DNA of 64,000 nt from positions 12,635 to 76,634 of the forward strand of contig JBMZXF010000001.1 in the NCBI GenBank assembly GCA_049627345.1, in the 5' to 3' direction. Below, piece by piece: positions 1 through 64,000 of the stretch. Each line of letters begins with the position of its first letter. Position 1 is the first letter of the stretch. The notes under the pieces were generated by a model that was given only the letters and a program-made list of their open reading frames with translations, was not told the DNA's origin and made no database searches. The DNA is from Poseidonia sp. Its GTDB lineage: Archaea > Thermoplasmatota > Poseidoniia > Poseidoniales > Poseidoniaceae. The position numbers were made by a program, and so were the translations under genes.

Positions 1-105
1 CTCATGCTGATTTGTTTTGCACCCCCACTGCTCGTGTCGGTGGTGGTTTGGTGGATTGCTGCCGTTGAGTCCGTGGTGGAGTTGGTTCGACGAAAAATGC
101 GGTAA
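1..105 (+). CDS. partial CDS, C-terminus of a probable membrane protein
   Basis: Open frame from base 1 (LMLICFAPPLLVSVVVWWIAAVESVVELVRRKMR*) ending TAA at 103-105; hydrophobic helix plus basic tail. Confidence 0.5.
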   Translation, partial: LMLICFAPPLLVSVVVWWIAAVESVVELVRRKMR

Positions 106-111
106 AGTGGT

Positions 112-321
112 TTATCCGACGATGTCGGGTAATTGATGGCGATGGGTGTGGCCAAGGAAGACCGCACCGAGCATCATCGTCAACGCCCCGAAGCCAGCAA
201 TGCTGGCCGTGATGTAGGCTTCCTCGTAAAGAGCAAAGCCCAACTCAACGAAATGCAGGACACCGTGGCCGTACAAGGAAAATTCAATCAATCGCAGGAA
301 ACCATGCTTTAGACCACTCAT
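112..321 (-). CDS. small hypothetical membrane protein (2 TM)
   Basis: 69 aa, two hydrophobic segments, His-rich; fits between neighbours without overlap. Confidence 0.55.
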   Translation of the reverse strand: MSGLKHGFLRLIEFSLYGHGVLHFVELGFALYEEAYITASIAGFGALTMMLGAVFLGHTHRHQLPDIVG

Positions 322-364
322 GCGCCACAGTCATGTTCTGCCTTGGAAAAGCCTTCGTTTGCCT

Positions 365-619
365 TCACTTGGTCATGATGGGGAGTCCGTCGCCGTCCCG
401 GTAGTTGCCGGTGACGAGCATGATGAGATCGATGAGCCACCACAGCCCAAATCCGCCAAAGGTGATGAGTTTCAGAATTCCCAAACCGATGGAACCGGTG
501 TAAAATCGGTCAATGCCAAGGCCGCCGACCAGGATGCTGAGCACCAAGGTAACGATCCAGTCTTTGTCCGAGGCCATGGGTTGAGCGGACATGACGGTGC
601 CCATTGCTTGGGGTTGCAT
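365..619 (-). CDS. TM2 domain-containing protein
   Basis: KDWIVTLVLSILVGGLGIDRFYTG...GILKLITFGGFGLWWLIDLI is the TM2 signature. Confidence 0.9.
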   Translation of the reverse strand: MQPQAMGTVMSAQPMASDKDWIVTLVLSILVGGLGIDRFYTGSIGLGILKLITFGGFGLWWLIDLIMLVTGNYRDGDGLPIMTK

Positions 620-696
620 GGTGATGCATCCTTGATTTTGTAATTGAATCTAACTCAAATCGAGCGCTTCAGGAGTGAGTTTGGCTCTGAAGTACC

Positions 697-1680
697 TCAT
701 TCGAGTGCTGAAATGTCCACGCCTTCCGACTTCAGCGAGGAGATGACCTCGTGAATGACGTCCGTTGGCAAGGCTTCGGGGGGGTGAACACCCTCAGTGA
801 ACAGGTCTTGTCGAGTCCACGCCAAGACACAGGCAACCGTCACCAAACCGGTGGTCCTCGCCATGCTGGAGTCGCCGTCCTTGCCACGGTCTTCCACCGT
901 CCAGACACGACGTTGCCCGCCCGCCTTAACCGCGACTTCCATCCACGTAAATTCGGGGCGCTCGGCATCGTAGCGCCACGCCTCCACCAGTTCATCGGGG
1001 TTGAGATTCGTACGTTGGTAGCGTTGAATGTGGCCCGGCCATCGCACGGTGTACTCTCCCATGCTTGCGGCCGGGATGTTGATGAGCGAACGCAAGCCAT
1101 CGGTGAGGAACGCCTCCATGGCTCGACCGTTGGCGTTGATGGCGTGGAGGTCGTCCATGGCCGGCACCACGGCTACTGCCCCGTTTCGAACAATCCGAGC
1201 GGGGCGCGTGTATTCAGCGATGACGTCGTGAGGCGAAAAGGGGGCCATGTAGGACCATGCTTCGTCGGGCTCAGCCGGGTTTCCACCCACTTTGATGGTC
1301 ACTTCGTCCAAGTGGCCGAGTTCCCGATGAGCCAGGGCCACCAGCATGTTTGAGAGACCAGGTGCAATACCAACGTCCCATAGCACGACGCCGGAGCCAT
1401 CGAGAAGCGCATCCGGCGTGGTTTCGCTGAACGAGAGGTCCACAATTCGGTGTCCTTTCGCGAACAAAGTCTTCAACACCTCGTGGCCGATGGAGCCGGG
1501 GACCATATTGACCACGATGTCGGCATCACGGTGGTCGGCGGTTGCAGCATCACCGAGATGGAAGGTGGCCGGCGTGTGACGAGGCACGATGTCGTAGAGG
1601 TGAACCTCCAACCCCGCTTCGTGGAGCTTGCGAGTGACGAACGAACCGACCAAGCCCCCGCCCAAACAGTGAACCCTCAT
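697..1680 (-). CDS. saccharopine dehydrogenase / lysine 6-dehydrogenase family oxidoreductase
   Basis: N-terminal GGGLVG Rossmann motif, DVGIAPGLSN, EAFLTDGLRSL, TVRWPGH, SSMARTTG; start set at MRVHCLG. Confidence 0.85.
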   Translation of the reverse strand: MRVHCLGGGLVGSFVTRKLHEAGLEVHLYDIVPRHTPATFHLGDAATADHRDADIVVNMVPGSIGHEVLKTLFAKGHRIVDLSFSETTPDALLDGSGVVLWDVGIAPGLSNMLVALAHRELGHLDEVTIKVGGNPAEPDEAWSYMAPFSPHDVIAEYTRPARIVRNGAVAVVPAMDDLHAINANGRAMEAFLTDGLRSLINIPAASMGEYTVRWPGHIQRYQRTNLNPDELVEAWRYDAERPEFTWMEVAVKAGGQRRVWTVEDRGKDGDSSMARTTGLVTVACVLAWTRQDLFTEGVHPPEALPTDVIHEVISSLKSEGVDISALE

Positions 1681-1782
1681 GGTGGTGCTCCTGCCCATCG
1701 TGCCTCAAAGGTTCCTGCGCCCCTCGTTGCTTCATGGACGATGGGGGGAAGTGGTTATGTGCTGCGAGGTTGAGCGGAAGCC

Positions 1783-2127
1783 ATGAGCATCCTTGCAACG
1801 TACGAAGCAGCCTTCGAATCCGGAGACAAAGAAGAATTGGACGCCGTCATCCACGATGATTGCAAATTTTACCCCCACGTGGGCGGGGCCGTGATGACCA
1901 AAGGCGACATCATGGCCTTCGCAGGCACCGGTGCCGTTCGCACCGAATCCCACCGCATTTTGTTTGAGAACGACGAGGTCGGTGTTGGTCACTCCATTGC
2001 CCACTTCGCCAACGGCTCCACCTCGGAGGCCGTGTTGGCGTTTTACCGGTTCCAAGACGGGAAGATCATCCACGTCGAGACGGGCGCCACGCCACTGAGC
2101 GACGACTACCAACTCATCGGTCAGTGA
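1783..2127 (+). CDS. NTF2/SnoaL-like fold protein
   Basis: 114 aa; YEAAFESGDKEELDAVIHDD...FYRFQDGKIIHVE typical of NTF2-like folds. Confidence 0.75.
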   Translation: MSILATYEAAFESGDKEELDAVIHDDCKFYPHVGGAVMTKGDIMAFAGTGAVRTESHRILFENDEVGVGHSIAHFANGSTSEAVLAFYRFQDGKIIHVETGATPLSDDYQLIGQ

Positions 2128-2143
2128 GCGGACGCCGTCCGCT
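2127..2143. terminator. GC-rich hairpin between convergent genes
   Basis: AGCGGAC-gcc-GTCCGCT perfect 7-bp inverted repeat beginning at the stop of 1783..2127. Confidence 0.3.
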
Positions 2144-2210
2144 TGAGGTTCCGCGTTGACGTGGCCTTCCATCGGGTTCCTTTTGGCGGATGACCGAGCA
2201 AAGTACTGCT

Positions 2211-2888
2211 CTATAGAAGTGGGCCAACTTGGACCCCCAACAACAAGACGGCCGTGGCACACACCGTGATGAGGATGTTGTCGTCGATGGGTCCGTACTC
2301 GTAGCGCTCAACGAAGGTGGCCACCGTAGCGGCGATGAGGCCCCAAACGGGAAGGCTCGGGTCACCTGCACCGGCTGCAAACCAACCGAGCGGTGCACTG
2401 ACGAGGAACATGAACACGTTGCCGATGGGACTCTTGGAACGCTTGCGAACCACAGCGTTTCGGACCACGCCGGTCACGCCGTCGCCAAAGGCCATGAACA
2501 GGGAGGGCACAATGGCCAACCAAGGATCGCCGACCAACCACCAGATCACAGAGATGGACATCCACCACATCAGACCGAACTTGACGTCGTTTTGGTTTTG
2601 CTCGGTTTGGAACCAATGCATGACGATGCCGGCACGGTGCGAGGCAAACAGGAGGGCGGTGAGCAGCATCCCCGAAATCATCGGGTACCACACGTCGGTG
2701 AACAGGAAAGGGACGCTGAGAGAGCCCACACCTCCGGCGAACATGTGGACGATTTTTCGATTGTAATACACGGCTCGGATGTGTTCCATGCCACGGTTCA
2801 CCATCATGGTGTAGGGAATCTTTGTGGCGTACAACACCGCCATCACGTAAACGCCCATGCCGATGGCGGCAGCGAGTTGATTCACCAT
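2211..2888 (-). CDS. dolichol/phytol kinase-like CTP-dependent polyprenol kinase (SEC59 family)
   Basis: RKIVH, MAFGDGVTGVV, KSPIG, ERY...IDDNILI motifs; multi-TM; start set at MVNQ. Confidence 0.8.
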   Translation of the reverse strand: MVNQLAAAIGMGVYVMAVLYATKIPYTMMVNRGMEHIRAVYYNRKIVHMFAGGVGSLSVPFLFTDVWYPMISGMLLTALLFASHRAGIVMHWFQTEQNQNDVKFGLMWWMSISVIWWLVGDPWLAIVPSLFMAFGDGVTGVVRNAVVRKRSKSPIGNVFMFLVSAPLGWFAAGAGDPSLPVWGLIAATVATFVERYEYGPIDDNILITVCATAVLLLGVQVGPLL

Positions 2889-2990
2889 GCCGGGGCTTCC
2901 TGCCCGTGCTTCTCTATCTTTTGGCTCCACTTGGGGCTCATGGGCGAATCTTCAAACACCCCCGCTCGCTCCCAATCATCAGTGAGTTAC

Positions 2991-3920
2991 ATGTCTGAAG
3001 TGCGAAACGTCATCATCATCGGTTCAGGACCTGCAGGCTACACCGCTGGACTCTACGCGGGGCGCGCCATGCTCAACCCGCTCATGTTCGCCGGCTACAT
3101 GTCGGGCGGGCAGCTCATGCTCACCAGCGACATCGAGAATTTCCCAGGCTATCCCGAAGGTATCGGAGGGCCCGAGATGATGATGCAGCTCCGAGAGCAA
3201 GCCGAGCGGTTCGGTCTTGAAGTCGAAGACCGAAACGTCGACGAGGTTGACCTCAGCGAACGCCCGTTCAAGGTCACGGTTGAAGGCGAAACCTTCCTCA
3301 CGCACTCCATCATTGTCTGCACCGGCGCAGAATCCCTTTGGCTCGACGCGCCTGGAGAAGCCGAACAGAAGGGTCGAGGCATCTCGACCTGCGCCACCTG
3401 CGACGGGGCGTTCTTCCGCAACGAGCACGTGCTGGTCATCGGTGGCGGCGACTCGGCGTGCGAAGAGGCCACCTTCCTGACCCGATTCGCCAGCAAGGTG
3501 ACCCTCATCCACCGCCGTGACGTGTTCAAAGCGTCCACCATCATGTACGAGCGAGCGGCCAACAATCCCAAAATTGAGATCAAAACCTTCCGCCAAATCA
3601 AGGAATGGCTCTCCGACGACAAGGGCCTGTCCGGGGCCGTCCTGGAAAACACGCAGGATGGCAGCACCGAGACCATCGAAGCCACGGGTGCCTTCATCGC
3701 CATTGGCCACACCCCCATCACGAATTTCTTGGGCGGCCAAGTCGAAACCGATGAAAACGGCTACATCGTTCACAAGGAGCACACCATGACGTCGGTTCCC
3801 GGCGTGTTCGCAGCCGGCGACGTCGTCGACACCCGCTACAAGCAAGCCATCACGGCTGCCGGCATGGGTTGCTCGGCCGCCATCGACGTTGAGAAGTGGC
3901 TGGAAGAGAACGTCCATTGA
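2991..3920 (+). CDS. trxB: thioredoxin-disulfide reductase
   Basis: IIGSGPAG, GGQL, CATCDG active site, GGGDSA, GVFAAGDV; start MSEVRNV at 2991. Confidence 0.97.
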   Translation: MSEVRNVIIIGSGPAGYTAGLYAGRAMLNPLMFAGYMSGGQLMLTSDIENFPGYPEGIGGPEMMMQLREQAERFGLEVEDRNVDEVDLSERPFKVTVEGETFLTHSIIVCTGAESLWLDAPGEAEQKGRGISTCATCDGAFFRNEHVLVIGGGDSACEEATFLTRFASKVTLIHRRDVFKASTIMYERAANNPKIEIKTFRQIKEWLSDDKGLSGAVLENTQDGSTETIEATGAFIAIGHTPITNFLGGQVETDENGYIVHKEHTMTSVPGVFAAGDVVDTRYKQAITAAGMGCSAAIDVEKWLEENVH

Positions 3921-3959
3921 CGCCGCTTCCTTGATGTGGGGCAGGGATGTCGCCCTGTC

Positions 3960-5129
3960 ATGGTTGATGTTGCTCGCCATGCTCGGCACCTCAGCCTCCC
4001 CGATGTGGGCGTGGAGGGCCAACGACGCCTCAGCCAGTCCAGCGTCCTCATCATCGGTGCCGGTGGCTTGGGTTCTCCTGCCGCTCTTTACTTGGCTGCG
4101 GCTGGTGTCGGGCGAATCGGTCTCATTGACAACGACGCCGTGGAATTGAGTAATCTCCAGCGCCAAGTCATTCACGCCACATCAGACGTTGGCACGCCAA
4201 AAGTGCACTCTGCCAAAGCGACCCTCAATGCAATTGACCCGAACGTGAAGGTCGAGGTGTATCACGAGCGGCTCAACCCCACCAACATCCTCGAGCGCTT
4301 CGAGGGATGGGACGTGATTGTCGACGGCACCGACAACCTCCCGACCCGGTACCTGGTCGATGACGCCTGCTCACTCCTCGGGCTGCCGTGGGTGTACGGT
4401 TCTGTGTTCAGGTTCGAAGGTCAGGTGTCGCTGTTCAATTTCCAGAGCGGACCGTGCTACCGTGACCTGTTTCCCGAACCGCCGCCAGCATCGGCCGTCC
4501 CATCGTGTGCCGAGGCCGGCGTGTTGGGTGTTCTTCCCGGATTGATCGGCGTGCTCCAAGCCACAGAGGCGCTCAAGGTGCTGCTGGGCATGCCGCCATC
4601 GCTCTCGGGAACGTTGCTTCTTTACGATGCGAAAACCATGGATTTTGACAAGCTTTCGTTTGAATCAGACCCTACCCGTACGCCGGTTTCCGATCTCTCC
4701 GGAGCAGCGGCGATGTTCTCCGAAGAGGAGTGGTGTCTGGTCCCGTCGGAAGGGAAGTCGGCGCCGGAAGAACAAAAATCCGTGGAGAATGGCAAAGGTG
4801 GTATGTTTCACCACATCTCAATGACCGAATTTCTCAAACGCCGGGGCGAAGGATGGGCCCCGTTCATCCTTGACGTCCGTTCGGTCGCCGAACACGCCGA
4901 GGTCAGCGTGAGCAGTTGCAACCTTCAGACGCCCCACACCGAGATGGCGAGTGCGATCCCGTCCCTGCCTGGTGAAGGGGACATCGTCATCCACTGCAAG
5001 AGCGGTATGCGCTCTCAACTGGCCGCGATGGAACTCATCAACCTCGGTGTCGATGCCAACCGCCTGTACAACCTCGACGGCGGTATCTTGGGGTGGATGG
5101 CGGCGGCTCCAGACGAGATCGTTCGTTGA
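3960..5129 (+). CDS. moeB: MoeB/ThiF (E1-like) adenylyltransferase with C-terminal rhodanese domain
   Basis: GAGGLGSP, SNLQRQ, DGTDN, SCAEAGVLG; rhodanese HCKSGMRS...NLDGGILGW. Confidence 0.9.
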   Translation: MVDVARHARHLSLPDVGVEGQRRLSQSSVLIIGAGGLGSPAALYLAAAGVGRIGLIDNDAVELSNLQRQVIHATSDVGTPKVHSAKATLNAIDPNVKVEVYHERLNPTNILERFEGWDVIVDGTDNLPTRYLVDDACSLLGLPWVYGSVFRFEGQVSLFNFQSGPCYRDLFPEPPPASAVPSCAEAGVLGVLPGLIGVLQATEALKVLLGMPPSLSGTLLLYDAKTMDFDKLSFESDPTRTPVSDLSGAAAMFSEEEWCLVPSEGKSAPEEQKSVENGKGGMFHHISMTEFLKRRGEGWAPFILDVRSVAEHAEVSVSSCNLQTPHTEMASAIPSLPGEGDIVIHCKSGMRSQLAAMELINLGVDANRLYNLDGGILGWMAAAPDEIVR

Positions 5130-5225
5130 GTGAGGCGGAATTGACCTCGTCCAAACACCGGTCTCATCCACTGCTTTCAGGGTGAGGTTCAAAGCCGCTG
5201 TGGCCTTGCTTGGGACACGGAGGGG

Positions 5226-6353
5226 ATGAACGTGGCCAGCATCATCATCGCCGACGAAAACGAAGGTCGCCGAAACCTGTTGGCGAACACGTTTGAGCGA
5301 GAGGGCTACGATGTCACACGGCTCAGCACGCTCGCTCAAACCGAAGCCACGGCGAGTGCCGTCCTCCCTGACGTGCTGTTGTTGGAGGGGGAATGGTCTC
5401 AAGGCAGTGCGCTCGATGTCTGTCAGAACCTTTCGAGTCAGCCGCGGTTTCGCAGCGGAACCCGAACCGTCCTGCTCTCACGAACCACGGCACCGGACTT
5501 TCTCTCATCCGCCGCCATGGCAGGTGTGGCGGAGGTTATCGGAAAGCCGGTGGACATGAATCAACTCATCAGCCAAATTGGGCGCCATGCCGCCAAGCAA
5601 TTCGTTCCCCCGCCGGCGGATGTGTCGGCGCCCCAAGGCGGAGGTTTTGGAGGTGGTCAACGCTTTGATGTGTCCATGACCATGAACGATAGCCAGTGGG
5701 CGCTGCCCATGTTGCGACGGTTGGTGGAGGCTGGCAACATTGACGATGACTTCGTTCGCTCCATTCGTGAAGAAATGGGCGGCGAGGAAGACCAAGAGGA
5801 TGCGCTTTCAGCTGATGCCATGACCACCATGGTTCGATTGGCGCTGAACCGGTTGGTGGGGGCCGAAGGGGCGACCGCCGAGGCTGCGCCCGCTTCTCCG
5901 TCGGTTGGAGCCCCAAAGCAAGCTGCCACTGAAGAGGAAGCGACATCGCCAACCACCACCTCCGTTCCTTCCTTCAAGTCCATCAACAAAGGGGCAACGT
6001 TGGGTGAGGGGGCGGCACCAAGCATCGGTTCAACCGGGGTTGGCTCCTCCATGGAGGACATCCTTGAGAAGCAAGCCGAGGACATTGCGAGAACCGTTGA
6101 GGCGGAGATGGACGCCATTCTCGACGAAGAACCCGAGTACGTCGCCCTTCTCGACCAACACGAGCAAGTGGGCATTGACCCAGAGACCTTGTCATTGACT
6201 CGACTCACGGCTGAAGTCCTCACGGAATTGATGCAGGCCCTGAAACGACCGGGTGTTCTTTCGGATTTGACCCTCCTCACGCAGGTGGAAGACGCCAGTG
6301 TCCTGGCCGCTGACATGCTGGACGCCCTCCCGAAGGTGGAGGAAGAGGAGTGA
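5226..6353 (+). CDS. receiver (CheY-like) domain protein with Asp->Glu phosphoacceptor and acidic C-terminal region
   Basis: IIIADE...PDVLLLE...VLLS...IGKP receiver pattern. Confidence 0.75.
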   Translation: MNVASIIIADENEGRRNLLANTFEREGYDVTRLSTLAQTEATASAVLPDVLLLEGEWSQGSALDVCQNLSSQPRFRSGTRTVLLSRTTAPDFLSSAAMAGVAEVIGKPVDMNQLISQIGRHAAKQFVPPPADVSAPQGGGFGGGQRFDVSMTMNDSQWALPMLRRLVEAGNIDDDFVRSIREEMGGEEDQEDALSADAMTTMVRLALNRLVGAEGATAEAAPASPSVGAPKQAATEEEATSPTTTSVPSFKSINKGATLGEGAAPSIGSTGVGSSMEDILEKQAEDIARTVEAEMDAILDEEPEYVALLDQHEQVGIDPETLSLTRLTAEVLTELMQALKRPGVLSDLTLLTQVEDASVLAADMLDALPKVEEEE

Positions 6354-7627
6354 ACGTCCCCCACAGCGAACGGCAACTTCGACGAGCCTTTGCGGCGTTG
6401 CTCGCTGCCTTTTTTGTCAACTTTCTCGGCTATGCGTTCATCGTTCCCATCTTGCCCTCATGGCAATCGCAGTTCGGTCTTAACGCCACGCAAGCCACGA
6501 TGTTGGTCTCACTTTGGGCGGTGCCGCTGCTGCTTCTCGGCCCGTTCACGGGTCGCATCACCGACCGGTTCGGGGCTGGCCCCACCATGCTGGTGAGCCT
6601 CGTGTTGCTGACCCTTTCAAGCGGTCTTTACCTCGTGGCGACCAGTGAACTGGTCGGTCGTCCGTTTTTGCTGCTGGCGGGTGCACGCATGCTTCACGGT
6701 GCTTCGGGCGCCACCATCATGACGGCTGGCCTGGCCGCAGCCTCGATCCTGTGGCCAACACGCTTTGGCGAACAATCCGGCAAGTTACTCGGCATGGCGG
6801 CCATCGGTGGATTGTTGGGCCCGGTGCTCGGAGGGTTGCTGTTCAGCTGGGGCGAAGCCTCAGCCTTTGGCGTACTCGCCATCATCACGCTGGTGGTTTG
6901 CCCGCTTATGGCCATGTCAACATCGGTCATTGGCGGTGCGAACGAACACACCAGTTCCACCGTTTCCATTCGTGTCTTTTTGACCGACCAAATTCTCTTC
7001 CGCGTCGGCGTGTTGTTGGCCATCACCACTCTGGCCACCGGAGCCTTGGAGGCCGGCGTCCCACTCTTCCTTGACGATGCATTGGGCTTGAGCGCTGCTC
7101 AAATTGGGGGTGTCCTGCTGGTCATGGTGTTGATGCAAGGGCTGGGGTCGGTCATTTGGGGCCGTTGGGTTGACCGGAGGGGTCCGACCCGCTACATGCT
7201 CATCGGATGGTCCTGTGTCACGCTTGCGCTCTTGGGTGTTGGCCTCGTTGGGCTGGTGCTGACGGGCACGATGGCCGTCTTGGCGATGATCGTCATGCTT
7301 GGCACCTTCCAGTTTTTCATCGCTGCCGCTCAAATCCCCATGTTGCCGATGATCGACACCGCCACCAACCGAGCGCTCGGTGAGGGCAATCCCGGTTTGG
7401 CCTTCGGCGTGTTTGGTGCAGCATGGGCGGCTGGCACCATCCTCGGCCCGCTGGTCGTCGGCCCGATGTTCGACGTGTTTGGGTCGTGGGCCATCGCCTT
7501 GGGCTGCCTGTGTTTGCCGGCCTTCGGTGCCTTGATGCTGACCTATGGAAATCAAGACATCCTGCATGATTGCTATCAAACCGAAATCGACAAGCGCCAG
7601 CAAACCACGGAAGAACAGCAGGCTTGA
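6350..7627 (+). CDS. MFS transporter
   Basis: About 12 TM; motif A GRITDRFG and GRWVDRRG; 4-bp overlap with the upstream gene. Confidence 0.9.
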   Translation: MNVPHSERQLRRAFAALLAAFFVNFLGYAFIVPILPSWQSQFGLNATQATMLVSLWAVPLLLLGPFTGRITDRFGAGPTMLVSLVLLTLSSGLYLVATSELVGRPFLLLAGARMLHGASGATIMTAGLAAASILWPTRFGEQSGKLLGMAAIGGLLGPVLGGLLFSWGEASAFGVLAIITLVVCPLMAMSTSVIGGANEHTSSTVSIRVFLTDQILFRVGVLLAITTLATGALEAGVPLFLDDALGLSAAQIGGVLLVMVLMQGLGSVIWGRWVDRRGPTRYMLIGWSCVTLALLGVGLVGLVLTGTMAVLAMIVMLGTFQFFIAAAQIPMLPMIDTATNRALGEGNPGLAFGVFGAAWAAGTILGPLVVGPMFDVFGSWAIALGCLCLPAFGALMLTYGNQDILHDCYQTEIDKRQQTTEEQQA

Positions 7628-7689
7628 GGTCAATTTATCCAAGAAGAGGATTGAAACCAACCATCGCTTGGGAGGCCCGGGGACCGACC

Positions 7690-10293
7690 GTGGCACAAGG
7701 CGACCTTCCGGAAATCTTCGGCCTCAACTGGCGCCCTGCTGGACCGTTGGAATTTTTCCAACCGCTGCCCAAAGACGCTGCTCGTGCGGAAGTCCTCACC
7801 TTCCTCGCTCAACAACACGATGCACATTTGTTCCTCGTGGCGAACATTTGGGACCACATCATCGGGGCCGAACCCGACACCTTCGAGGGCGCCTCCTGGC
7901 ATGCCTTCTCCGAGCGGTTCATCGATGCGCTTGAACGTGGCCTGAAGAAGCAGATGGAAAGCACCCTTGGCGAGGACCTCGACAACGAGGTGATTCCACG
8001 CCGCAGCATGGCCATGATGCTTGAGCGTCGCCGATCTCATTTCCTTGTGGACATGCGATTGATGATGCGCCGGCTTGCTCACTACATGGCCGTCTCCATG
8101 CCCCACCGTATGGAATGGCAGCGCATGATGACCCGTACCCGATGCCTTGACGGGGCCTTGAAAGAAATCTTCACCGATGGTGTTGAGACGCCCGATGGCG
8201 GCCGATTTGGCGGGAAAGGCTTCCGTTCAACCTGGCAGGAGGGCGTGGTGGCGGTTGCCACGGCGCTTGAACGCCAGCCGGACGCTCCACGAGACGCACG
8301 CCCCGGGCAAGGCTACGACGGGGACCTCGTCGCCCCCATGATCCGTGATATTGGTCTTGGCTTGGCCATGGGCGATACACCGCTCGACGTAATGGCGGCC
8401 AACCTCGGGAAGGTTGGTTCGAACCAGAACGGCGGATGGGACGACGCCGGTGGACGAGACTTGCACGTCGGCGCATGGCACGTCGGGGTGCTCCCGCCCA
8501 CCGCACCGTTGCCCATCGCCGCTGCGACCATGACCGGGCTGGCGTTCGCTGCATGGCGTCAATCCCTCGACCGATTCCACGTGGCCTGCATTGGCGAGGG
8601 TGCTTCTTCTTCCGGAGAGTTTTGGGAAGCCATGAACCTCGCCGGTGCCCGCGGTCTTCCCATCACGTACATTCTCCAGAACAACCAAATCGCCCTCGAT
8701 ACGCCGCCTGCAAAGCAATCCGGTGTTGAGGTATGGGCTGACAAGGCCGCCGCCATGGGCTTTCCAGCATGGACCATCGACGGTTCTGACCCCGCAGCAT
8801 GGCACGCTTCGGCAGCCGTGGCTCGAGAATTTTCGATGGCCGGTGGCGGCCCTACCTTGATTCACGTTGAGACGATGCGTGGATGCGGCCACGCCCACCA
8901 CCACGACGATCTCTACCTCGGCAACCCCAGCGGTACCCCAGCAGGCTACGTCGACCGTGAACTGTTGGACTATTGGGCGGCCAAAGACCCGATTCCAACC
9001 CACCGTTCGCTGTTGCTGGACATGGGCGCGGATGAGGCCGAACTTGAAGCCATGGAGGCGGAAGAAGCCGCTGCGGTTGAGCAGGCCAAGGCGTCGCTGA
9101 TGGCGATGGAATGGCCGGAACCGGAAACCGTCACCAAGGGCGTCACCACGCTCCACGACGCAGACACCCATGCCGACCACCTCAGTCGCTACACGGGGGC
9201 AAGCCGCCCCGAACTCACGGACGCACCGCTCGACGTCGGTCAGGTGGCTTGGGCGTATGCCGAAAAGGGCGGTTGGACCTACGCTCGGGCCATCCAGCAG
9301 GCCATGGCTGACATTGCCACGATGCACGGCGAAGACTGCGTTTTCATCGGCGAGGACATGGAAGTCGCCGGTGCGTTCGGCATGAACATGGCGCTGAAGA
9401 ACGCAGGACACACGGACAAACTCATCGACATGCCCCTGTGCGAGGCGGTCATCGTCCACACGGGCGTTGGTGCCGCACTTTCGGGCATGAAACCCATGGT
9501 TGAGATTCAGTTTGGCGGGTTCGCCGCCCTTGGATTCAACGCACTGGTGAACAACGCAGCGATGCTTCGCTGGCGGTGGGGCGCAGACTGCCCGATGACC
9601 ATTCGCATTCCCCTGGGCGCGCGTACACGCTCCGGTCCGTTCCACGCCAACATGATCGAATCCTGGTTTGCCAACGACCCCGGGCTCGTCGTTCTGGCCC
9701 CCGGAACGCCACAGGATGCCTACGACCTGCTCGTGGAAGGGGCCCAACTCCCCGATCCGGTCTTGATGCTCGAACACATCGGCCTCTACGGTTTGCGAGG
9801 CGGCTTGACCGGGTGGGGCATGAACATCAACCAAAAGGTCGACACGGAAACCGTCAACCAGCACATCACCGAAGGCCGCCCCTACAAATTGGGGCAGGCC
9901 GAGGTGATTCGTGGTGGTCGAGATATCACCCTCGTCACCTGGGGTGCCATGGTTCACATCGCCTTGCAGGCCGCCGAAGCGCTCGCTGCTGAAGACATCG
10001 AAGTCGAGGTCGTGGATTTGCGGACGTTGATTCCTTTCGATTCAGCGACGTGTGTTGCTTCGGTTCAGCGCACGGGCCGCCTCGTGGTGCTTCAAGAGGG
10101 TCAGTGGTCCGGCGGTCTCGGTCATACCGTGCAATCTCGAATCATGGAGGAGTGCTTCTACGAACTCGAGTCCGCTCCAACCGTTATCGGTGCCCTTGAC
10201 ACACCCGTGCCGTTCGCACCGCCGTTGGAGAACCACACCATTCCCTCCCTCGAGCACGTGGTGGAGATGCTTCGTGCCTCGTTCAAGGCTTGA
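7690..10293 (+). CDS. fused 2-oxoacid dehydrogenase E1 alpha+beta (ThDP-dependent) with N-terminal extension
   Basis: GEGA...NNQ ThDP motif, beta-type GEDM, EIQF, HA, EVVDLRTLIP; start uncertain (GTG 7690). Confidence 0.85.
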   Translation: MAQGDLPEIFGLNWRPAGPLEFFQPLPKDAARAEVLTFLAQQHDAHLFLVANIWDHIIGAEPDTFEGASWHAFSERFIDALERGLKKQMESTLGEDLDNEVIPRRSMAMMLERRRSHFLVDMRLMMRRLAHYMAVSMPHRMEWQRMMTRTRCLDGALKEIFTDGVETPDGGRFGGKGFRSTWQEGVVAVATALERQPDAPRDARPGQGYDGDLVAPMIRDIGLGLAMGDTPLDVMAANLGKVGSNQNGGWDDAGGRDLHVGAWHVGVLPPTAPLPIAAATMTGLAFAAWRQSLDRFHVACIGEGASSSGEFWEAMNLAGARGLPITYILQNNQIALDTPPAKQSGVEVWADKAAAMGFPAWTIDGSDPAAWHASAAVAREFSMAGGGPTLIHVETMRGCGHAHHHDDLYLGNPSGTPAGYVDRELLDYWAAKDPIPTHRSLLLDMGADEAELEAMEAEEAAAVEQAKASLMAMEWPEPETVTKGVTTLHDADTHADHLSRYTGASRPELTDAPLDVGQVAWAYAEKGGWTYARAIQQAMADIATMHGEDCVFIGEDMEVAGAFGMNMALKNAGHTDKLIDMPLCEAVIVHTGVGAALSGMKPMVEIQFGGFAALGFNALVNNAAMLRWRWGADCPMTIRIPLGARTRSGPFHANMIESWFANDPGLVVLAPGTPQDAYDLLVEGAQLPDPVLMLEHIGLYGLRGGLTGWGMNINQKVDTETVNQHITEGRPYKLGQAEVIRGGRDITLVTWGAMVHIALQAAEALAAEDIEVEVVDLRTLIPFDSATCVASVQRTGRLVVLQEGQWSGGLGHTVQSRIMEECFYELESAPTVIGALDTPVPFAPPLENHTIPSLEHVVEMLRASFKA

Positions 10294-10903
10294 CGGCGTC
10301 CGGAAAGAACCAGCGCTTGACATCAACAGCCAACCATGCACCCAGCGTGGTTGAGACGACGTAGAACGGCAGGCTGGCCCACATGGCGTTGAGGGCATTG
10401 GGGCCGAAGGTGCGAGCGGGGTTCATGCTGGCGCCCGTGAGCGGACCAGCCAACAGTGCCAACAAGGCGACGGTCGCCCCGACCCAAACGGCCACCACCG
10501 GTCGAGCATCCGTTCGCTGTACGATGTAGAGGATGCTCGCCATCAAGGCGCACGTGATGGCGATTTCGATGGAGAAACCGGTCGCGAGGGAGATGCGAGG
10601 GATGACGTTCGTGGGTGCAGCACCTGCCACCAAACTCGCTCCCGCCAGCGCACCGAGGTACTGGGCGAGCATGTACGTCGGCAGCAAGCGACCTTCCAGT
10701 TGCCCGTCCCTCCAAAACGCGACGCTGACCGCGGGGTTGATGTGGGCGCCACTCAGGGGTCCAAACAGGAGAATAGCGAGGGTCACCACTGCCCCAAAGG
10801 TCAGGGACACCAACCCGTGGCTGGCGCCCCAAGCCACGCTGCCGCAGCCCACAGCGACCATGAGGGCGGTGCCGAGAAATTCACCCACGGCCTCTCGCTT
10901 CAC
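10283..10903 (-). CDS. aquaporin (MIP family)
   Basis: SGAHINPAVS and GASMNPAR (two NPA boxes). Confidence 0.95.
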   Translation of the reverse strand: MKREAVGEFLGTALMVAVGCGSVAWGASHGLVSLTFGAVVTLAILLFGPLSGAHINPAVSVAFWRDGQLEGRLLPTYMLAQYLGALAGASLVAGAAPTNVIPRISLATGFSIEIAITCALMASILYIVQRTDARPVVAVWVGATVALLALLAGPLTGASMNPARTFGPNALNAMWASLPFYVVSTTLGAWLAVDVKRWFFPDAVKP

Positions 10904-11001
10904 AGTCTGTCCACCCCCCCTCGGTTCAAAGGCTCTGTGAACTCACCACCACCGTGGCATTCGGTGGCAAGCGTCAAGAAGTGGGCGTCGTTGCAAGCCA
11001 C

Positions 11002-12132
11002 ATGGGAGACGACACTGTTGCCTCCCCCACGGGCATTCCCCAACTTCTGATGAGTAACACGCTCGTGCTCAACGGCGCGCTCTTCCTCGGTATTTTGGCC
11101 TTGCATACGCTGCTTGAGGATTCGAGCATCAACAACAACTACGTCTCGCTTGTCCTGCTTGCGATGGCCCTCGCCCTCCTCATCAAATCCGCCGACTTCT
11201 TCATTGAAGGTGCCAAAGGGCTCGCTTACCGTGCCGGCCTTCCCGAGGTCGTCATCGGGTTGACCATCGTGTCCATCGGCACCTCGCTTCCCGAAATTCT
11301 GGTCACCTCAACCGCAGCTGCTGATGTCGCCACCAACCCCGAGATTGGCGACCTCGCTATCGGGGGCATCTACGGCTCCATCTTGGTTCAAATCACCTTG
11401 ATTTTGGGTGTGGTCGTTGCCTTCCGTGGCGTCAAGGTTCGCCCTTCGTGGCTGAAGCGGGACGGGATGATCATGTTCTCGTCGATCGGTCTCTTGACCG
11501 TGTTTTTGTTCACCGGGGATGGACTGAGTCGCATCGAGGGCGCCATCTTGATGTCCCTGTACATCGCCTACATCTACTGGCTGCTCTCTCATCGGGATGA
11601 AATCCTCGAGGAAGAACTCGGCGACGCTGAACAGGTTGAGCGAAAGCTGGACCGAACCACCGCTGCCTACGGTTTCATGGTCACCTCCGGTCTGCTCTTG
11701 GCCCTCTTTGCCGCGCATCATTTGGTCAACGTCGCCAGCGACATGGCGTACGCCTTCAACGTCCCCCACGCCGTCATCGGCACCACCGTGTCGGGCCTTG
11801 GTACGTCGCTTCCTGAACTCACCATCGCCTTCCTGGCCGCCAAGCGCAGTCAAGGCGTCGCCATCGGCACCCTCATCGGTTCCAACATCACCGATCCGCT
11901 CCTCTCCATCGGTTTCGCTTCCGTCGTCTATCCGCTGGCGTTGACCGAAGCGAGTTTTGCGCTCACGGCTTACGTCATCATTCCCGCCACCTTTGTCGGC
12001 ACCGGCGTCGCTCTGCTCATGATGCGTTCAGAGTATGAATTCAAGCGTTGGGAAGGCGTGGTGTTGATTTTCATCTACCTTCTGTTTTTGGCAGCGCTCG
12101 CAGCGGAACGCTTCGGCTACCTTGTGCTCTGA
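11002..12132 (+). CDS. Ca2+/Na+ antiporter (CaCA, YrbG-like)
   Basis: Two GTSLPE alpha-repeats, GSNI. Confidence 0.9.
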   Translation: MGDDTVASPTGIPQLLMSNTLVLNGALFLGILALHTLLEDSSINNNYVSLVLLAMALALLIKSADFFIEGAKGLAYRAGLPEVVIGLTIVSIGTSLPEILVTSTAAADVATNPEIGDLAIGGIYGSILVQITLILGVVVAFRGVKVRPSWLKRDGMIMFSSIGLLTVFLFTGDGLSRIEGAILMSLYIAYIYWLLSHRDEILEEELGDAEQVERKLDRTTAAYGFMVTSGLLLALFAAHHLVNVASDMAYAFNVPHAVIGTTVSGLGTSLPELTIAFLAAKRSQGVAIGTLIGSNITDPLLSIGFASVVYPLALTEASFALTAYVIIPATFVGTGVALLMMRSEYEFKRWEGVVLIFIYLLFLAALAAERFGYLVL

Positions 12133-12190
12133 AGCCACCTGCGGAGCGCCTCATCTAATCGCTCTTAAGGGACCGATGCTTGGCCTGTTC

Positions 12191-13339
12191 ATGGTGGACT
12201 TCCAACTCGATGAGATGCAAGCCATGCTCAAGGAACTCGCGAACGAGTTCGCTCGCGATGAAATCCGTCCCCACGCTGAACACTGGGACGAAACGGCGCA
12301 TTACCCCAAAGAAACCATCCAGGCAGCGCACGAGATGGGTCTGCTTAACCTCCACATCCCCGAAGCGTACGGTGGCGCTGGTTTGGGTTCGTTTGAGGAA
12401 GTTCTGGTCAACGAAGAACTCGCGTGGGGTGACCCCGGTTTCGCGACGGCCGCCTACGCCACGGCCTTGGCCAGCGCACCCATCATCACCGGGGCCACCG
12501 AGGAACAGAAGGAACACTGGTTGCGAAAAATCGCCGAAGAGGGAGCCCTTGCCTCCTATGCTGTTACCGAACCGGGTGCGGGTTCCGACGTGGCCGCTTG
12601 CAAAACCACGGCCATTCGTGACGGCGATGAATACGTTATCAACGGTTCAAAGATGTGGATCACAGGCGCCGGCCACGCTGACTTCTTTTTCGTCCTCGCC
12701 AAGACCGACCCGGACGCAGGGTACCGCGGCATGTCGGGCTTTGTGGTCGAGAAGGATGCGGCCGGGTTCTCGCTGGGCAAGAAAGAGACCAACATGGGTC
12801 AGCGATGTTCCGACACGCGGTCCATCACGTTCGATGACGTTCGCGTGCCGGCCGACCATCTCATCGGCGGTTCGGAATCAGGCGGCTGGATGAACGCCAT
12901 GAAGGCGTTTGACATGAGCCGACCCAACATCGCCGCTCATGCAACGGGTCTGGCTCGTGCAGCCTACGAGCACGCCCTTCAGTACTCCAGCGAACGCCAA
13001 ACATTCGGCAAGCCCCTCCACCAGCATCAGGCCATTCAGTTCATGCTCGCTGACATGAAAACCAACATCGAAGCGGCTCGCATGCTGACATGGAAATCTG
13101 CGGCAGAGTACGATGCGGGCGTGAGAAACACCGAGTCGGCAGCCCATGCCAAGCGGTTTGCGGCCGACATGGCCATGCAGGTCACCACCGATGCTGTCCA
13201 GGTGTACGGTGGCTACGGCTATTCGGAAGAATACCCCGTCGCCCGCTTGATGCGTGGCGCCAAGGTCATGCAAATCTACGAGGGGTCGTCCCAAGTGCAA
13301 CGCATGATCATCGGTCGCGAAATCACCAAGGGGCTTTGA
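12191..13339 (+). CDS. acyl-CoA dehydrogenase
   Basis: TEPGAGSD, NGSKMWIT, ERQTFGKP, GGYGY, IYEG. Confidence 0.95.
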   Translation: MVDFQLDEMQAMLKELANEFARDEIRPHAEHWDETAHYPKETIQAAHEMGLLNLHIPEAYGGAGLGSFEEVLVNEELAWGDPGFATAAYATALASAPIITGATEEQKEHWLRKIAEEGALASYAVTEPGAGSDVAACKTTAIRDGDEYVINGSKMWITGAGHADFFFVLAKTDPDAGYRGMSGFVVEKDAAGFSLGKKETNMGQRCSDTRSITFDDVRVPADHLIGGSESGGWMNAMKAFDMSRPNIAAHATGLARAAYEHALQYSSERQTFGKPLHQHQAIQFMLADMKTNIEAARMLTWKSAAEYDAGVRNTESAAHAKRFAADMAMQVTTDAVQVYGGYGYSEEYPVARLMRGAKVMQIYEGSSQVQRMIIGREITKGL

Positions 13340-14119
13340 TCAGCGACGACCTTTCCTGAGGTTGTCCTCGAGTCGCCAGACCTGTTGGTCGTCGTGATGC
13401 CAAGGGGTTGGCTCACTCGTCGCACGCCGCTCCTGTCGTTCCATCCAATCGTCCAACTGGCGGTGTTCGATTTCATCGGCTTCGTCCTCATAGGGCAAGG
13501 GGGCGAAGAGTTCGGTCAGCGCCCATAGTCCGGGGTCTGCGATCGGCTCGCTGAACTCATCAACTTCGTCGTACATGTAGGCGGCCTCGTCGTCTTCGTC
13601 GTAGACCTCCTCCTCCATGATGACGCCTTCCTCGCTGAACTGATACACGCCTTCGAGCGCTTCTCGGGGCGAGACGATGAACTGGGCCAAGAGGGGGATC
13701 CGCATGGCCGTGGTTTTGTCGTTTTGGAGGGCCAAGGCCAGCGCAGCAACTTGGTCGCCGATGGGGAGGCTCAGGGAACGCTGCGTTGGGTGCATGCACA
13801 GGGCGACCATGAACGGCGTGCGCTCAGCGATGTCTTGTTTCCACGCACCCGCATCGATGCTGGTCCGCCAGTGGACTTCTTTCACTTCCCTGAACTCACC
13901 CTCGACGTCGACGTAATCTTCCACATAATGGGCGTGCAAGCCGACCCGGTACCACCTGCGTGAAGTGCCCCGGATGACCACCCTTGGCAGCCCTTGCTCG
14001 TCCAATGCAAGGGTCATCGCATTGGAACCCTCCACGATGGAATCGAGAAAACGCATGGACTTCACGTGCGCATCTCGCGCAGCCCTCGGCCAGTGTCCAG
14101 GCGGGTTCCAAGCAGTCAT
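13340..14119 (-). CDS. hypothetical protein with acidic C-terminal tail
   Basis: 3' part of the 459-aa ORF has coding-like composition; 5' part is antisense to mocA, so start set at MTAWNP. Confidence 0.7.
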   Translation of the reverse strand: MTAWNPPGHWPRAARDAHVKSMRFLDSIVEGSNAMTLALDEQGLPRVVIRGTSRRWYRVGLHAHYVEDYVDVEGEFREVKEVHWRTSIDAGAWKQDIAERTPFMVALCMHPTQRSLSLPIGDQVAALALALQNDKTTAMRIPLLAQFIVSPREALEGVYQFSEEGVIMEEEVYDEDDEAAYMYDEVDEFSEPIADPGLWALTELFAPLPYEDEADEIEHRQLDDWMERQERRATSEPTPWHHDDQQVWRLEDNLRKGRR

Positions 14120-14194
14120 GCGAGGGAAGTTCTCCGAGCCTATATCAAGGCCCATCCAGCAAAGAACCAAGACACAGCGCAGCGTGTCGGGTCC

Positions 14195-14806
14195 ATGGGA
14201 CCCTCGCCCGTGGCCGCCGTCGTGCTCGCAGCGGGTCTGAGCCGGCGGCTTGGTCGCCCGAAGGCCCTTGTTTCCATCAACGAATTGACGTTGGTCGAGT
14301 GGGCCCATCAACGCCTCAACGAGGCCGGGTGCGAGACCGTGGTTGTGGTCAACAACGACCTTGCCGAAGAGGTGGCACGCTTGCTTCCGGAGGCAACGTT
14401 GGTCGTCAATGACGACCCCGATGCCGGGCGTATGCGTTCGCTGCAACTTGGGTGCGCTGCCTTGGTCGACCAGCGGGGTACGCTCCCCGAACGCCTCGTG
14501 ATAGCGCCGGTGGACCGGCCGGCGTGGAACACGGCGACCCTCCAGGGATTGCTCAACGCCTCCACCAGCAGTGCACCCGCGCACGAAGGCCGTCGTGGTC
14601 ATCCGGTGTTGTTGGACCAGCCGGCCATTGAGGCGGTGGTTTCGGCGAACGCCGATGCCTCGCTCAGGGCCTTGGTTTCGTTTGCTCCAGTTCCCGTTGA
14701 GGCTCCGTGGTTGCACCACAACATCGACACGAAGGCGGATGTGGATCGGCTGCTTGCGGACGAGGCGGCTTGTTTGGCGTGTTTCTCCCGAGGCGAAGGG
14801 ATATGA
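14195..14806 (+). CDS. mocA: molybdenum cofactor cytidylyltransferase (MocA-like nucleotidyltransferase)
   Basis: VVLAAGLSRRLGRPKAL, PVDRP, GRRGHPVL, NIDT; adjacent to xdhC. Confidence 0.8.
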   Translation: MGPSPVAAVVLAAGLSRRLGRPKALVSINELTLVEWAHQRLNEAGCETVVVVNNDLAEEVARLLPEATLVVNDDPDAGRMRSLQLGCAALVDQRGTLPERLVIAPVDRPAWNTATLQGLLNASTSSAPAHEGRRGHPVLLDQPAIEAVVSANADASLRALVSFAPVPVEAPWLHHNIDTKADVDRLLADEAACLACFSRGEGI

Positions 14807-14823
14807 GGGCCGCCCGTTGAGGC

Positions 14824-15702
14824 GTGTCCATGACCGCTCACGTCCTCCAGTGGGTGCTGAGCGAGTTGGCCTCCCAACGACGCGTTGTCATGGCCACGGT
14901 GCTGAACACTTCGGGAAGCGTTCCCGGAAAGACCGGCGCTCGATTGGCGATGTCCTCCCACGAACACACATGGGTCGGAACCGTGGGTGGTGCGGGGCTT
15001 GAACACCGTGTCCTCCAACGCTGCAGGGAACTGCTCGGCGAAGCCTCGCAACCTTTTGCCGAAGTGCTGACCTACGGGTTGAACAAAGGTGCGAAGGGCT
15101 ATGAGGTGACCCCTCTTGATTCGCTGTGCGGCGGTCGGGTGTCGATCGCCGTTGAGGTGATGATCCCCATGCCACACGTTCACATCATGGGCGGCGGACA
15201 TTGCGGGAAAGCCCTAGCCACCACCCTTCACGGGTTGGGCTGGGATTACTCGGTGCACGACACCAGAGAAGCTTACATCTCGGAAGACAAGTTTCCGCAC
15301 GCCGTGGAGCGTTCTTCTGCTTCCGTGGCAGGCGTCCTTGAAGGGGAGACGGCGTCAACGCTGGGTCGCTTCTCGGACATCTTGCTGCTCGGACACGACT
15401 GGGCAGAGGACCAAGAACGCCTGCTCGGCCTGCTTCAATTGCTCAATCAACCAGGTGTTGTCTTGGACGGCAAGCAGCATCCTCGCATCGGCGTGATCGG
15501 AAGTCGCTCAAAATGGCAGGCCTTTGAGGAGGCGGCGAGGGAACAGGGCGTCTCTCAATCGTTGCTCGACCAAGTCATCTGCCCCATCGGGTTGAACATC
15601 GGAGCGCAATCACCAGAGGAAATCGCCGTGGCGGTGGCCGCTCAAATCATGTCCCTCCACAAAGCCGTGGACCCTGCGTCCGCAACGTGGCGTCAGGCCT
15701 GA
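14824..15702 (+). CDS. xdhC: XdhC/CoxI family Moco sulfuration/insertion chaperone
   Basis: GSVPGKTGA, GTVGG, CGG, GGGH, IGSRSK, PIGLNIGAQSPEEIAV. Confidence 0.9.
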   Translation: MSMTAHVLQWVLSELASQRRVVMATVLNTSGSVPGKTGARLAMSSHEHTWVGTVGGAGLEHRVLQRCRELLGEASQPFAEVLTYGLNKGAKGYEVTPLDSLCGGRVSIAVEVMIPMPHVHIMGGGHCGKALATTLHGLGWDYSVHDTREAYISEDKFPHAVERSSASVAGVLEGETASTLGRFSDILLLGHDWAEDQERLLGLLQLLNQPGVVLDGKQHPRIGVIGSRSKWQAFEEAAREQGVSQSLLDQVICPIGLNIGAQSPEEIAVAVAAQIMSLHKAVDPASATWRQA

Positions 15703-16241
15703 GGCTTGAACACGTGTTCTCGGAAGTACTTGAGTTCCTCAATGGATTCAAGGATGTCATCGAGGGCGAGATGGGCTCCTTTTTTGTTAAAGCGAGGAAC
15801 GTCCCTGTACCATCGTTTGGCCAACGCCTTGATGGTTGAAACGTCCACCATGCGGTAGTGGAGGAAGTCGAGAAGTTCTGGCATTTCCTTGGCCATGAAT
15901 TGGCGGTCGTTCCACACACTGTTTCCACACAACGGTGCCGTGTTTTCGTCAACCCATTCCCTCAGGAAGGCAAGGGTCGCTTGCTCTGCCTCACGAACGC
16001 TGACACCCTCGGAGCGAATCCGGTCCACGAGGCCACTGCCGTGGTGGTGGCGGGTGTTCCAATCGTCCATCCCCGCAAGCAGGTCTTCATCCACGCTGAC
16101 GGCGAGGTTGGGACCGGTTGCCAAGACGTTGAGATCACCGTCGGTCACCACCGTCGCAATTTCGATGATGGATTCCTTGGTGATATCAAGGCCGGTCATC
16201 TCGAGGTCAATCCATACCATGCGGTGGCGACGGTTGTCCAT
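15693..16241 (-). CDS. orn: oligoribonuclease (DEDDh)
   Basis: VWIDLEMTGL, LCGNSV, HYRMVDVSTIK, HLALDDILESIEEL. Confidence 0.95.
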   Translation of the reverse strand: MDNRRHRMVWIDLEMTGLDITKESIIEIATVVTDGDLNVLATGPNLAVSVDEDLLAGMDDWNTRHHHGSGLVDRIRSEGVSVREAEQATLAFLREWVDENTAPLCGNSVWNDRQFMAKEMPELLDFLHYRMVDVSTIKALAKRWYRDVPRFNKKGAHLALDDILESIEELKYFREHVFKPQA

Positions 16242-16294
16242 GGACGGCTTGCGCCGGCGGAGGGTCTTGATTCTTCGTTCATCAGCAAACGAAT

Positions 16295-19200
16295 TCAAGC
16301 ACCGTTGTTCGCCGCCTCAAAGGTCAACATGATCTGCCCGTTCGGGCCAAACGCTACCACGGGAACGTAGCCGTCGTGAGGCGTCGTCTCGAGGGAGGCG
16401 AGGATGTTGTCCACGGCGTCCTTGGGCAAGCGCAATGCAAAACCTTCGCCCGTATCGAGCAGGCCGCTGTGTCCGGCACGTGGCGGAGTTTGGACGATCT
16501 TCTGGGCAACTTTGCCGTCCCACGAGAGGAACTCTTCGCAGTGGGGGCAGACAAATTCACCAACCTCGCCGTGGTCCAATCCAAAGCGTTCAGAGCAGTG
16601 TGGACATGGGACTTCGACCACATCTTCTTCCTCAGCAACCTCAGCAACAACGGCTTCGGTCGAGGCTCGTACCGGCTCGGGTTCGTCATCGTCGTCAAGG
16701 TCAAGCGTGGCATCGTCCTCTTCATCTGGGACGACCAGTACATCCTCCTCATCTTCGACCTCAACCACCGGCTCAGGGGTCGTTTCCTTGGGTGTTGGTT
16801 CGACAGGTGTTGTGACGGCCGGTGAGGGCGCCGCCGTTCCACCCGTTGAACCTGCTTGGGGCAGAGCAGCGACCTCTTGGTAGATGCCATCGTCTTCGTT
16901 CATGCGCTGCATGAACAGGAAACCGAAGCCAAGGGCCACCATGCCGCTCATCACCGTGGCAATGGCGCTGAACAGCTCGCTGTCGAGTGAATTCGCAAAC
17001 AGGAAGGCCGTGAGGATGGCGCCGTAGCCACCCACGCCTCTTCTCCAGCGAGCATCGGCTTCTTCGCTGAAGCCCTGGATGCCGAGGATCACGAGGTAGA
17101 CCGTCGTCAGCAAGTAGGCCATGGATTCAAGGTTCAAACTGTCAAACATGATGAACAAACCAATGATGGAATAGAGCACACCGCTCATGCCCAAGCGGTC
17201 CATGAAAGCAAAGAAGGCCTCGTCGTTGTCCCAATCAAAGGATTCGTAGTCGTAGATGAGGTCGTCTTTTGCTGACATCAATGTGAGGAGAACGCCTTGC
17301 ACGGCAAGGGTCAGACCGGTCATGGTTTGACGCTGCTCATCCGTGCCAATTTCGGCTTGTGCCATCATGTTGACGATGCTGAAGGTGAGCAAAATAGGAA
17401 GCGCAATCATGCTGTTGGGGCGTCCATCCAGCAAGGCCGAGCGCCCGAGCAACAACAACCCAATGACGGGGCCAACCCCGTAGAACACGGAGTAGCCAGC
17501 GACGAAAGCCAAGGCTGCGATTTGCGTGGCCAGCGCAGCGGTCGAATCCGCCAACTTGATTTCGTCCTCGGTCTCAGGGGGCGTTCGGAACAAGGTTCCG
17601 TAGTGGTGCATGACAGCCATCGTGGTACCGACAAAGCCGGTGATGACACCGCTCCATCCCCATGCATCGGCATCGGTGATCGGCTGGAAGGTGGAACTCA
17701 AAGCAAACCCGATGTAGAGCGAAACGAACAAGGCGCCAAGCATGTAGGGCAGCACCTTGCTGTTGTCGGTGTACCAGAAGTACGGGATGAGGAACAAACA
17801 GCCCAAGGCAGGAGCCCAGTAGCCATCCGGGATGGCAGAAAACAAACCGAACATGAGCCAGACGCCCATGGCCAGGAGGACCAACGTGGATTCGGCCTCG
17901 TCACTTTTGTGGGTGAGCACACCGGACAGGCCGAGGCTCATCTGTACGAGAACGATCAAACCGATGAAGGCAGGATAGGGTCCGTTGTGGTCATCCACCA
18001 GGTAATCCGCAATGTTGGCGGGGGCAGTGTTGAGCAACTCGCCAAAGACGCCGTGGGTAAACCACCCATCACCTTGGAACACATAGACGACGGGGAGCAA
18101 GGCCAAAATCCAGTAGAATCGATATTGCATGGTGCGCCAGGTCACGAGGGCCAAGATCGGCAGGAAGAGCACGCCACCCGAGGTGTCCAGCATGCCCAGC
18201 AAAATGAGCATCAAGTAGGTCACGGCGTCGCTGGACCTGTTCAAACCGTCCGTATCAAGTCCTCTGCGGGCGATGACGACGTTGGCGATCAGCGGTGCGC
18301 TGACCAGAATAAGGTCGAGCAGGAGGGTGGTGGTGTTGATGCCTTCTCCGCTGCCCCAAAGGTCAGGACCGAGCGAAAGGGAAAGCGGCGCAGCGATGAA
18401 GACCAGCAGGGTCACCGCCGAGGCTCGTGTGGCGGAACTGATGGTGTCCATGTTGACCACTTCGCGAATCAGCATGCCGACGGGCAGCGCCATGAGCAAG
18501 ACGAGGTAGGGCTGGTCCGACCACGTCGCTGTTTTGACGCCGCTCACGGTGAAGGTGAACAGCATCAACGAGGTCAGCAGGCTGAATCGTGCCAGCGGCG
18601 TCAAGGCCCCATTGAGGATTCGTTGCTCGTTATCGATGAGGTCGGGCGACTGGACCTCCCACGTGTTGGTTTCCTTGTTATAGGTCATTTCGCCTTCGCC
18701 GCCTTGGCCCAACCAAGCGTAGATGGAACCTGCATCCAACTCGATGTTCGCTGCCTTTGCAGCGAGGGCGTACATGGCCACGCTCAAGACCAAGAACTGG
18801 GGTCGGAAACCCATGTCGACCAGGCCATCAAACGCTCCATTGGGCGGGAGTTTGAGGTTGTCCAGCAGGGCCAACAGCAGAATGGTGATGGCGGTGAACG
18901 CCAAGGCAAGGGTCAGATCCTTGCGTTCCTTGAGTGAGGGGGTCTTGATGGACGTCATCATGCTGTAGTTCATGGTGCACATGTAGGCGATGAGGAGCCA
19001 AGGGAGGAACCACTCGGGGTCGAGGACAGCTCGTGAAAGGATCACAGCGCCGAGCATGGCGAGACTGGTGCTCGTTTCGATCTTCTTCTGACGGCGTCCG
19101 AATTCGGAGACGGCCACCAAAAAGATGGGGATGAGCACGTGCAACCACGTGCCTCCGTACGTGGCTTGGGCCGAGAGGCCTTCCTCGATGCCAATCCAAT

Positions 19201-20512
19201 CGCTGAGCAGGTACGATGCACTGAACGCCAGAAGCGTGATGTTGATGACCCACGATCGTGCAACCTTGGAAATGAACACCATGTAGGGGATGACGATCAT
19301 GCTCAACACCCACGGCAATGTTGACGCTTCCTGCGGGAGCGCCATCAGGGCCACGGCCAAGCCGATGGGCATCCATGGCACTCGCTGCTGGAGCACGGCT
19401 GGGAAGTAAGCGAGCAGCACGGTCACCCAAAGGGCCACAGGGATGTTGACATAAGCGGCTAATTCGGGATAATCACTGGCCCTGAAGGGGCCCAAGATGA
19501 GGTTGAAATCGGGTGCTGTTCGAACCAGAGCAATGGCCACGACGACCATGCCGATGAGGACCACTGAGGCACGTTCCATGACCTCTTTGCGCAGGTCGGG
19601 GCGCGCTGCATAATACCCTTGCATGGCGATGACGAAGACCATCAAGGAAAGGGCGCCGCCCGCTCCGTCGACAGGGGCATTGTCGTTCAGCATCTCGTAG
19701 ATGATGGGCACCACGCCGGCGGCCACGGCCACCACCACGAAGTTCAGCGCACGGTTGGAACGGAGGGCCATCTCCATCGACACGAAACAAATGAACACAA
19801 TCGCAAGACCCAATTCCCAACTGACAACGTTTTCTGACCAACGAATCCACGGCCCAACACCCGCCAAGAGCACGGCCATGGGGGCGTAGGTGGCGACGCC
19901 CCATCCGAAACTGGTGTCGCCGCTGTATCGGCGAAGAAGTCGGTAGTGGCCAAAGGTCAACAGCAGGCAGGTCACGGTTTGCGCATAGATGCCGTTGGCA
20001 TTGGGCGACCAGTCGGTGTCGGTGAAGGCGCTGGGCTCACCGAACCAATCAAGTTCCAGGGTACCCGTGGCGTAGCCCATCAAAAACCGGGTTCCCCAAA
20101 GCGTTCCGACGGTGGAAAAGAAGAAGGCAATGCCGAGGAAATAATTCTGGATGTCATGCAGCCGATACCCGTTTTTCTTGCTTTGAAGTTCAATCAGTAC
20201 GATGGAAACAGCAAACGATGCGAGGCCACCGACGAAGAGGACCAGGAAATTTTGGTTGGTGGCTTCCTCATCAAAGGCCACGCTGAACACGCCGCCCCAA
20301 ATGGACAGGAAACCGATGCCCATCATCACGATTTGAGAGAGTTTCATCAGGAACATGTCGTCCTTGTTGAGATTGGCATTGGGCCGAACCATCGTGATGG
20401 TGCCTGGTTCTGGGGCGCTATCGGCCATGACGCCGCCCGAAAGGGCAGGCCCGCTCGGCGCAGGGGTGGTTTTCATTCGGACGGGTGCGGTTTTTCTCCT
20501 TGGCGCTGCCAT
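16295..20512 (-). CDS. very large polytopic membrane protein with acidic linker and Zn-ribbon near the C-terminus
   Basis: 1405 aa, roughly 30 or more hydrophobic segments; CPHC...CPHC at 16538-16606. Confidence 0.85.
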   Translation of the reverse strand: MAAPRRKTAPVRMKTTPAPSGPALSGGVMADSAPEPGTITMVRPNANLNKDDMFLMKLSQIVMMGIGFLSIWGGVFSVAFDEEATNQNFLVLFVGGLASFAVSIVLIELQSKKNGYRLHDIQNYFLGIAFFFSTVGTLWGTRFLMGYATGTLELDWFGEPSAFTDTDWSPNANGIYAQTVTCLLLTFGHYRLLRRYSGDTSFGWGVATYAPMAVLLAGVGPWIRWSENVVSWELGLAIVFICFVSMEMALRSNRALNFVVVAVAAGVVPIIYEMLNDNAPVDGAGGALSLMVFVIAMQGYYAARPDLRKEVMERASVVLIGMVVVAIALVRTAPDFNLILGPFRASDYPELAAYVNIPVALWVTVLLAYFPAVLQQRVPWMPIGLAVALMALPQEASTLPWVLSMIVIPYMVFISKVARSWVINITLLAFSASYLLSDWIGIEEGLSAQATYGGTWLHVLIPIFLVAVSEFGRRQKKIETSTSLAMLGAVILSRAVLDPEWFLPWLLIAYMCTMNYSMMTSIKTPSLKERKDLTLALAFTAITILLLALLDNLKLPPNGAFDGLVDMGFRPQFLVLSVAMYALAAKAANIELDAGSIYAWLGQGGEGEMTYNKETNTWEVQSPDLIDNEQRILNGALTPLARFSLLTSLMLFTFTVSGVKTATWSDQPYLVLLMALPVGMLIREVVNMDTISSATRASAVTLLVFIAAPLSLSLGPDLWGSGEGINTTTLLLDLILVSAPLIANVVIARRGLDTDGLNRSSDAVTYLMLILLGMLDTSGGVLFLPILALVTWRTMQYRFYWILALLPVVYVFQGDGWFTHGVFGELLNTAPANIADYLVDDHNGPYPAFIGLIVLVQMSLGLSGVLTHKSDEAESTLVLLAMGVWLMFGLFSAIPDGYWAPALGCLFLIPYFWYTDNSKVLPYMLGALFVSLYIGFALSSTFQPITDADAWGWSGVITGFVGTTMAVMHHYGTLFRTPPETEDEIKLADSTAALATQIAALAFVAGYSVFYGVGPVIGLLLLGRSALLDGRPNSMIALPILLTFSIVNMMAQAEIGTDEQRQTMTGLTLAVQGVLLTLMSAKDDLIYDYESFDWDNDEAFFAFMDRLGMSGVLYSIIGLFIMFDSLNLESMAYLLTTVYLVILGIQGFSEEADARWRRGVGGYGAILTAFLFANSLDSELFSAIATVMSGMVALGFGFLFMQRMNEDDGIYQEVAALPQAGSTGGTAAPSPAVTTPVEPTPKETTPEPVVEVEDEEDVLVVPDEEDDATLDLDDDDEPEPVRASTEAVVAEVAEEEDVVEVPCPHCSERFGLDHGEVGEFVCPHCEEFLSWDGKVAQKIVQTPPRAGHSGLLDTGEGFALRLPKDAVDNILASLETTPHDGYVPVVAFGPNGQIMLTFEAANNGA

Positions 20513-20671
20513 GGTAATCAGTTCAAGAAGAAGAAAAGAGGATTTAATCGTTCACCCGGCGCTTCGCGTAAAGTTTCCATTTTGGAAATGAACACCCGAA
20601 GCCGAGAACGGACGCTTCTGTCCAATCAATTGAAATCCTTCCTTCAGTTGGGTTGGAGTGGAGAGATTTCA

Positions 20672-22648
20672 ATGAAGCGTCCACTCCTCAGCATGCTTTG
20701 CTTTTTCTTGATGCTCACCCCTCTGCTTGCCTCAGCCATGCCGGTCCATTCCACTGAATCAGGTGAGGCAGAAGATGCATGGTGGCACACCACCAACATG
20801 GACAAGAACGACAACAAGATTGCCGACATGGTCGAAAAATACCACGACCACCCGTTGTTCTTGGACGAAGCCAACACCCTTCCGCTGATCGTCGACTTTG
20901 ACCACACACCGACCGAACAGGACGTGGCCATGCTCGAGCGAGAGGTTGGCTACATCCACGATTGGGACCTGCCGCTCATCGACGCCGTGGCTGGACGAAT
21001 CCCGCACGACATGATCCTCGAGACCACCACCCTTCCCGGCATCGTGATGTTGGAACTCGACGGTATTCTTCAGGTTCAGAACGGGGATGCGGCCGTCGTT
21101 CACGAGGTTGACCTCGCCCAACAGCAAACGGGTTACGACGGTGCGGGTGTTACGGTCGCTGTCATCGACACGGGCATCGACAGCACCCACGTTGGTCTTG
21201 ACGACCACGACGACGACAACAGCACGGACGACCCCAAGGTGATTGGTTTCTACGACCCCGTAAACAACCCGGACAAAACCAACGGTACCGAGATTCAGGC
21301 TTATGATGACCAAGGTCACGGCACCCACTGTGCCGGCACCGTTGCCGGTACGGGTGCGCCAACCTACGAGCACCCCGGGATGGCTCCACAGGCTAACCTT
21401 GTCGGTGTGAAGGTGCTGGACGCTGGCGGCTCAGGGAGCTTCTCCGTGGTCATGGCCGGCATGCAGTGGACCGTCGAAAACCGCTTCAAGTTCAACATCC
21501 GTGCCGCTTCGATGAGTCTCGGCGGGCCAGGTCCCATCGAGTGGACCTCGGACGAAGAGGACAGCGTCAACCGCTACGCCAACGAGATGGTCCGAGCGGG
21601 CATCAGCATGCTCATCGCAGCAGGTAATTCTGCTGCCTCGGCCACCATTGGGACGCCCGGCGGTGCAGAGGATGTCATCACGGTCGGTGCGCTGGACAAG
21701 GACACTTCCATCGCCGTCTACAGCAGCCAAGGTCCGACCGAAGAAGGCCGCGTGAAGCCCAACGTTGCCTTTGTCGGTTCCGATGTCATGTCGGCCCAGC
21801 ACAACTCCGGCGATGGCTACGTCGCCTTCAGCGGAACGAGCATGGCCACGCCCGGCGTGGCTGGGACCGTCGCCTTGATGCTTCAGGCCAACCCGGATTT
21901 GTCGCCCTTTGACGTGCGGAACATCTTGCAGGAAACAGCGACCTACCGCCAGTGCCACTACATGTTCGCCAACGAACCGTGCCTCGAGGATCAAATTCCC
22001 AAGAACCGTCAAAACAACGTGTACGGCCACGGCCACGTCGAGGCCTTGACCGCCGTCATGGAGGCCGCCCAGCGTGACTACCAACTCGACATGTCCGTGT
22101 CGGTCATCGTCGAGACCGAGGCCGGCAAAGACGATCGAATCCATCTTTCGCCCGGCGATGGCATTGAGATCGAACTCAGTGGCTATGTTGACTCGCTGCA
22201 GTGGCGAAGCAACCACCTCCGTGATGATTGGGCCAACCTTCATTCCTTTACTGAAGGCGACCGTTCGGCGACCTTGGACCTCACGACCATCGTCCATCAA
22301 CTCGAGCACCTGCCCGGCATCGATGTTGAGGGCAACCACACCCTTTCGCTGCGTGCGCTCATCGCCAACGAGAGCGGCGGGCACTCCGCTACCTCCATTG
22401 TTTCCGTCAACGTGATGCTGATGGACACGGCCAACGCCAAATCCTTCGGAGAAAGCGAGGGTGGCCTGCTCGGCGACTTGCCTGGTTGGGTTGCACCTGC
22501 CGTGCTTCTGTTCCTCGTTGCGCTGGTGGTGATGGGCATGATCGTCCTCAACAAGGCCGAGGATGCGATCGAAGTTGAGACCTTGACCTGGGCTCCTCTC
22601 GACCAAGACATTGAAGCCGTCGCCGACGATGCTGCTTTGCTGGATTGA
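20672..22648 (+). CDS. secreted, membrane-anchored S8 subtilisin-like serine protease
   Basis: Signal peptide; DTG, HGTHCAG, GTSMATP catalytic triad motifs; C-terminal TM. Confidence 0.95.
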   Translation: MKRPLLSMLCFFLMLTPLLASAMPVHSTESGEAEDAWWHTTNMDKNDNKIADMVEKYHDHPLFLDEANTLPLIVDFDHTPTEQDVAMLEREVGYIHDWDLPLIDAVAGRIPHDMILETTTLPGIVMLELDGILQVQNGDAAVVHEVDLAQQQTGYDGAGVTVAVIDTGIDSTHVGLDDHDDDNSTDDPKVIGFYDPVNNPDKTNGTEIQAYDDQGHGTHCAGTVAGTGAPTYEHPGMAPQANLVGVKVLDAGGSGSFSVVMAGMQWTVENRFKFNIRAASMSLGGPGPIEWTSDEEDSVNRYANEMVRAGISMLIAAGNSAASATIGTPGGAEDVITVGALDKDTSIAVYSSQGPTEEGRVKPNVAFVGSDVMSAQHNSGDGYVAFSGTSMATPGVAGTVALMLQANPDLSPFDVRNILQETATYRQCHYMFANEPCLEDQIPKNRQNNVYGHGHVEALTAVMEAAQRDYQLDMSVSVIVETEAGKDDRIHLSPGDGIEIELSGYVDSLQWRSNHLRDDWANLHSFTEGDRSATLDLTTIVHQLEHLPGIDVEGNHTLSLRALIANESGGHSATSIVSVNVMLMDTANAKSFGESEGGLLGDLPGWVAPAVLLFLVALVVMGMIVLNKAEDAIEVETLTWAPLDQDIEAVADDAALLD

Positions 22649-22663
22649 GTAGCCACGTCAGCC

Positions 22664-23197
22664 TCAGGCGGTGCCCGAGGCCTCGTTCCACTTTTCGAGA
22701 ATCGTCGCCGTGTCGTCCAGGCGTCCTTCGTGAAGGTAGGTGATGTCGCCCTCTGCATTGACAAAGGCCAGCGAGCCCGGTCGCGTGATGTCCAAGGCCT
22801 CGGCCGTGTCAGCTCCTTTCATGAAGGCGTATGTGGTCAAATCGACGCCGGTATCGCCTTCTTCATCGTCGTGAGCGTTGGCTGAATCATGCCAGTCACT
22901 CAGGGTCATGCTGCCCGCGTTTTCCGCAGGGTCGGTGGACATCACGAGCACGGGCAGTTCGGGCTGAGCGCCCCAAATGGCGTGCATGGTGGTGTGGCAA
23001 GGGCTGTTGCACCACTCTGCCGAGAACACGACGATGTAAGCGCCACCGCTCATCCGCTCATTGTCGTAGGTCTCGCCGTTGTCGGCCACGGCGGAGAACG
23101 CCGGGAACGACTCGAGACCCTCCTCTTCTTGGGCGGTGCAACCCGTGAGAGGGAAGAGCAAAACCACCAGCACGGTCATGAGTTTGATGCGGTTCAT
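22664..23197 (-). CDS. thioredoxin-fold lipoprotein (TlpA/Sco-like, CX3C)
   Basis: Lipobox-like LTGC; FSAEWCNSPC; FVNAEGDI. Confidence 0.7.
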   Translation of the reverse strand: MNRIKLMTVLVVLLFPLTGCTAQEEEGLESFPAFSAVADNGETYDNERMSGGAYIVVFSAEWCNSPCHTTMHAIWGAQPELPVLVMSTDPAENAGSMTLSDWHDSANAHDDEEGDTGVDLTTYAFMKGADTAEALDITRPGSLAFVNAEGDITYLHEGRLDDTATILEKWNEASGTA

Positions 23198-23318
23198 GGA
23201 TTTGTGTTGTTTCTGTTTGGTATTTTTACTATTGGTTCCGGGTCAGTGGTTGAACGGTCATGCATGCGTGTTCCTCCGGTGCGACAAAGCCATTAGGAGG
23301 GCATGTTGAGCGAGCGTC

Positions 23319-24380
23319 ATGAACAAGCAGGCCCTTGGGATCGTCCTGCTGTGTTGTCTCGTGCTTCTCTCCTCGGTTTCCGCTCAGGAGCCATCGGGAA
23401 GCGACTGCGAGCCGGGCTCCTCGACCGAGGACAGGCAAGGCTGCCTCGACTCGGACGGGGACGGCTGGTCCGACCCCGACGAGGCTTGGAACGCCAGCAT
23501 GGGGGCCGATGCGTTCCCTGACAATGCATCCGAGCATCGTGACCTCGACGGGGACGGTATCGGTGACATCGCCGACCCTGACATGGACGGCGATGGCGCC
23601 AACGACGACGTCGATGTCTGGCCTGAGGACGCCGTCATCTGGTCCGATACCGACGGCGATGGCTACGCCGACCAAGGCCTTCACGCGCTGAGCGATAATT
23701 GTCCAAACATCTACGGAAAGAGCAAAATCCGTCTCATGGGATGTTCCGACATTGACGGGGATTTCATGCCCGACGAATACGATGACGATGCCGACGGCGA
23801 TGGGATTCGAAACGAGATGGAACGTTCGGCGTCCTCGGGCACCATTCTGTACGATCCGTACAACCCAAATTCCGTCCCTCCCGATGCAGACCAAGACACC
23901 ATTCCGGACGTGCTTGACCCCGACAACGACAACGACGGATGGCCTGACGATGTGGAACTTGACCGTGGTTCAGATATTTTTGACGAACAAAGTACTCCGT
24001 TCACGATGTACTTTGGAGCCAACACCGGCATTTTCTACACCGGTGGACTCGGTGCAGGCTCGTTTAGTTTTGAGTACGATACGGACTACGTGGAGATATC
24101 CCTCTCTTTTGTGGCTGAAATCGTCTTTGAAGAATTGGTCATCCCGCTGTTGCTGGTTCCGATTTATGTTGCCTTGTTCGTTGCTCGACGAAACGAATTC
24201 ATGCGCCTCTTGGGTGAAGTCGAAACCGCAGAGTCTTGCGATGTGCTTCGAAAAATTGAGACCGAGGTCAACGAGGCGGTCAAGGAACGCAACATCAAGG
24301 TCTACCACGGGCTGGTTCTCCGAAACGCCATTGAAGTTGCAGAAGGTGACTTATCTGGAGCCAATTCTGAACAGGAATAA
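23319..24380 (+). CDS. thrombospondin type-3 repeat (Ca-binding DxDGDG) membrane protein
   Basis: Signal peptide, repeated DSDGDG/DLDGDG/DTDGDG, C-terminal TM and cytoplasmic tail. Confidence 0.85.
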   Translation: MNKQALGIVLLCCLVLLSSVSAQEPSGSDCEPGSSTEDRQGCLDSDGDGWSDPDEAWNASMGADAFPDNASEHRDLDGDGIGDIADPDMDGDGANDDVDVWPEDAVIWSDTDGDGYADQGLHALSDNCPNIYGKSKIRLMGCSDIDGDFMPDEYDDDADGDGIRNEMERSASSGTILYDPYNPNSVPPDADQDTIPDVLDPDNDNDGWPDDVELDRGSDIFDEQSTPFTMYFGANTGIFYTGGLGAGSFSFEYDTDYVEISLSFVAEIVFEELVIPLLLVPIYVALFVARRNEFMRLLGEVETAESCDVLRKIETEVNEAVKERNIKVYHGLVLRNAIEVAEGDLSGANSEQE

Positions 24381-24439
24381 GTGGCCACTGACCCCCAATC
24401 ATCAAGAAGTTCTTCCACTACGGCAAGGCGGGGACGACC

Positions 24440-25042
24440 ATGGTTGGCGAAGAACATGTCTCAATGATTCCTGCCCCTGAAGGAAAGCGATGGGCTGCAA
24501 CCGTGAACGGGCGTCCCTTCGAGGTGTTGGCGCCCAGCAACGCCGTCTTGCTGGATGTGCTTCGCGATAAGGTCGGCACACTCGGCGTGAAGCGCGGATG
24601 CGACCTTGGCACCTGTGGATGCTGCACGGTCATGATCGACGGTGTTCCAAAACTGTCGTGTCTAACCCTGGCTGGTCAGGTCCAGGGTGCCGAGATTATC
24701 ACGGTCGAGGGCCTGTCCGACGGCGCTCATTTGGCGCCCATTCAAACCTGCTTTGCGACCCACGGCGGGTCACAATGCGGGTTCTGTACGCCGGGGTTCC
24801 TCATCGCTTCCCAAGCACTGCTTAACGAGAACAACAACCCGACTCGAGATGAGATCGCGTGCGCCATCGAGGGCAACCTGTGCCGCTGCACGGGCTATCA
24901 GCAAATCATTGACTCCATCGAGGCTGCCGCTGCCATTCACCGAGGCGATGCTGCCGCCGCTGCACCTGCCAGCGACCCGCATCCAGACCCTCATCCTTCC
25001 GGGCCTGAGGAGCCCACCATGCCGCCCGGCCATGCGAAGTGA
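24440..25042 (+). CDS. molybdenum hydroxylase small subunit, 2x[2Fe-2S] (HcrC/CoxS-like)
   Basis: GCDLGTCGCCTV...SC, QCGFCTPG, GNLCRCTGY. Confidence 0.95.
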   Translation: MVGEEHVSMIPAPEGKRWAATVNGRPFEVLAPSNAVLLDVLRDKVGTLGVKRGCDLGTCGCCTVMIDGVPKLSCLTLAGQVQGAEIITVEGLSDGAHLAPIQTCFATHGGSQCGFCTPGFLIASQALLNENNNPTRDEIACAIEGNLCRCTGYQQIIDSIEAAAAIHRGDAAAAAPASDPHPDPHPSGPEEPTMPPGHAK

Positions 25043-27849
25043 TCACCATGGGAAGCTATCGTCAACAACCGGGCACCTCCTCGTCAGAGGTTCGCAAAGA
25101 CGGCAAGCGCGTCGCAGGAAAGCAGGTGTTTCCGCCACCGGGTTCCGGCGGAAGCGAACCAACCATGCGCCCCCGAGATCTTGATTTCATCCCTGAAACC
25201 GTGGGTGGGAAGGAGCCAAAACCCGCTGGCGACCACATCCACGACCGCGACCGCACGGGTACGATTGTTGGGAAGCCTATCCCGCTGGTGGATTCCAATG
25301 CCAAGGTCACCGGCCAAGCATGGTACGGCGACGATGTTCGCCTGCCCGGCGAACTCATCGGTAAAATTCTGCGCTCGCCGCATCACTACGCTCGCATCAA
25401 ATCCATCGACACTTCTCGGGTGGAAGCCCTTCCCGGTGTCGTGGCCGTGTCCACCGGACAGGATGCGCCCAATCGATTTGGCGTTCTCCCGGTGACCAAA
25501 GACGAGCACGCCATGGCCGTCGAGAAGGTCCGACACGTGGGCGACCTGGTGGCCTGCGTCGCAGCGGTTGACGAAGCCACGGCCATTGAAGCCCTGTCGC
25601 TGTTCGACATTGAATGGGAAGAACTCGAACCGGTCTTTGACCCCAAGAAGGGATTGGAGGACCATGACGAACCCATCCACTGGCGAGGCAAGTACCACCT
25701 GGCTCGCACCAACGTTCAGAAGCGTGTCTTCCAGGAGTTCGGCGACCGTTCGCTCGTGAACTCGCCCCACGCCTCCTCCCACGGTTCTTGGACGATGTTG
25801 GGTGTCCACCACGGGTTCACCGAACCCCACGCTGTCGTGGCCCACTGGGACCCCAACGGGCGCCTCCAACTCTACACGCCTCAACAAGTGCCGCACTACA
25901 CGCACCGTGCCCTCTCAACCGTTCTCGACGTTCCCATGCACCAAATCAACGTGGTTCGCACCTTTGTCGGCGGCGGTTTCGGCGGCAAATCCGATCCCTT
26001 CCCGCACGAGATGTGCGCCGCTATTTTGGCGCGGAAATCCGGCCGACCCGTTCGCATCACCTTTGACCGAGAAGAGGTCTATTGGATCAACCGTGGACGG
26101 CACCCGAGCCACATCGATGTGAAGATGACCGCCGACACCGAAGGTCGGATTTCGAGTTTCGACATCGACGCCCTCATCGACGGTGGTGGTTTTGCTTCCT
26201 TCGGCCACGTCACGTCCTACTACAACGGTGTGCTGGCCACAGCGCCTTACGAACTCGGTTCGTTCCACTACACCGGTGCTCGCGTTTGGACCAACAAACC
26301 AGCATCGGGCGCCATGCGTGGCCACGGCGCCGTCAACACACGCTGCGCCGTTGAGGTTGGATTGGATGAGATGGCCGAATCGATGAACGTTGACCCCATC
26401 GACCTTCGGCTTGCCAACCTTTTGCCGCCGCACAGTCGAACCATCAGCGGTTTCCGCATCACCTCCAACGGCATGAGGGAAGCGCTCGAGCGCGTGCGTG
26501 AAGGCTCGAAGTGGGATGAAAAATTCCGTCAGATGCCGTTGGGCAAAGGGATTGGTATCGGGTGCGGTTTCTTCATTTCTGGTTCTGGATTGCCCATTCA
26601 TTGGGACCCGAAGAATTTCCCACACGCCACCGTTCACATCCAGGTCGACATGGACGGTGGTGTTACCGTCCACACCGGTGCTGCTGACATCGGCCAGGGC
26701 TCAACCACCGCTGTAGCTCAAGTGGTGGCTGAAGTGTTGGCGTTGCCCATCGAGATGGTCCATGTCCGCAGCCACGAGAGTGACACCAGCCCTGTTGACC
26801 TCGGTTCCTATTCCAGCCGTGTCACGTTCATGAACGCCAACGCCGCCATCCGTGCGGCCATCGGCATCCGAGACCAACTGCTCAAGGCAGCCTGGGAGAT
26901 GCTGGGCTACCACCCGAACGTCCTCGTGCTGAACGACCGTCGGATTTACTACAAGCACGACCCCGCTATCGGCGTTTCCTACCTCGAGGCACTTCACAAG
27001 GCTCAGGCCGATACCGGGGCCCTCATCGCTCGAGGCGCCTACCGCTCACCGCCCATGGGTGGCGTGCACAAAGGTGCCGCTGCCGGCCTTGCACCGGCGT
27101 ATTCGTTCTCCGCCTACGTGGCCGAGGTTGATGTCGATGTCGAGACCGGTCTGGTGTCCTGCACCAACGTGTGGGCCGCTCACGACTGTGGAAAAGCGCT
27201 CAACCCGTTGGCCGTGAAAGGACAGATCATCGGCTCGTGCCACATGGGTCTCGGCCAGGTGTTGACCGAGAAGATGGTCTACGGTCGCACCGGGCACCTT
27301 CAAAACGCCAACCTGTTGGAATACAAGATCCCCTCCGTTCACGAAATGCCTCACGTCGAGGCCATCATCGTGGAATCCAGCGACCCCGAGGGGCCATTTG
27401 GCGCCAAAGAAGCGGGCGAAGGTCCCCTTCTCCCCATCTTGCCGGCCGTGGTGAACGCCGTCTACGATGCCATCGGCGTCCGCCTGCGAGACTTGCCGCT
27501 GACGCCGGATGTTGTTCATGCTGGCATTCAAAAGCACCTCAAGAAGCACGGGCTGGATGACGAAGAACAGATGGAATCTCCTCGCTTGAAGCACGGCCCG
27601 CTGCAGTCGGTGTTGGTCGCTCGAGGCGATGAGCACCGAGAACGCGACCGCCTCAGGCAACGCAGTGAAGACACCTCTGCCTACGTCAACGGTGTTCTGT
27701 TTGGGTTCGACCCCGACCGACCGCTCTCCGAACAGGTTGACGGTTGGCGAGAGGCCGACGAGCCTCTGCCTGAGCAACTGGCTGAGCTTGGATTTGCAGG
27801 GCGAGCCTGGCTCAAAAAAGAGCAGCGCCACATGGAGGATGATGCCTGA
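25039..27849 (+). CDS. xanthine oxidase family molybdopterin-binding large subunit (HcrA-like)
   Basis: GGGFGGK, GAMRGHG, TGAADIGQGS, GSYSSRVTFM, GKALNPLAV, GPFGAKEAGE. Confidence 0.92.
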   Translation: MITMGSYRQQPGTSSSEVRKDGKRVAGKQVFPPPGSGGSEPTMRPRDLDFIPETVGGKEPKPAGDHIHDRDRTGTIVGKPIPLVDSNAKVTGQAWYGDDVRLPGELIGKILRSPHHYARIKSIDTSRVEALPGVVAVSTGQDAPNRFGVLPVTKDEHAMAVEKVRHVGDLVACVAAVDEATAIEALSLFDIEWEELEPVFDPKKGLEDHDEPIHWRGKYHLARTNVQKRVFQEFGDRSLVNSPHASSHGSWTMLGVHHGFTEPHAVVAHWDPNGRLQLYTPQQVPHYTHRALSTVLDVPMHQINVVRTFVGGGFGGKSDPFPHEMCAAILARKSGRPVRITFDREEVYWINRGRHPSHIDVKMTADTEGRISSFDIDALIDGGGFASFGHVTSYYNGVLATAPYELGSFHYTGARVWTNKPASGAMRGHGAVNTRCAVEVGLDEMAESMNVDPIDLRLANLLPPHSRTISGFRITSNGMREALERVREGSKWDEKFRQMPLGKGIGIGCGFFISGSGLPIHWDPKNFPHATVHIQVDMDGGVTVHTGAADIGQGSTTAVAQVVAEVLALPIEMVHVRSHESDTSPVDLGSYSSRVTFMNANAAIRAAIGIRDQLLKAAWEMLGYHPNVLVLNDRRIYYKHDPAIGVSYLEALHKAQADTGALIARGAYRSPPMGGVHKGAAAGLAPAYSFSAYVAEVDVDVETGLVSCTNVWAAHDCGKALNPLAVKGQIIGSCHMGLGQVLTEKMVYGRTGHLQNANLLEYKIPSVHEMPHVEAIIVESSDPEGPFGAKEAGEGPLLPILPAVVNAVYDAIGVRLRDLPLTPDVVHAGIQKHLKKHGLDDEEQMESPRLKHGPLQSVLVARGDEHRERDRLRQRSEDTSAYVNGVLFGFDPDRPLSEQVDGWREADEPLPEQLAELGFAGRAWLKKEQRHMEDDA

Positions 27850-28814
27850 TGCTGATGCCTCCGTTTGAACTCCACCACCCCACCACGGTGGCCGAAGCGG
27901 TTGAACTGGCCGCTTCGCTGATGGGACAGAACGAAGCCTTCGATTGGGTTGCTGGTGGCACGGACGTGCTTCCAAACTACAAGTGGCGCATCAACCCCAA
28001 ACCACACGTCATTTCGCTCGCAGGTATTGATGAAGCGCACCATCTCTCGGCCACGGAAATTGGTTGCATGGTGCCGCTGTCCTCCCTGACGGCAGCCAAC
28101 GACGTGCATCCTCTGCTCGTCGAAGCAGCAGCCAAGATCGCCTCCTCGTTGATCCGAAAGAGCGCCACCGTCGGTGGAAACCTGTGCTTGGACACCCGTT
28201 GTTTCTGGTACAATCAAAGCGAGGACTGGCGCCGTTCCATCGACTGGTGTCACAAAGCAGATTGCGGTACTGGCGCCGATTGTCGTGTGATTCCCAACCA
28301 GAACACCTTGTGCGTCGCCACCTACCAGGGTGACCTCGCACCGAATTTCATGGTCCTCGGCGCATCCGTGGTCCTCATCGGTCCCGAGGGCCAACGCACG
28401 CTCCCCATCTCGGAATTTTACGAACTTGACGGCATGAAGAAGAACGTGCTCCAACCCGGAGAATTCCTGCTGAAGGTGGAACTTCCTGCGGACGCCAAGA
28501 AGCGAAGGGGTTGCTACCAGAAACTGCGGGTGCGTGAATCATGGGATTTCCCCGAAGCCGGCATCGCCGCTTCGTGGCTTCCCGGTGATGCCTCGACGCT
28601 GAAGGTGGCGAGCACGGCCCTCGAATCCATCCCACGTCTTCATGATGAACAGGTGGAAGCGCACCTCGCTGAAGGTGACCTTGACCCGATCGGATTGGCG
28701 GTGCTGGTCCAAAAATCGGTCAAGCCCGTGAACAACACGGCCTTGCCGCCTCGGTACCGTCGTTCGATGGTGAAAACGCTGACCAAGCGGGCCCTTCGAG
28801 GTATTCTGGATTGA
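27849..28814 (+). CDS. FAD-binding medium subunit with Cys-rich [4Fe-4S] insertion (HcrB-like)
   Basis: AGGTD, ATVGGNLCLDTRC-x2-YNQSEDWR...C...C...C...C-x-ATYQGDLAP. Confidence 0.92.
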   Translation: MLMPPFELHHPTTVAEAVELAASLMGQNEAFDWVAGGTDVLPNYKWRINPKPHVISLAGIDEAHHLSATEIGCMVPLSSLTAANDVHPLLVEAAAKIASSLIRKSATVGGNLCLDTRCFWYNQSEDWRRSIDWCHKADCGTGADCRVIPNQNTLCVATYQGDLAPNFMVLGASVVLIGPEGQRTLPISEFYELDGMKKNVLQPGEFLLKVELPADAKKRRGCYQKLRVRESWDFPEAGIAASWLPGDASTLKVASTALESIPRLHDEQVEAHLAEGDLDPIGLAVLVQKSVKPVNNTALPPRYRRSMVKTLTKRALRGILD

Positions 28815-28823
28815 GGCGGTTTC

Positions 28824-29798
28824 GTGAAGCAAGTTGCCCCTCTCCTCCTGGCCCTCATGCTGGCGTTGACGCTACCGGTCGGGCAGGCTCAAGACATGCA
28901 GGGGCCTTCCTGGGAGATGGGTTGGGTCACGGACGTTGACCCGAAGTACGTCGTCGACCTTGAGGACGATTGGGATTTGACCGGAGAGTTGGTGGTGTAC
29001 GTGGCCAACGAGGGCCCAGCCGCCCTGAACCTCGCCCTCACCTACGATTACGACGAGGACGGGCCCTTCGAGCTGAACGGTCCAGAGAGCATCGAAGTGG
29101 CTGGCAACACCAACGACACCTTCCGCATCACCATCACGGGCGCTGAGGCCGATGTTGTGCGAGCATTCTCTCCTTCCTCCAGCGTCGAACTCGTCGTCGT
29201 TGGCGAGGAAAAGGTGGGCGACTCAACCTTGAGGACGCAAGAACTCGAAGCCGACATCACGGTGCCGAGGATGTACCGGCTGGTGCCCGACGCGATGGCG
29301 CCGACCGACGTGCTGTTCGCAGGCTCATGGGTTGACTTTACGCTCGAGGTGAGCAACCTGGGCAACACGCAAGACGCCATTACGATGGGTGAGGCTACGG
29401 TCAGGAGTTGCCCTCACCTGACGGTTTCGGGATTGGAACAACTCGACAACACCGTCGTGCAAGTCACCAACGCCAACGGGGACAACAAAGCGACCTTCAC
29501 GCTCCGACTTGAAGCAAGTTCGAGCCATCAGGAGCGAACCTGCGAGGTGTCCATCGCCGTAGAATCCGAAGGCGATGGCAACCAGCGTTCCAGCACGTTC
29601 AACGTGGACGTCAGTGCGCCAGCTGCCGACGATCCGACCGTGCCCGACGATGAGGTCGAGGAGGACGGTTCGAACTCACTCAGCACCTCCGATTCACTCC
29701 CTTGGCCGCCGGTTGGACAACTCCTGATGGCCTGTGCGGTCGCCGTTCTGTTCGCTCGGAGAAATTCCACGACCGAGTCAACTGGGGAAAAGATGTAA
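28824..29798 (+). CDS. secreted Ig-like/beta-sandwich surface protein with C-terminal anchor
   Basis: Signal peptide, NEGP and NLGNTQD beta-sandwich motifs, acidic linker, LPW + TM + RR tail. Confidence 0.75.
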   Translation: MKQVAPLLLALMLALTLPVGQAQDMQGPSWEMGWVTDVDPKYVVDLEDDWDLTGELVVYVANEGPAALNLALTYDYDEDGPFELNGPESIEVAGNTNDTFRITITGAEADVVRAFSPSSSVELVVVGEEKVGDSTLRTQELEADITVPRMYRLVPDAMAPTDVLFAGSWVDFTLEVSNLGNTQDAITMGEATVRSCPHLTVSGLEQLDNTVVQVTNANGDNKATFTLRLEASSSHQERTCEVSIAVESEGDGNQRSSTFNVDVSAPAADDPTVPDDEVEEDGSNSLSTSDSLPWPPVGQLLMACAVAVLFARRNSTTESTGEKM

Positions 29799-29814
29799 TT
29801 TTCTCTCGTTTGGC

Positions 29815-29838
29815 CGGTTCTTGAACAACCAAGAACCG
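29815..29838. repeat. perfect 9-bp inverted repeat
   Basis: CGGTTCTTG-aacaac-CAAGAACCG, 16 nt after the upstream stop. Confidence 0.7.
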
Positions 29839-29917
29839 AAGCACTGTGGGAATGAAACCTCAGAATTTTCCTGCCCATCGTTGAGCAACTATTATGTGTG
29901 GAATGTGTCTCCGAAGG

Positions 29918-29945
29918 TTGTAAATCTATGGTTTTCACCATAGAT
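29918..29945 (+). promoter_or_regulatory. TATA-like box overlapped by a perfect 9-bp palindrome (candidate operator)
   Basis: TTGTAAAT then ATCTATGGT-tttc-ACCATAGAT (29924-29945), 14 nt before ATG 29960. Confidence 0.55.
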
Positions 29946-29959
29946 ACGGGGGACGCACC

Positions 29960-31537
29960 ATGGCAGAAGCAGAACGAACCAGTTTGAGCCTTGAAGCATG
30001 GCTCATGATTGGTCTTTTGGTCTCCGTTCTCCTTTCAACGGTCGTGATTGCGGTGGTTTCCGCCGGAAAAACCACCGTGTTTTCTCCTTACGAAACCGAG
30101 TCGGACTACCAAGAGCAACAACTCACGTTCATGCGAGACAGCGTTGAGGACTTCACCGTCGCCAATACGATGTCGACGCCCATGTTGGTGAACGACTGGC
30201 AGAACCCTCATCGCACGCTCTTGGTCATCGCTGCTCCCGAGAAGCCCTTTGATGCTGCTGAGGCCGCCGCCATCCACGACTTCGTCACCGAGCGAGCCGG
30301 CAAGGTCATCCTCGCCTCCAACTCGACCAACGCCCAACAGGTGGCTGAAGAGTTCGGTGTGAAGTACTTTGACGCACCCGTGCGCGACGACATCAACACC
30401 GGCCGCTACTACGAGGTCACCGACGAAAACGACGACCGAATTTCTCCCGACACCAAGAAACTCTGGTCGGTCGCCAGCGTGAAGCGAAATGTCACCTCGA
30501 TGGGCGATGAAAAGGCCGTCCCCTGTTCCGAGGAAGATGTCCGTCAAGAGAACATCAACAACTGCCGCATGCCGGTCCTGTTCCACCGCCCCACGGCCAT
30601 TCAGATCTTGGATGAACAAGTCGACACGAAGCGCCAATACCACGTGCTGGCTGCCGCCTCAACCTCCGCAGAAGTTGACGCCGGTAAGGGCGATTCCAAC
30701 CCCACCTTGGGTGAAGGCGAAACGGGCCTTATCATCCGTATCGACTACCCCGGCCAAACCGTCCTTGACCAGCGCTCCCTCGAGAAGGGCGGCGACATCG
30801 GAGAGATCAGCGCCACCGGCAGCATCGTCTTCGTCTCCGACCATTCCGTGCTGGCCAACCACCTCTGGGACCAAGCCTACGCCGAAGAAACCGGCAAGCA
30901 ACAATGTGATTCTGAACTCTACATCCAATTCGGCCACATGTGCTGGGATACCGATTCCGAGGGTCTGAACAAGGGCCTCGGCGACACCACCTGGCGTGGC
31001 AACGAGGCGTTCTTCACCGCACTCATCAACGACATGATGGAGTTCGACAACGACGAGCTTTCAGCCACCATCGCCCGTGATACCTCGGCGTTTAACGTGG
31101 TGTTCGACGAAAGCCGCCACGTGTCGGGCAGCCTTTCCATGCCGTTCACCGAAGCCATGGGCGCCATCGTCTTGCTCACGAGCGATGGCGTGCTCAAGTG
31201 GCTCATCATCCTCAACCTCTTTGCGCTCTTGGCCATCGCCATCATGGTGGTCCCAGAGAAGGAAAACTGGCGTCACGTTTTCGACTTGACGCGATTCAGG
31301 GAGCGTCCAACCAAATTGGACCCGTCCCAATACCAACGGCGAACCCGAGAGGCCTTCCTCACCAAGGTTCGCAATTTCAACGACCTGACGCGAGACGAAT
31401 TCGCTCGCAAGTCCCCAGCGGAAGTCATACAGATGATCCGCGAACCCCGATTGGTCGAACTGGTCAGTTCGAACCGTGCCTACTCCAACGAAGAATTGAG
31501 GGAGCTCATCCCGCAAATCCGTCGTTGGGGAAATTGA
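29960..31537 (+). CDS. DUF4350-like (GATase-like fold) membrane-anchored protein
   Basis: N- and C-terminal TMs; LLVIAAPEKPF, GSIVFVSDHSVLAN, VVFDESRH; precedes moxR. Confidence 0.7.
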   Translation: MAEAERTSLSLEAWLMIGLLVSVLLSTVVIAVVSAGKTTVFSPYETESDYQEQQLTFMRDSVEDFTVANTMSTPMLVNDWQNPHRTLLVIAAPEKPFDAAEAAAIHDFVTERAGKVILASNSTNAQQVAEEFGVKYFDAPVRDDINTGRYYEVTDENDDRISPDTKKLWSVASVKRNVTSMGDEKAVPCSEEDVRQENINNCRMPVLFHRPTAIQILDEQVDTKRQYHVLAAASTSAEVDAGKGDSNPTLGEGETGLIIRIDYPGQTVLDQRSLEKGGDIGEISATGSIVFVSDHSVLANHLWDQAYAEETGKQQCDSELYIQFGHMCWDTDSEGLNKGLGDTTWRGNEAFFTALINDMMEFDNDELSATIARDTSAFNVVFDESRHVSGSLSMPFTEAMGAIVLLTSDGVLKWLIILNLFALLAIAIMVVPEKENWRHVFDLTRFRERPTKLDPSQYQRRTREAFLTKVRNFNDLTRDEFARKSPAEVIQMIREPRLVELVSSNRAYSNEELRELIPQIRRWGN

Positions 31538-31554
31538 AACAAGGAGGATAAGAC

Positions 31555-32682
31555 ATGCAACCCCCAGCCCCCCCAGCAGCCCCGCCCGCGCCTGTTCCTG
31601 CAGCGCCAGCAGCACCGGTGGCCCCTGCCGCACCCGCCCCACCAGTGGCGCCAGCAGCACCCGCCGCACCTGTTGCACCTGCAGCACCGGCCGCTCCGGC
31701 CCAGCCGAAGCACCAGAGTACCCCTGAAGTCCGAGAGCGCCTCAAGGCCGTCGGTGCGATTGCTCAAGCAATCTCTGCCGAAGTCCAGAAGGTCATCATC
31801 GGTAAGTCGCACGTCATCGACAACGTGTTGATCAACATCCTGTCCAACGGGAACCTTCTCTTCGAAGACTACCCCGGTCTGGCCAAGACGCTGATGACCA
31901 ACACCTTCGCCGATGCCCTTGGTTGCGACTTCAAGCGTGTTCAATTCACGCCTGACTTGCTCCCTGCTGACATCACCGGTACCAACATCTACGACGCCAA
32001 GAAAGGCGAGTTTACGTTCAAGCCCGGTCCACTGTTCTGCAATCTCCTCCTCGCTGACGAGATCAACCGTGCACCGCCCAAGACCCAAGCAGCTCTGCTT
32101 GAGGCCATGCAGGAAAAGCAAGTGACCATCGGTACGGTGACCCACAAGTTGCCAGCCCCGTTCATCGTTATGGCCACGCAGAACCCTGTGGAGCAGGAAG
32201 GTACCTACCCGCTCCCCGAAGCACAGCTTGACCGTTTCATGTTCAAGATGTCCGTCGGATACCCAGACCGTGCAGACGAGGACGAAATCCTCGCCCGCCG
32301 TATCAGCCGTGGAAAGGACGCTGTTGACGTTGACGTCATCACCGACCCTGCCCGTGTCATCGCCATGCAGCAAGCCTGTGAAGACGTCTACGTCGACCCT
32401 GCGCTGCGCATGTACATGGTCGAAATCGTGTCCCGCACCCGTGAGGACCCCCGCGTTCTCGTCGGCGCTTCGCCTCGTGGTTCCCAGGCCCTCCTGAAGA
32501 CCTCTCGAGCCGCCGCCGCCCTTCGAGGTCGCGACTTCGTCACCCCCGACGACGTGAAGGCCATTGCTGAACTCGCCATCGCCCACCGTATCATCTTGAA
32601 GCCTGAGCACCAAATCAAGGGTCTCGAATCCGGAGAGGTCATCCAGTCCATCCTCCGTGAAGTCCCTGTGCCCACGGTTTGA
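31555..32682 (+). CDS. moxR: MoxR family AAA+ ATPase with Pro/Ala-rich N-terminus
   Basis: EDYPGLAKT, RVQFTPDLLPADITG, LADEINRAPPKTQAALLEAMQE, EGTYPLPEAQLDRF. Confidence 0.95.
   Translation: MQPPAPPAAPPAPVPAAPAAPVAPAAPAPPVAPAAPAAPVAPAAPAAPAQPKHQSTPEVRERLKAVGAIAQAISAEVQKVIIGKSHVIDNVLINILSNGNLLFEDYPGLAKTLMTNTFADALGCDFKRVQFTPDLLPADITGTNIYDAKKGEFTFKPGPLFCNLLLADEINRAPPKTQAALLEAMQEKQVTIGTVTHKLPAPFIVMATQNPVEQEGTYPLPEAQLDRFMFKMSVGYPDRADEDEILARRISRGKDAVDVDVITDPARVIAMQQACEDVYVDPALRMYMVEIVSRTREDPRVLVGASPRGSQALLKTSRAAAALRGRDFVTPDDVKAIAELAIAHRIILKPEHQIKGLESGEVIQSILREVPVPTV
31558..31705 (+). repeat. low-complexity PAAPAAPVA coding repeat
   Basis: About 50 codons of Pro/Ala/Val with degenerate 9-aa periodicity. 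Confidence 0.8.
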
Positions 32683-32715
32683 AGCTGAACGCTTGCACAA
32701 CGAGGTGAATCAAAC

Positions 32716-34029
32716 ATGTGGAGTCGTAAGTCAGCCATGCTTGGCAGCCTAGCTGTTGCCATGTACTTGCTCGGCTTGACGCTCCGAAACACCCAACTCG
32801 TCACGATCGCCGTGGTTATCTTCGTGTTCCTTACCTGGGCTGCACTCCTTGGGAACCATGCGGATGTTGCATCGAGCGGCCGTCGTGCCGACGAGTGGAG
32901 TGGAGAGGAAGGCGTTGCCCTTGGCAGCGTCGTCGCCATGCGAAAACTGTCCAGCGCTCGCATGTTTGAGGATGGAGAATTGAACGTCACCCTCCGGATG
33001 CAAAACACGTCATCGTTGCCGAAGATTTTGGAAGTGCGCGACCGCGTTCCCGAAGTCATGCGCATCAAAGAAGGCGCCAACTACATCCTGATGGAACTCG
33101 GCCCACGCCGTGAGACCTTCATTGAATACACCGTCGAATGCCCCCTCCGTGGCTTCTACAGCCTCGGGCCCGTGGCCGTTCGAATCCAGGACGCCTTCGG
33201 GTTGTTCCACAAGGAAAAGGAATTGCATGTCTACAACGATTTCCTTGTGTTCCCGAAGATGGAAGACCTCAAGGAAACCTTCGTCAAGTCGCGTGTTCCC
33301 AAAATCTTCACCGGTGCCGTCAACATTCGACAACCCGGTCCAGGTTCGGAATTTTACTCCCTTCGTGAGTACTTCGAAGGTGATTCCTTCCGTGCCATCA
33401 ACTGGTCGGCCTACGCTCGCTCTGGCAAGCTGATGGTCAACGAACGTGAGCGAGACGCCGTCTCTGACGTGATCATCATCGTCGATTCTCGTGCCGTTGC
33501 CGAAACCGGACCGGTGTCGAGAAACGCCCTGGTCTACTCGACCCGAGCCGCTGCCTCCCTGGCCAAGTACTTCCTTGGCCGCCGCGACTCGGTGGGTGTC
33601 ATCGTGTACGGCGACGAAGTGGTCAGCGTCGACCGAGACACTGGCAAGAAGCAACTCTACGTGATTTTGACCAAACTCGCCGGCGCTGTTGCTCGTGGAA
33701 ACATCCCGCTGCAAGTCGTTGTGAACCGCATTCTGCCTCACATCAACAAGGGAAGCCCGATCATCTTCCTGTCCAACCTTGAAGACGACCCGACCATCGT
33801 GAATGCGTTGCGAGATTTCCGAGCCCGAGACTTTGACGTCACCGTGCTCTCGCCATCGTCTCTTGAGTTTGAATTCGATGCCAAGCGCATCGACCGAACC
33901 GGATACGAGGTCATGAAGACCGAGCGCGACGTGCTCATTGGCGAACTCCGTGGACTCGGTGTGAACATCATGGATTGGGAGCCTGACATGCTTCTCTCCA
34001 CCGCTCTGGCAGGAGCACGAGGATTCTGA
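32716..34029 (+). CDS. DUF58 domain protein (MoxR partner)
   Basis: RGFY, EFYSLREYFEGDSFRAINWSAYAR...LMVNE; SD GAGGTGA. Confidence 0.9.
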   Translation: MWSRKSAMLGSLAVAMYLLGLTLRNTQLVTIAVVIFVFLTWAALLGNHADVASSGRRADEWSGEEGVALGSVVAMRKLSSARMFEDGELNVTLRMQNTSSLPKILEVRDRVPEVMRIKEGANYILMELGPRRETFIEYTVECPLRGFYSLGPVAVRIQDAFGLFHKEKELHVYNDFLVFPKMEDLKETFVKSRVPKIFTGAVNIRQPGPGSEFYSLREYFEGDSFRAINWSAYARSGKLMVNERERDAVSDVIIIVDSRAVAETGPVSRNALVYSTRAAASLAKYFLGRRDSVGVIVYGDEVVSVDRDTGKKQLYVILTKLAGAVARGNIPLQVVVNRILPHINKGSPIIFLSNLEDDPTIVNALRDFRARDFDVTVLSPSSLEFEFDAKRIDRTGYEVMKTERDVLIGELRGLGVNIMDWEPDMLLSTALAGARGF

Positions 34030-34038
34030 GGTGAAACG

Positions 34039-34953
34039 ATGACCATCAACAAGCCATCCGCTGACACCTCCCACCTCTACGACGGAAAGACCGTTCGCTC
34101 ATCCGCCCCTTCTCGTAAGAAGGCAGCCGGCCAGGTCGGCACGGGCAGCGCCATTCCGGAAGACGCCATTCCTACCGTGGAAATCCCCGGCTTCATCGAA
34201 AGCCTCCTTGGTGGCCCCTTGGTCCCGAAAATGAAGTTCCTTCCCCCTGACAAGATGGTGCAAAACCTCCAGATCGCCGTCTACGGTGTCTTGGTCGGTT
34301 TGGCCTTCTTGACCTACATCATCTCCCCGCCTCAGGGCACCATGTGGTACATCCTCACCGGCAGCCTCGGACTGGCCAACATCATGCAGTTGACCATCAT
34401 CGCCGCCGCCACGGTCCTCGGTTTCATGGGCACGTTCCGTCGAGATGCACGCCTTTCGCTCGGAAGTAACCTGTTGTTCATCCTCGCTATTCTCCGCTTT
34501 GCTTCGTCCAAGACGTCGCTGGCGCTTGATGTTGACATCGGCCCTACGATGCTCTCGGTTCTTGTGGTCGTGTACGCCGTGCTTCTCATCATGTATTTCG
34601 AACTCAGCAACGGCGTGATTCGATATTCCATGCTGGACACCAGCATTCGTACCAACGAGGTCTACGTCATGAACCCCAAGAAGATCGTAGGCAAGTACCA
34701 CCGTTCGCTGATCACCAATCCCATTCTCGCCACCTTGTTGGCATGGTTCGTCCTCTCGGCCAACACCATTCTGCCAGCCATCGTGAGCATTTTCTCTGAA
34801 GACACGGGCCAGCGCATGCGTGAATCGGTCGAACTGACCTCGGTGTACGGCGTTGCTCTCGGTACGCTGTTTGTGTTCATCACCGTCGGCATCCTGTTCG
34901 GCCTGAACCTTCCCACCCACCTTCAGCGGTTCCGTGAGCGCCAAGCCGACTGA
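34039..34953 (+). CDS. hypothetical polytopic membrane protein in the moxR operon
   Basis: 304 aa, about 6 TM; SD GAGGTGA. Confidence 0.75.
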   Translation: MTINKPSADTSHLYDGKTVRSSAPSRKKAAGQVGTGSAIPEDAIPTVEIPGFIESLLGGPLVPKMKFLPPDKMVQNLQIAVYGVLVGLAFLTYIISPPQGTMWYILTGSLGLANIMQLTIIAAATVLGFMGTFRRDARLSLGSNLLFILAILRFASSKTSLALDVDIGPTMLSVLVVVYAVLLIMYFELSNGVIRYSMLDTSIRTNEVYVMNPKKIVGKYHRSLITNPILATLLAWFVLSANTILPAIVSIFSEDTGQRMRESVELTSVYGVALGTLFVFITVGILFGLNLPTHLQRFRERQAD

Positions 34954-34959
34954 TGGTGC

Positions 34960-36261
34960 TCAAGCCGAAATCAGCGTCATGATTTCATCGAGCATCCGTG
35001 AGATGTCCACTCGTTGCGACAGCATGTTAATGCAAGCTACCGACTCGTACAGCAGGGCGTTCTCGGGATCCTCGGTTCCGAGGAGGTTGTGCAGGTAATC
35101 GATGTCCCTGCATCCGATGAACGACAACATGGCGGCATAGTAATCGTAGGACACCGAGGATGCGTGGTCTTGGACGATCTGGACACCTTTGGGCACATCG
35201 TGCTGGCGGAACACAAATCGCCACTGCGTGTTTGTGGTGTCAAAAGAGCAGATACGAACATCAGCTTCTTTGAGCGCTTGCAGCAGGTCGCTGAGGGCCA
35301 TGGCTGCGTCCTGGGAATACCGAACCTCGGCGTTCACACAAGCAACACGGGGAATGCATGCGATGCCCTTGATGCTCGGTTCTGCCTCGATGTCGGGGCC
35401 AATGACGGTCTTCATGCCGTTTTCTTTGTAGCTCAGGAGGTGTCGAATCTCGATGGGGATGCCCATTTCATACACGGGTTCGACGGTGGCAGGATGCAGG
35501 ATGGTGGCATCTGCGTTCGCAAATTCAATCGCTTCGCCGTAGCCCAAGTAGGGGATCGGTGAGGTTTGAACACCCCAGCGTGGGTTCACCGGGTAGATGC
35601 CCAGCACGTCCTTCCACAACACCACGCGTTGAGCATGGAGAAGAGCAGCGAGCGCCGTGGCCGTGTGGTCGCTTCCACCTCGACCAAGCAAGGCGATGTC
35701 GCCATCGGTACCTTCGCCGAACCACCCCGTAACCACCGGGACGCCGTGGAAGGCGCTTCGGTCAAGTTTTGCTCGCGAGGCCTTGAGGTCGACCCTTGTC
35801 GCCATTCCGGCGCCGTCGAGTTGAAGCCCGATGTCCTCGGCGCCAACCGGGTGAGCATTCAGTCCTCGAAGGGAAAGGCCGTGGGCGATGACCAAGGCCG
35901 AGAGACGTTCGCCGGAAGCGAGGAGACGGTTGTAGGCTCGTCGGTCCTCACGGTCCGTGGCCAGGGCATTCAGCGATTCTTCAATCCCCTCCAACACCCG
36001 CTGAAACATGTCGTAGAGGGGTGAATCAACGAGCGTGGGCGAAAATCGAAGGTGGTGCTTGGCAAGGTCGTACACCAATCGGCCCGCATAGCGTGGTTCT
36101 TGTGCGGCACGGATCAATCGGTCCGTGGTTCCCCACAGTGCGGAGACGACCAAGATAACCGGTTGTTCTGCTTCGAGCAGAATGTTCGCAATGCGTTCCA
36201 GGTCCGTGCCATCGCGAAGGCATGATCCTCCAAACTTGTGGACCTCCAACTCTTCATGCAT
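34960..36261 (-). CDS. lysC: aspartate kinase
   Basis: KFGGS, VVSA, GERLSA, LGRGGSD, WKDVLGI, ILHP; degenerate ACT-like C-terminus. Confidence 0.85.
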   Translation of the reverse strand: MHEELEVHKFGGSCLRDGTDLERIANILLEAEQPVILVVSALWGTTDRLIRAAQEPRYAGRLVYDLAKHHLRFSPTLVDSPLYDMFQRVLEGIEESLNALATDREDRRAYNRLLASGERLSALVIAHGLSLRGLNAHPVGAEDIGLQLDGAGMATRVDLKASRAKLDRSAFHGVPVVTGWFGEGTDGDIALLGRGGSDHTATALAALLHAQRVVLWKDVLGIYPVNPRWGVQTSPIPYLGYGEAIEFANADATILHPATVEPVYEMGIPIEIRHLLSYKENGMKTVIGPDIEAEPSIKGIACIPRVACVNAEVRYSQDAAMALSDLLQALKEADVRICSFDTTNTQWRFVFRQHDVPKGVQIVQDHASSVSYDYYAAMLSFIGCRDIDYLHNLLGTEDPENALLYESVACINMLSQRVDISRMLDEIMTLISA

Positions 36262-37336
36262 CGTGGAACCCTCCTCTCACCATCAGATCGCCAACGACCA
36301 ACAACGCCATCGCCTCAACCACAGCGACCGCTCTTGGGCCGAGCACAGGATCGTGCCGCCCTTTGACCAGCAACGGTTCCAGTTGGTTGGTGCTGAGGTT
36401 CAGCGTGTGTTGTTCCTGGGGGATGCTGGATGGCGGCTTGAAGGCCACGCGAACCTTGACCGGTGACCCCGTCGACAGGCCGGCCAAGGCCCCGTCGGGT
36501 TGTTCACCCAACAACACGGGGTCATCGGCCGAACCTCCCCAGGGGCTGTTGTGGTCGCTGCCATGCATGGTTTGGACGGCGAAACCGTGGCCAAATTCGA
36601 CGCCACGTGCTGCAGGAATGGCCATCATGGCCCGAGCGAGCGCAGGTTCCAATCCGTCAAACCACGGTTCACCCAGACCCAACGGGAGTCCCACCACGGT
36701 CAGGTCGACTCGGGAACCAATGGAATTTCGTTGCTTTTTCGTTGATTCGACCAGTTCGGCCATGGCTGCCGCAGCCTGCGGATCTCGACACCTGAGCGCC
36801 TCGCAGGTGTCGTTGGCCCAGCGAGGTGGACAGTTCTCAAGGGAGGCGGCCTCCACGGTTCCAATCGCACCGAGATGGGCCTCAACGGTGATGCCGTGCT
36901 CCTCGAGCCAAGGACGAACCACAGCTGCGACAGCCACCAACGGAGCGGTCATGCGAGCGCTGGATGTTCCACCGCCCCGCAGATCGGCTTCCCCGTTGGT
37001 GCGTTTCATCATGACCATGTCTTGATGGCCGGGGCGAGGATGGTCGGGCAAAAAACTGTAATCGCTTGAACGAGCGTCTTGGTTGGCAATGTGAACTTCA
37101 ATCGCTTCGCCGGTGGTGATGCCGTTTACGACGCCCGTGCGCCATTCGACACGATCTGCTTCCTTCCGCTTGCTGCTGTAAAGGCCACCTGTTTTTCGAA
37201 GGTTCATGGCGGCTTGAACACGTTCTTCATCGACCTTCAGGCCTTCAGGTAACCCTTCAACCAGAGCGCCCACAAAGGGGCCGTGGCTTGAGCCGCGTAG
37301 GGTGACTCGCAAAGCCTCACCAAGACCCATGTTCAT
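36254..37336 (-). CDS. aroC: chorismate synthase
   Basis: GSSHG, RPGH, GGGTSSARMT, KPPSSI, GRHDP. Confidence 0.95.
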   Translation of the reverse strand: MNMGLGEALRVTLRGSSHGPFVGALVEGLPEGLKVDEERVQAAMNLRKTGGLYSSKRKEADRVEWRTGVVNGITTGEAIEVHIANQDARSSDYSFLPDHPRPGHQDMVMMKRTNGEADLRGGGTSSARMTAPLVAVAAVVRPWLEEHGITVEAHLGAIGTVEAASLENCPPRWANDTCEALRCRDPQAAAAMAELVESTKKQRNSIGSRVDLTVVGLPLGLGEPWFDGLEPALARAMMAIPAARGVEFGHGFAVQTMHGSDHNSPWGGSADDPVLLGEQPDGALAGLSTGSPVKVRVAFKPPSSIPQEQHTLNLSTNQLEPLLVKGRHDPVLGPRAVAVVEAMALLVVGDLMVRGGFHDA

Positions 37337-37378
37337 GGTGCAACAGGTTGAGGACCCGCTGGCCCTTTTAGAAGGTGT

Positions 37379-38272
37379 TCACTCGCCTTCGAGGGCGTCG
37401 TCCTTTGAGAGGAATCGGGTTTCAACCACTTCTGCCTGCGGGTAGCGCATGCTGTACCATGCTTTGATGCGCTCAAGCGTCGGTTCTTGCTGGCTGGGGA
37501 CCACGATGACCAAGGCCGGACCGGAGCCCGAAACGCCTGCCGCTCGAGCGCTGTTCATGAACGAGTCATTCGCCATCTTTCGGCCCTCAATGTCGCGCAA
37601 AGCGGCGACCGTCCCTCGCCCGTTCCACGTCATGGCCACGAGCGGGTTGTTCGCTTGAAGCGCGCTAAGGGCTTCTTGGAAAGCGGTCAACTGTGAGGCA
37701 AAATCCTCCAAAACAGGCTGGGATTTGCGTGGGCCGCGGAGCACGAGGAGGACAATCCATTCCTCCGGTGGAAGGCCGGGTTCATCCATCAGGACGCCTT
37801 CGGAAATCGGGGCTTGAACGTCGACGAGTTTCCAACCGGGGTGAAGGCAAGCCCACGCATCATCGATGGAGCCGGTGAGGGAGATTCCTGCGGCGATCTG
37901 TGCTTCTGCTGCCAAGGTCACGAGTTCATGGTCGTCCAGGTTCGTGTCGGTGGCATCGCCCAAGGCTCGCAACGCAGCGATGCAAACGGCCGCCGATGAT
38001 TTCAGACCTTGCTTTTTTGGAACCTCGGATTTGACACCCCAGTGCAGGTCCTCTTTGGCGTGGCCTTCGGGGAGAGGGTGTCCACCAGCAAGCCATGCAT
38101 CAAGCAATGCTGTGAGCACACCATCGCCGTCCAACACCTCACGCTTGCTTGGTTTGTCGAGCAGTCGCACGGTGACAGGCAGGTCAAGGGCCACCGCTGC
38201 CCCGTAGCCAAGGGCGGCGGCATGGAGCAGGCTGCAGGCGCCGTGAGCTTGCCCCTTTCCCAGCACGGCCAT
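37379..38272 (-). CDS. aroK: archaeal shikimate kinase (GHMP family)
   Basis: PKKQGLKSSAA, SLTGSIDDA, GVSGSGPA; operon context. Confidence 0.88.
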   Translation of the reverse strand: MAVLGKGQAHGACSLLHAAALGYGAAVALDLPVTVRLLDKPSKREVLDGDGVLTALLDAWLAGGHPLPEGHAKEDLHWGVKSEVPKKQGLKSSAAVCIAALRALGDATDTNLDDHELVTLAAEAQIAAGISLTGSIDDAWACLHPGWKLVDVQAPISEGVLMDEPGLPPEEWIVLLVLRGPRKSQPVLEDFASQLTAFQEALSALQANNPLVAMTWNGRGTVAALRDIEGRKMANDSFMNSARAAGVSGSGPALVIVVPSQQEPTLERIKAWYSMRYPQAEVVETRFLSKDDALEGE

Positions 38273-38275
38273 TCA

Positions 38276-39307
38276 TCATCGCTCCTCGATGTCCCCTTGA
38301 ATCGGAACACCGACATGACGTGCGTCGTGCCCCTCCCATCCAAGGATGAGTTGGCCGGGTTGGAGTTCGGTGACGGCTACGGCGTGCAAATGTTCTGAAA
38401 TAAGGCGGACTGTTTCCGCTTGTTGCATGAAAACATGAGAGATATTATCGTTTTGCTGCAATTTGTTTATTTTTTTTCCTGTAATCTTCACCATGGGCCG
38501 TTGCTCAATTTTGACACGCCCTAACACAACCTCACGGGTTTCACCCGAGGTGGATACAGCAAGGACGCCATCACCCGACTGGAGTTCCGCCATGTACTTC
38601 GTTGAACCGTCGCTCATCATGACGTAGGCGTGCGGTGCCCCGGCATTGACTCGGAAGGGACGCGTCGGCACAAACGTGGACGGGATGGTTTCGCTGTGAA
38701 CGAGGAAGAGGGTGCGTGCACTCGAGCCGACCAGAATCCCCTCGCCTTGAGCGAAGGACGACAGGAAATCAAGGCAATACCGGTCGCCCAGGCCTGCCTG
38801 TTCAACAGACTGGACCGACAGTGGTGTGAGCCGTAGGCTGTCCATGGCCGCTGTTTCGAACGATTGGTCTGGTTCAAGGCGTTCCAGACGCTGGGCTTTG
38901 ACGCTGAGCGCTGCTTCCAACATGGCGGGCTCGGATGAGATGACCAAGGCGTCCACGCCCTGTTCAAGGGCAAACCCTGCGCCTTGTGCTTCCAGTGGGG
39001 CGTTGATGACGGCGGCGATCTTGGTGTGGCTGCCGCTTCGGTGTGCGATGAGATTTTCCAACGGAATCATCGACCAGGTTTCGCATTCCACCATGATCCA
39101 ATCCACCGTCCCCATGTGGGCTTTCCCATCGTTCTGCGTTTCACCGTCCTTCACGATGACATGCGCACCAAGCACCTGTTCTCCTTGGTAGAGCACGCCG
39201 TCCTCAACACGAAGATGGGCTTGCGGCGAGTCGTTCGAAAAAATGCGGTCAACCTCGTCAAGGTTGATGCCCGTCTCCCCATCGCGTTGACGAAGCCAGA
39301 TTTCCAT
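38276..39307 (-). CDS. aroB': 3-dehydroquinate synthase II
   Basis: WSMIPLENLIA, GDRYCLD, RPFRVNAG, GRVKIEQRP, QQAETVRL, ARHVG. Confidence 0.93.
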   Translation of the reverse strand: MEIWLRQRDGETGINLDEVDRIFSNDSPQAHLRVEDGVLYQGEQVLGAHVIVKDGETQNDGKAHMGTVDWIMVECETWSMIPLENLIAHRSGSHTKIAAVINAPLEAQGAGFALEQGVDALVISSEPAMLEAALSVKAQRLERLEPDQSFETAAMDSLRLTPLSVQSVEQAGLGDRYCLDFLSSFAQGEGILVGSSARTLFLVHSETIPSTFVPTRPFRVNAGAPHAYVMMSDGSTKYMAELQSGDGVLAVSTSGETREVVLGRVKIEQRPMVKITGKKINKLQQNDNISHVFMQQAETVRLISEHLHAVAVTELQPGQLILGWEGHDARHVGVPIQGDIEER

Positions 39308-39316
39308 ATCACCAAC

Positions 39317-40114
39317 TCACAAGCCAGTGGCTTTCATCGCTTCATCGGCTGAAGCACCTTCGTGAACCATGAGAACGAGGGCCTTTGCCATGGCGCCTGG
39401 ATTGGCGTGGGCAAAGACTTGGCGTCCCATGCACACGCCGCTGGCACCAGCGTTGAGGGCCTGTTCGACCATGGAGAGCACGTCGGCGGAATTCCCGCTT
39501 GCGGGTCCACCCGCGAGCAGAAGGGGGATGGGCGCACTGGCTGCCACACGCTCGAAGGAGGCGCTGTCGCCGGTCCAGACACATTTTGCTGCATCGCAGC
39601 CCAACTCAAAGGCCAACCGGACGGCGTGGGCTTGGGACCGTGTGATGTCGTCGTCTTGGTGATTCAAATGCGGGCCTCGTGCATAGACCATACCAAAGGC
39701 TGGCAGGCCGGCGTGGAGTGCTTGACGGTTCAGTTCACCCATGCGCTGAATCATGTCGGCTTCATGCTCGCTGCCCATGTTGACTTGGCTTGACACGCCA
39801 AGGCCACCACGCAGCAAGGTCTCGTCGGCGTGGCCGACCAGGACTTTGTTGTTTATGTCAGGCCCTGCATGGCGAGTGGAGACCGAATAGTGGACGACCA
39901 TGCTGGTGCTGGTCCCTTCGCAAAGGTGAGCGAAGGCACTGACCAGTCCTTTTTGTGCAACGATGGCATCGACATTGGCGTCGATAAGGGATTGAATCAA
40001 TCCCTCAAGGTCTTCCAAACCGTCCGTGGGATAATCGGAAGCACCGTGGTCAATGGGAATCCACACACCTCGCCCGTTGGGCAGCAAGCGATTGAGGCGT
40101 TCACCCTTGTCCAT
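39317..40114 (-). CDS. aroA': 2-amino-3,7-dideoxy-D-threo-hept-6-ulosonate synthase (class I aldolase)
   Basis: PIDHG, MVYARG, ELGCDAAK (Schiff-base Lys), AGGP, GRQVF; directly upstream of aroB'. Confidence 0.85.
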   Translation of the reverse strand: MDKGERLNRLLPNGRGVWIPIDHGASDYPTDGLEDLEGLIQSLIDANVDAIVAQKGLVSAFAHLCEGTSTSMVVHYSVSTRHAGPDINNKVLVGHADETLLRGGLGVSSQVNMGSEHEADMIQRMGELNRQALHAGLPAFGMVYARGPHLNHQDDDITRSQAHAVRLAFELGCDAAKCVWTGDSASFERVAASAPIPLLLAGGPASGNSADVLSMVEQALNAGASGVCMGRQVFAHANPGAMAKALVLMVHEGASADEAMKATGL

Positions 40115-40166
40115 GAGCCTGCGAGGTTGCCGCCTTCATCAAAGGTTTGTTTGAGCAGTTTACGCA

Positions 40167-40799
40167 TCAGAGTTGGCTGCCAGCCCAGATAAGGACGGCC
40201 TGCTCAGCCGCTTGCAGGTGTTCTTGGTAGGTTGACCGAGCGATGCCGAGGATGTCGGCGAGGGCCTGCATCGTGATCGCTTTGGGCTCCTTGTAAAATC
40301 CATGCTTGACCGCCAGTTCATAGCACTCGAACTGGCGAGATGTAAGGGCGGCCTGCAACCCGTTCTGGTCCGAATGTATCTCAGTGACTCGAACGTTGGC
40401 CGGTGGGAAGAAGGCCTTGCTCATTTTGACGAATGCGGCGATGGCGTCGGGTAACCCCCGTACCGTCAGGTAGAGGTTGCCTTTTTCGAGAATGGTGGGT
40501 GACATGACATGGATGCTGGTGGACTTTGCCGCCAAACAAACGAGCGGATGGGTGTTCCAAACCACGAGCCCTTCACCGTCTCGTTCGTCGAGGCGTTGTT
40601 CGACCTCCACGTAGGGGATCTTATCCAGGTCATCAGCGGTTTTTCCTTCCTTGTAGGAGGGGAGAACCACTTGGCGCACGCCCTCTGGTGTGATGTGGAG
40701 GTTGGCGACGAAGGTCAAACCCTCCACCACGTCGGTGAGTTCGACCAAGTCAGTCTTTGCTAGCGAGGCTTGCTCCCACGTCAAGGTGACCTCCCGCAT
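40167..40799 (-). CDS. HTH-10 (Bat-like) transcriptional regulator
   Basis: LTSRQFECYELAVKHGFYKEPK...LADILGIARSTYQEHLQAAE. Confidence 0.9.
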   Translation of the reverse strand: MREVTLTWEQASLAKTDLVELTDVVEGLTFVANLHITPEGVRQVVLPSYKEGKTADDLDKIPYVEVEQRLDERDGEGLVVWNTHPLVCLAAKSTSIHVMSPTILEKGNLYLTVRGLPDAIAAFVKMSKAFFPPANVRVTEIHSDQNGLQAALTSRQFECYELAVKHGFYKEPKAITMQALADILGIARSTYQEHLQAAEQAVLIWAGSQL

Positions 40800-40903
40800 G
40801 GTGGTGCCTCACACCCTCTCGTTGTTATGACCTTTGCATGGCCGGTGATACAACGTCAATGGAAAATCGCATGTTTCAAGTGGTAGTTCGTCGTGGAAAG
40901 ACC

Positions 40904-42664
40904 ATGCCTTTGGCGGACTATGTGCTCACGATTGCTCTCGCAGGCGCCTTTGCCCTGGGCTTGATGTTCATCGTGATGCGGCGAGAAGCGCAAGTGAACC
41001 TTCAGAGCGGAATGAGTGCTGAAGGCTTGCTGCAACAACATTCTGGCATGGGCTTTGGAAAAGCCAAGAAAAACTTGGACAGAAAACTCGCCACGATTCA
41101 AGACCTTCTCCGACAGCAGAACCAAGGTGACCGACAACTGGCCGAAGAGCGCTTCAATCAACGCCGCCAGGAACAGGCTGCGTCCGAGGAAGCCGCCCGA
41201 CGCCAACGGGAACTTGACGAAGCCCAACGGCAATCTGAACTGGAGGCCGAACGACAACGACAGGAAGAAGAGGCTGCGCGCAGAGCCGCCGAGCGAGACG
41301 CGGAGGAAGCACGCCTTGCCGCTGAGCAAGAAGCCCAGCGCCAGGCCGAACTCGCTGAGGCCGAGCAGGAACGCCAAGCAGAAATTGAGGCTGCACGGCA
41401 ACAAGAGATGCTCGAATCCCGTGAAGCAGCTCAGCGAGCGATGTCCGAACTGCGTGCACGACTTGAGCGCGAAGGTGCGCAATCGTCCGACGTCCAGATT
41501 TCACTGATGTGGAACAACTACAACGATCTGGATCTTCACGTCCTGTGTCCTTCGGGCGAGCGAATCCACGGTGGCAACAAGAAGTCCGCCTGCGGTGGCG
41601 AACTCGACGTCGATGCTAACGTGCGAGCCGAGACGCGAAAGCCGGTCGAGAACGTGTTTTGGGAGGACGGCAAGGCCCCTGCAGGACGCTACCAAGTGTA
41701 TGTCCACTACTACAAGAAGCACAAGAAGCGACGCAGCAAGGACCCCACGAAATTCCAGGTCATCATCAACGAAGGCGGCGATATGCGAGAATACAACGGC
41801 GAACTGACCGCAGGTGACCCCATCATGCTCGTGGCGGAATTCAACCTCCCCTCGCCTGAGGAGCGGGCCGCCAAGCGCCGTGAACTCGAAGCTGAATTGC
41901 GAGCGGCAGGCATGGACGTGCCTGAATCGCAGGCCGCCATCGCCGAGGTGGAGGAAAACCGCCAGGCTGAAATCGAGGCGGCTGAAGCCGAGCGATTGGC
42001 CGAAATTGAGGCTGCAAGGGAACAAGAAGTCCTTGAAGCCAAAGAAGCCGCTCAGCGTGCCATGTCTGAACTTCAAGCCCGATTGGAACGCGAGGGCGCT
42101 CAATCCTCGGACGTTCAAATCTCGTTGATGTGGAACAACTACAACGATCTTGATCTTCACGTCGTATGTCCATCTGGCGAACGCATTCACGGTGGCAACA
42201 AAAAATCAGCTTGTGGTGGGGAATTGGACGTTGATGCCAACGTTCGTGCCGAAACGCGCAAGCCCGTCGAAAACGTGTTCTGGGAAGAGGGCAAAGCCCC
42301 TGCAGGCACCTACCAAGTCTACGTCCACCACTACAAGAAACACCAAAAGCGAAAGAGCAAGGATCCCACCAAGTTCCAAGTGATTGTCACACCCGGTGGT
42401 GAGCCCTTGGAGTACAACGGCGAATTGTCAGCCGGCGACCCGATCATGCTGGTGGCTGAATTCACCCTCCCTTCGCCCGAGGAGCGAGAGGCCAGCAAGC
42501 GAGAACTTGAGGCTGAGCTTGAGGCTGCCTCAAGGTCCTACGACGACATTGGCACTGAGGCCAAGGCTGAGGAGAATTCAGGCGACGGTGCGTCCGTACC
42601 TGAGACGCCTGAGGATGAACTGCCGAGTGCTCCCGACCTCGACGCACTGATGAACGACGAATGA
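40904..42664 (+). CDS. membrane-anchored coiled-coil protein with two tandem YfaP/DUF2135-like domains
   Basis: N-terminal TM, E/Q/R/A coiled coil, twice W-NNYNDLDLHV-x-CPSGE...GELDVD...VEN...GxYQVYVH. Confidence 0.8.
   Translation: MPLADYVLTIALAGAFALGLMFIVMRREAQVNLQSGMSAEGLLQQHSGMGFGKAKKNLDRKLATIQDLLRQQNQGDRQLAEERFNQRRQEQAASEEAARRQRELDEAQRQSELEAERQRQEEEAARRAAERDAEEARLAAEQEAQRQAELAEAEQERQAEIEAARQQEMLESREAAQRAMSELRARLEREGAQSSDVQISLMWNNYNDLDLHVLCPSGERIHGGNKKSACGGELDVDANVRAETRKPVENVFWEDGKAPAGRYQVYVHYYKKHKKRRSKDPTKFQVIINEGGDMREYNGELTAGDPIMLVAEFNLPSPEERAAKRRELEAELRAAGMDVPESQAAIAEVEENRQAEIEAAEAERLAEIEAAREQEVLEAKEAAQRAMSELQARLEREGAQSSDVQISLMWNNYNDLDLHVVCPSGERIHGGNKKSACGGELDVDANVRAETRKPVENVFWEEGKAPAGTYQVYVHHYKKHQKRKSKDPTKFQVIVTPGGEPLEYNGELSAGDPIMLVAEFTLPSPEEREASKRELEAELEAASRSYDDIGTEAKAEENSGDGASVPETPEDELPSAPDLDALMNDE
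41370..42520 (+). repeat. intragenic direct duplication, offset 621 nt (207 codons)
   Basis: CAGCGAGCGATGTCCGAACTG at 41432 vs CAGCGTGCCATGTCTGAACTT at 42053; mostly synonymous differences. Confidence 0.9.
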
Positions 42665-42666
42665 GT

Positions 42667-43779
42667 TCAAGAGATGATGTCTTCGAGGCGGTCGGCTTCA
42701 ACGGCTTTTCGGATGGACCGAGCAATGCGTCGTCCTGTGGACATGAACCGCTCGTTGATGTCCGAGTAGGGTGAGCCGCCGATGAAGGGGTTGGACCCAG
42801 CCACGATGCGTGCGCTGATTTCGAACACCTTGAATTCGAGTTGGTCCGTGACGATGGTCTCCAAGCAGAACGGCCCGAGCATGCCTCGAGATCCCTCTTC
42901 GAGGTTGTAGGAGGCGGCCACCGTCCCTTCGGCCATCTCAAAGGCTCGGGGCAGAAGAGATTCTCGAATCACGACCGGTTGGTTGCCCGTTACCACAAAG
43001 GACGGCTCCAACGCCATTTCGCGAAGGTCTCGCAGCGATCCGAGTTTGTAGAATTCGTCGACGTTGCTTTCGTCCCGTCGGTCCATGGAGAGGAGTTCGA
43101 GGCGTCCGAGGTTCTTTCCGGCGTGGGGGCCGCGCCCCTGCACCTGGTAGCCGTCCTCGGCCGTTGGGTCAAAGAAGAAGTGGAGGTAATAGCGACAGCC
43201 AAGGACGTATTCCTGGATGGTAAATTCTTCTTCAATGTCCACGTTTCGGCGGAAATCACGGTAATCTCGGGCGATGAAATAGCCTCGGCCGCCTTTTGCA
43301 CCTGCGTATTTCACGATGACAGGTCCGTCGATGTTGTGCGGGTCTTCAACCACTTTGGGCATCGTGCATCCGCCGTCTTCAAGCCATTGTCGCTGAAGTG
43401 CCCGACTGCTTTCCCAGTGCAGGATGTTTCGGTTGCCGAAGGTCGGGACCTCAAGGTTCCTGAAGTTGTTCGCCCCGAGGTATTCAACCAGCGACCCGTG
43501 GGGGACGATGATGACGTTCTTATCTCGGAACCATTCAGCGTAGTCAAGCATTTCTCGGTAATCTTCGAGCATCAACCACTCATCGGGGTCTGCTCCGGGA
43601 AAGGCCTTGTAGAATCGTCGACGGTTTTCACCCACGGCAATGCCGAGGGTGCGGAAGCCCTCCTGGCGTGCGCCGTGGAGGATTTGAAGCGATGAATGGG
43701 ACGCGACGACGCCAACGGTAATGGCATCCTTGTCGTAGCCTTGGAGCCAGTCTTGCACCGTGGTGTGTGGTACGCCCAT
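42667..43779 (-). CDS. purP: formate--phosphoribosylaminoimidazolecarboxamide ligase (ATP-grasp)
   Basis: SHSSLQI, PHGS, GAKGGRGYF, GPFCLE, FEISARIVAG. Confidence 0.92.
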   Translation of the reverse strand: MGVPHTTVQDWLQGYDKDAITVGVVASHSSLQILHGARQEGFRTLGIAVGENRRRFYKAFPGADPDEWLMLEDYREMLDYAEWFRDKNVIIVPHGSLVEYLGANNFRNLEVPTFGNRNILHWESSRALQRQWLEDGGCTMPKVVEDPHNIDGPVIVKYAGAKGGRGYFIARDYRDFRRNVDIEEEFTIQEYVLGCRYYLHFFFDPTAEDGYQVQGRGPHAGKNLGRLELLSMDRRDESNVDEFYKLGSLRDLREMALEPSFVVTGNQPVVIRESLLPRAFEMAEGTVAASYNLEEGSRGMLGPFCLETIVTDQLEFKVFEISARIVAGSNPFIGGSPYSDINERFMSTGRRIARSIRKAVEADRLEDIIS

Positions 43780-43928
43780 ATGGAGGGGTTTCGTAATCGC
43801 TCTATGAGTATTATGTCCGGGAAACATGTAGGTCAACCATCGTGTCGCTCGGGCTGGCGACTCGTGATGGAAGAAATGTGCCGGAAACAGGTGAAGGATT
43901 CATGGGGTTGTTTCGCACCGTTTGGTTC

Positions 43929-45035
43929 ATGGACGAAACGTCAAGCCCAGCTCGAATCACCTACGGGGGCTACCTGCGACTTGAGGCACTCTTGGCGCTT
44001 CAAGATGGTCCAGAAGGCTACACGCCGCTGCCCTCCAACGACGAACTCCATTTCATCATCGTTCACCAAACCTTCGAGTTGTGGTTCAAACTGATCCTCC
44101 GTGAGTTGAAAGAGGCCCGGGCCCTGATGGATGTTGACCGTATTGAGGAGGCGAGCATCCCTCGTGTGGTTCATCATTTGGAGCGGGTGAGTGAGATTTT
44201 CCGCTTGCTGGCCGACCAGTGGAAGGTCATGGAGACCCTCTCACCGCAGGACTTCCTGGCGTTCAGGGACCGGCTGGGGACCTCTTCTGGCTTCGAGTCA
44301 TGGCAGATGCGTGAACTGGAGGTGCTGATGGGCCTGGACAACGAGCAACGAATGGGCGGCATGGACCCGCTCGCTCACATGCAACGGTTGGCCAAGGAAG
44401 GCAAGGTCCCAACCGCAGCCCTGGCCGACCTCGAGGCCACCTCGAACGCCCCTTCCCTCAACGATGTGCTCACCACCTGGCTGTCTCGCACCCCCATCCA
44501 CGGTTCCTCACCCCAAGACAAAGGAGATGACGGCGTGGTTCAAGCCTACATCGAGGATCATCTCGAGGCCATGCGAGCCCACGGCGAACAGGTCATCGCC
44601 CACATGACCGCCATCGGCCACGGTGAAGAGGCGACGCTTCGACCGAGAATTGAAGCCGGCGTGCAGGCAGCAACATCCTTCCTTGCCCCTGAGGGCAAGG
44701 CCATGCGGCATCGAGCGGGGTTGCTCTTTATCGAATCCTACCGCGACCTTCCTCTGTTGTCATGGCCGCGCCGACTGATTGACAGCTTTGTCGACCTTGA
44801 GCAGTCCATGCTTCTGTTCCGTGCCCACCATGCTCGAATGGTGGAGCGGATGATCGGTCGTCGAATGGGGACGGGAGGCTCAAGCGGCGTGGATTACCTC
44901 GACGCTACCACGAAGTACCGAATTTTCGTTGACCTGTGGGCAGTACGCACCTTGCTTGTCAAGCGAGACGCGCTCCCTGAAATGGACGACGCCGAGTTCT
45001 ACGGCTTTACCTCGAGCAGTTCAACTCACTCGTGA
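43929..45035 (+). CDS. kynA: tryptophan 2,3-dioxygenase
   Basis: [35 protein letters not shown]...GTGGSSG.DYL. Confidence 0.93.
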
Positions 45036-45277
45036 GGGTCGATGTCGATGGGAATCAAGTGATTCTCGTACTCGTAAAGGGCAATCTTGAGCGGGTCGAG
45101 GACGAAGCGGATGTTGGCTTCCTCAAGACCGTAGAGGGAGACGAGCTCTTCCTTGAATTGCTCACGAAGGACGTCTTCGGTGGCGTAGAGGGGGGCGCCC
45201 ATTCCGATTTGTAGGGCACGGGCACCAATGATTCGAGCGCGTTCAAAGCGGGTGTGTTGGCGTGCTGGTTTGACCAT
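45026..45277 (-). CDS. rpoK: DNA-directed RNA polymerase subunit K (Rpo6)
   Basis: [21 protein letters not shown]...DPLKIALYE. Confidence 0.93.
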
Positions 45278-45337
45278 GAGCAATCACTTGCGAGAGTTTC
45301 GCAGTCGTCCCACATAGCGACTCTTTTTGAACCTACC

Positions 45338-46240
45338 TCACTCTTCTGACCCGTTTCCTGGGGCTACATCGCCCTTGGGTCGGAGAAGGCGAACATGGTT
45401 CACCATAGCAGGGAGCAGGGCCAAGACCAAGGCGAGGCCGACAAGCAATGGGAGCATGGCTTCGTTTTGCTGCGCTCGCCCGGGGAGGTCTTCTCCACCA
45501 TCGTTGGGGTCCACTGAACCGGTGGGAGCTAACGAAGCCACGTTCAGCGCTCGAACGCCCTCACGCTCGAGGAGGATCACCACCGAGGTGTTGTCCATCC
45601 ACGCCTCGCCATTGAGCATCAGTCGGCCATCATCAGCAGGGGCTGAAAGACGACGGTAGGCCACCGACGGGTGTACCTCGCCCGTCGTTTCGTGAAGGAC
45701 AGGTGCGACCAACCATGCGGCCAGCGTGCCGTTGCTGCTGGCGTTCCACCGGAGGGTACCGTTGGCGAACTCAACTTGGTTGAGGCCGCTCCATTGGCTG
45801 GTTTGGTTTTCGAGGGTCAAATTCAGGTCCATGGCTTGGCGGGTGCCGGTCAAGAGGTGTGTGCCGTCCACCACCAGGGACGGATAAAACATCAGTCGGT
45901 AGTCCACGTCGTTTCGAAGTTTTGAATCCGAGAGGAAGGTGGCATCCTGCGGCGAGGGGTGGTGCTGGAGAACCACGAGATGAGGGTCGGAATGATTTCG
46001 CAGCTGTGCACTCACCTGCTGGCAGGGTTCACACCAATCGGCGCTGAAGTATTCAACGAGATGGGCAGGGCGATGGGCTTCGCAGGTTTCGTTGTTTAAA
46101 CATGACGCGGAGAGCACCATCACGTCCAGCAGAGCGCCAAAGTCAGGGTTCGTTTCCTCTTGGGTGGGCTGGGCAGAAGCAGGAACAAGGCTGAGCATCA
46201 GGACCGCAGTCAGCAGGACCGGCCACGGTTGGGAACCCAT
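45338..46240 (-). CDS. secreted thioredoxin-fold (CEPC) protein with C-terminal TM anchor
   Basis: Signal peptide; VEYFSADWCEPC; YPSLVVDG; C-terminal TM. Confidence 0.75.
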   Translation of the reverse strand: MGSQPWPVLLTAVLMLSLVPASAQPTQEETNPDFGALLDVMVLSASCLNNETCEAHRPAHLVEYFSADWCEPCQQVSAQLRNHSDPHLVVLQHHPSPQDATFLSDSKLRNDVDYRLMFYPSLVVDGTHLLTGTRQAMDLNLTLENQTSQWSGLNQVEFANGTLRWNASSNGTLAAWLVAPVLHETTGEVHPSVAYRRLSAPADDGRLMLNGEAWMDNTSVVILLEREGVRALNVASLAPTGSVDPNDGGEDLPGRAQQNEAMLPLLVGLALVLALLPAMVNHVRLLRPKGDVAPGNGSEE

Positions 46241-46291
46241 GAACAGGGGGGGAGGCATTTGTTCAAAAGGGGTCTCCTCTCACCTCACGCC

Positions 46292-47368
46292 ATGGAACCT
46301 CCGTGGTGGCGCCGTCCATCCACTCTTCCGTTGGTGCTCGCCGTTATGGCGCTGCTCATCGTCGTGGTGGGGGGTTCCATCCGCATCAACGACGCCGGTG
46401 AGTCGTGCCCGGAATGGCCAACCTGTTTCGGCACCTGGCATTTCGTCGTCTCTGAAGATGACCAAGCTGCTTACTGGGCGGCCAACCCGGACCAAATCGA
46501 CTCACGAGGCGAAGACCACCGATACACCGTGTTCCAAATTTTTGTTGAATGGTTCCATCGGATGCTGGTCGGTGTCATCGCTTTGCCCATCGTCTACAAC
46601 GTGCTGGCGATGAGGAAATGGCGTGAACGGTACGGGTCAACGGTTGAACGGGCCGCTCAATTTTCCGCCGCTCTGTTGGTGATACAAGCGACGGCCGGCT
46701 ATGTTACGGTGCGCTTTGACAACGCCGACTGGACCGTTGCGCTCCATCTGTCGTTGGCGTGCATCTTCACGGCGGGCTTGCTTTGGCAACACATGGCCAT
46801 GCGCATCACGGAGGGTGCTGCGTGGGCCTTCATGCGAGCACCCGTGGAATTCGTGACTGAACAATCCGTTCGGGTGCATTCAATGACGGCGGCTGTGGGG
46901 CTCTTGCTCGTCCTCGGTGCTTGGGTGTCGTCTTCGGCCGGTGGCCAATACAACCAGAGCTGTTCGGTTGGCTTCCCCGACGGTTGGCCAAAGTGTCAGG
47001 GCTCGTTTTTACCGTCGCTTGACGGCCCGGGGATCTTCATCCAAATGATTCACCGGTTTGGTGCGTTGTTGGTCGGTCTGGTCCTGGTGTTGGGTGTGAG
47101 CAACCTCCGCATGGCTTCGAAACAAGAGCCCGGAAGCGCTGAACTTGTTCGGCTGGCAGAAATCACCACCGGCGTTTGGATGCTCAATGTCATGGTCGGT
47201 GGCTCCTACATCGTGTTTGCCAAGGTGGGCGATTTCCCAGAGTGGCTCTCGCTTCTTCACCTGGTGGTTGGCGTGGGCGCCTTCCTTGCGGCGGTGGTGT
47301 TGATGTTCGCCACACGCTTTGCTGGCGCACAGAACAACACGTCATCCGGTTCAGGTGAGCAGGAATGA
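46292..47368 (+). CDS. ctaA: heme A synthase (COX15/CtaA)
   Basis: CPEWPTC, EWFHR, QMIHR, conserved His in TMs. Confidence 0.9.
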   Translation: MEPPWWRRPSTLPLVLAVMALLIVVVGGSIRINDAGESCPEWPTCFGTWHFVVSEDDQAAYWAANPDQIDSRGEDHRYTVFQIFVEWFHRMLVGVIALPIVYNVLAMRKWRERYGSTVERAAQFSAALLVIQATAGYVTVRFDNADWTVALHLSLACIFTAGLLWQHMAMRITEGAAWAFMRAPVEFVTEQSVRVHSMTAAVGLLLVLGAWVSSSAGGQYNQSCSVGFPDGWPKCQGSFLPSLDGPGIFIQMIHRFGALLVGLVLVLGVSNLRMASKQEPGSAELVRLAEITTGVWMLNVMVGGSYIVFAKVGDFPEWLSLLHLVVGVGAFLAAVVLMFATRFAGAQNNTSSGSGEQE

Positions 47369-48378
47369 GTGAACCTGCCCTGGCTGACGAACACCCGCAT
47401 CCGGGAACGGTCAAGGTGATGATGCAACTCATGAAATTGCGCGTGATCGTCTTGTTGCAAATCACAGCGCTCTGTGCCATTCTCATCCACGATACCTTCG
47501 CTCGCTACGGCGTTATGGACCTCGAGCGGACATGGAGCCAAACCTTCTGGGTCTCCTTCATCACCGTGGTCGGTGGGACCCTCTCAGCCGGTGGCTCCAA
47601 CGCGATCAACATGTGGTACGACGCCGACATTGACCCCCACATGCGGCGAACCATGAATCGCCCCATTCCCCTCGGTCATGCGACACCGCAATTTGCGCTC
47701 GTCTTCGGCTCCCTCATCGCCATCATCGGCTCAAGCCTCTTTCTGCTCGTCAGCGTAAAGGCGGCGTTCTGGTCTGCGTTTTCAGTGCTGTTCTACGTTC
47801 TCGTCTATTCGATGTGGCTCAAGCGACGCACGCCTCAAAACATCGTGATCGGCGGTATTGCCGGTTCTACCCCTCCACTGATTGGATGGGCGGCAGCCGC
47901 CGGTGATTCCATCGCTAACGCCAACATGCTTGACCTCGGATCCGCTGTACCTTGGATGCTGTTTTTCCTCATCTTCCTCTGGACACCACCTCATTTCTGG
48001 GCCTTGGCCCTGTACAGGTCGGGAGAGTACGGCAAGGTGAACATCCCCATGCTGAACGAAGTGAAGGGTGCTGAACACACCGTGTTTCAATCCAAAGTCT
48101 ACTGTGTGCTGTTGTTGATGTTGGGGTCCGTGCCGTGCTTTTGGCCGGAATCGGGGCTCCCGTTGCTGTGGGCGTTCGTGTCCGGCGGCCTCACCGTATG
48201 GTATGCGGCTTCCGTGTGGGCCATCGACCCGCACGAGCCCTTTGATGAGAACGGCCGCATGCCGAAGGCTGCCAAGTCCTTTTTCCGAAGTCTGTTTTAC
48301 CTCGGCTGGATGTTTCTTTCCTTGGTCGTCATCGCCCTCATCCCGCCTGCTTGGTTGGGTTTCTTGGGCCCGCTGTGA
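47365..48378 (+). CDS. ctaB: protoheme IX farnesyltransferase (heme O synthase)
   Basis: NMWYDADIDPHMRRTMNRPIP, LKRRTPQNIVIGG, WTPPHFWAL. Confidence 0.95.
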   Translation: MSEPALADEHPHPGTVKVMMQLMKLRVIVLLQITALCAILIHDTFARYGVMDLERTWSQTFWVSFITVVGGTLSAGGSNAINMWYDADIDPHMRRTMNRPIPLGHATPQFALVFGSLIAIIGSSLFLLVSVKAAFWSAFSVLFYVLVYSMWLKRRTPQNIVIGGIAGSTPPLIGWAAAAGDSIANANMLDLGSAVPWMLFFLIFLWTPPHFWALALYRSGEYGKVNIPMLNEVKGAEHTVFQSKVYCVLLLMLGSVPCFWPESGLPLLWAFVSGGLTVWYAASVWAIDPHEPFDENGRMPKAAKSFFRSLFYLGWMFLSLVVIALIPPAWLGFLGPL

Positions 48379-48453
48379 TGTGCTCTTCAGCCGTTCGGTA
48401 GAGTTTCAGCCACCGTCATCTTGATGAGCGGTTCTCAGGTGGACGGCTTGCGA

Positions 48454-48540
48454 GCGGCAGTCGCATAGCCTGGCCATTGCGCTGGATTGCTAATCCAGTG
48501 GTGTCTCACCTCGGGAGTTCGAATCTCCCCTGCCGCGCCA
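48454..48540 (+). tRNA. tRNA-Ser(GCT)
   Basis: Acceptor GCGGCAG/CTGCCGC, anticodon arm CTGGA-TTGCTAA-TCCAG, long variable arm, T-arm GGGAG-TTCGAAT-CTCCC, discriminator G, encoded CCA; no intron. Confidence 0.95.
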
Positions 48541-48544
48541 ATGC

Positions 48545-51490
48545 TCACTCAAAGAAGTCATCAAAATCCATGGCAGCGGCGCTGTTTCGCTTGCGGGCTT
48601 CAATCACGCGCTTCAGCCGCTTTCGCTTCTTGAGCATCATGGGAAGGAGGATGAAGTTGAGCACGATGGTTGCGAGCAAGGCGACACCGGCCAGCTGGAA
48701 TTCTTCCACGCCCATGGCGTCGTTCAACTTCTGGAGCCACGGAATGCCCAACGGGGGCTCAGGGGGTTCGGGCTCGGGTGGGATAAGGTGTTGATTGTAA
48801 GACCACCAGTCGTCATCGATGTGCACGCGCTCGATGTTGTCGGACGGGTAGTTGGCCAGCATCATTTCGTTGCCGACGCTGTCAATGGGTGCGAAGATGT
48901 AGTAGTAGGTTCGCATGGGTTGGATGCCGTCTCGGTCAAGACCACTCTGCACGAGGGAGCCTTCCTCGCCAGGCGTCCCCGTGAGGCCGCTGAACAGGGG
49001 TTCAATGAACCGGAGGTCGACATCAATCGGGCGGGTCTCGACACGGTACACATTCCACGTCAATTCGCCCTGTGCTTCGTGGGCTGGCCAGGTCCACGTG
49101 AGGGTTGCGTTGTAGCACAGCGACCAGTCCTGTTGCGCTTCAAAGCAGGCTGTGTCGTTGGTGAACACCCACGTGTGGCTCAGTCCTTCGAGCGTGGTCG
49201 CAGGTGGAATCGCGTCGCCACAGAGCTGGGCGGCTGCGCCGTCAACTCGGGTGATGTTCGCTCGCTGAAGATTGGCGTTTCCTTCACGGTCGATGGGAAT
49301 GATGGCGTACGAGGCACAAATGCCGGTCTCGAGGGGTACGGGGTCCAACCAAGCGACCGTCTCAAGGGAAAGGGTGGTGGCGAACGAGTCCAAGGTGAGT
49401 TCTTCCCAGATGTTTTCGTTGATGCCGCCGGCGGTTTCTGGGAACACCGTCGTGCCCGCAATGCCTGCAATTTTGTACACGTTCCATCCGCCGACGTAGG
49501 GGTTGGTCAGGTCGCCCGTGCCCGTCCAGTTCAGTTCAATTTGCCCTCCTTCCAGTTGGGTCCATTCAACGCCAGTCGCCGTCACGTCAGCGGTTGGGAG
49601 GACGCCGATGAGGAGAATGACGCCGTCCTTGGTCATCGAGACATCCACTTCGGTGAAATCAGGGCCAAACGTGTAGGAATCCACGCCGTCAAGGAACTCC
49701 CAAGCCACGCTGTCTGCATCGGGGAGGTAGCGCAGGTCAACGGTGCTCAAATCGATGTTTTCGGGCAGGATCGCCGTGAGGTTAAGGGTCAGGTCCAAAC
49801 TTCGAAGGCCGGGGTCGTCCGCTGATGCGGCCTCAATAGCGACGTCGATCATCATCAACGGGGAGTCGCCGCCTCCAATGCCGTAATTCTTCCCAAGGTG
49901 CGGCAGGAGCATGTTCCGAGAAGCCGTGGCTTCCTGCTCAGTGATGGCGAACCCTGTCATGTAGGGTTCGTGGATGGACACCGAGTTCAAGACATCAAAC
50001 TCAACGTAGGCGTACTCGGTTTCACCGAACGGGTCGGTGGCTTGCAGGGTCAGGTTGTGGTGGCCCAAACCAAAGGCTTCACCGGTTCGATTGAGCGCTT
50101 GACCGTGACCCCACACATAGAACCCTTCACGCCACGTGAAGTTGAGGGGTTGTGAGGCGATGGAACCGTATCGAGCCACCAGTTCAACATCGTCGGTGGT
50201 GAGGTAAATGTCATTGTCGGAGTTGGTTTGCACGTAGGGGTTGATGGGACCAACCCGAACATCGACGCTGAGTTGGTACAAATTGTCGCCCATCCGAACA
50301 TCTTCGCCGTTTTGGTAAATGGTTGGCATCTGTACACGGATAAGACGGTCGTCCCCGGTCGTGGTCATGTTGAAGTTGCACGAGGCGGTATCGCCCGGAT
50401 GCATGACGGGAATCAGGCAGGTGCTGTCAACCTCCAATTCGTATTGTGGGTTGTAGACTTGGTAGGAGACCGATACGTTCTCCACCGACATGTTGCCCAG
50501 GTTGGCGTAGGTTGTGATGACGCGGTCGGTTCCGTAGTAGAAATCAGAGGACTGTGCGTTGTGGCTCGGGTACACATTGACCACCTTGAGGTCAATGCTG
50601 TCGTTGAGCACGAGATCAAACGAGGCAAGGTTGTTGCCCGGGTTGAGGTCACCGTAGGGGTTACCGGTGCTCGAAAACAGGCCATACTTGAGCAGATAGC
50701 GCCCCTCTTGACCGTAGCTAAAGGCTGGCAGGTTGATGTTGAACGGGTCGGTTCCACCCCAAGCAGGAAGGTTCGCGACCGTCGTGTAGGCCTCTTTGAG
50801 CATCATGGTGTCGTCTGCATCCCAAAGTTGCCAGCCAAATTGGCCGGAAAAGGTGCAGACGCCGCACAGGGTTGATTCACCCTTGGATTTGAAGACGTAC
50901 TCGGTTCCGGTGTTGAGCACCTTTTCCTCGTTGTATTCTGCGAGGTTTTGCAGGTGGCTCAGCGGGTTGTGGGCGGTGTCCGCTACCACGTCAACGAAGT
51001 CCTCGGTGAGGTTGATGTTGAACCGGAATTCGTCGTCCGATGCCATCTGGTCGTTTTGACTAAAGGTGTACACCACGGTAAAGATGCCTTCGGAATTGGA
51101 CCCGGGGCTCCACAAATCACTGGAATCAACGGCAACGGATGATTGTCCGGGGATGTTTCCGATGTTGAACTGACCCGAGTCGTCGAACACCGACTTGCAC
51201 TGTGCCACGGTCACGTCGCCTTCGCAGGCGTACCAGGTGAGGGTTCGAGAGGCGCCCGAAGGAGAGGCGTAGTTGTTGGTGACCTCGGCGGAAAATTCCA
51301 GCGTATCAAAGGAAGAATACCACGCATCAGGGCGCGGCGAGAGGCTGTCCGTGATGCCGATCGACCCCGGCACGGCCGCACTTGTGACGGGGACGGTGGC
51401 GAGGGCTCCCAGCGAGGACAGCAGGAGCATCAGAACAAACCCAAGGCTCGCTCGTTGCTTGGTTACTTGGCGTGGCTTGCGCTCGCTCAT
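48545..51490 (-). CDS. large acidic secreted surface protein (Ig/CARDB/FN3-like modules) with C-terminal TM
   Basis: Signal peptide after MSERKPR, DLNPGNN/NLGN motifs, two WNVY...YxxxPID..GN FN3-like units, Pro linker, TM + KKRKR. Confidence 0.85.
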   Translation of the reverse strand: MSERKPRQVTKQRASLGFVLMLLLSSLGALATVPVTSAAVPGSIGITDSLSPRPDAWYSSFDTLEFSAEVTNNYASPSGASRTLTWYACEGDVTVAQCKSVFDDSGQFNIGNIPGQSSVAVDSSDLWSPGSNSEGIFTVVYTFSQNDQMASDDEFRFNINLTEDFVDVVADTAHNPLSHLQNLAEYNEEKVLNTGTEYVFKSKGESTLCGVCTFSGQFGWQLWDADDTMMLKEAYTTVANLPAWGGTDPFNINLPAFSYGQEGRYLLKYGLFSSTGNPYGDLNPGNNLASFDLVLNDSIDLKVVNVYPSHNAQSSDFYYGTDRVITTYANLGNMSVENVSVSYQVYNPQYELEVDSTCLIPVMHPGDTASCNFNMTTTGDDRLIRVQMPTIYQNGEDVRMGDNLYQLSVDVRVGPINPYVQTNSDNDIYLTTDDVELVARYGSIASQPLNFTWREGFYVWGHGQALNRTGEAFGLGHHNLTLQATDPFGETEYAYVEFDVLNSVSIHEPYMTGFAITEQEATASRNMLLPHLGKNYGIGGGDSPLMMIDVAIEAASADDPGLRSLDLTLNLTAILPENIDLSTVDLRYLPDADSVAWEFLDGVDSYTFGPDFTEVDVSMTKDGVILLIGVLPTADVTATGVEWTQLEGGQIELNWTGTGDLTNPYVGGWNVYKIAGIAGTTVFPETAGGINENIWEELTLDSFATTLSLETVAWLDPVPLETGICASYAIIPIDREGNANLQRANITRVDGAAAQLCGDAIPPATTLEGLSHTWVFTNDTACFEAQQDWSLCYNATLTWTWPAHEAQGELTWNVYRVETRPIDVDLRFIEPLFSGLTGTPGEEGSLVQSGLDRDGIQPMRTYYYIFAPIDSVGNEMMLANYPSDNIERVHIDDDWWSYNQHLIPPEPEPPEPPLGIPWLQKLNDAMGVEEFQLAGVALLATIVLNFILLPMMLKKRKRLKRVIEARKRNSAAAMDFDDFFE

Positions 51491-51649
51491 CACGCTTTCC
51501 TCACATCCGTGATTCAAAGACTCATCGCTTGAAACGGGGTCGTTGGCGTGAATCTCTTGCACCGCAACTGGGACCAAACCCCAAGGATGCGAGGCGGCCA
51601 ACCAAAGAAAAAGCGGCAACCTCATGAATTGTGCGGGGCTGGTTGAACC

Positions 51650-52729
51650 ATGCGCAGGGCGTCCCATACCCGTGAACGGGACGAAGGCGGACTCACCGCT
51701 GTCATTGAGTTCCTGTCCGCCTTTACGCTGTTTTTGATGATCCTCACGGCCTTTCTTTCTTTGGCCCAACTCCAAATGGGTTCAAACGACCCGGATGTCG
51801 ACCGTTTGGACCGAGCAGCATCCTTGGGCCTGGACCGCCTAACCTCCGGCGAAGGCTGGTTCGTCCCCATGGCCGGCGACCTTGATTACGAGAATGCGAC
51901 CTCGGACTGGCACCTTGCCGACGCTGAAGCGCTCGATGCGGGACGGGTCCAACCCGGGTTAATGGCGAACCACAAACTCGACATGAATCGCATCAGTGCC
52001 TTGCACAACGTCACCGAAGACGGCATGGCGGCGGGTTTGGGGCTGGACAGCGACATGAGCCTCCACCTAAGCATACGAGTGTTGGAAAGCGATGCTCCAG
52101 CGCGGGAGGGCTTGGTGTTGTTTGACGGTGGAACCGAGCGTGGTACTGCCCCTTCGAGTTCAACGGCCTACCGCTCCTTCCAACAAGACGGTGAACAGAT
52201 TTCTGTCGTGCTCGAAGTTCACGACGGCGGTCGGAAAAACAACATCCTCCACATCACGGAAGTCATGGTTCGCCCCTCCTCGGCCGGTCCGGAGTGGATT
52301 GAACTTCACAACCCCAACGATTTTGCCATCGCCCTCAGAGGATGGTCGTTCAATCACACCTCGGGTTCGACCTCCAGCAACCTCCTGTTGCAGAGCGGTG
52401 TCGTGGCCGGGCAATCCCTTTCTGTGTTGACCGGCGACCCTTCCTCACAAGCGGTGGGTAGCGCCAGCCATGTCATCGACCTCGGGGCCCTTGGCTTCCT
52501 CGGCGTTGGTCAGATTGACGGATTGGCCGACGGTCGTGGATTGCTGAGCCTTCGCTACACCCAACTCGACGAAATCACGCCGGCCGATGTGGTTCGCGTG
52601 GAATGGGGGGGCGACACCCAGCTGTTCATGGTGACCGGCCAATCCTTGGTGTGGGACGGCACGGACCGCTTCAGTTCATCAGCGTGGAGCCTTGAGGACG
52701 CTCCCACACCCGGTGAATACGGGGCATGA
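51650..52729 (+). CDS. type IV pilin-like (class III signal peptide) protein with C-terminal lamin-tail domain
   Basis: RERDEGG/LTAVIEFLSAFTLFLMILTAF; ITEVMVRP...EWIELHNP...LRGW. Confidence 0.7.
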   Translation: MRRASHTRERDEGGLTAVIEFLSAFTLFLMILTAFLSLAQLQMGSNDPDVDRLDRAASLGLDRLTSGEGWFVPMAGDLDYENATSDWHLADAEALDAGRVQPGLMANHKLDMNRISALHNVTEDGMAAGLGLDSDMSLHLSIRVLESDAPAREGLVLFDGGTERGTAPSSSTAYRSFQQDGEQISVVLEVHDGGRKNNILHITEVMVRPSSAGPEWIELHNPNDFAIALRGWSFNHTSGSTSSNLLLQSGVVAGQSLSVLTGDPSSQAVGSASHVIDLGALGFLGVGQIDGLADGRGLLSLRYTQLDEITPADVVRVEWGGDTQLFMVTGQSLVWDGTDRFSSSAWSLEDAPTPGEYGA

Positions 52730-52799
52730 TTCGCCTCTCGCTGCGAGTCCATCGTCCAAACACTTCATCAACCCGGGGCGTTTCCTTCCGCTTGGTCCC

Positions 52800-53582
52800 A
52801 TGCAACCCACCAGCGTATACACCCGAGACCGTTGCGTGACGGGCATCCACGGATTGGATGAAATCCTGCGCGGCGGGATTCCTTACGGTTCGACCGTTTT
52901 GGCCGCCGGAACGTGCGGTTCAGGCAAAACCACCCTCGGCATGGAATTCCTTGTTCGAGGTGCACTGGCGGGTGAAGCCTGTGCGCACTTTACGGCCACG
53001 GAACCCTCCGTCAAACTGCTCGAAAACATTCGCCAGTACGCCTTTTTTGACATGAACATGGTCGATTCGGGCCTGATCAACGTTTTTGACATGGACGTGC
53101 TGTATTCTTGGTTGGGCCTTGACAAGGCCTCCTTTGATCTGGATGACGTCCACGCCCTCATCAAATCCATCGTTGACATCGTCAACACCATCGGCGTAAC
53201 ACGCTTGGTGATTGACTCGGTCACCACGCTTTGTTACAAGATCAAATCGGAACAGTTGATTCGAGATTTCTTGTTCACGCTTGGAAAGAAACTCGCCACG
53301 CTTGGTTGCACCACCATCCTGATCTCTGAGATCACATCGGCCACCGAAAACGCCCACTGGTCGTCCTTCGGTGTGGAAGAAGCCATCGCCGACGGCATCA
53401 TTGTCATGGGCGACTCCGAGCGAATGGGCCACTTGCTCCGCTTCCTCCAGGTCGTGAAGATGCGCGGTACATCGCACAGCCGGGCCAAACACGCGATTGA
53501 ACTCACGCCCCTGGGTGTGATGCTCATTCCGATGTTGAAATGGGGTGCGTCAAGCGACAACACCTCTCGATGGGGGGCTTGA
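52800..53582 (+). CDS. KaiC/RAD55-family single-domain ATPase
   Basis: TGIHGLDEILRGGIP, GTCGSGKT, LVIDS, ISE, ADGII, VVKMRG. Confidence 0.92.
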   Translation: MQPTSVYTRDRCVTGIHGLDEILRGGIPYGSTVLAAGTCGSGKTTLGMEFLVRGALAGEACAHFTATEPSVKLLENIRQYAFFDMNMVDSGLINVFDMDVLYSWLGLDKASFDLDDVHALIKSIVDIVNTIGVTRLVIDSVTTLCYKIKSEQLIRDFLFTLGKKLATLGCTTILISEITSATENAHWSSFGVEEAIADGIIVMGDSERMGHLLRFLQVVKMRGTSHSRAKHAIELTPLGVMLIPMLKWGASSDNTSRWGA

Positions 53583-53584
53583 GC

Positions 53585-54169
53585 ATGTTTGAACTCGACC
53601 AGATGATCGCCGAACAACTCACTCAGGTCTCCTTGGGAAGTTCCGTGCAGGTTCGCTTGAGTTCGGCGAATGCGTTTGCCGTGACCGCCAGCACCATGAT
53701 TCCTCTGATGCAGATGTTTGAGATGGGCGGCGTCTACATTTCTGCCAGCCGAGGTGCTGTTGAAATCATTCAAGCCTTCGAGGCCATCGGCGTCGACGTC
53801 TCAAACATTCATTTCCTCGACCTCGTTTCTTCGGGTGTTCTCGGTGGAACGGATGTGCCCTACAACAACATCACCTTCATTGACAGCCCCATCATGCTGG
53901 AAAGCATCCTGCTGCGCACCCTTTACACGCTGCGTACCGTGAACAACCAACGCAACTTCGTCTTCCTCGACAGCGTGAACGCGCTGGCGATTTACAACGA
54001 CGACCGCATGCTCGCCGAGTACCTTCACACCTTCATCAACACCTTCCGCCAGCGCGAGGTGCTTTCGGTCATCCTCAATGTTCCAGACCAAACACCGCCG
54101 CTGGTGCTGGCGAACTTGGACACGTACTGCACGGACCTGGTCGACCGGGGGCAAGTGGTTCTCCTCTGA
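53585..54169 (+). CDS. inactivated RecA/KaiC-fold protein
   Basis: GVYIS, IHFLD, VFLDSVNALAIYN; no Walker A lysine. Confidence 0.7.
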   Translation: MFELDQMIAEQLTQVSLGSSVQVRLSSANAFAVTASTMIPLMQMFEMGGVYISASRGAVEIIQAFEAIGVDVSNIHFLDLVSSGVLGGTDVPYNNITFIDSPIMLESILLRTLYTLRTVNNQRNFVFLDSVNALAIYNDDRMLAEYLHTFINTFRQREVLSVILNVPDQTPPLVLANLDTYCTDLVDRGQVVLL

Positions 54170-54177
54170 GGTGATGA

Positions 54178-54984
54178 ATGATGGCTCGTAAAATGACATT
54201 TGATCCCGAAGATGAGGAGTTCTTTGGCTCCGTTGGTTCCTTTGGTGTGCCAAAATTTGACAACGAAATGCGCGGCGGTGTGCCTCGAGGTTTCACCATG
54301 GTCGCCTTCACCGAGACGGGTTCGGGAAGCGAACTGTTTGCAAAGCAATTCACCTCGCCGGCCGAGGAGCCCGAAAACACCCTCTACATCGCCACCGATG
54401 AAGGTCAGCAAGAAATCATTCGAATTTTCAAGAAATACAACTGGCCCCTTGATATCAACGTCCGCACCATCGGTGAGGAATACAACGCCAACGTGCTGGA
54501 GCGAGAGCTCCTGGCCAGCCGGTACCGGTTGGAAGGGTTCCAGTTGGACGACATCCAGCGTCTTGCTCAAACCCGGTTCGTCGACGACAGCAACCAGGAC
54601 TACCTCACCGAGGTCACCAACGAAATCATGGGGCTTGGGCCTTATTTCAGGGCCGTCCTCGACAACCTGGACTTTTTCCTCCAGCGTGAGGACCCGGCTC
54701 GCGTGATCTCCATGGTTCGTATGCTCCAAGCCCACGCACAAATGGTCCGTGGCTTGCTCATGATTTCGGTGTCCACCGACGGTCTTGACCCGGCCATCAA
54801 GCAGGAATTGTCGTCCATCGCCGACATGGTGTTGTCGTTCAAGGTTCGAACCATCGGTACGGATTTTGAGAACTCGATGATCGTCTCAAAATTCAGAAAC
54901 GCTCCGGAGAACCTCAAGATTCTCGTGTTCCGAGTTACGCCTGAAGAGGGCATCACGCCGGAAACCGTGGAACGTATCGCTTGA
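54178..54984 (+). CDS. KaiC/RAD55-like protein with degenerate Walker A
   Basis: FGVPKFDNEMRGGVPRG, TETGSGSE (no Lys), IADMV, VSKFRN. Confidence 0.8.
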   Translation: MMARKMTFDPEDEEFFGSVGSFGVPKFDNEMRGGVPRGFTMVAFTETGSGSELFAKQFTSPAEEPENTLYIATDEGQQEIIRIFKKYNWPLDINVRTIGEEYNANVLERELLASRYRLEGFQLDDIQRLAQTRFVDDSNQDYLTEVTNEIMGLGPYFRAVLDNLDFFLQREDPARVISMVRMLQAHAQMVRGLLMISVSTDGLDPAIKQELSSIADMVLSFKVRTIGTDFENSMIVSKFRNAPENLKILVFRVTPEEGITPETVERIA

Positions 54985-55006
54985 CGGGCGCTGTGGACCA
55001 AACGAC

Positions 55007-55786
55007 ATGTCCAAAACGGTCGGGGGCTCGCCGTCCATCATGGGGAAGCGAGCAGCGACCGGTGGCTACGACCCTTCGGGCATCGATGCCGACGCATGGG
55101 AAGTGCTTGAGGGGCAGCTCGAAGCCACCATCCCCAATTACGACCGCGTCAACACCTGGATGACCTTCGGCCAAGACAAGCGCTGGCGTCGAAACGTCCG
55201 AAACCATGCTGAGCCCGGCATGAAGGTGCTCGAAGTGGGATGCGGCCCCGGCTCGTTCGCTGAGGATTTGGTCGGGATGGAACTGACTTGCCTCGACCCC
55301 TCGCCTGAGATGCTCGCCACGGCACAACCGCGGGTTGATGCAGCCCGTGCGGCACGCGGTGAGGGTCCTGCTGAATACGTCCAGGCCATTGCCGAAAACA
55401 TCCCGCTGCCCGACAACACCTTCGACATGGTCTTCTGTCTGTTCTCATTTCGAGACTTCCAAGACAAAGCTCAGGGGTTGAAGGAAATTTATCGTGTACT
55501 CAAACCCGGTGGTCGGCTGGTGATTTGTGACGCAGGGAAAGCCAACAAGCTGCACGGTTTCTTTGGGTACCTGTGGATGAACAGCGTGGTCCAAGTCATG
55601 GCGCGCCTCATTACCAGAGAGAAAAACCACCCATGGAAAGGGTTGGCCGCCAGTTATACGCACTACGGTACCAACGGCTACTACCGGAACATGCTGCGAG
55701 ACGTAGGATTTTCCAATGTTCAGGGGCGCCTTCTCTATCCGTTTGGCATGGCCAGTCGGTTCCGTGGCACAAAGCCCGAAAATTGA
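55007..55786 (+). CDS. menG: UbiE/MenG-family SAM-dependent methyltransferase
   Basis: NYDRVNTWMTFGQDKRWR, VLEVGCGPG, LPDNTFD, RVLKPGG. Confidence 0.8.
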   Translation: MSKTVGGSPSIMGKRAATGGYDPSGIDADAWEVLEGQLEATIPNYDRVNTWMTFGQDKRWRRNVRNHAEPGMKVLEVGCGPGSFAEDLVGMELTCLDPSPEMLATAQPRVDAARAARGEGPAEYVQAIAENIPLPDNTFDMVFCLFSFRDFQDKAQGLKEIYRVLKPGGRLVICDAGKANKLHGFFGYLWMNSVVQVMARLITREKNHPWKGLAASYTHYGTNGYYRNMLRDVGFSNVQGRLLYPFGMASRFRGTKPEN

Positions 55787-55852
55787 GGCCAACAACGCAC
55801 CCCGTTAGACTCTTAAACCCCCTTTCGGTGCGAAAATCAACAGGTGTTCTTC

Positions 55853-56170
55853 ATGGGTATGTCCGAAGTCCTTCGAAGCATCAAGACGGCCGAGCAAGAC
55901 GCCGAAAAGCGACTTGCAGAGGCCCAAGAAGAAGCCTCCAAAATCCTCTCTGATGCCCGTCGAAAAGCATCCGAGATGGTTCAAGATGCCGCCGATGAAA
56001 CGGTGGCCATGACCCAGAAGATCCTTGACGACGCACGAGCCGAGGCTCAAGGCGAAGCCGACCAAGTCAAAGCGACCGGGGCCGGCGAAGTCAGCAAGAT
56101 TGAATCCAACTCCGCAAGCAACCAAGACGCCGCCGTGAAAATGGTGGTCGATGCACTTTCATCCGAGTGA
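55853..56170 (+). CDS. atpH: A-type ATP synthase subunit H (peripheral stalk)
   Basis: EVLRSIKTAE coiled coil, first gene of the operon, TATA CTTAAA at about 55812. Confidence 0.85.
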   Translation: MGMSEVLRSIKTAEQDAEKRLAEAQEEASKILSDARRKASEMVQDAADETVAMTQKILDDARAEAQGEADQVKATGAGEVSKIESNSASNQDAAVKMVVDALSSE

Positions 56171-56179
56171 GGCGATACC

Positions 56180-58231
56180 ATGTTTGACACGGTCGCCATG
56201 TCTCGCCTGACGGTCGCAGCCCCTGTTGACCGTATGGCGGATGTGCTGCGGACGTGCACCAACCTTGGTTGCGTCCACATCGAGTCTTACACCAATTTTG
56301 AAGACGGGGTGAACGTTGGCCATGCCAGCGATTCCGAAGAAGCCAATCACGTCAGTGCCCTCCTCGCAAAGGTCCGGGCCGCCATTTCCGCCTTCAAGCC
56401 GGTGAACGCCGACGGACCCGTCCCCATCAAGCGAGTCAAGGAACTGCTCGAAGGCTCCTTTGCTGACGAGCTCCAAAAGGGCCTTGACCTGCTCGACACG
56501 CACCGAGATGCTGAAGCAGAACTCGACGTCCTCGACGAACAAATCCACCTCTTGCGTCGCCTTGAACCCTTGGACATGGACCTTGAGTTGTTGTCCGGCT
56601 CAAGCCGCGTCGAGGTCTACGTGGCCGAGACCAAAAAATCCAGCAAAGCGGCCAGTGTGTTCGGCGCCCTTCTCCAAAAGGTCGAGTTGGCCGCCGCCCC
56701 AGGTATCGTGGCCGTCGCCTGCCTGCCCTCCGAGGGCGCCGAGGTCCAGATGGCCCTGGGCGAGTTGGGCGGTAAGCCCGTTCAAATCCCCAACATGGGC
56801 GGGACGCCTGCTGAGGCTCTGAAGTCGCTCCTCGCCAAGCGAAGCAAGGTTGAGGGCACCATGTTTTCCGCCTCCGAAGACGCCGAGCGCTGGGCTCGAA
56901 ACAACGGGCGAAACATCCTTGCCATTCACGAATACCTCGTCAAGGAAGACGGCATTCACACCGCACCAACGCAACTCGCTGTTTCCGGACAAGCTTTTGC
57001 GCTCGATGCTTGGGTGCCAACCGAAAAGGCCGGTACCGTGAAGGCCGCCCTTAAGGAGTACGCCTCGCACATGGAGGTCGAGGCCTTTGTGGACGATCAC
57101 CACCACCACGACGACGACCACGATGACGATCACGGCCACCACGAGCCCACGCCGCCCGTGGCCTTGGAGAACGGCAGTGTCTCCCGTCCGTTCGAATTGC
57201 TCGTCGGGCTTGTTGGCCGCCCGGCCTACGGCACCTTTGACCCGACGTTCTTCATGATGCTGACCTTCCCGATCATCTACGGCTTGATCCTCGGAGACTT
57301 TGGGTACGGCCTCATCATCTTCCTGCTCGGCGTCTACTTCGGAACCAAACCCTTTGCCGCCGATCCCGTGGCCAAGAACGGCATCACCATTCTGAAGTGG
57401 ATGGGTGTTTGGTGCATGATTTGGGGCTTTTTGTTCGCTGAAGGCTTTGGATTTGTCTGGGACGACACCGGACGGATGGGCGACGCCTCACCGCTCGCAG
57501 GCTTCTATGCTTGGACCTACGACAACATCACCTTCCCCGGTTTCGTTACTGACACTCTTCGCATGAACTACACCCACATCCCCTTCCACCGAGCAACCAG
57601 CTCCATCCAAGAGTATGTGTTGCTCTCCGTCTACCTTGGCATCGCTCACCTCATGTTCGGCTACATCCTTGGCTTCATCAACGTCGTTCGCGCACATGGT
57701 TTCCTCGCTGCCTTCTTTGAGAAGGGCAGCTGGATGATCATCCTGATCGCCGGAACCGTCCACATTTACGGCTTCTTGACCGGCGAGCATGCTGTCTTGG
57801 ATTTGACGCTGTACGCCATGGCCATGCTGGTCGGCGTGGGCTGCCTTATCATCGGCCTCGCCATCTACGAGAAGTTCGGCTGGGCTGGCGGCATCATCAT
57901 GGGTCCCATCGAGACCTTCGGCCTGCTGGCCAACACCCTGTCCTACCTGCGTGTCATGGGCGTCGGCGTCGCCGGTGTGAAGATCGCTCAGGTCTCGCTC
58001 GACATGGGTTGGGACCTCATGATGTCCGGTGGCGGCGTCGCTACCATCGTGTTGGGTCTCGTGCTCTTCCTTTTCATACAGGCCTTTGCGCTCGCCCTTG
58101 GCATCCTTTCACCGAGCATTCACGCAGCCCGTCTCCACTTCGTCGAGTGGATGGGCAAGTTCTACAGCGGCACCGGTCGGGTTTTTACCCCGATTGGCGG
58201 TCGCACCCTCCATACGGAGGGGCAATCATAG
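56180..58231 (+). CDS. atpI: A-type ATP synthase subunit I (a)
   Basis: DPTF, GDFGYG, NTLSYLR, HAARLHFVEW. Confidence 0.95.
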   Translation: MFDTVAMSRLTVAAPVDRMADVLRTCTNLGCVHIESYTNFEDGVNVGHASDSEEANHVSALLAKVRAAISAFKPVNADGPVPIKRVKELLEGSFADELQKGLDLLDTHRDAEAELDVLDEQIHLLRRLEPLDMDLELLSGSSRVEVYVAETKKSSKAASVFGALLQKVELAAAPGIVAVACLPSEGAEVQMALGELGGKPVQIPNMGGTPAEALKSLLAKRSKVEGTMFSASEDAERWARNNGRNILAIHEYLVKEDGIHTAPTQLAVSGQAFALDAWVPTEKAGTVKAALKEYASHMEVEAFVDDHHHHDDDHDDDHGHHEPTPPVALENGSVSRPFELLVGLVGRPAYGTFDPTFFMMLTFPIIYGLILGDFGYGLIIFLLGVYFGTKPFAADPVAKNGITILKWMGVWCMIWGFLFAEGFGFVWDDTGRMGDASPLAGFYAWTYDNITFPGFVTDTLRMNYTHIPFHRATSSIQEYVLLSVYLGIAHLMFGYILGFINVVRAHGFLAAFFEKGSWMIILIAGTVHIYGFLTGEHAVLDLTLYAMAMLVGVGCLIIGLAIYEKFGWAGGIIMGPIETFGLLANTLSYLRVMGVGVAGVKIAQVSLDMGWDLMMSGGGVATIVLGLVLFLFIQAFALALGILSPSIHAARLHFVEWMGKFYSGTGRVFTPIGGRTLHTEGQS

Positions 58232-58262
58232 TCCCATGGACAACAAACTGGAGGTAGAAAAA

Positions 58263-58580
58263 ATGAACAAGAATACCCTGAAAACGAGCCTGCGCACCCT
58301 GATCGTTCTGCTGACCGTCGCCTTGGTCGCCCAAGGCGTCGCTGCTGTGGAAGAAACCACGACGGACAGCGGTGCAACCGACGGAATGACCGGCGACGTT
58401 GGTGTCGGCCTGGCCCTTGGCCTCGCTGCCATCGGTGCTGGCTTCTCCCAAGCTGCCATCGGTAGCGCTGCCATCGGCATGATCGCCGAAGACGGTAGCA
58501 AGTTCGGTTACGGACTGATTTTCACCGCTCTCCCTGAATCCATTGTGATTCTCGGCGCACTCCCGCTCTTCCTCAACTGA
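58263..58580 (+). CDS. atpK: A-type ATP synthase subunit K (c, single hairpin) with N-terminal signal-like leader
   Basis: GLAAIGAGFSQ...ALPESIV; SD GGAGG before ATG 58263. Confidence 0.92.
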   Translation: MNKNTLKTSLRTLIVLLTVALVAQGVAAVEETTTDSGATDGMTGDVGVGLALGLAAIGAGFSQAAIGSAAIGMIAEDGSKFGYGLIFTALPESIVILGALPLFLN

Positions 58581-58639
58581 GGACGAACGGTGGACGGGTG
58601 GGCTCTGCCCACATCGAAAACGAAGACGGAGACGATACG

Positions 58640-59203
58640 ATGACCCTTGAAACACTTGCCAACGACATCGCTGCTGCTGCTGAGAAAGACGCAAAAGCGC
58701 TGATCGCTGAAGCCAAGGCCGAAGCCAAGCAACTGCTGGCCGATGCCGAAGCCAAAGCCAGCGCCCTGCGAGACGAAGCACAACAGCGAGCAGAAAAAGA
58801 AGCCACGCAGATTGCACGAGAAACCGTAGCGAGCGCCCGACAGTCCAACCAAAAGGACGTGTTGATCGCTCGCCGCAAGGTGCTTGACGCCACCTACGAG
58901 GCTGCCCGAAACCACATCGCCGACCCCGGCATGAAGGGACGAGCAGCGCTTCTCAAGACCCTGCTGTCCCAGTCCAAGAAACTGGCCAAAGGCAAGTTTG
59001 TGATTCTGCCCGTTGAGGTTGACCGCGCGGCCATCTCGAAAGAGGCCGGCGACCGAAAGGTTGGCGAAAGCGTGGACGGCCTGGGTGGCTTCGTGCTTGA
59101 GGCCGAAGACGGGTCGGTGTCGTTTGACATGCGATTTGACAACATGCTTGAGCGAGCCTGGTCCAACCAGCTCGCCGCCGTGAACGAAACCCTGTTTGGA
59201 TGA
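58640..59203 (+). CDS. atpE: A-type ATP synthase subunit E
   Basis: MTLETL...coiled coil...LGGFVLE...FD; position in operon. Confidence 0.9.
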   Translation: MTLETLANDIAAAAEKDAKALIAEAKAEAKQLLADAEAKASALRDEAQQRAEKEATQIARETVASARQSNQKDVLIARRKVLDATYEAARNHIADPGMKGRAALLKTLLSQSKKLAKGKFVILPVEVDRAAISKEAGDRKVGESVDGLGGFVLEAEDGSVSFDMRFDNMLERAWSNQLAAVNETLFG

Positions 59204-59216
59204 AGAAGGTGAGAAG

Positions 59217-60257
59217 ATGATGCTCGGCAACACCCCCTATGTCGTCTCACGTGCCAAGGCACGACGACAGAAGTTGGCAGACCGCGCACGTCTACGACAA
59301 CTCATCAACCAGTCCGTGGACCAGTTGACCGTGGCCGTGGGTGACCTCGGCTACCGCACTGAAATCGACTTGTACGCCGGGAAACTCGCCGGCGGCGACC
59401 TCGTGGAAGCAGCACTGACGCACAACCTGGAATCCGAATTGACGCAGATGGTCAACATGACCAACAAATCCATTCGGCCCCTCATTGAGATCTACACGTC
59501 TCGCTTTGAGTATCAAAACGCCAAGGCGGTCTTCCGTGCGATTCACAACGAAGTTTCGGTTGAAGAAGTCGGCAACAGCATCCTCCCTGAGATCAACGAC
59601 GTGAACACCCCTTGGCTCAAGGTGGTGGAAAGTTGCGACGACATGAAGTCTGCAGCGAACCTGATGCGTCGCAAGGCCTTCGGGCCTGCCCTCGCCAAGG
59701 TGCCTGAAGACGGTCGTCTCTCGGACTACGAAGATGCGCTTGACCGCCACTACTACGCTGCGTCCCTCAAGGCGCTGGGTCAAGCCAAAGGCGCACCTGC
59801 TCGCTTCCTGAAGCAGTTGTTCGCCGCAGAAATCGATCACACGAACATTTCGAACATCCTGGAAGCCAGTGCGGTTGGCATCGACAACGAACGTTTGGTA
59901 TCACTGTTGATTCCAGGTGGGCGACTTGTGCCTAAGCGTGCGTTCTCCTCCATCGCCACCGGTGGGCGAAGCGCCATGTTGGATTTGCTTCGCAGCGCCA
60001 ACAAGTTCGATTACGCCTCGTTTGAATCCGCCCTTGAAGAAGCCGAAACAACCCGAAGCCTCGACACGGTCGTCACCTGGATGAACGCACGGGAGCATGA
60101 CATGATGCAACGGATGAGCTACCTCCATCCCGTATCTGCCCTCCCCATCATCTACTACATCGCCATGAAAGTCCAGGAGGTCTCTGACCTTCGACTCATC
60201 GTCCGTGGACGACTGGCCGGTTTGTCGGCCGCTGTGCTCGAGGCGCATCTACTCTGA
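59217..60257 (+). CDS. atpC: A-type ATP synthase subunit C
   Basis: YVVSRAKAR, EID..N, LIPGG, EV.DLRLI.RG. Confidence 0.9.
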   Translation: MMLGNTPYVVSRAKARRQKLADRARLRQLINQSVDQLTVAVGDLGYRTEIDLYAGKLAGGDLVEAALTHNLESELTQMVNMTNKSIRPLIEIYTSRFEYQNAKAVFRAIHNEVSVEEVGNSILPEINDVNTPWLKVVESCDDMKSAANLMRRKAFGPALAKVPEDGRLSDYEDALDRHYYAASLKALGQAKGAPARFLKQLFAAEIDHTNISNILEASAVGIDNERLVSLLIPGGRLVPKRAFSSIATGGRSAMLDLLRSANKFDYASFESALEEAETTRSLDTVVTWMNAREHDMMQRMSYLHPVSALPIIYYIAMKVQEVSDLRLIVRGRLAGLSAAVLEAHLL

Positions 60258-60268
60258 GGTGATGATGA

Positions 60269-60568
60269 ATGGAGATTGCAGTCGTTGGTTCTCCGGCCTT
60301 CACCCTTGGCTTCCAGCTCGCTGGGCTGTCAAGCCTTTACAATCCAGACGGCGAAGAAGAACTGCACACCACGCTTCGCTCCCTACTCAACAACAAGTCC
60401 GTTGGTATCATGGTGGTCGACTCCGCCGTGATGGCCACGCTGCCCGAACGATTGCGAGATCAATTGTCGGCGTCCGTCTCCCCCACCGTGCTCGGCATCG
60501 GTACGGAGGAAGACACCACCTTGCGAGACACCATTCGCAAGGCCATTGGAGTCGATTTGTGGAAGTGA
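60269..60568 (+). CDS. atpF: A-type ATP synthase subunit F
   Basis: EIAVVG...GFQLAG...[10 protein letters not shown]. Confidence 0.95.
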
Positions 60569-60599
60569 AGTTCCAACCCAAAAACAGGAGGAAGAAAAA

Positions 60600-62339
<1,740 letters not shown>

Positions 62340-62346
62340 GGAGAGG

Positions 62347-63732
62347 ATGAAGATGACTGGAAAAGAATACCGAACCATTACCGACGTCAAGGGCCCACTG
62401 GTCTTTTTGAACAAAACCGAGCCCGTTGCGTTTGGTGAAATTGTCACGCTCCGTCTCTCCAACGGTGAGATCAAGAACGGTCAAGTGCTCGACACCTCCG
62501 ATGACCTCGTCATCGTCCAAGTGTTCGAAGGCACGGCCAAAATCAACCGAGACACCGGTGTCACCTTCATGGGTGATGTGTTCAAACTCCCCGTGAGCAC
62601 CGACCTCGTTGGACGCATTCTTGACGGCGCAGGTCGCCCCCGAGACGGCGGTCCTGAAATCGTCGCCGAGGAGAAGGCCGACATCATTGGTGCGGCCATC
62701 AACCCCTACAGCCGACAGTCGCCTCACGACTTTATCCAAACGGGTATTTCGGCCATCGACTGCTGTACGACGCTCGTTCGTGGACAGAAGCTCCCGATCT
62801 TCTCTGCATCGGGTCTTCCACACAACGACATCGCCCTGCAAATTGCCCGACAGGCCAAACTCAAGGACTCCGATGAAGAGTTCATTGTGGTGTTCTGCGC
62901 CATGGGTATCACCGCTGAAGAGTACAACTTCTTCCGTTCCGACCTGGAGCGCACCGGTGCACTCGAGAACGCTGTGTTGTTCGTCAACCTCGCTGACGAC
63001 CCCGCTGTCGAGCGAATCATTACGCCACGTCTTGCTCTGACCGCAGCTGAATACTTGGCTTTCGAGAAGGACTACCACGTGCTCGTCATTTACACGGACA
63101 TGACCAACTACTGCGACGCACTTCGTCAAATCGGTGCTGCTCGTGAAGAAGTTCCAGGACGACGTGGTTATCCCGGATACATGTACACCGACTTGGCCAT
63201 GCTCTACGAGCGTGCAGGTATCGTGAAGGGCAAGAAGGGTTCCATCACCCAATTCCCAATCCTCACCATGCCCGGTGATGACATCACGCACCCAATTCCT
63301 GACCTTTCCGGCTACATTACCGAAGGCCAGATTGTGATCAGCCGTGAGTTGCACCAGCAAGGTATCTATCCGCCGATCAACGTGTTGCCATCGCTTTCCC
63401 GGCTGATGGGTTCATGTATCGGTGAGAAAACGACTCGCGACGACCACAAGAAGGTCAGCGACCAGATGTACGCTGCCTACGCACAAGGCCGTGAACTTCG
63501 TGGCCTTGTCGCCATCGTCGGTGAGGACGCCCTCAACGAGCGTGACAAGCAACTGCTGGATTTCTCCGGTGTCTTCGAAGACAAGTTCCTTCGTCAGTCC
63601 CGCGATGAGGACCGCACCATTGACGAGACTCTCAACCTCTGCTGGGAACTCATGGCAAGCATCGACACGAAGTACCTCGTCCGTCTGGATGAGGAACTCA
63701 TCAAGAAGTACCACCCAGACAACAAGGCTTGA
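62347..63732 (+). CDS. atpB: A-type ATP synthase subunit B
   Basis: [30 protein letters not shown]. Confidence 0.98.
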
Positions 63733-63768
63733 GGGCCAACGCAAGCATCAACAAGGAGGTGAGGAAGC

Positions 63769-64000
63769 ATGGCATTGGACATCAAACCAACCCGTAGCGA
63801 ACTCATCAAGCTGAAAGGTCGCATCAAGCAGACCAAGAACGGCTACAAATTGCTGAAGATGAAGCGTGACGGTCTCTTCCACGAGTTCCGAACGCTGCTC
63901 GCTGAGATGATCGAAGCCAAGCGTGACTTGACCGCGGCCTACCGTTTGGCCAAGACGCGTATCGACTTGGCCAACGCCATCGAAGGTGGTTTGGCCGTTC
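63769..64000 (+). CDS. atpD: A-type ATP synthase subunit D (partial, runs off window)
   Basis: MALDIKPTRSELIKLK...GYKLLKMKRDGL; SD GGAGGTGAGG. Confidence 0.93.
   Translation, partial: MALDIKPTRSELIKLKGRIKQTKNGYKLLKMKRDGLFHEFRTLLAEMIEAKRDLTAAYRLAKTRIDLANAIEGGLAV

Follow-up and report, generated by a model that had tools for sequence, protein, structure and literature searches.

Within the 64,000 nucleotides of Poseidonia sp. [quoted passage not shown] The question that this locus raises is whether a reductase of that kind indeed operates in an aerobic archaeon, or whether the operon specifies a different enzyme that shares the architecture of HcrCAB.

Operon layout and cofactor-binding features

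The operon (24440-28814, + strand) encodes, in this order, the 2Fe-2S, molybdenum and FAD subunits. These genes, their notable segments, and the other genes of the window discussed below are as follows:

13994-14806, + strand: MobA/MocA-like nucleotidyltransferase, likely a molybdenum cofactor cytidylyltransferase (NTP_transf_3, 5.5e-27)
14824-15702, + strand: XdhC-family chaperone for cofactor insertion (Pfam XdhC_CoxI and XdhC_C)
24440-25042, + strand: small subunit, 200 aa; two [2Fe-2S] domains, then a Pro/Ala-rich tail of low complexity at the C-terminus
25039-27849, + strand: large molybdopterin-binding subunit, 936 aa, catalytic core at about residues 76-829
25039-25266, + strand: large-subunit residues 1-76, a Gly/Pro-rich N-terminal extension, Marine Group II-specific
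27526-27846, + strand: large-subunit residues 830-936, a charged C-terminal extension, Marine Group II-specific
27849-28814, + strand: FAD-binding medium subunit, 321 aa (Pfam FAD_binding_5)
28185-28340, + strand: Cys-rich insertion in the FAD subunit, a predicted [4Fe-4S] loop from cysteine alignment to HcrB
43842-45035: tryptophan 2,3-dioxygenase
46160-47368: haem A synthase
47365-48378: haem O synthase

The translational coupling of the three subunits proposed in the preliminary description was borne out at both gene boundaries, as a GTG at 25039 runs into the small-subunit TGA (25040-25042), an in-frame ATG at 25048 being the other candidate start, and the TGA of the large subunit (27847-27849) has its A in common with the ATG at 27849. 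RNA-library contigs from two studies map onto all three genes, and one contig spans the large/FAD junction with 0 mismatches. The small subunit carries Pfam Fer2_2 (3.9e-29) and Fer2, and the large subunit Ald_Xan_dh_C, MoCoBD_1 and MoCoBD_2. Every motif quoted earlier for the large subunit is present, namely GAMRGHG, PHATVHIQVDMDGG, TGAADIGQGS, GSYSSRVTFM and GGGFGGKSD, and the AYxCSFR motif of form I CO dehydrogenase, searched for in the same protein, is absent as had been claimed; the operon is confirmed as that of a genuine three-gene molybdenum enzyme. In a 71-row alignment Q283, R427 and E794 of the large subunit are conserved, the last two being presumably the counterparts of the xanthine oxidase Arg and Glu. 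A genome search found this to be the sole large subunit of its family in the host genome, which is 87% complete, a figure that bears on every genome-wide absence reported here.

The six-Cys insertion described in the FAD subunit was also found, with cysteines at residues 113, 118, 134, 139, 145 and 155 (nt 28185-28334). C118, C134, C145 and C155 align with C122, C138, C146 and C155 of HcrB, and we take both sets of four to be [4Fe-4S] cluster ligands. Of the 22 aligned FAD subunits, 20 retain all four positions, and the two rows of family f36 have no such loop. Reading the loop as a hallmark of Hcr, however, proved too narrow, as a four-Cys loop is also found in two oxidative enzymes, PaoB (5G5G) and the Methylobacillus aldehyde oxidase (5Y6Q; 5Y6Q_B). 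With regard to maturation, the MocA-like gene is the top among six NTP_transf_3-type matches in the genome, and we assign it the MocA role because it adjoins the XdhC gene; XdhC or MocA immediately adjoins the operon in other Thermoplasmatota (loci L024, L025, L026 and L032). Since these two genes lie 9 kb upstream, the cofactor is probably the cytosine dinucleotide form.

Position relative to 4-hydroxybenzoyl-CoA reductase

For all three subunits the top NCBIfam model is that of the corresponding Hcr subunit, and the E-values (1.7e-235 for the large, 1.4e-69 for the FAD and 7e-53 for the small subunit) exclude chance as the source of this likeness. None of the three, however, reaches the equivalog cut-off: the small subunit scores 178.5 bits against 257.8 for TIGR03193 (HcrC), the large subunit 783.9 against 994.55 for TIGR03194 (HcrA), and the FAD subunit 234.7 against 404.55 for TIGR03195 (HcrB). 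Controls pass these cut-offs, with 293.2 and 529.5 for the small and FAD subunits of Aromatoleum anaerobium and 1301.7 for P0140 with HcrA; just 1 of the 56 cluster representatives passes the HcrA cut-off, one with relatives in Aromatoleum, Thauera and Sulfuritalea. When structures were searched with the large and FAD subunits, the best matches were 1RM6_A (596 bits vs 265 for the runner-up) and 1RM6_B (156.5 bits vs 76.8). Chain A of 1RM6 also has the first four motifs listed above, and its fifth site reads GGGFGARTE, in agreement with the earlier remark that the GGGFGGKSD loop is unlike that of HcrA.

Trees were built for all three subunits, as the preliminary description had proposed, and they separate the Marine Group II proteins from true Hcr. 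The 10 rows of true Hcr form one clade and the 9 Marine Group II rows another, each supported at 100/100, and this split recurs in further trees, including those of the FAD and small subunits. An archaeal clade of 19 rows is supported at 100/99, as is the superclade common to it and Hcr, and the placement of the archaeal clade as the immediate neighbour of true Hcr has weak support (75/20). E. coli XdhA falls far outside this Hcr-like superclade and PaoC is the most distant row. At 69 positions one residue is invariant in Marine Group II and another is invariant in Hcr, with examples in three loops: GGKSDPFPHE in Marine Group II vs G(H/A)R(T/V)E.LNFE in Hcr, CGFFISG vs CSH(F/Y)VSG, and PVDLG vs PKDNG. 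By motif homology to bovine xanthine oxidase, we take these loops to be likely active-site lining. Because of the scores below cut-off, the separate and fully supported clade and the differing loops, we do not class this enzyme as a true 4-hydroxybenzoyl-CoA reductase. The sister clade suggested earlier, nearest to HcrCAB yet outside it, is upheld by the same evidence, together with the aerobic host and a genome search (87% complete) that gave no benzoyl-CoA reductase; that the enzyme belongs to a distinct clade outside Hcr is very likely, and 4-hydroxybenzoyl-CoA is probably not the substrate in Marine Group II.

The large subunit is also longer than HcrA at both ends. Residues 75-826 align with residues 10-758 of the 769-residue HcrA chain, which leaves about 65-75 extra residues at the N-terminus and about 100 at the C-terminus, close to the roughly 70 and 90 previously estimated. 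The N-terminal motifs GY[RK]QQPG, PGSGG and IPE..GG are conserved across the nine Marine Group II rows, and tblastn matches to this extension were restricted to Marine Group II orthologues, with none elsewhere in the genome. The C-terminal extension is conserved in 9/9 Marine Group II rows and missing from four other Thermoplasmatota and two Hcr rows; tblastn gave no further match in the genome or in loci outside Marine Group II, and the ESM Atlas returned noise-level matches alone (<=0.79). In a Poseidoniales-wide search, large-subunit matches reach residues 930-936, and outside the order they stop near 833. These two extensions probably form a contact surface for some partner.

Distribution and the reaction catalysed

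A full-length copy is present in 121/121 Poseidoniales genomes, as a single-copy core gene, so that all Marine Group II ocean archaea examined have the enzyme. In a phylum-wide sample, 49 of 52 genomes that bear the clade also have a haem-copper oxidase (COX1), and the clade occurs in 3 of 127 COX1-negative genomes, an association confounded by shared ancestry. The archaeal clade is nearly confined to oxygen-respiring Thermoplasmatota, and the operon studied here is its Poseidoniales orthologue. The aerobic neighbours reported earlier (tryptophan 2,3-dioxygenase and the haem A and haem O synthases) were all located in the window. No catabolic partner lies beside the operon in six Marine Group II and six other Thermoplasmatota loci, and the suggestion that the enzyme serves catabolism of marine aromatics as a niche trait fits poorly with a core gene that has no such partner adjoining it.

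Our overall reading, to which we would assign a probability of roughly 55%, is that of a molybdenum hydroxylase neighbouring Hcr, in a distinct archaeal clade and with an oxidative lean. Between the two directions, we incline to an oxidative hydroxylation, acting on an aromatic, heteroaromatic or aldehyde substrate that is constitutively available, rather than to a reductive dehydroxylation. The large subunit would hold the molybdenum cofactor and the FAD subunit the additional [4Fe-4S] cluster; the substrate would react at the Mo centre, close to the conserved Glu794, Gln283 and Arg427, and electrons would pass through Mo, the two [2Fe-2S] clusters, FAD and [4Fe-4S], with a ferredoxin-type carrier as their acceptor or donor. 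Possible partners in the genome are one 2-oxoacid:ferredoxin oxidoreductase and small ferredoxin-like ORFs, the latter found in a search that had been recommended. A reductive reaction would be feasible as well, since the host makes reduced ferredoxin.

The best surviving alternative, although unlikely, is that the enzyme does work as a 4-hydroxybenzoyl-CoA reductase, or as a closely similar reductive aryl-CoA dehydroxylase, in which low-potential electrons of ferredoxin would enter via [4Fe-4S] and the para-hydroxyl would be removed; Marine Group II has a highly expressed BoxB-like di-iron oxygenase that might take up the product. The top-ranking Hcr models and 1RM6 chains, the identical gene order, the four-Cys loop, many cofactor-binding motifs, the database labels and the encoded 2-oxoacid:ferredoxin oxidoreductase all agree with it, as does a BoxB-like gene, which 35 of the 36 sampled Marine Group II genomes carry; a Red Sea metatranscriptome study (PMC5069720) describes high expression of boxB in Marine Group II. 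However, it has to contend with three subunits under their cut-offs, a separate clade and 69 replaced Hcr-invariant residues, and with the genome: the absence of benzoyl-CoA reductase from the window extends to the whole genome (87% complete), with 0 matches to the BcrB/C family, no aryl-CoA ligase was recognised there (the sole AMP-forming ligase is of FadD type), and in the same genome the Box pathway is not recognisable, as BoxC reaches 81.7 of 712.3 bits and BoxA 75.5 of 459.2. The BoxB-like protein scores about 200 of 499 bits. Outside Marine Group II, moreover, the BoxB-like gene and the clade do not co-vary, a strong BoxB-like match being found in 9 of 16 clade-bearing genomes and also in 12 clade-less aerobes. 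Lastly, 4-HBCR is described as oxygen-sensitive (PMC12771579), whereas the clade lives in aerobes.

Slightly less probable still is an aldehyde oxidoreductase of broad range, comparable to PaoABC, for detoxification or aldehyde oxidation, with electrons leaving via [4Fe-4S] to ferredoxin. Such an enzyme would be consistent with the cysteine loop common to PaoB and the Methylobacillus aldehyde oxidase, with a core gene in aerobes, and with a stand-alone operon that, like pao, has only cofactor-maturation genes nearby; at locus L024, from a family f10 genome, an aldehyde dehydrogenase lies directly 3' of the operon. Low identity to PaoC and PaoB, a score of 285.8 bits with the PaoC model, whose cut-off is 1180, and the remote place of PaoC in the tree argue against it, the genome already encodes a tungsten/molybdenum AOR-family enzyme, and none of the evidence singles out an aldehyde.

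A xanthine or purine dehydrogenase for purine catabolism or salvage is improbable. A Ser directly follows GGGFGGK where bovine and Rhodobacter enzymes have a substrate-binding Glu, and the trees place E. coli XdhA well beyond the superclade. Searches of the genome (87% complete) for a xanthine/uracil permease, a uricase and a HIU hydrolase found none, and the E. coli-type XdhA models, although second-best in NCBIfam (510.2 and 503.7 bits), leave the better score below its cut-off of 780. Apart from the conserved R427 and E794, this possibility draws on Damashek et al. 2021 (PMC9723583), where xanthine catabolism is inferred for Marine Group IIb from xdhC/yagS annotations and high pbuG transcription, genes known by annotation that may differ from the present operon.

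Comparison with characterised enzymes

HcrCAB of Thauera/Aromatoleum (PDB 1RM6/1SB3) was the top match in every search run, and has in common with the Marine Group II enzyme the three subunits and their order, GAMRGHG, TGAADIGQGS and GSYSSRVTFM, the catalytic Glu and the four-Cys [4Fe-4S] loop. It differs in sequence (40%, 36% and 50% identity for the large, FAD and small subunits, with all three cut-offs missed), in clade, in the 69 clade-invariant substitutions including the loop after GGGFG, in lacking the terminal extensions of the large subunit and a 4-residue insert in the Cys loop, and in that the Marine Group II host is aerobic and has no benzoyl-CoA pathway that we could find (genome 87% complete). 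Counting against an oxidative direction, this nearest characterised enzyme, at the identities just given, is a reductase, and the FAD subunit is far nearer HcrB (156.5 bits) than PaoB (66.1 bits).

E. coli PaoABC (5G5G) is a heterotrimer of the same family, with a four-Cys Fe-S loop in its FAD subunit and a stand-alone operon that includes its own XdhC-type chaperone. It is described as periplasmic (PMC3958847), and its identities are 41%, 28% (PaoC) and 27% (PaoB), far outside the superclade. E. coli XdhABC (NF043082, NF007426), the second-best model family, shares the three-subunit layout, and its XdhC is 45% identical to the small subunit, against 50% for that of Thauera sp. Its FAD subunit, however, has no Cys-rich insertion and gives weaker, split matches (24% identity), its genes are ordered A-B-C, and it too falls outside the Hcr-like superclade. 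Ucdh of Enterocloster bolteae, compared here through its published description, is a reductive, NADH-using member of the family whose nearest characterised relative is likewise 4-HBCR, at only 32.7% identity, below the values of the present enzyme (PMC12771579). As described there, the case of Ucdh indicates that relatives of Hcr can use substrates other than CoA esters (PMC12771579).

A three-gene molybdoenzyme operon

The operon consists of three open reading frames, given here with the domains that Pfam assigns to each:

24440-25042, + strand: small subunit, 200 aa, [2Fe-2S] domains
25039-27849, + strand: large subunit, 936 aa, hammerhead and two molybdopterin-binding domains
27849-28814, + strand: FAD subunit, 321 aa, FAD_binding_5

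The stop of the small-subunit gene overlaps the GTG start of the large-subunit gene (GTGA), with an in-frame ATG 9 nt beyond that GTG, and the large-subunit stop has one base in common with the ATG of the FAD-subunit gene (TGATG). The tightly packed ORFs and their overlapping junctions confirm the translationally coupled subunits of the preliminary description; all the motifs it quoted for the large and FAD subunits were found in the sequence, and the six cysteines it counted in the FAD subunit are C113, C118, C134, C139, C145 and C155. Subunit order is gamma-alpha-beta, as in nine loci encoding 4-hydroxybenzoyl-CoA reductase (Hcr). The hammerhead, the two molybdenum cofactor-binding domains, the 2x[2Fe-2S] subunit, the FAD_binding_5 subunit and the catalytic Glu place the enzyme in the xanthine oxidase/molybdenum hydroxylase family, and E794, Q283 and R427 of the large subunit are each at least 90% conserved in a 71-row alignment. 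Because of an insertion in the FAD subunit, the FAD_binding_5 match is stretched across 210 residues.

Short contigs from four RNA libraries, produced in two studies, fall on all three genes, and one of them (27655-27875) spans the large/FAD junction with zero mismatches. Such contigs may include DNA carry-over and, because they cannot show transcript levels or ends, the portions of the window where they are missing prove nothing. Only 9 nt separate the FAD-subunit gene from the following one, which opens a cluster (28824-34029, + strand) encoding a choice-of-anchor-T-like secreted protein, a DUF4350 protein, a MoxR AAA+ ATPase and a DUF58 protein. The order of this cluster is kept in Marine Group IIa and IIb, and contigs from the RNA libraries fall on it as well; it was not found beside the operon in loci outside Marine Group II, and we treat it as a separate unit. 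Elsewhere in the window are two very long ORFs, 16295-20512 (- strand, 1405 aa) and 48545-51775 (- strand, 1076 aa), for which Pfam gave no match at the thresholds applied, and, at 52692-54984 (+ strand), a 209-aa ORF without Pfam match that lies between two KaiC-family ATPase genes.

Relation to 4-hydroxybenzoyl-CoA reductase

Judged by score, tree, invariant residues and genomic context, the window enzyme is not a member of HcrCAB. Among NCBIfam models, those for Hcr rank first for all three subunits, yet each score lies below the curated cut-off; the families that follow HcrA, E. coli-type XdhA included, reach at most 510 bits. The models behave as expected, since the small and FAD subunits of Aromatoleum anaerobium pass them with 293.2 and 529.5 bits.

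Scores of the window subunits against the NCBIfam models for Hcr
Subunit; model; score; curated cut-off; outcome
Small; TIGR03193; 178.5 bits; 257.8; below cut-off for HcrC
Large; TIGR03194; 783.9 bits; 994.55; below cut-off for HcrA
FAD; TIGR03195; 234.7 bits; 404.55; below cut-off for HcrB

When 1.84 billion cluster representatives were scanned in full, 47,349 matched at E up to 0.001, and among the best 56 near-full-length representatives only P0140, with 1301.7 bits, exceeds the HcrA cut-off, while a 634-aa fragment reaches 980.6. Relatives of P0140 in named genomes belong to seven Aromatoleum species, a Thauera MAG, Sulfuritalea and others, presumably including the denitrifying bacteria in which Hcr was studied; for 10 cluster representatives a look-up gave no more than automatic Hcr labels. 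The Hcr structure 1RM6 is the best solved structure for both chains searched (chain A, 596 bits vs 265 for the next; chain B, 156.5 vs 76.8).

BLASTP identity of the window subunits to other enzymes
Compared enzyme; small; large; FAD
Marine Group IIb; 59%; 69%; 57%
Thauera sp. Hcr; 50%; 40%; 36%
E. coli Xdh; 45%; 31%; 24%
E. coli Pao; 41%; 28%; 27%

Scores for other characterised members of the family also fell below the cut-offs. For xanthine dehydrogenase (XdhABC and PucCDE types) the scores were 510.2, 503.7 and 402.9 bits against cut-offs of 780, 916 and 783.65, and GGGFGGKSD does not have, after GGGFGGK, the Glu that we take to be the marker residue of these enzymes. Aerobic CO dehydrogenase (CoxLMS) scored 288.4 and 305.9 bits against 991.15 and 950, with the form I active-site loop AYxCSFR absent, and the aldehyde oxidoreductase PaoABC remained below its equivalog cut-offs (PaoC, 285.8 vs 1180 bits; PaoA, 125.8 vs 322).

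Three concordant large-subunit trees (FastTree with 157 rows; IQ-TREE with 63 rows, as a quick run and as a run with bootstraps) point the same way. In the bootstrapped IQ-TREE run the 9 Marine Group II rows group with support of 100/100, within an archaeal clade of 19 rows (100/99; 16 Thermoplasmatota and 3 representatives), and the 10 rows of true Hcr form a separate clade (100/100) that holds none of the 9 Marine Group II rows. A 39-row superclade (100/99) unites the archaeal clade, true Hcr, an uncharacterised 9-row clade and the representative P0133, with E. coli XdhA and PaoC far outside it; support for joining true Hcr directly with the archaeal clade is low (75/20). The FAD (98) and small-subunit (99) trees likewise split Marine Group II from true Hcr. 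The trees do not show the nesting in a characterised clade that would have spoken against the sister clade suggested in the preliminary description.

Over 24 rows of the large subunit, 134 positions never vary, and 69 others are invariant in the 9 Marine Group II rows and invariant, with another residue, in the 9 Hcr rows. Residues invariant in Hcr are replaced in Marine Group II within putative active-site loops, which would set these proteins apart from HcrCAB. The differing loops probably line the active site, on the assumption that their motifs are homologous to those of bovine xanthine oxidase. The suspicion that the GGGFGGKSD loop departs from HcrA proved right, as the first row below shows.

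Versions of four large-subunit loops
Archaeal clade; true Hcr
GGKSDPFPHE; G(H/A)R(T/V)E.LNFE
CGFFISG; CSH(F/Y)VSG
PVDLGSYSSR; PKDNGSYSSR
GLAPAYSF; G(S/P)(T/S)M(G/A)(F/Y)SY

The archaeal versions are common to other uncharacterised representatives, for example P0125 and P0128, and those of Hcr are private to Hcr. The N- and C-terminal extensions reported earlier for the large subunit are also real: Hcr and other Thermoplasmatota lack any equivalent of residues 1-76 and 830-936, which are conserved with clear motifs in Marine Group IIa, Marine Group IIb and family f2 of our phylum sample. A tblastn search of the genome carrying the window and of the compared loci found no match to them beyond orthologues, and an ESM Atlas search returned noise-level matches only; our guess is that they could form a docking surface.

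The Cys-rich insertion of the FAD subunit had been read as a mark of Hcr, and this reading stands in part. The insertion, of about 40 residues, has four cysteines as in HcrB, and would bind a [4Fe-4S] cluster; C118, C134, C145 and C155 align with C122, C138, C146 and C155 of HcrB. Of the 22 FAD subunits in the alignment, 20 keep these columns, namely that of the window, 4 more from Marine Group II, 6 from other Thermoplasmatota and 9 from Hcr; the remaining two, from family f36, are without the entire loop. In Marine Group II the loop has a 4-residue insert with one further, incompletely conserved Cys. PaoB and the Methylobacillus aldehyde oxidase 5Y6Q_B also align with a loop of this kind; it is therefore not exclusive to Hcr and, as both of these enzymes are oxidative, it is uninformative on the direction of the reaction.

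Distribution and genomic setting

Named homologues assign the window to the Poseidoniales, the archaea also called Marine Group II. The large subunit was matched in all 121 Poseidoniales genomes of an order-wide search (own genome counted), among them 56/56 high-quality genomes and 21/21 genera, and its gene is for this reason a single-copy core gene of the order. Identity was 67-100% for matches spanning most of the protein, a few shorter pieces cut by contig ends being less similar, and all matches not so cut reach residues 930-936, so that the C-terminal extension is included. The wider archaeal clade surrounds the Poseidoniales protein. In a sample of 201 Thermoplasmatota genomes some match was found in 65, and a match of orthologue grade (at least 49% identity over the large-subunit core) in 36 Marine Group II genomes, again counting our own, and in 16 others of families f4, f10, f22, f26, f31 and f33; in these 16 the match stops near residue 833. 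The haem-copper oxidase subunit I gene, COX1, is present in 49 of the 52 clade-bearing genomes, compared with 74 of the 201 overall, so that 25 aerobes of the sample do not carry the clade, and the clade occurs in only 3 of 127 COX1-negative genomes, two of which are Marine Group II genomes 92% complete. The clade thus tracks aerobic respiration, a relation that we give as a pattern and not as a statistical test because the relatives are not independent.

Full molybdenum cofactor biosynthesis is a core trait of Poseidoniales genomes according to a passage in Rinke et al. 2019 (PMC6461757). The genome studied here (1.86 Mb, 87% complete) encodes one large subunit of this family, and the window enzyme is the sole xanthine-oxidase-family client of that pathway in it. 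Genes for cofactor maturation lie in the same window:

3936-5129: MoeB-like gene
13994-14806: MocA-like nucleotidyltransferase, 9 kb upstream of the operon
14824-15702: XdhC, 9 kb upstream of the operon

In other Thermoplasmatota the XdhC and MocA genes are immediately beside the operon. In six loci of the closest clade outside Marine Group II, the neighbours are XdhC, MocA, transporters, one aldehyde dehydrogenase and unknowns, and no catabolic partner gene was found beside the operon.

A search of the genome for aryl-CoA ligases, bcr/box genes and ferredoxins, as the preliminary description had recommended, revealed no benzoyl-CoA pathway: neither a BcrB/C-family protein nor BoxA or BoxC equivalogs were found, matches resembling BoxA, BoxB and BoxC being far below cut-offs, although because the genome is 87% complete such absences are not proven. 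The same applies to xanthine permease, uricase and HIU hydrolase, which were also not found in it. The genome does encode one AMP-forming ligase of FadD type, one AOR-family enzyme, one 2-oxoacid:ferredoxin oxidoreductase and small ferredoxin-like ORFs. The partners of HcrCAB, a 4-hydroxybenzoate-CoA ligase together with a route consuming benzoyl-CoA, were accordingly not found in this genome.

A BoxB-like di-iron protein of about 390 aa (Pfam PaaA_PaaC; about 200 bits against a cut-off of 499 for BoxB, benzoyl-CoA epoxidase) is encoded in this genome by a gene broken by a contig end (C33:1-468, - strand, and C4:1-504, + strand; loci L015 and L016), and a full-length copy is found in another compared locus (L117:1417-2577). 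The gene adjoins enoyl-CoA hydratases, a 3-hydroxyacyl-CoA dehydrogenase and an aldehyde dehydrogenase, and is present in 35 of the 36 Marine Group II genomes and 59 of all 201 genomes in the phylum sample; as its co-variation with the operon in this sample is only partial, we rejected it as a co-varying partner. Tryptophan 2,3-dioxygenase (43842-45035, + strand) is present in 36/36 Marine Group II and many other aerobic Thermoplasmatota of the sample, and in several genomes of Marine Group IIa it shares a contig with the molybdoenzyme gene, at a distance of 17-23 kb. It was dismissed as a specific partner, being present in family f28 (6/6), which does not have the clade, and absent from f22 (0/3), which does.

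Two variant operons were also seen. In a genome of the same class (G146, family f4; locus L028, 7521-11388; 49% identity) an acyl-CoA dehydrogenase gene replaces that of the FAD subunit after the 2Fe-2S and Mo genes, its start overlapping the stop of the preceding subunit gene, in a setting of thiolases, AOR, a short-chain dehydrogenase and methylmalonyl-CoA mutase. In family f36 (loci L029 and L030; 41% identity) a distant Hcr-like form has fused 2Fe-2S and Mo subunits and a FAD subunit without the Cys loop, and adjoins an AMP-forming CoA ligase, an ADP-forming acyl-CoA synthetase and a ketopantoate-reductase-like gene.

Reaction and possible role

We lean towards an oxidative, ferredoxin-linked hydroxylase that would act on an always-available substrate, because the enzyme is universal in the order, restricted to aerobes and without pathway partners, and because oxidative enzymes with the same extra cluster exist. 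A serious alternative is that the window enzyme is a reductive dehydroxylase; Hcr itself, as described in a 2025 paper on urolithins (PMC12771579), is oxygen-sensitive and ferredoxin-dependent. We consider it improbable that Marine Group II runs a hybrid aromatic pathway under oxygen, in which a ferredoxin-driven Hcr-like enzyme would remove the hydroxyl from an aryl-CoA, derived for example from tyrosine or algal phenolics, and the highly expressed BoxB-like di-iron oxygenase of these archaea would then open the ring of the product. High expression of boxB in Marine Group II was reported in the Red Sea study of Hou et al. 2016 (PMC5069720), and no organism with such a combination is described in the literature searched.

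Poseidoniales rank with the most abundant archaea of sunlit surface seawater, and we know of no cultured member. Their enzyme is universal in the order, strongly conserved, seen in RNA libraries and equipped with lineage-specific extensions, yet it is inconsistently named in public annotation, where its orthologues appear as 4-hydroxybenzoyl-CoA reductase, aldehyde oxidase or xanthine dehydrogenase; metabolic models of Poseidoniales that take any one of these names at face value are probably wrong. The literature that we searched has no paper treating 4-hydroxybenzoyl-CoA reductase together with either Marine Group II or Poseidoniales, and none on hcrA in Thermoplasmatota; broader searches found nothing on this enzyme in Marine Group II. 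Damashek et al. 2021 (PMC9723583) take genes of Marine Group IIb that bear the annotations xdhC and yagS as putative xanthine dehydrogenase genes.

Identifying the real substrate would supply a missing piece in the core metabolism of a major group of ocean archaea. The branch to which the rare reductive members of the family belong would thereby gain a new function; as stated in PMC12771579, urolithin C dehydroxylase is the second of these members, 32.7% identical to 4-hydroxybenzoyl-CoA reductase, with further ones expected.
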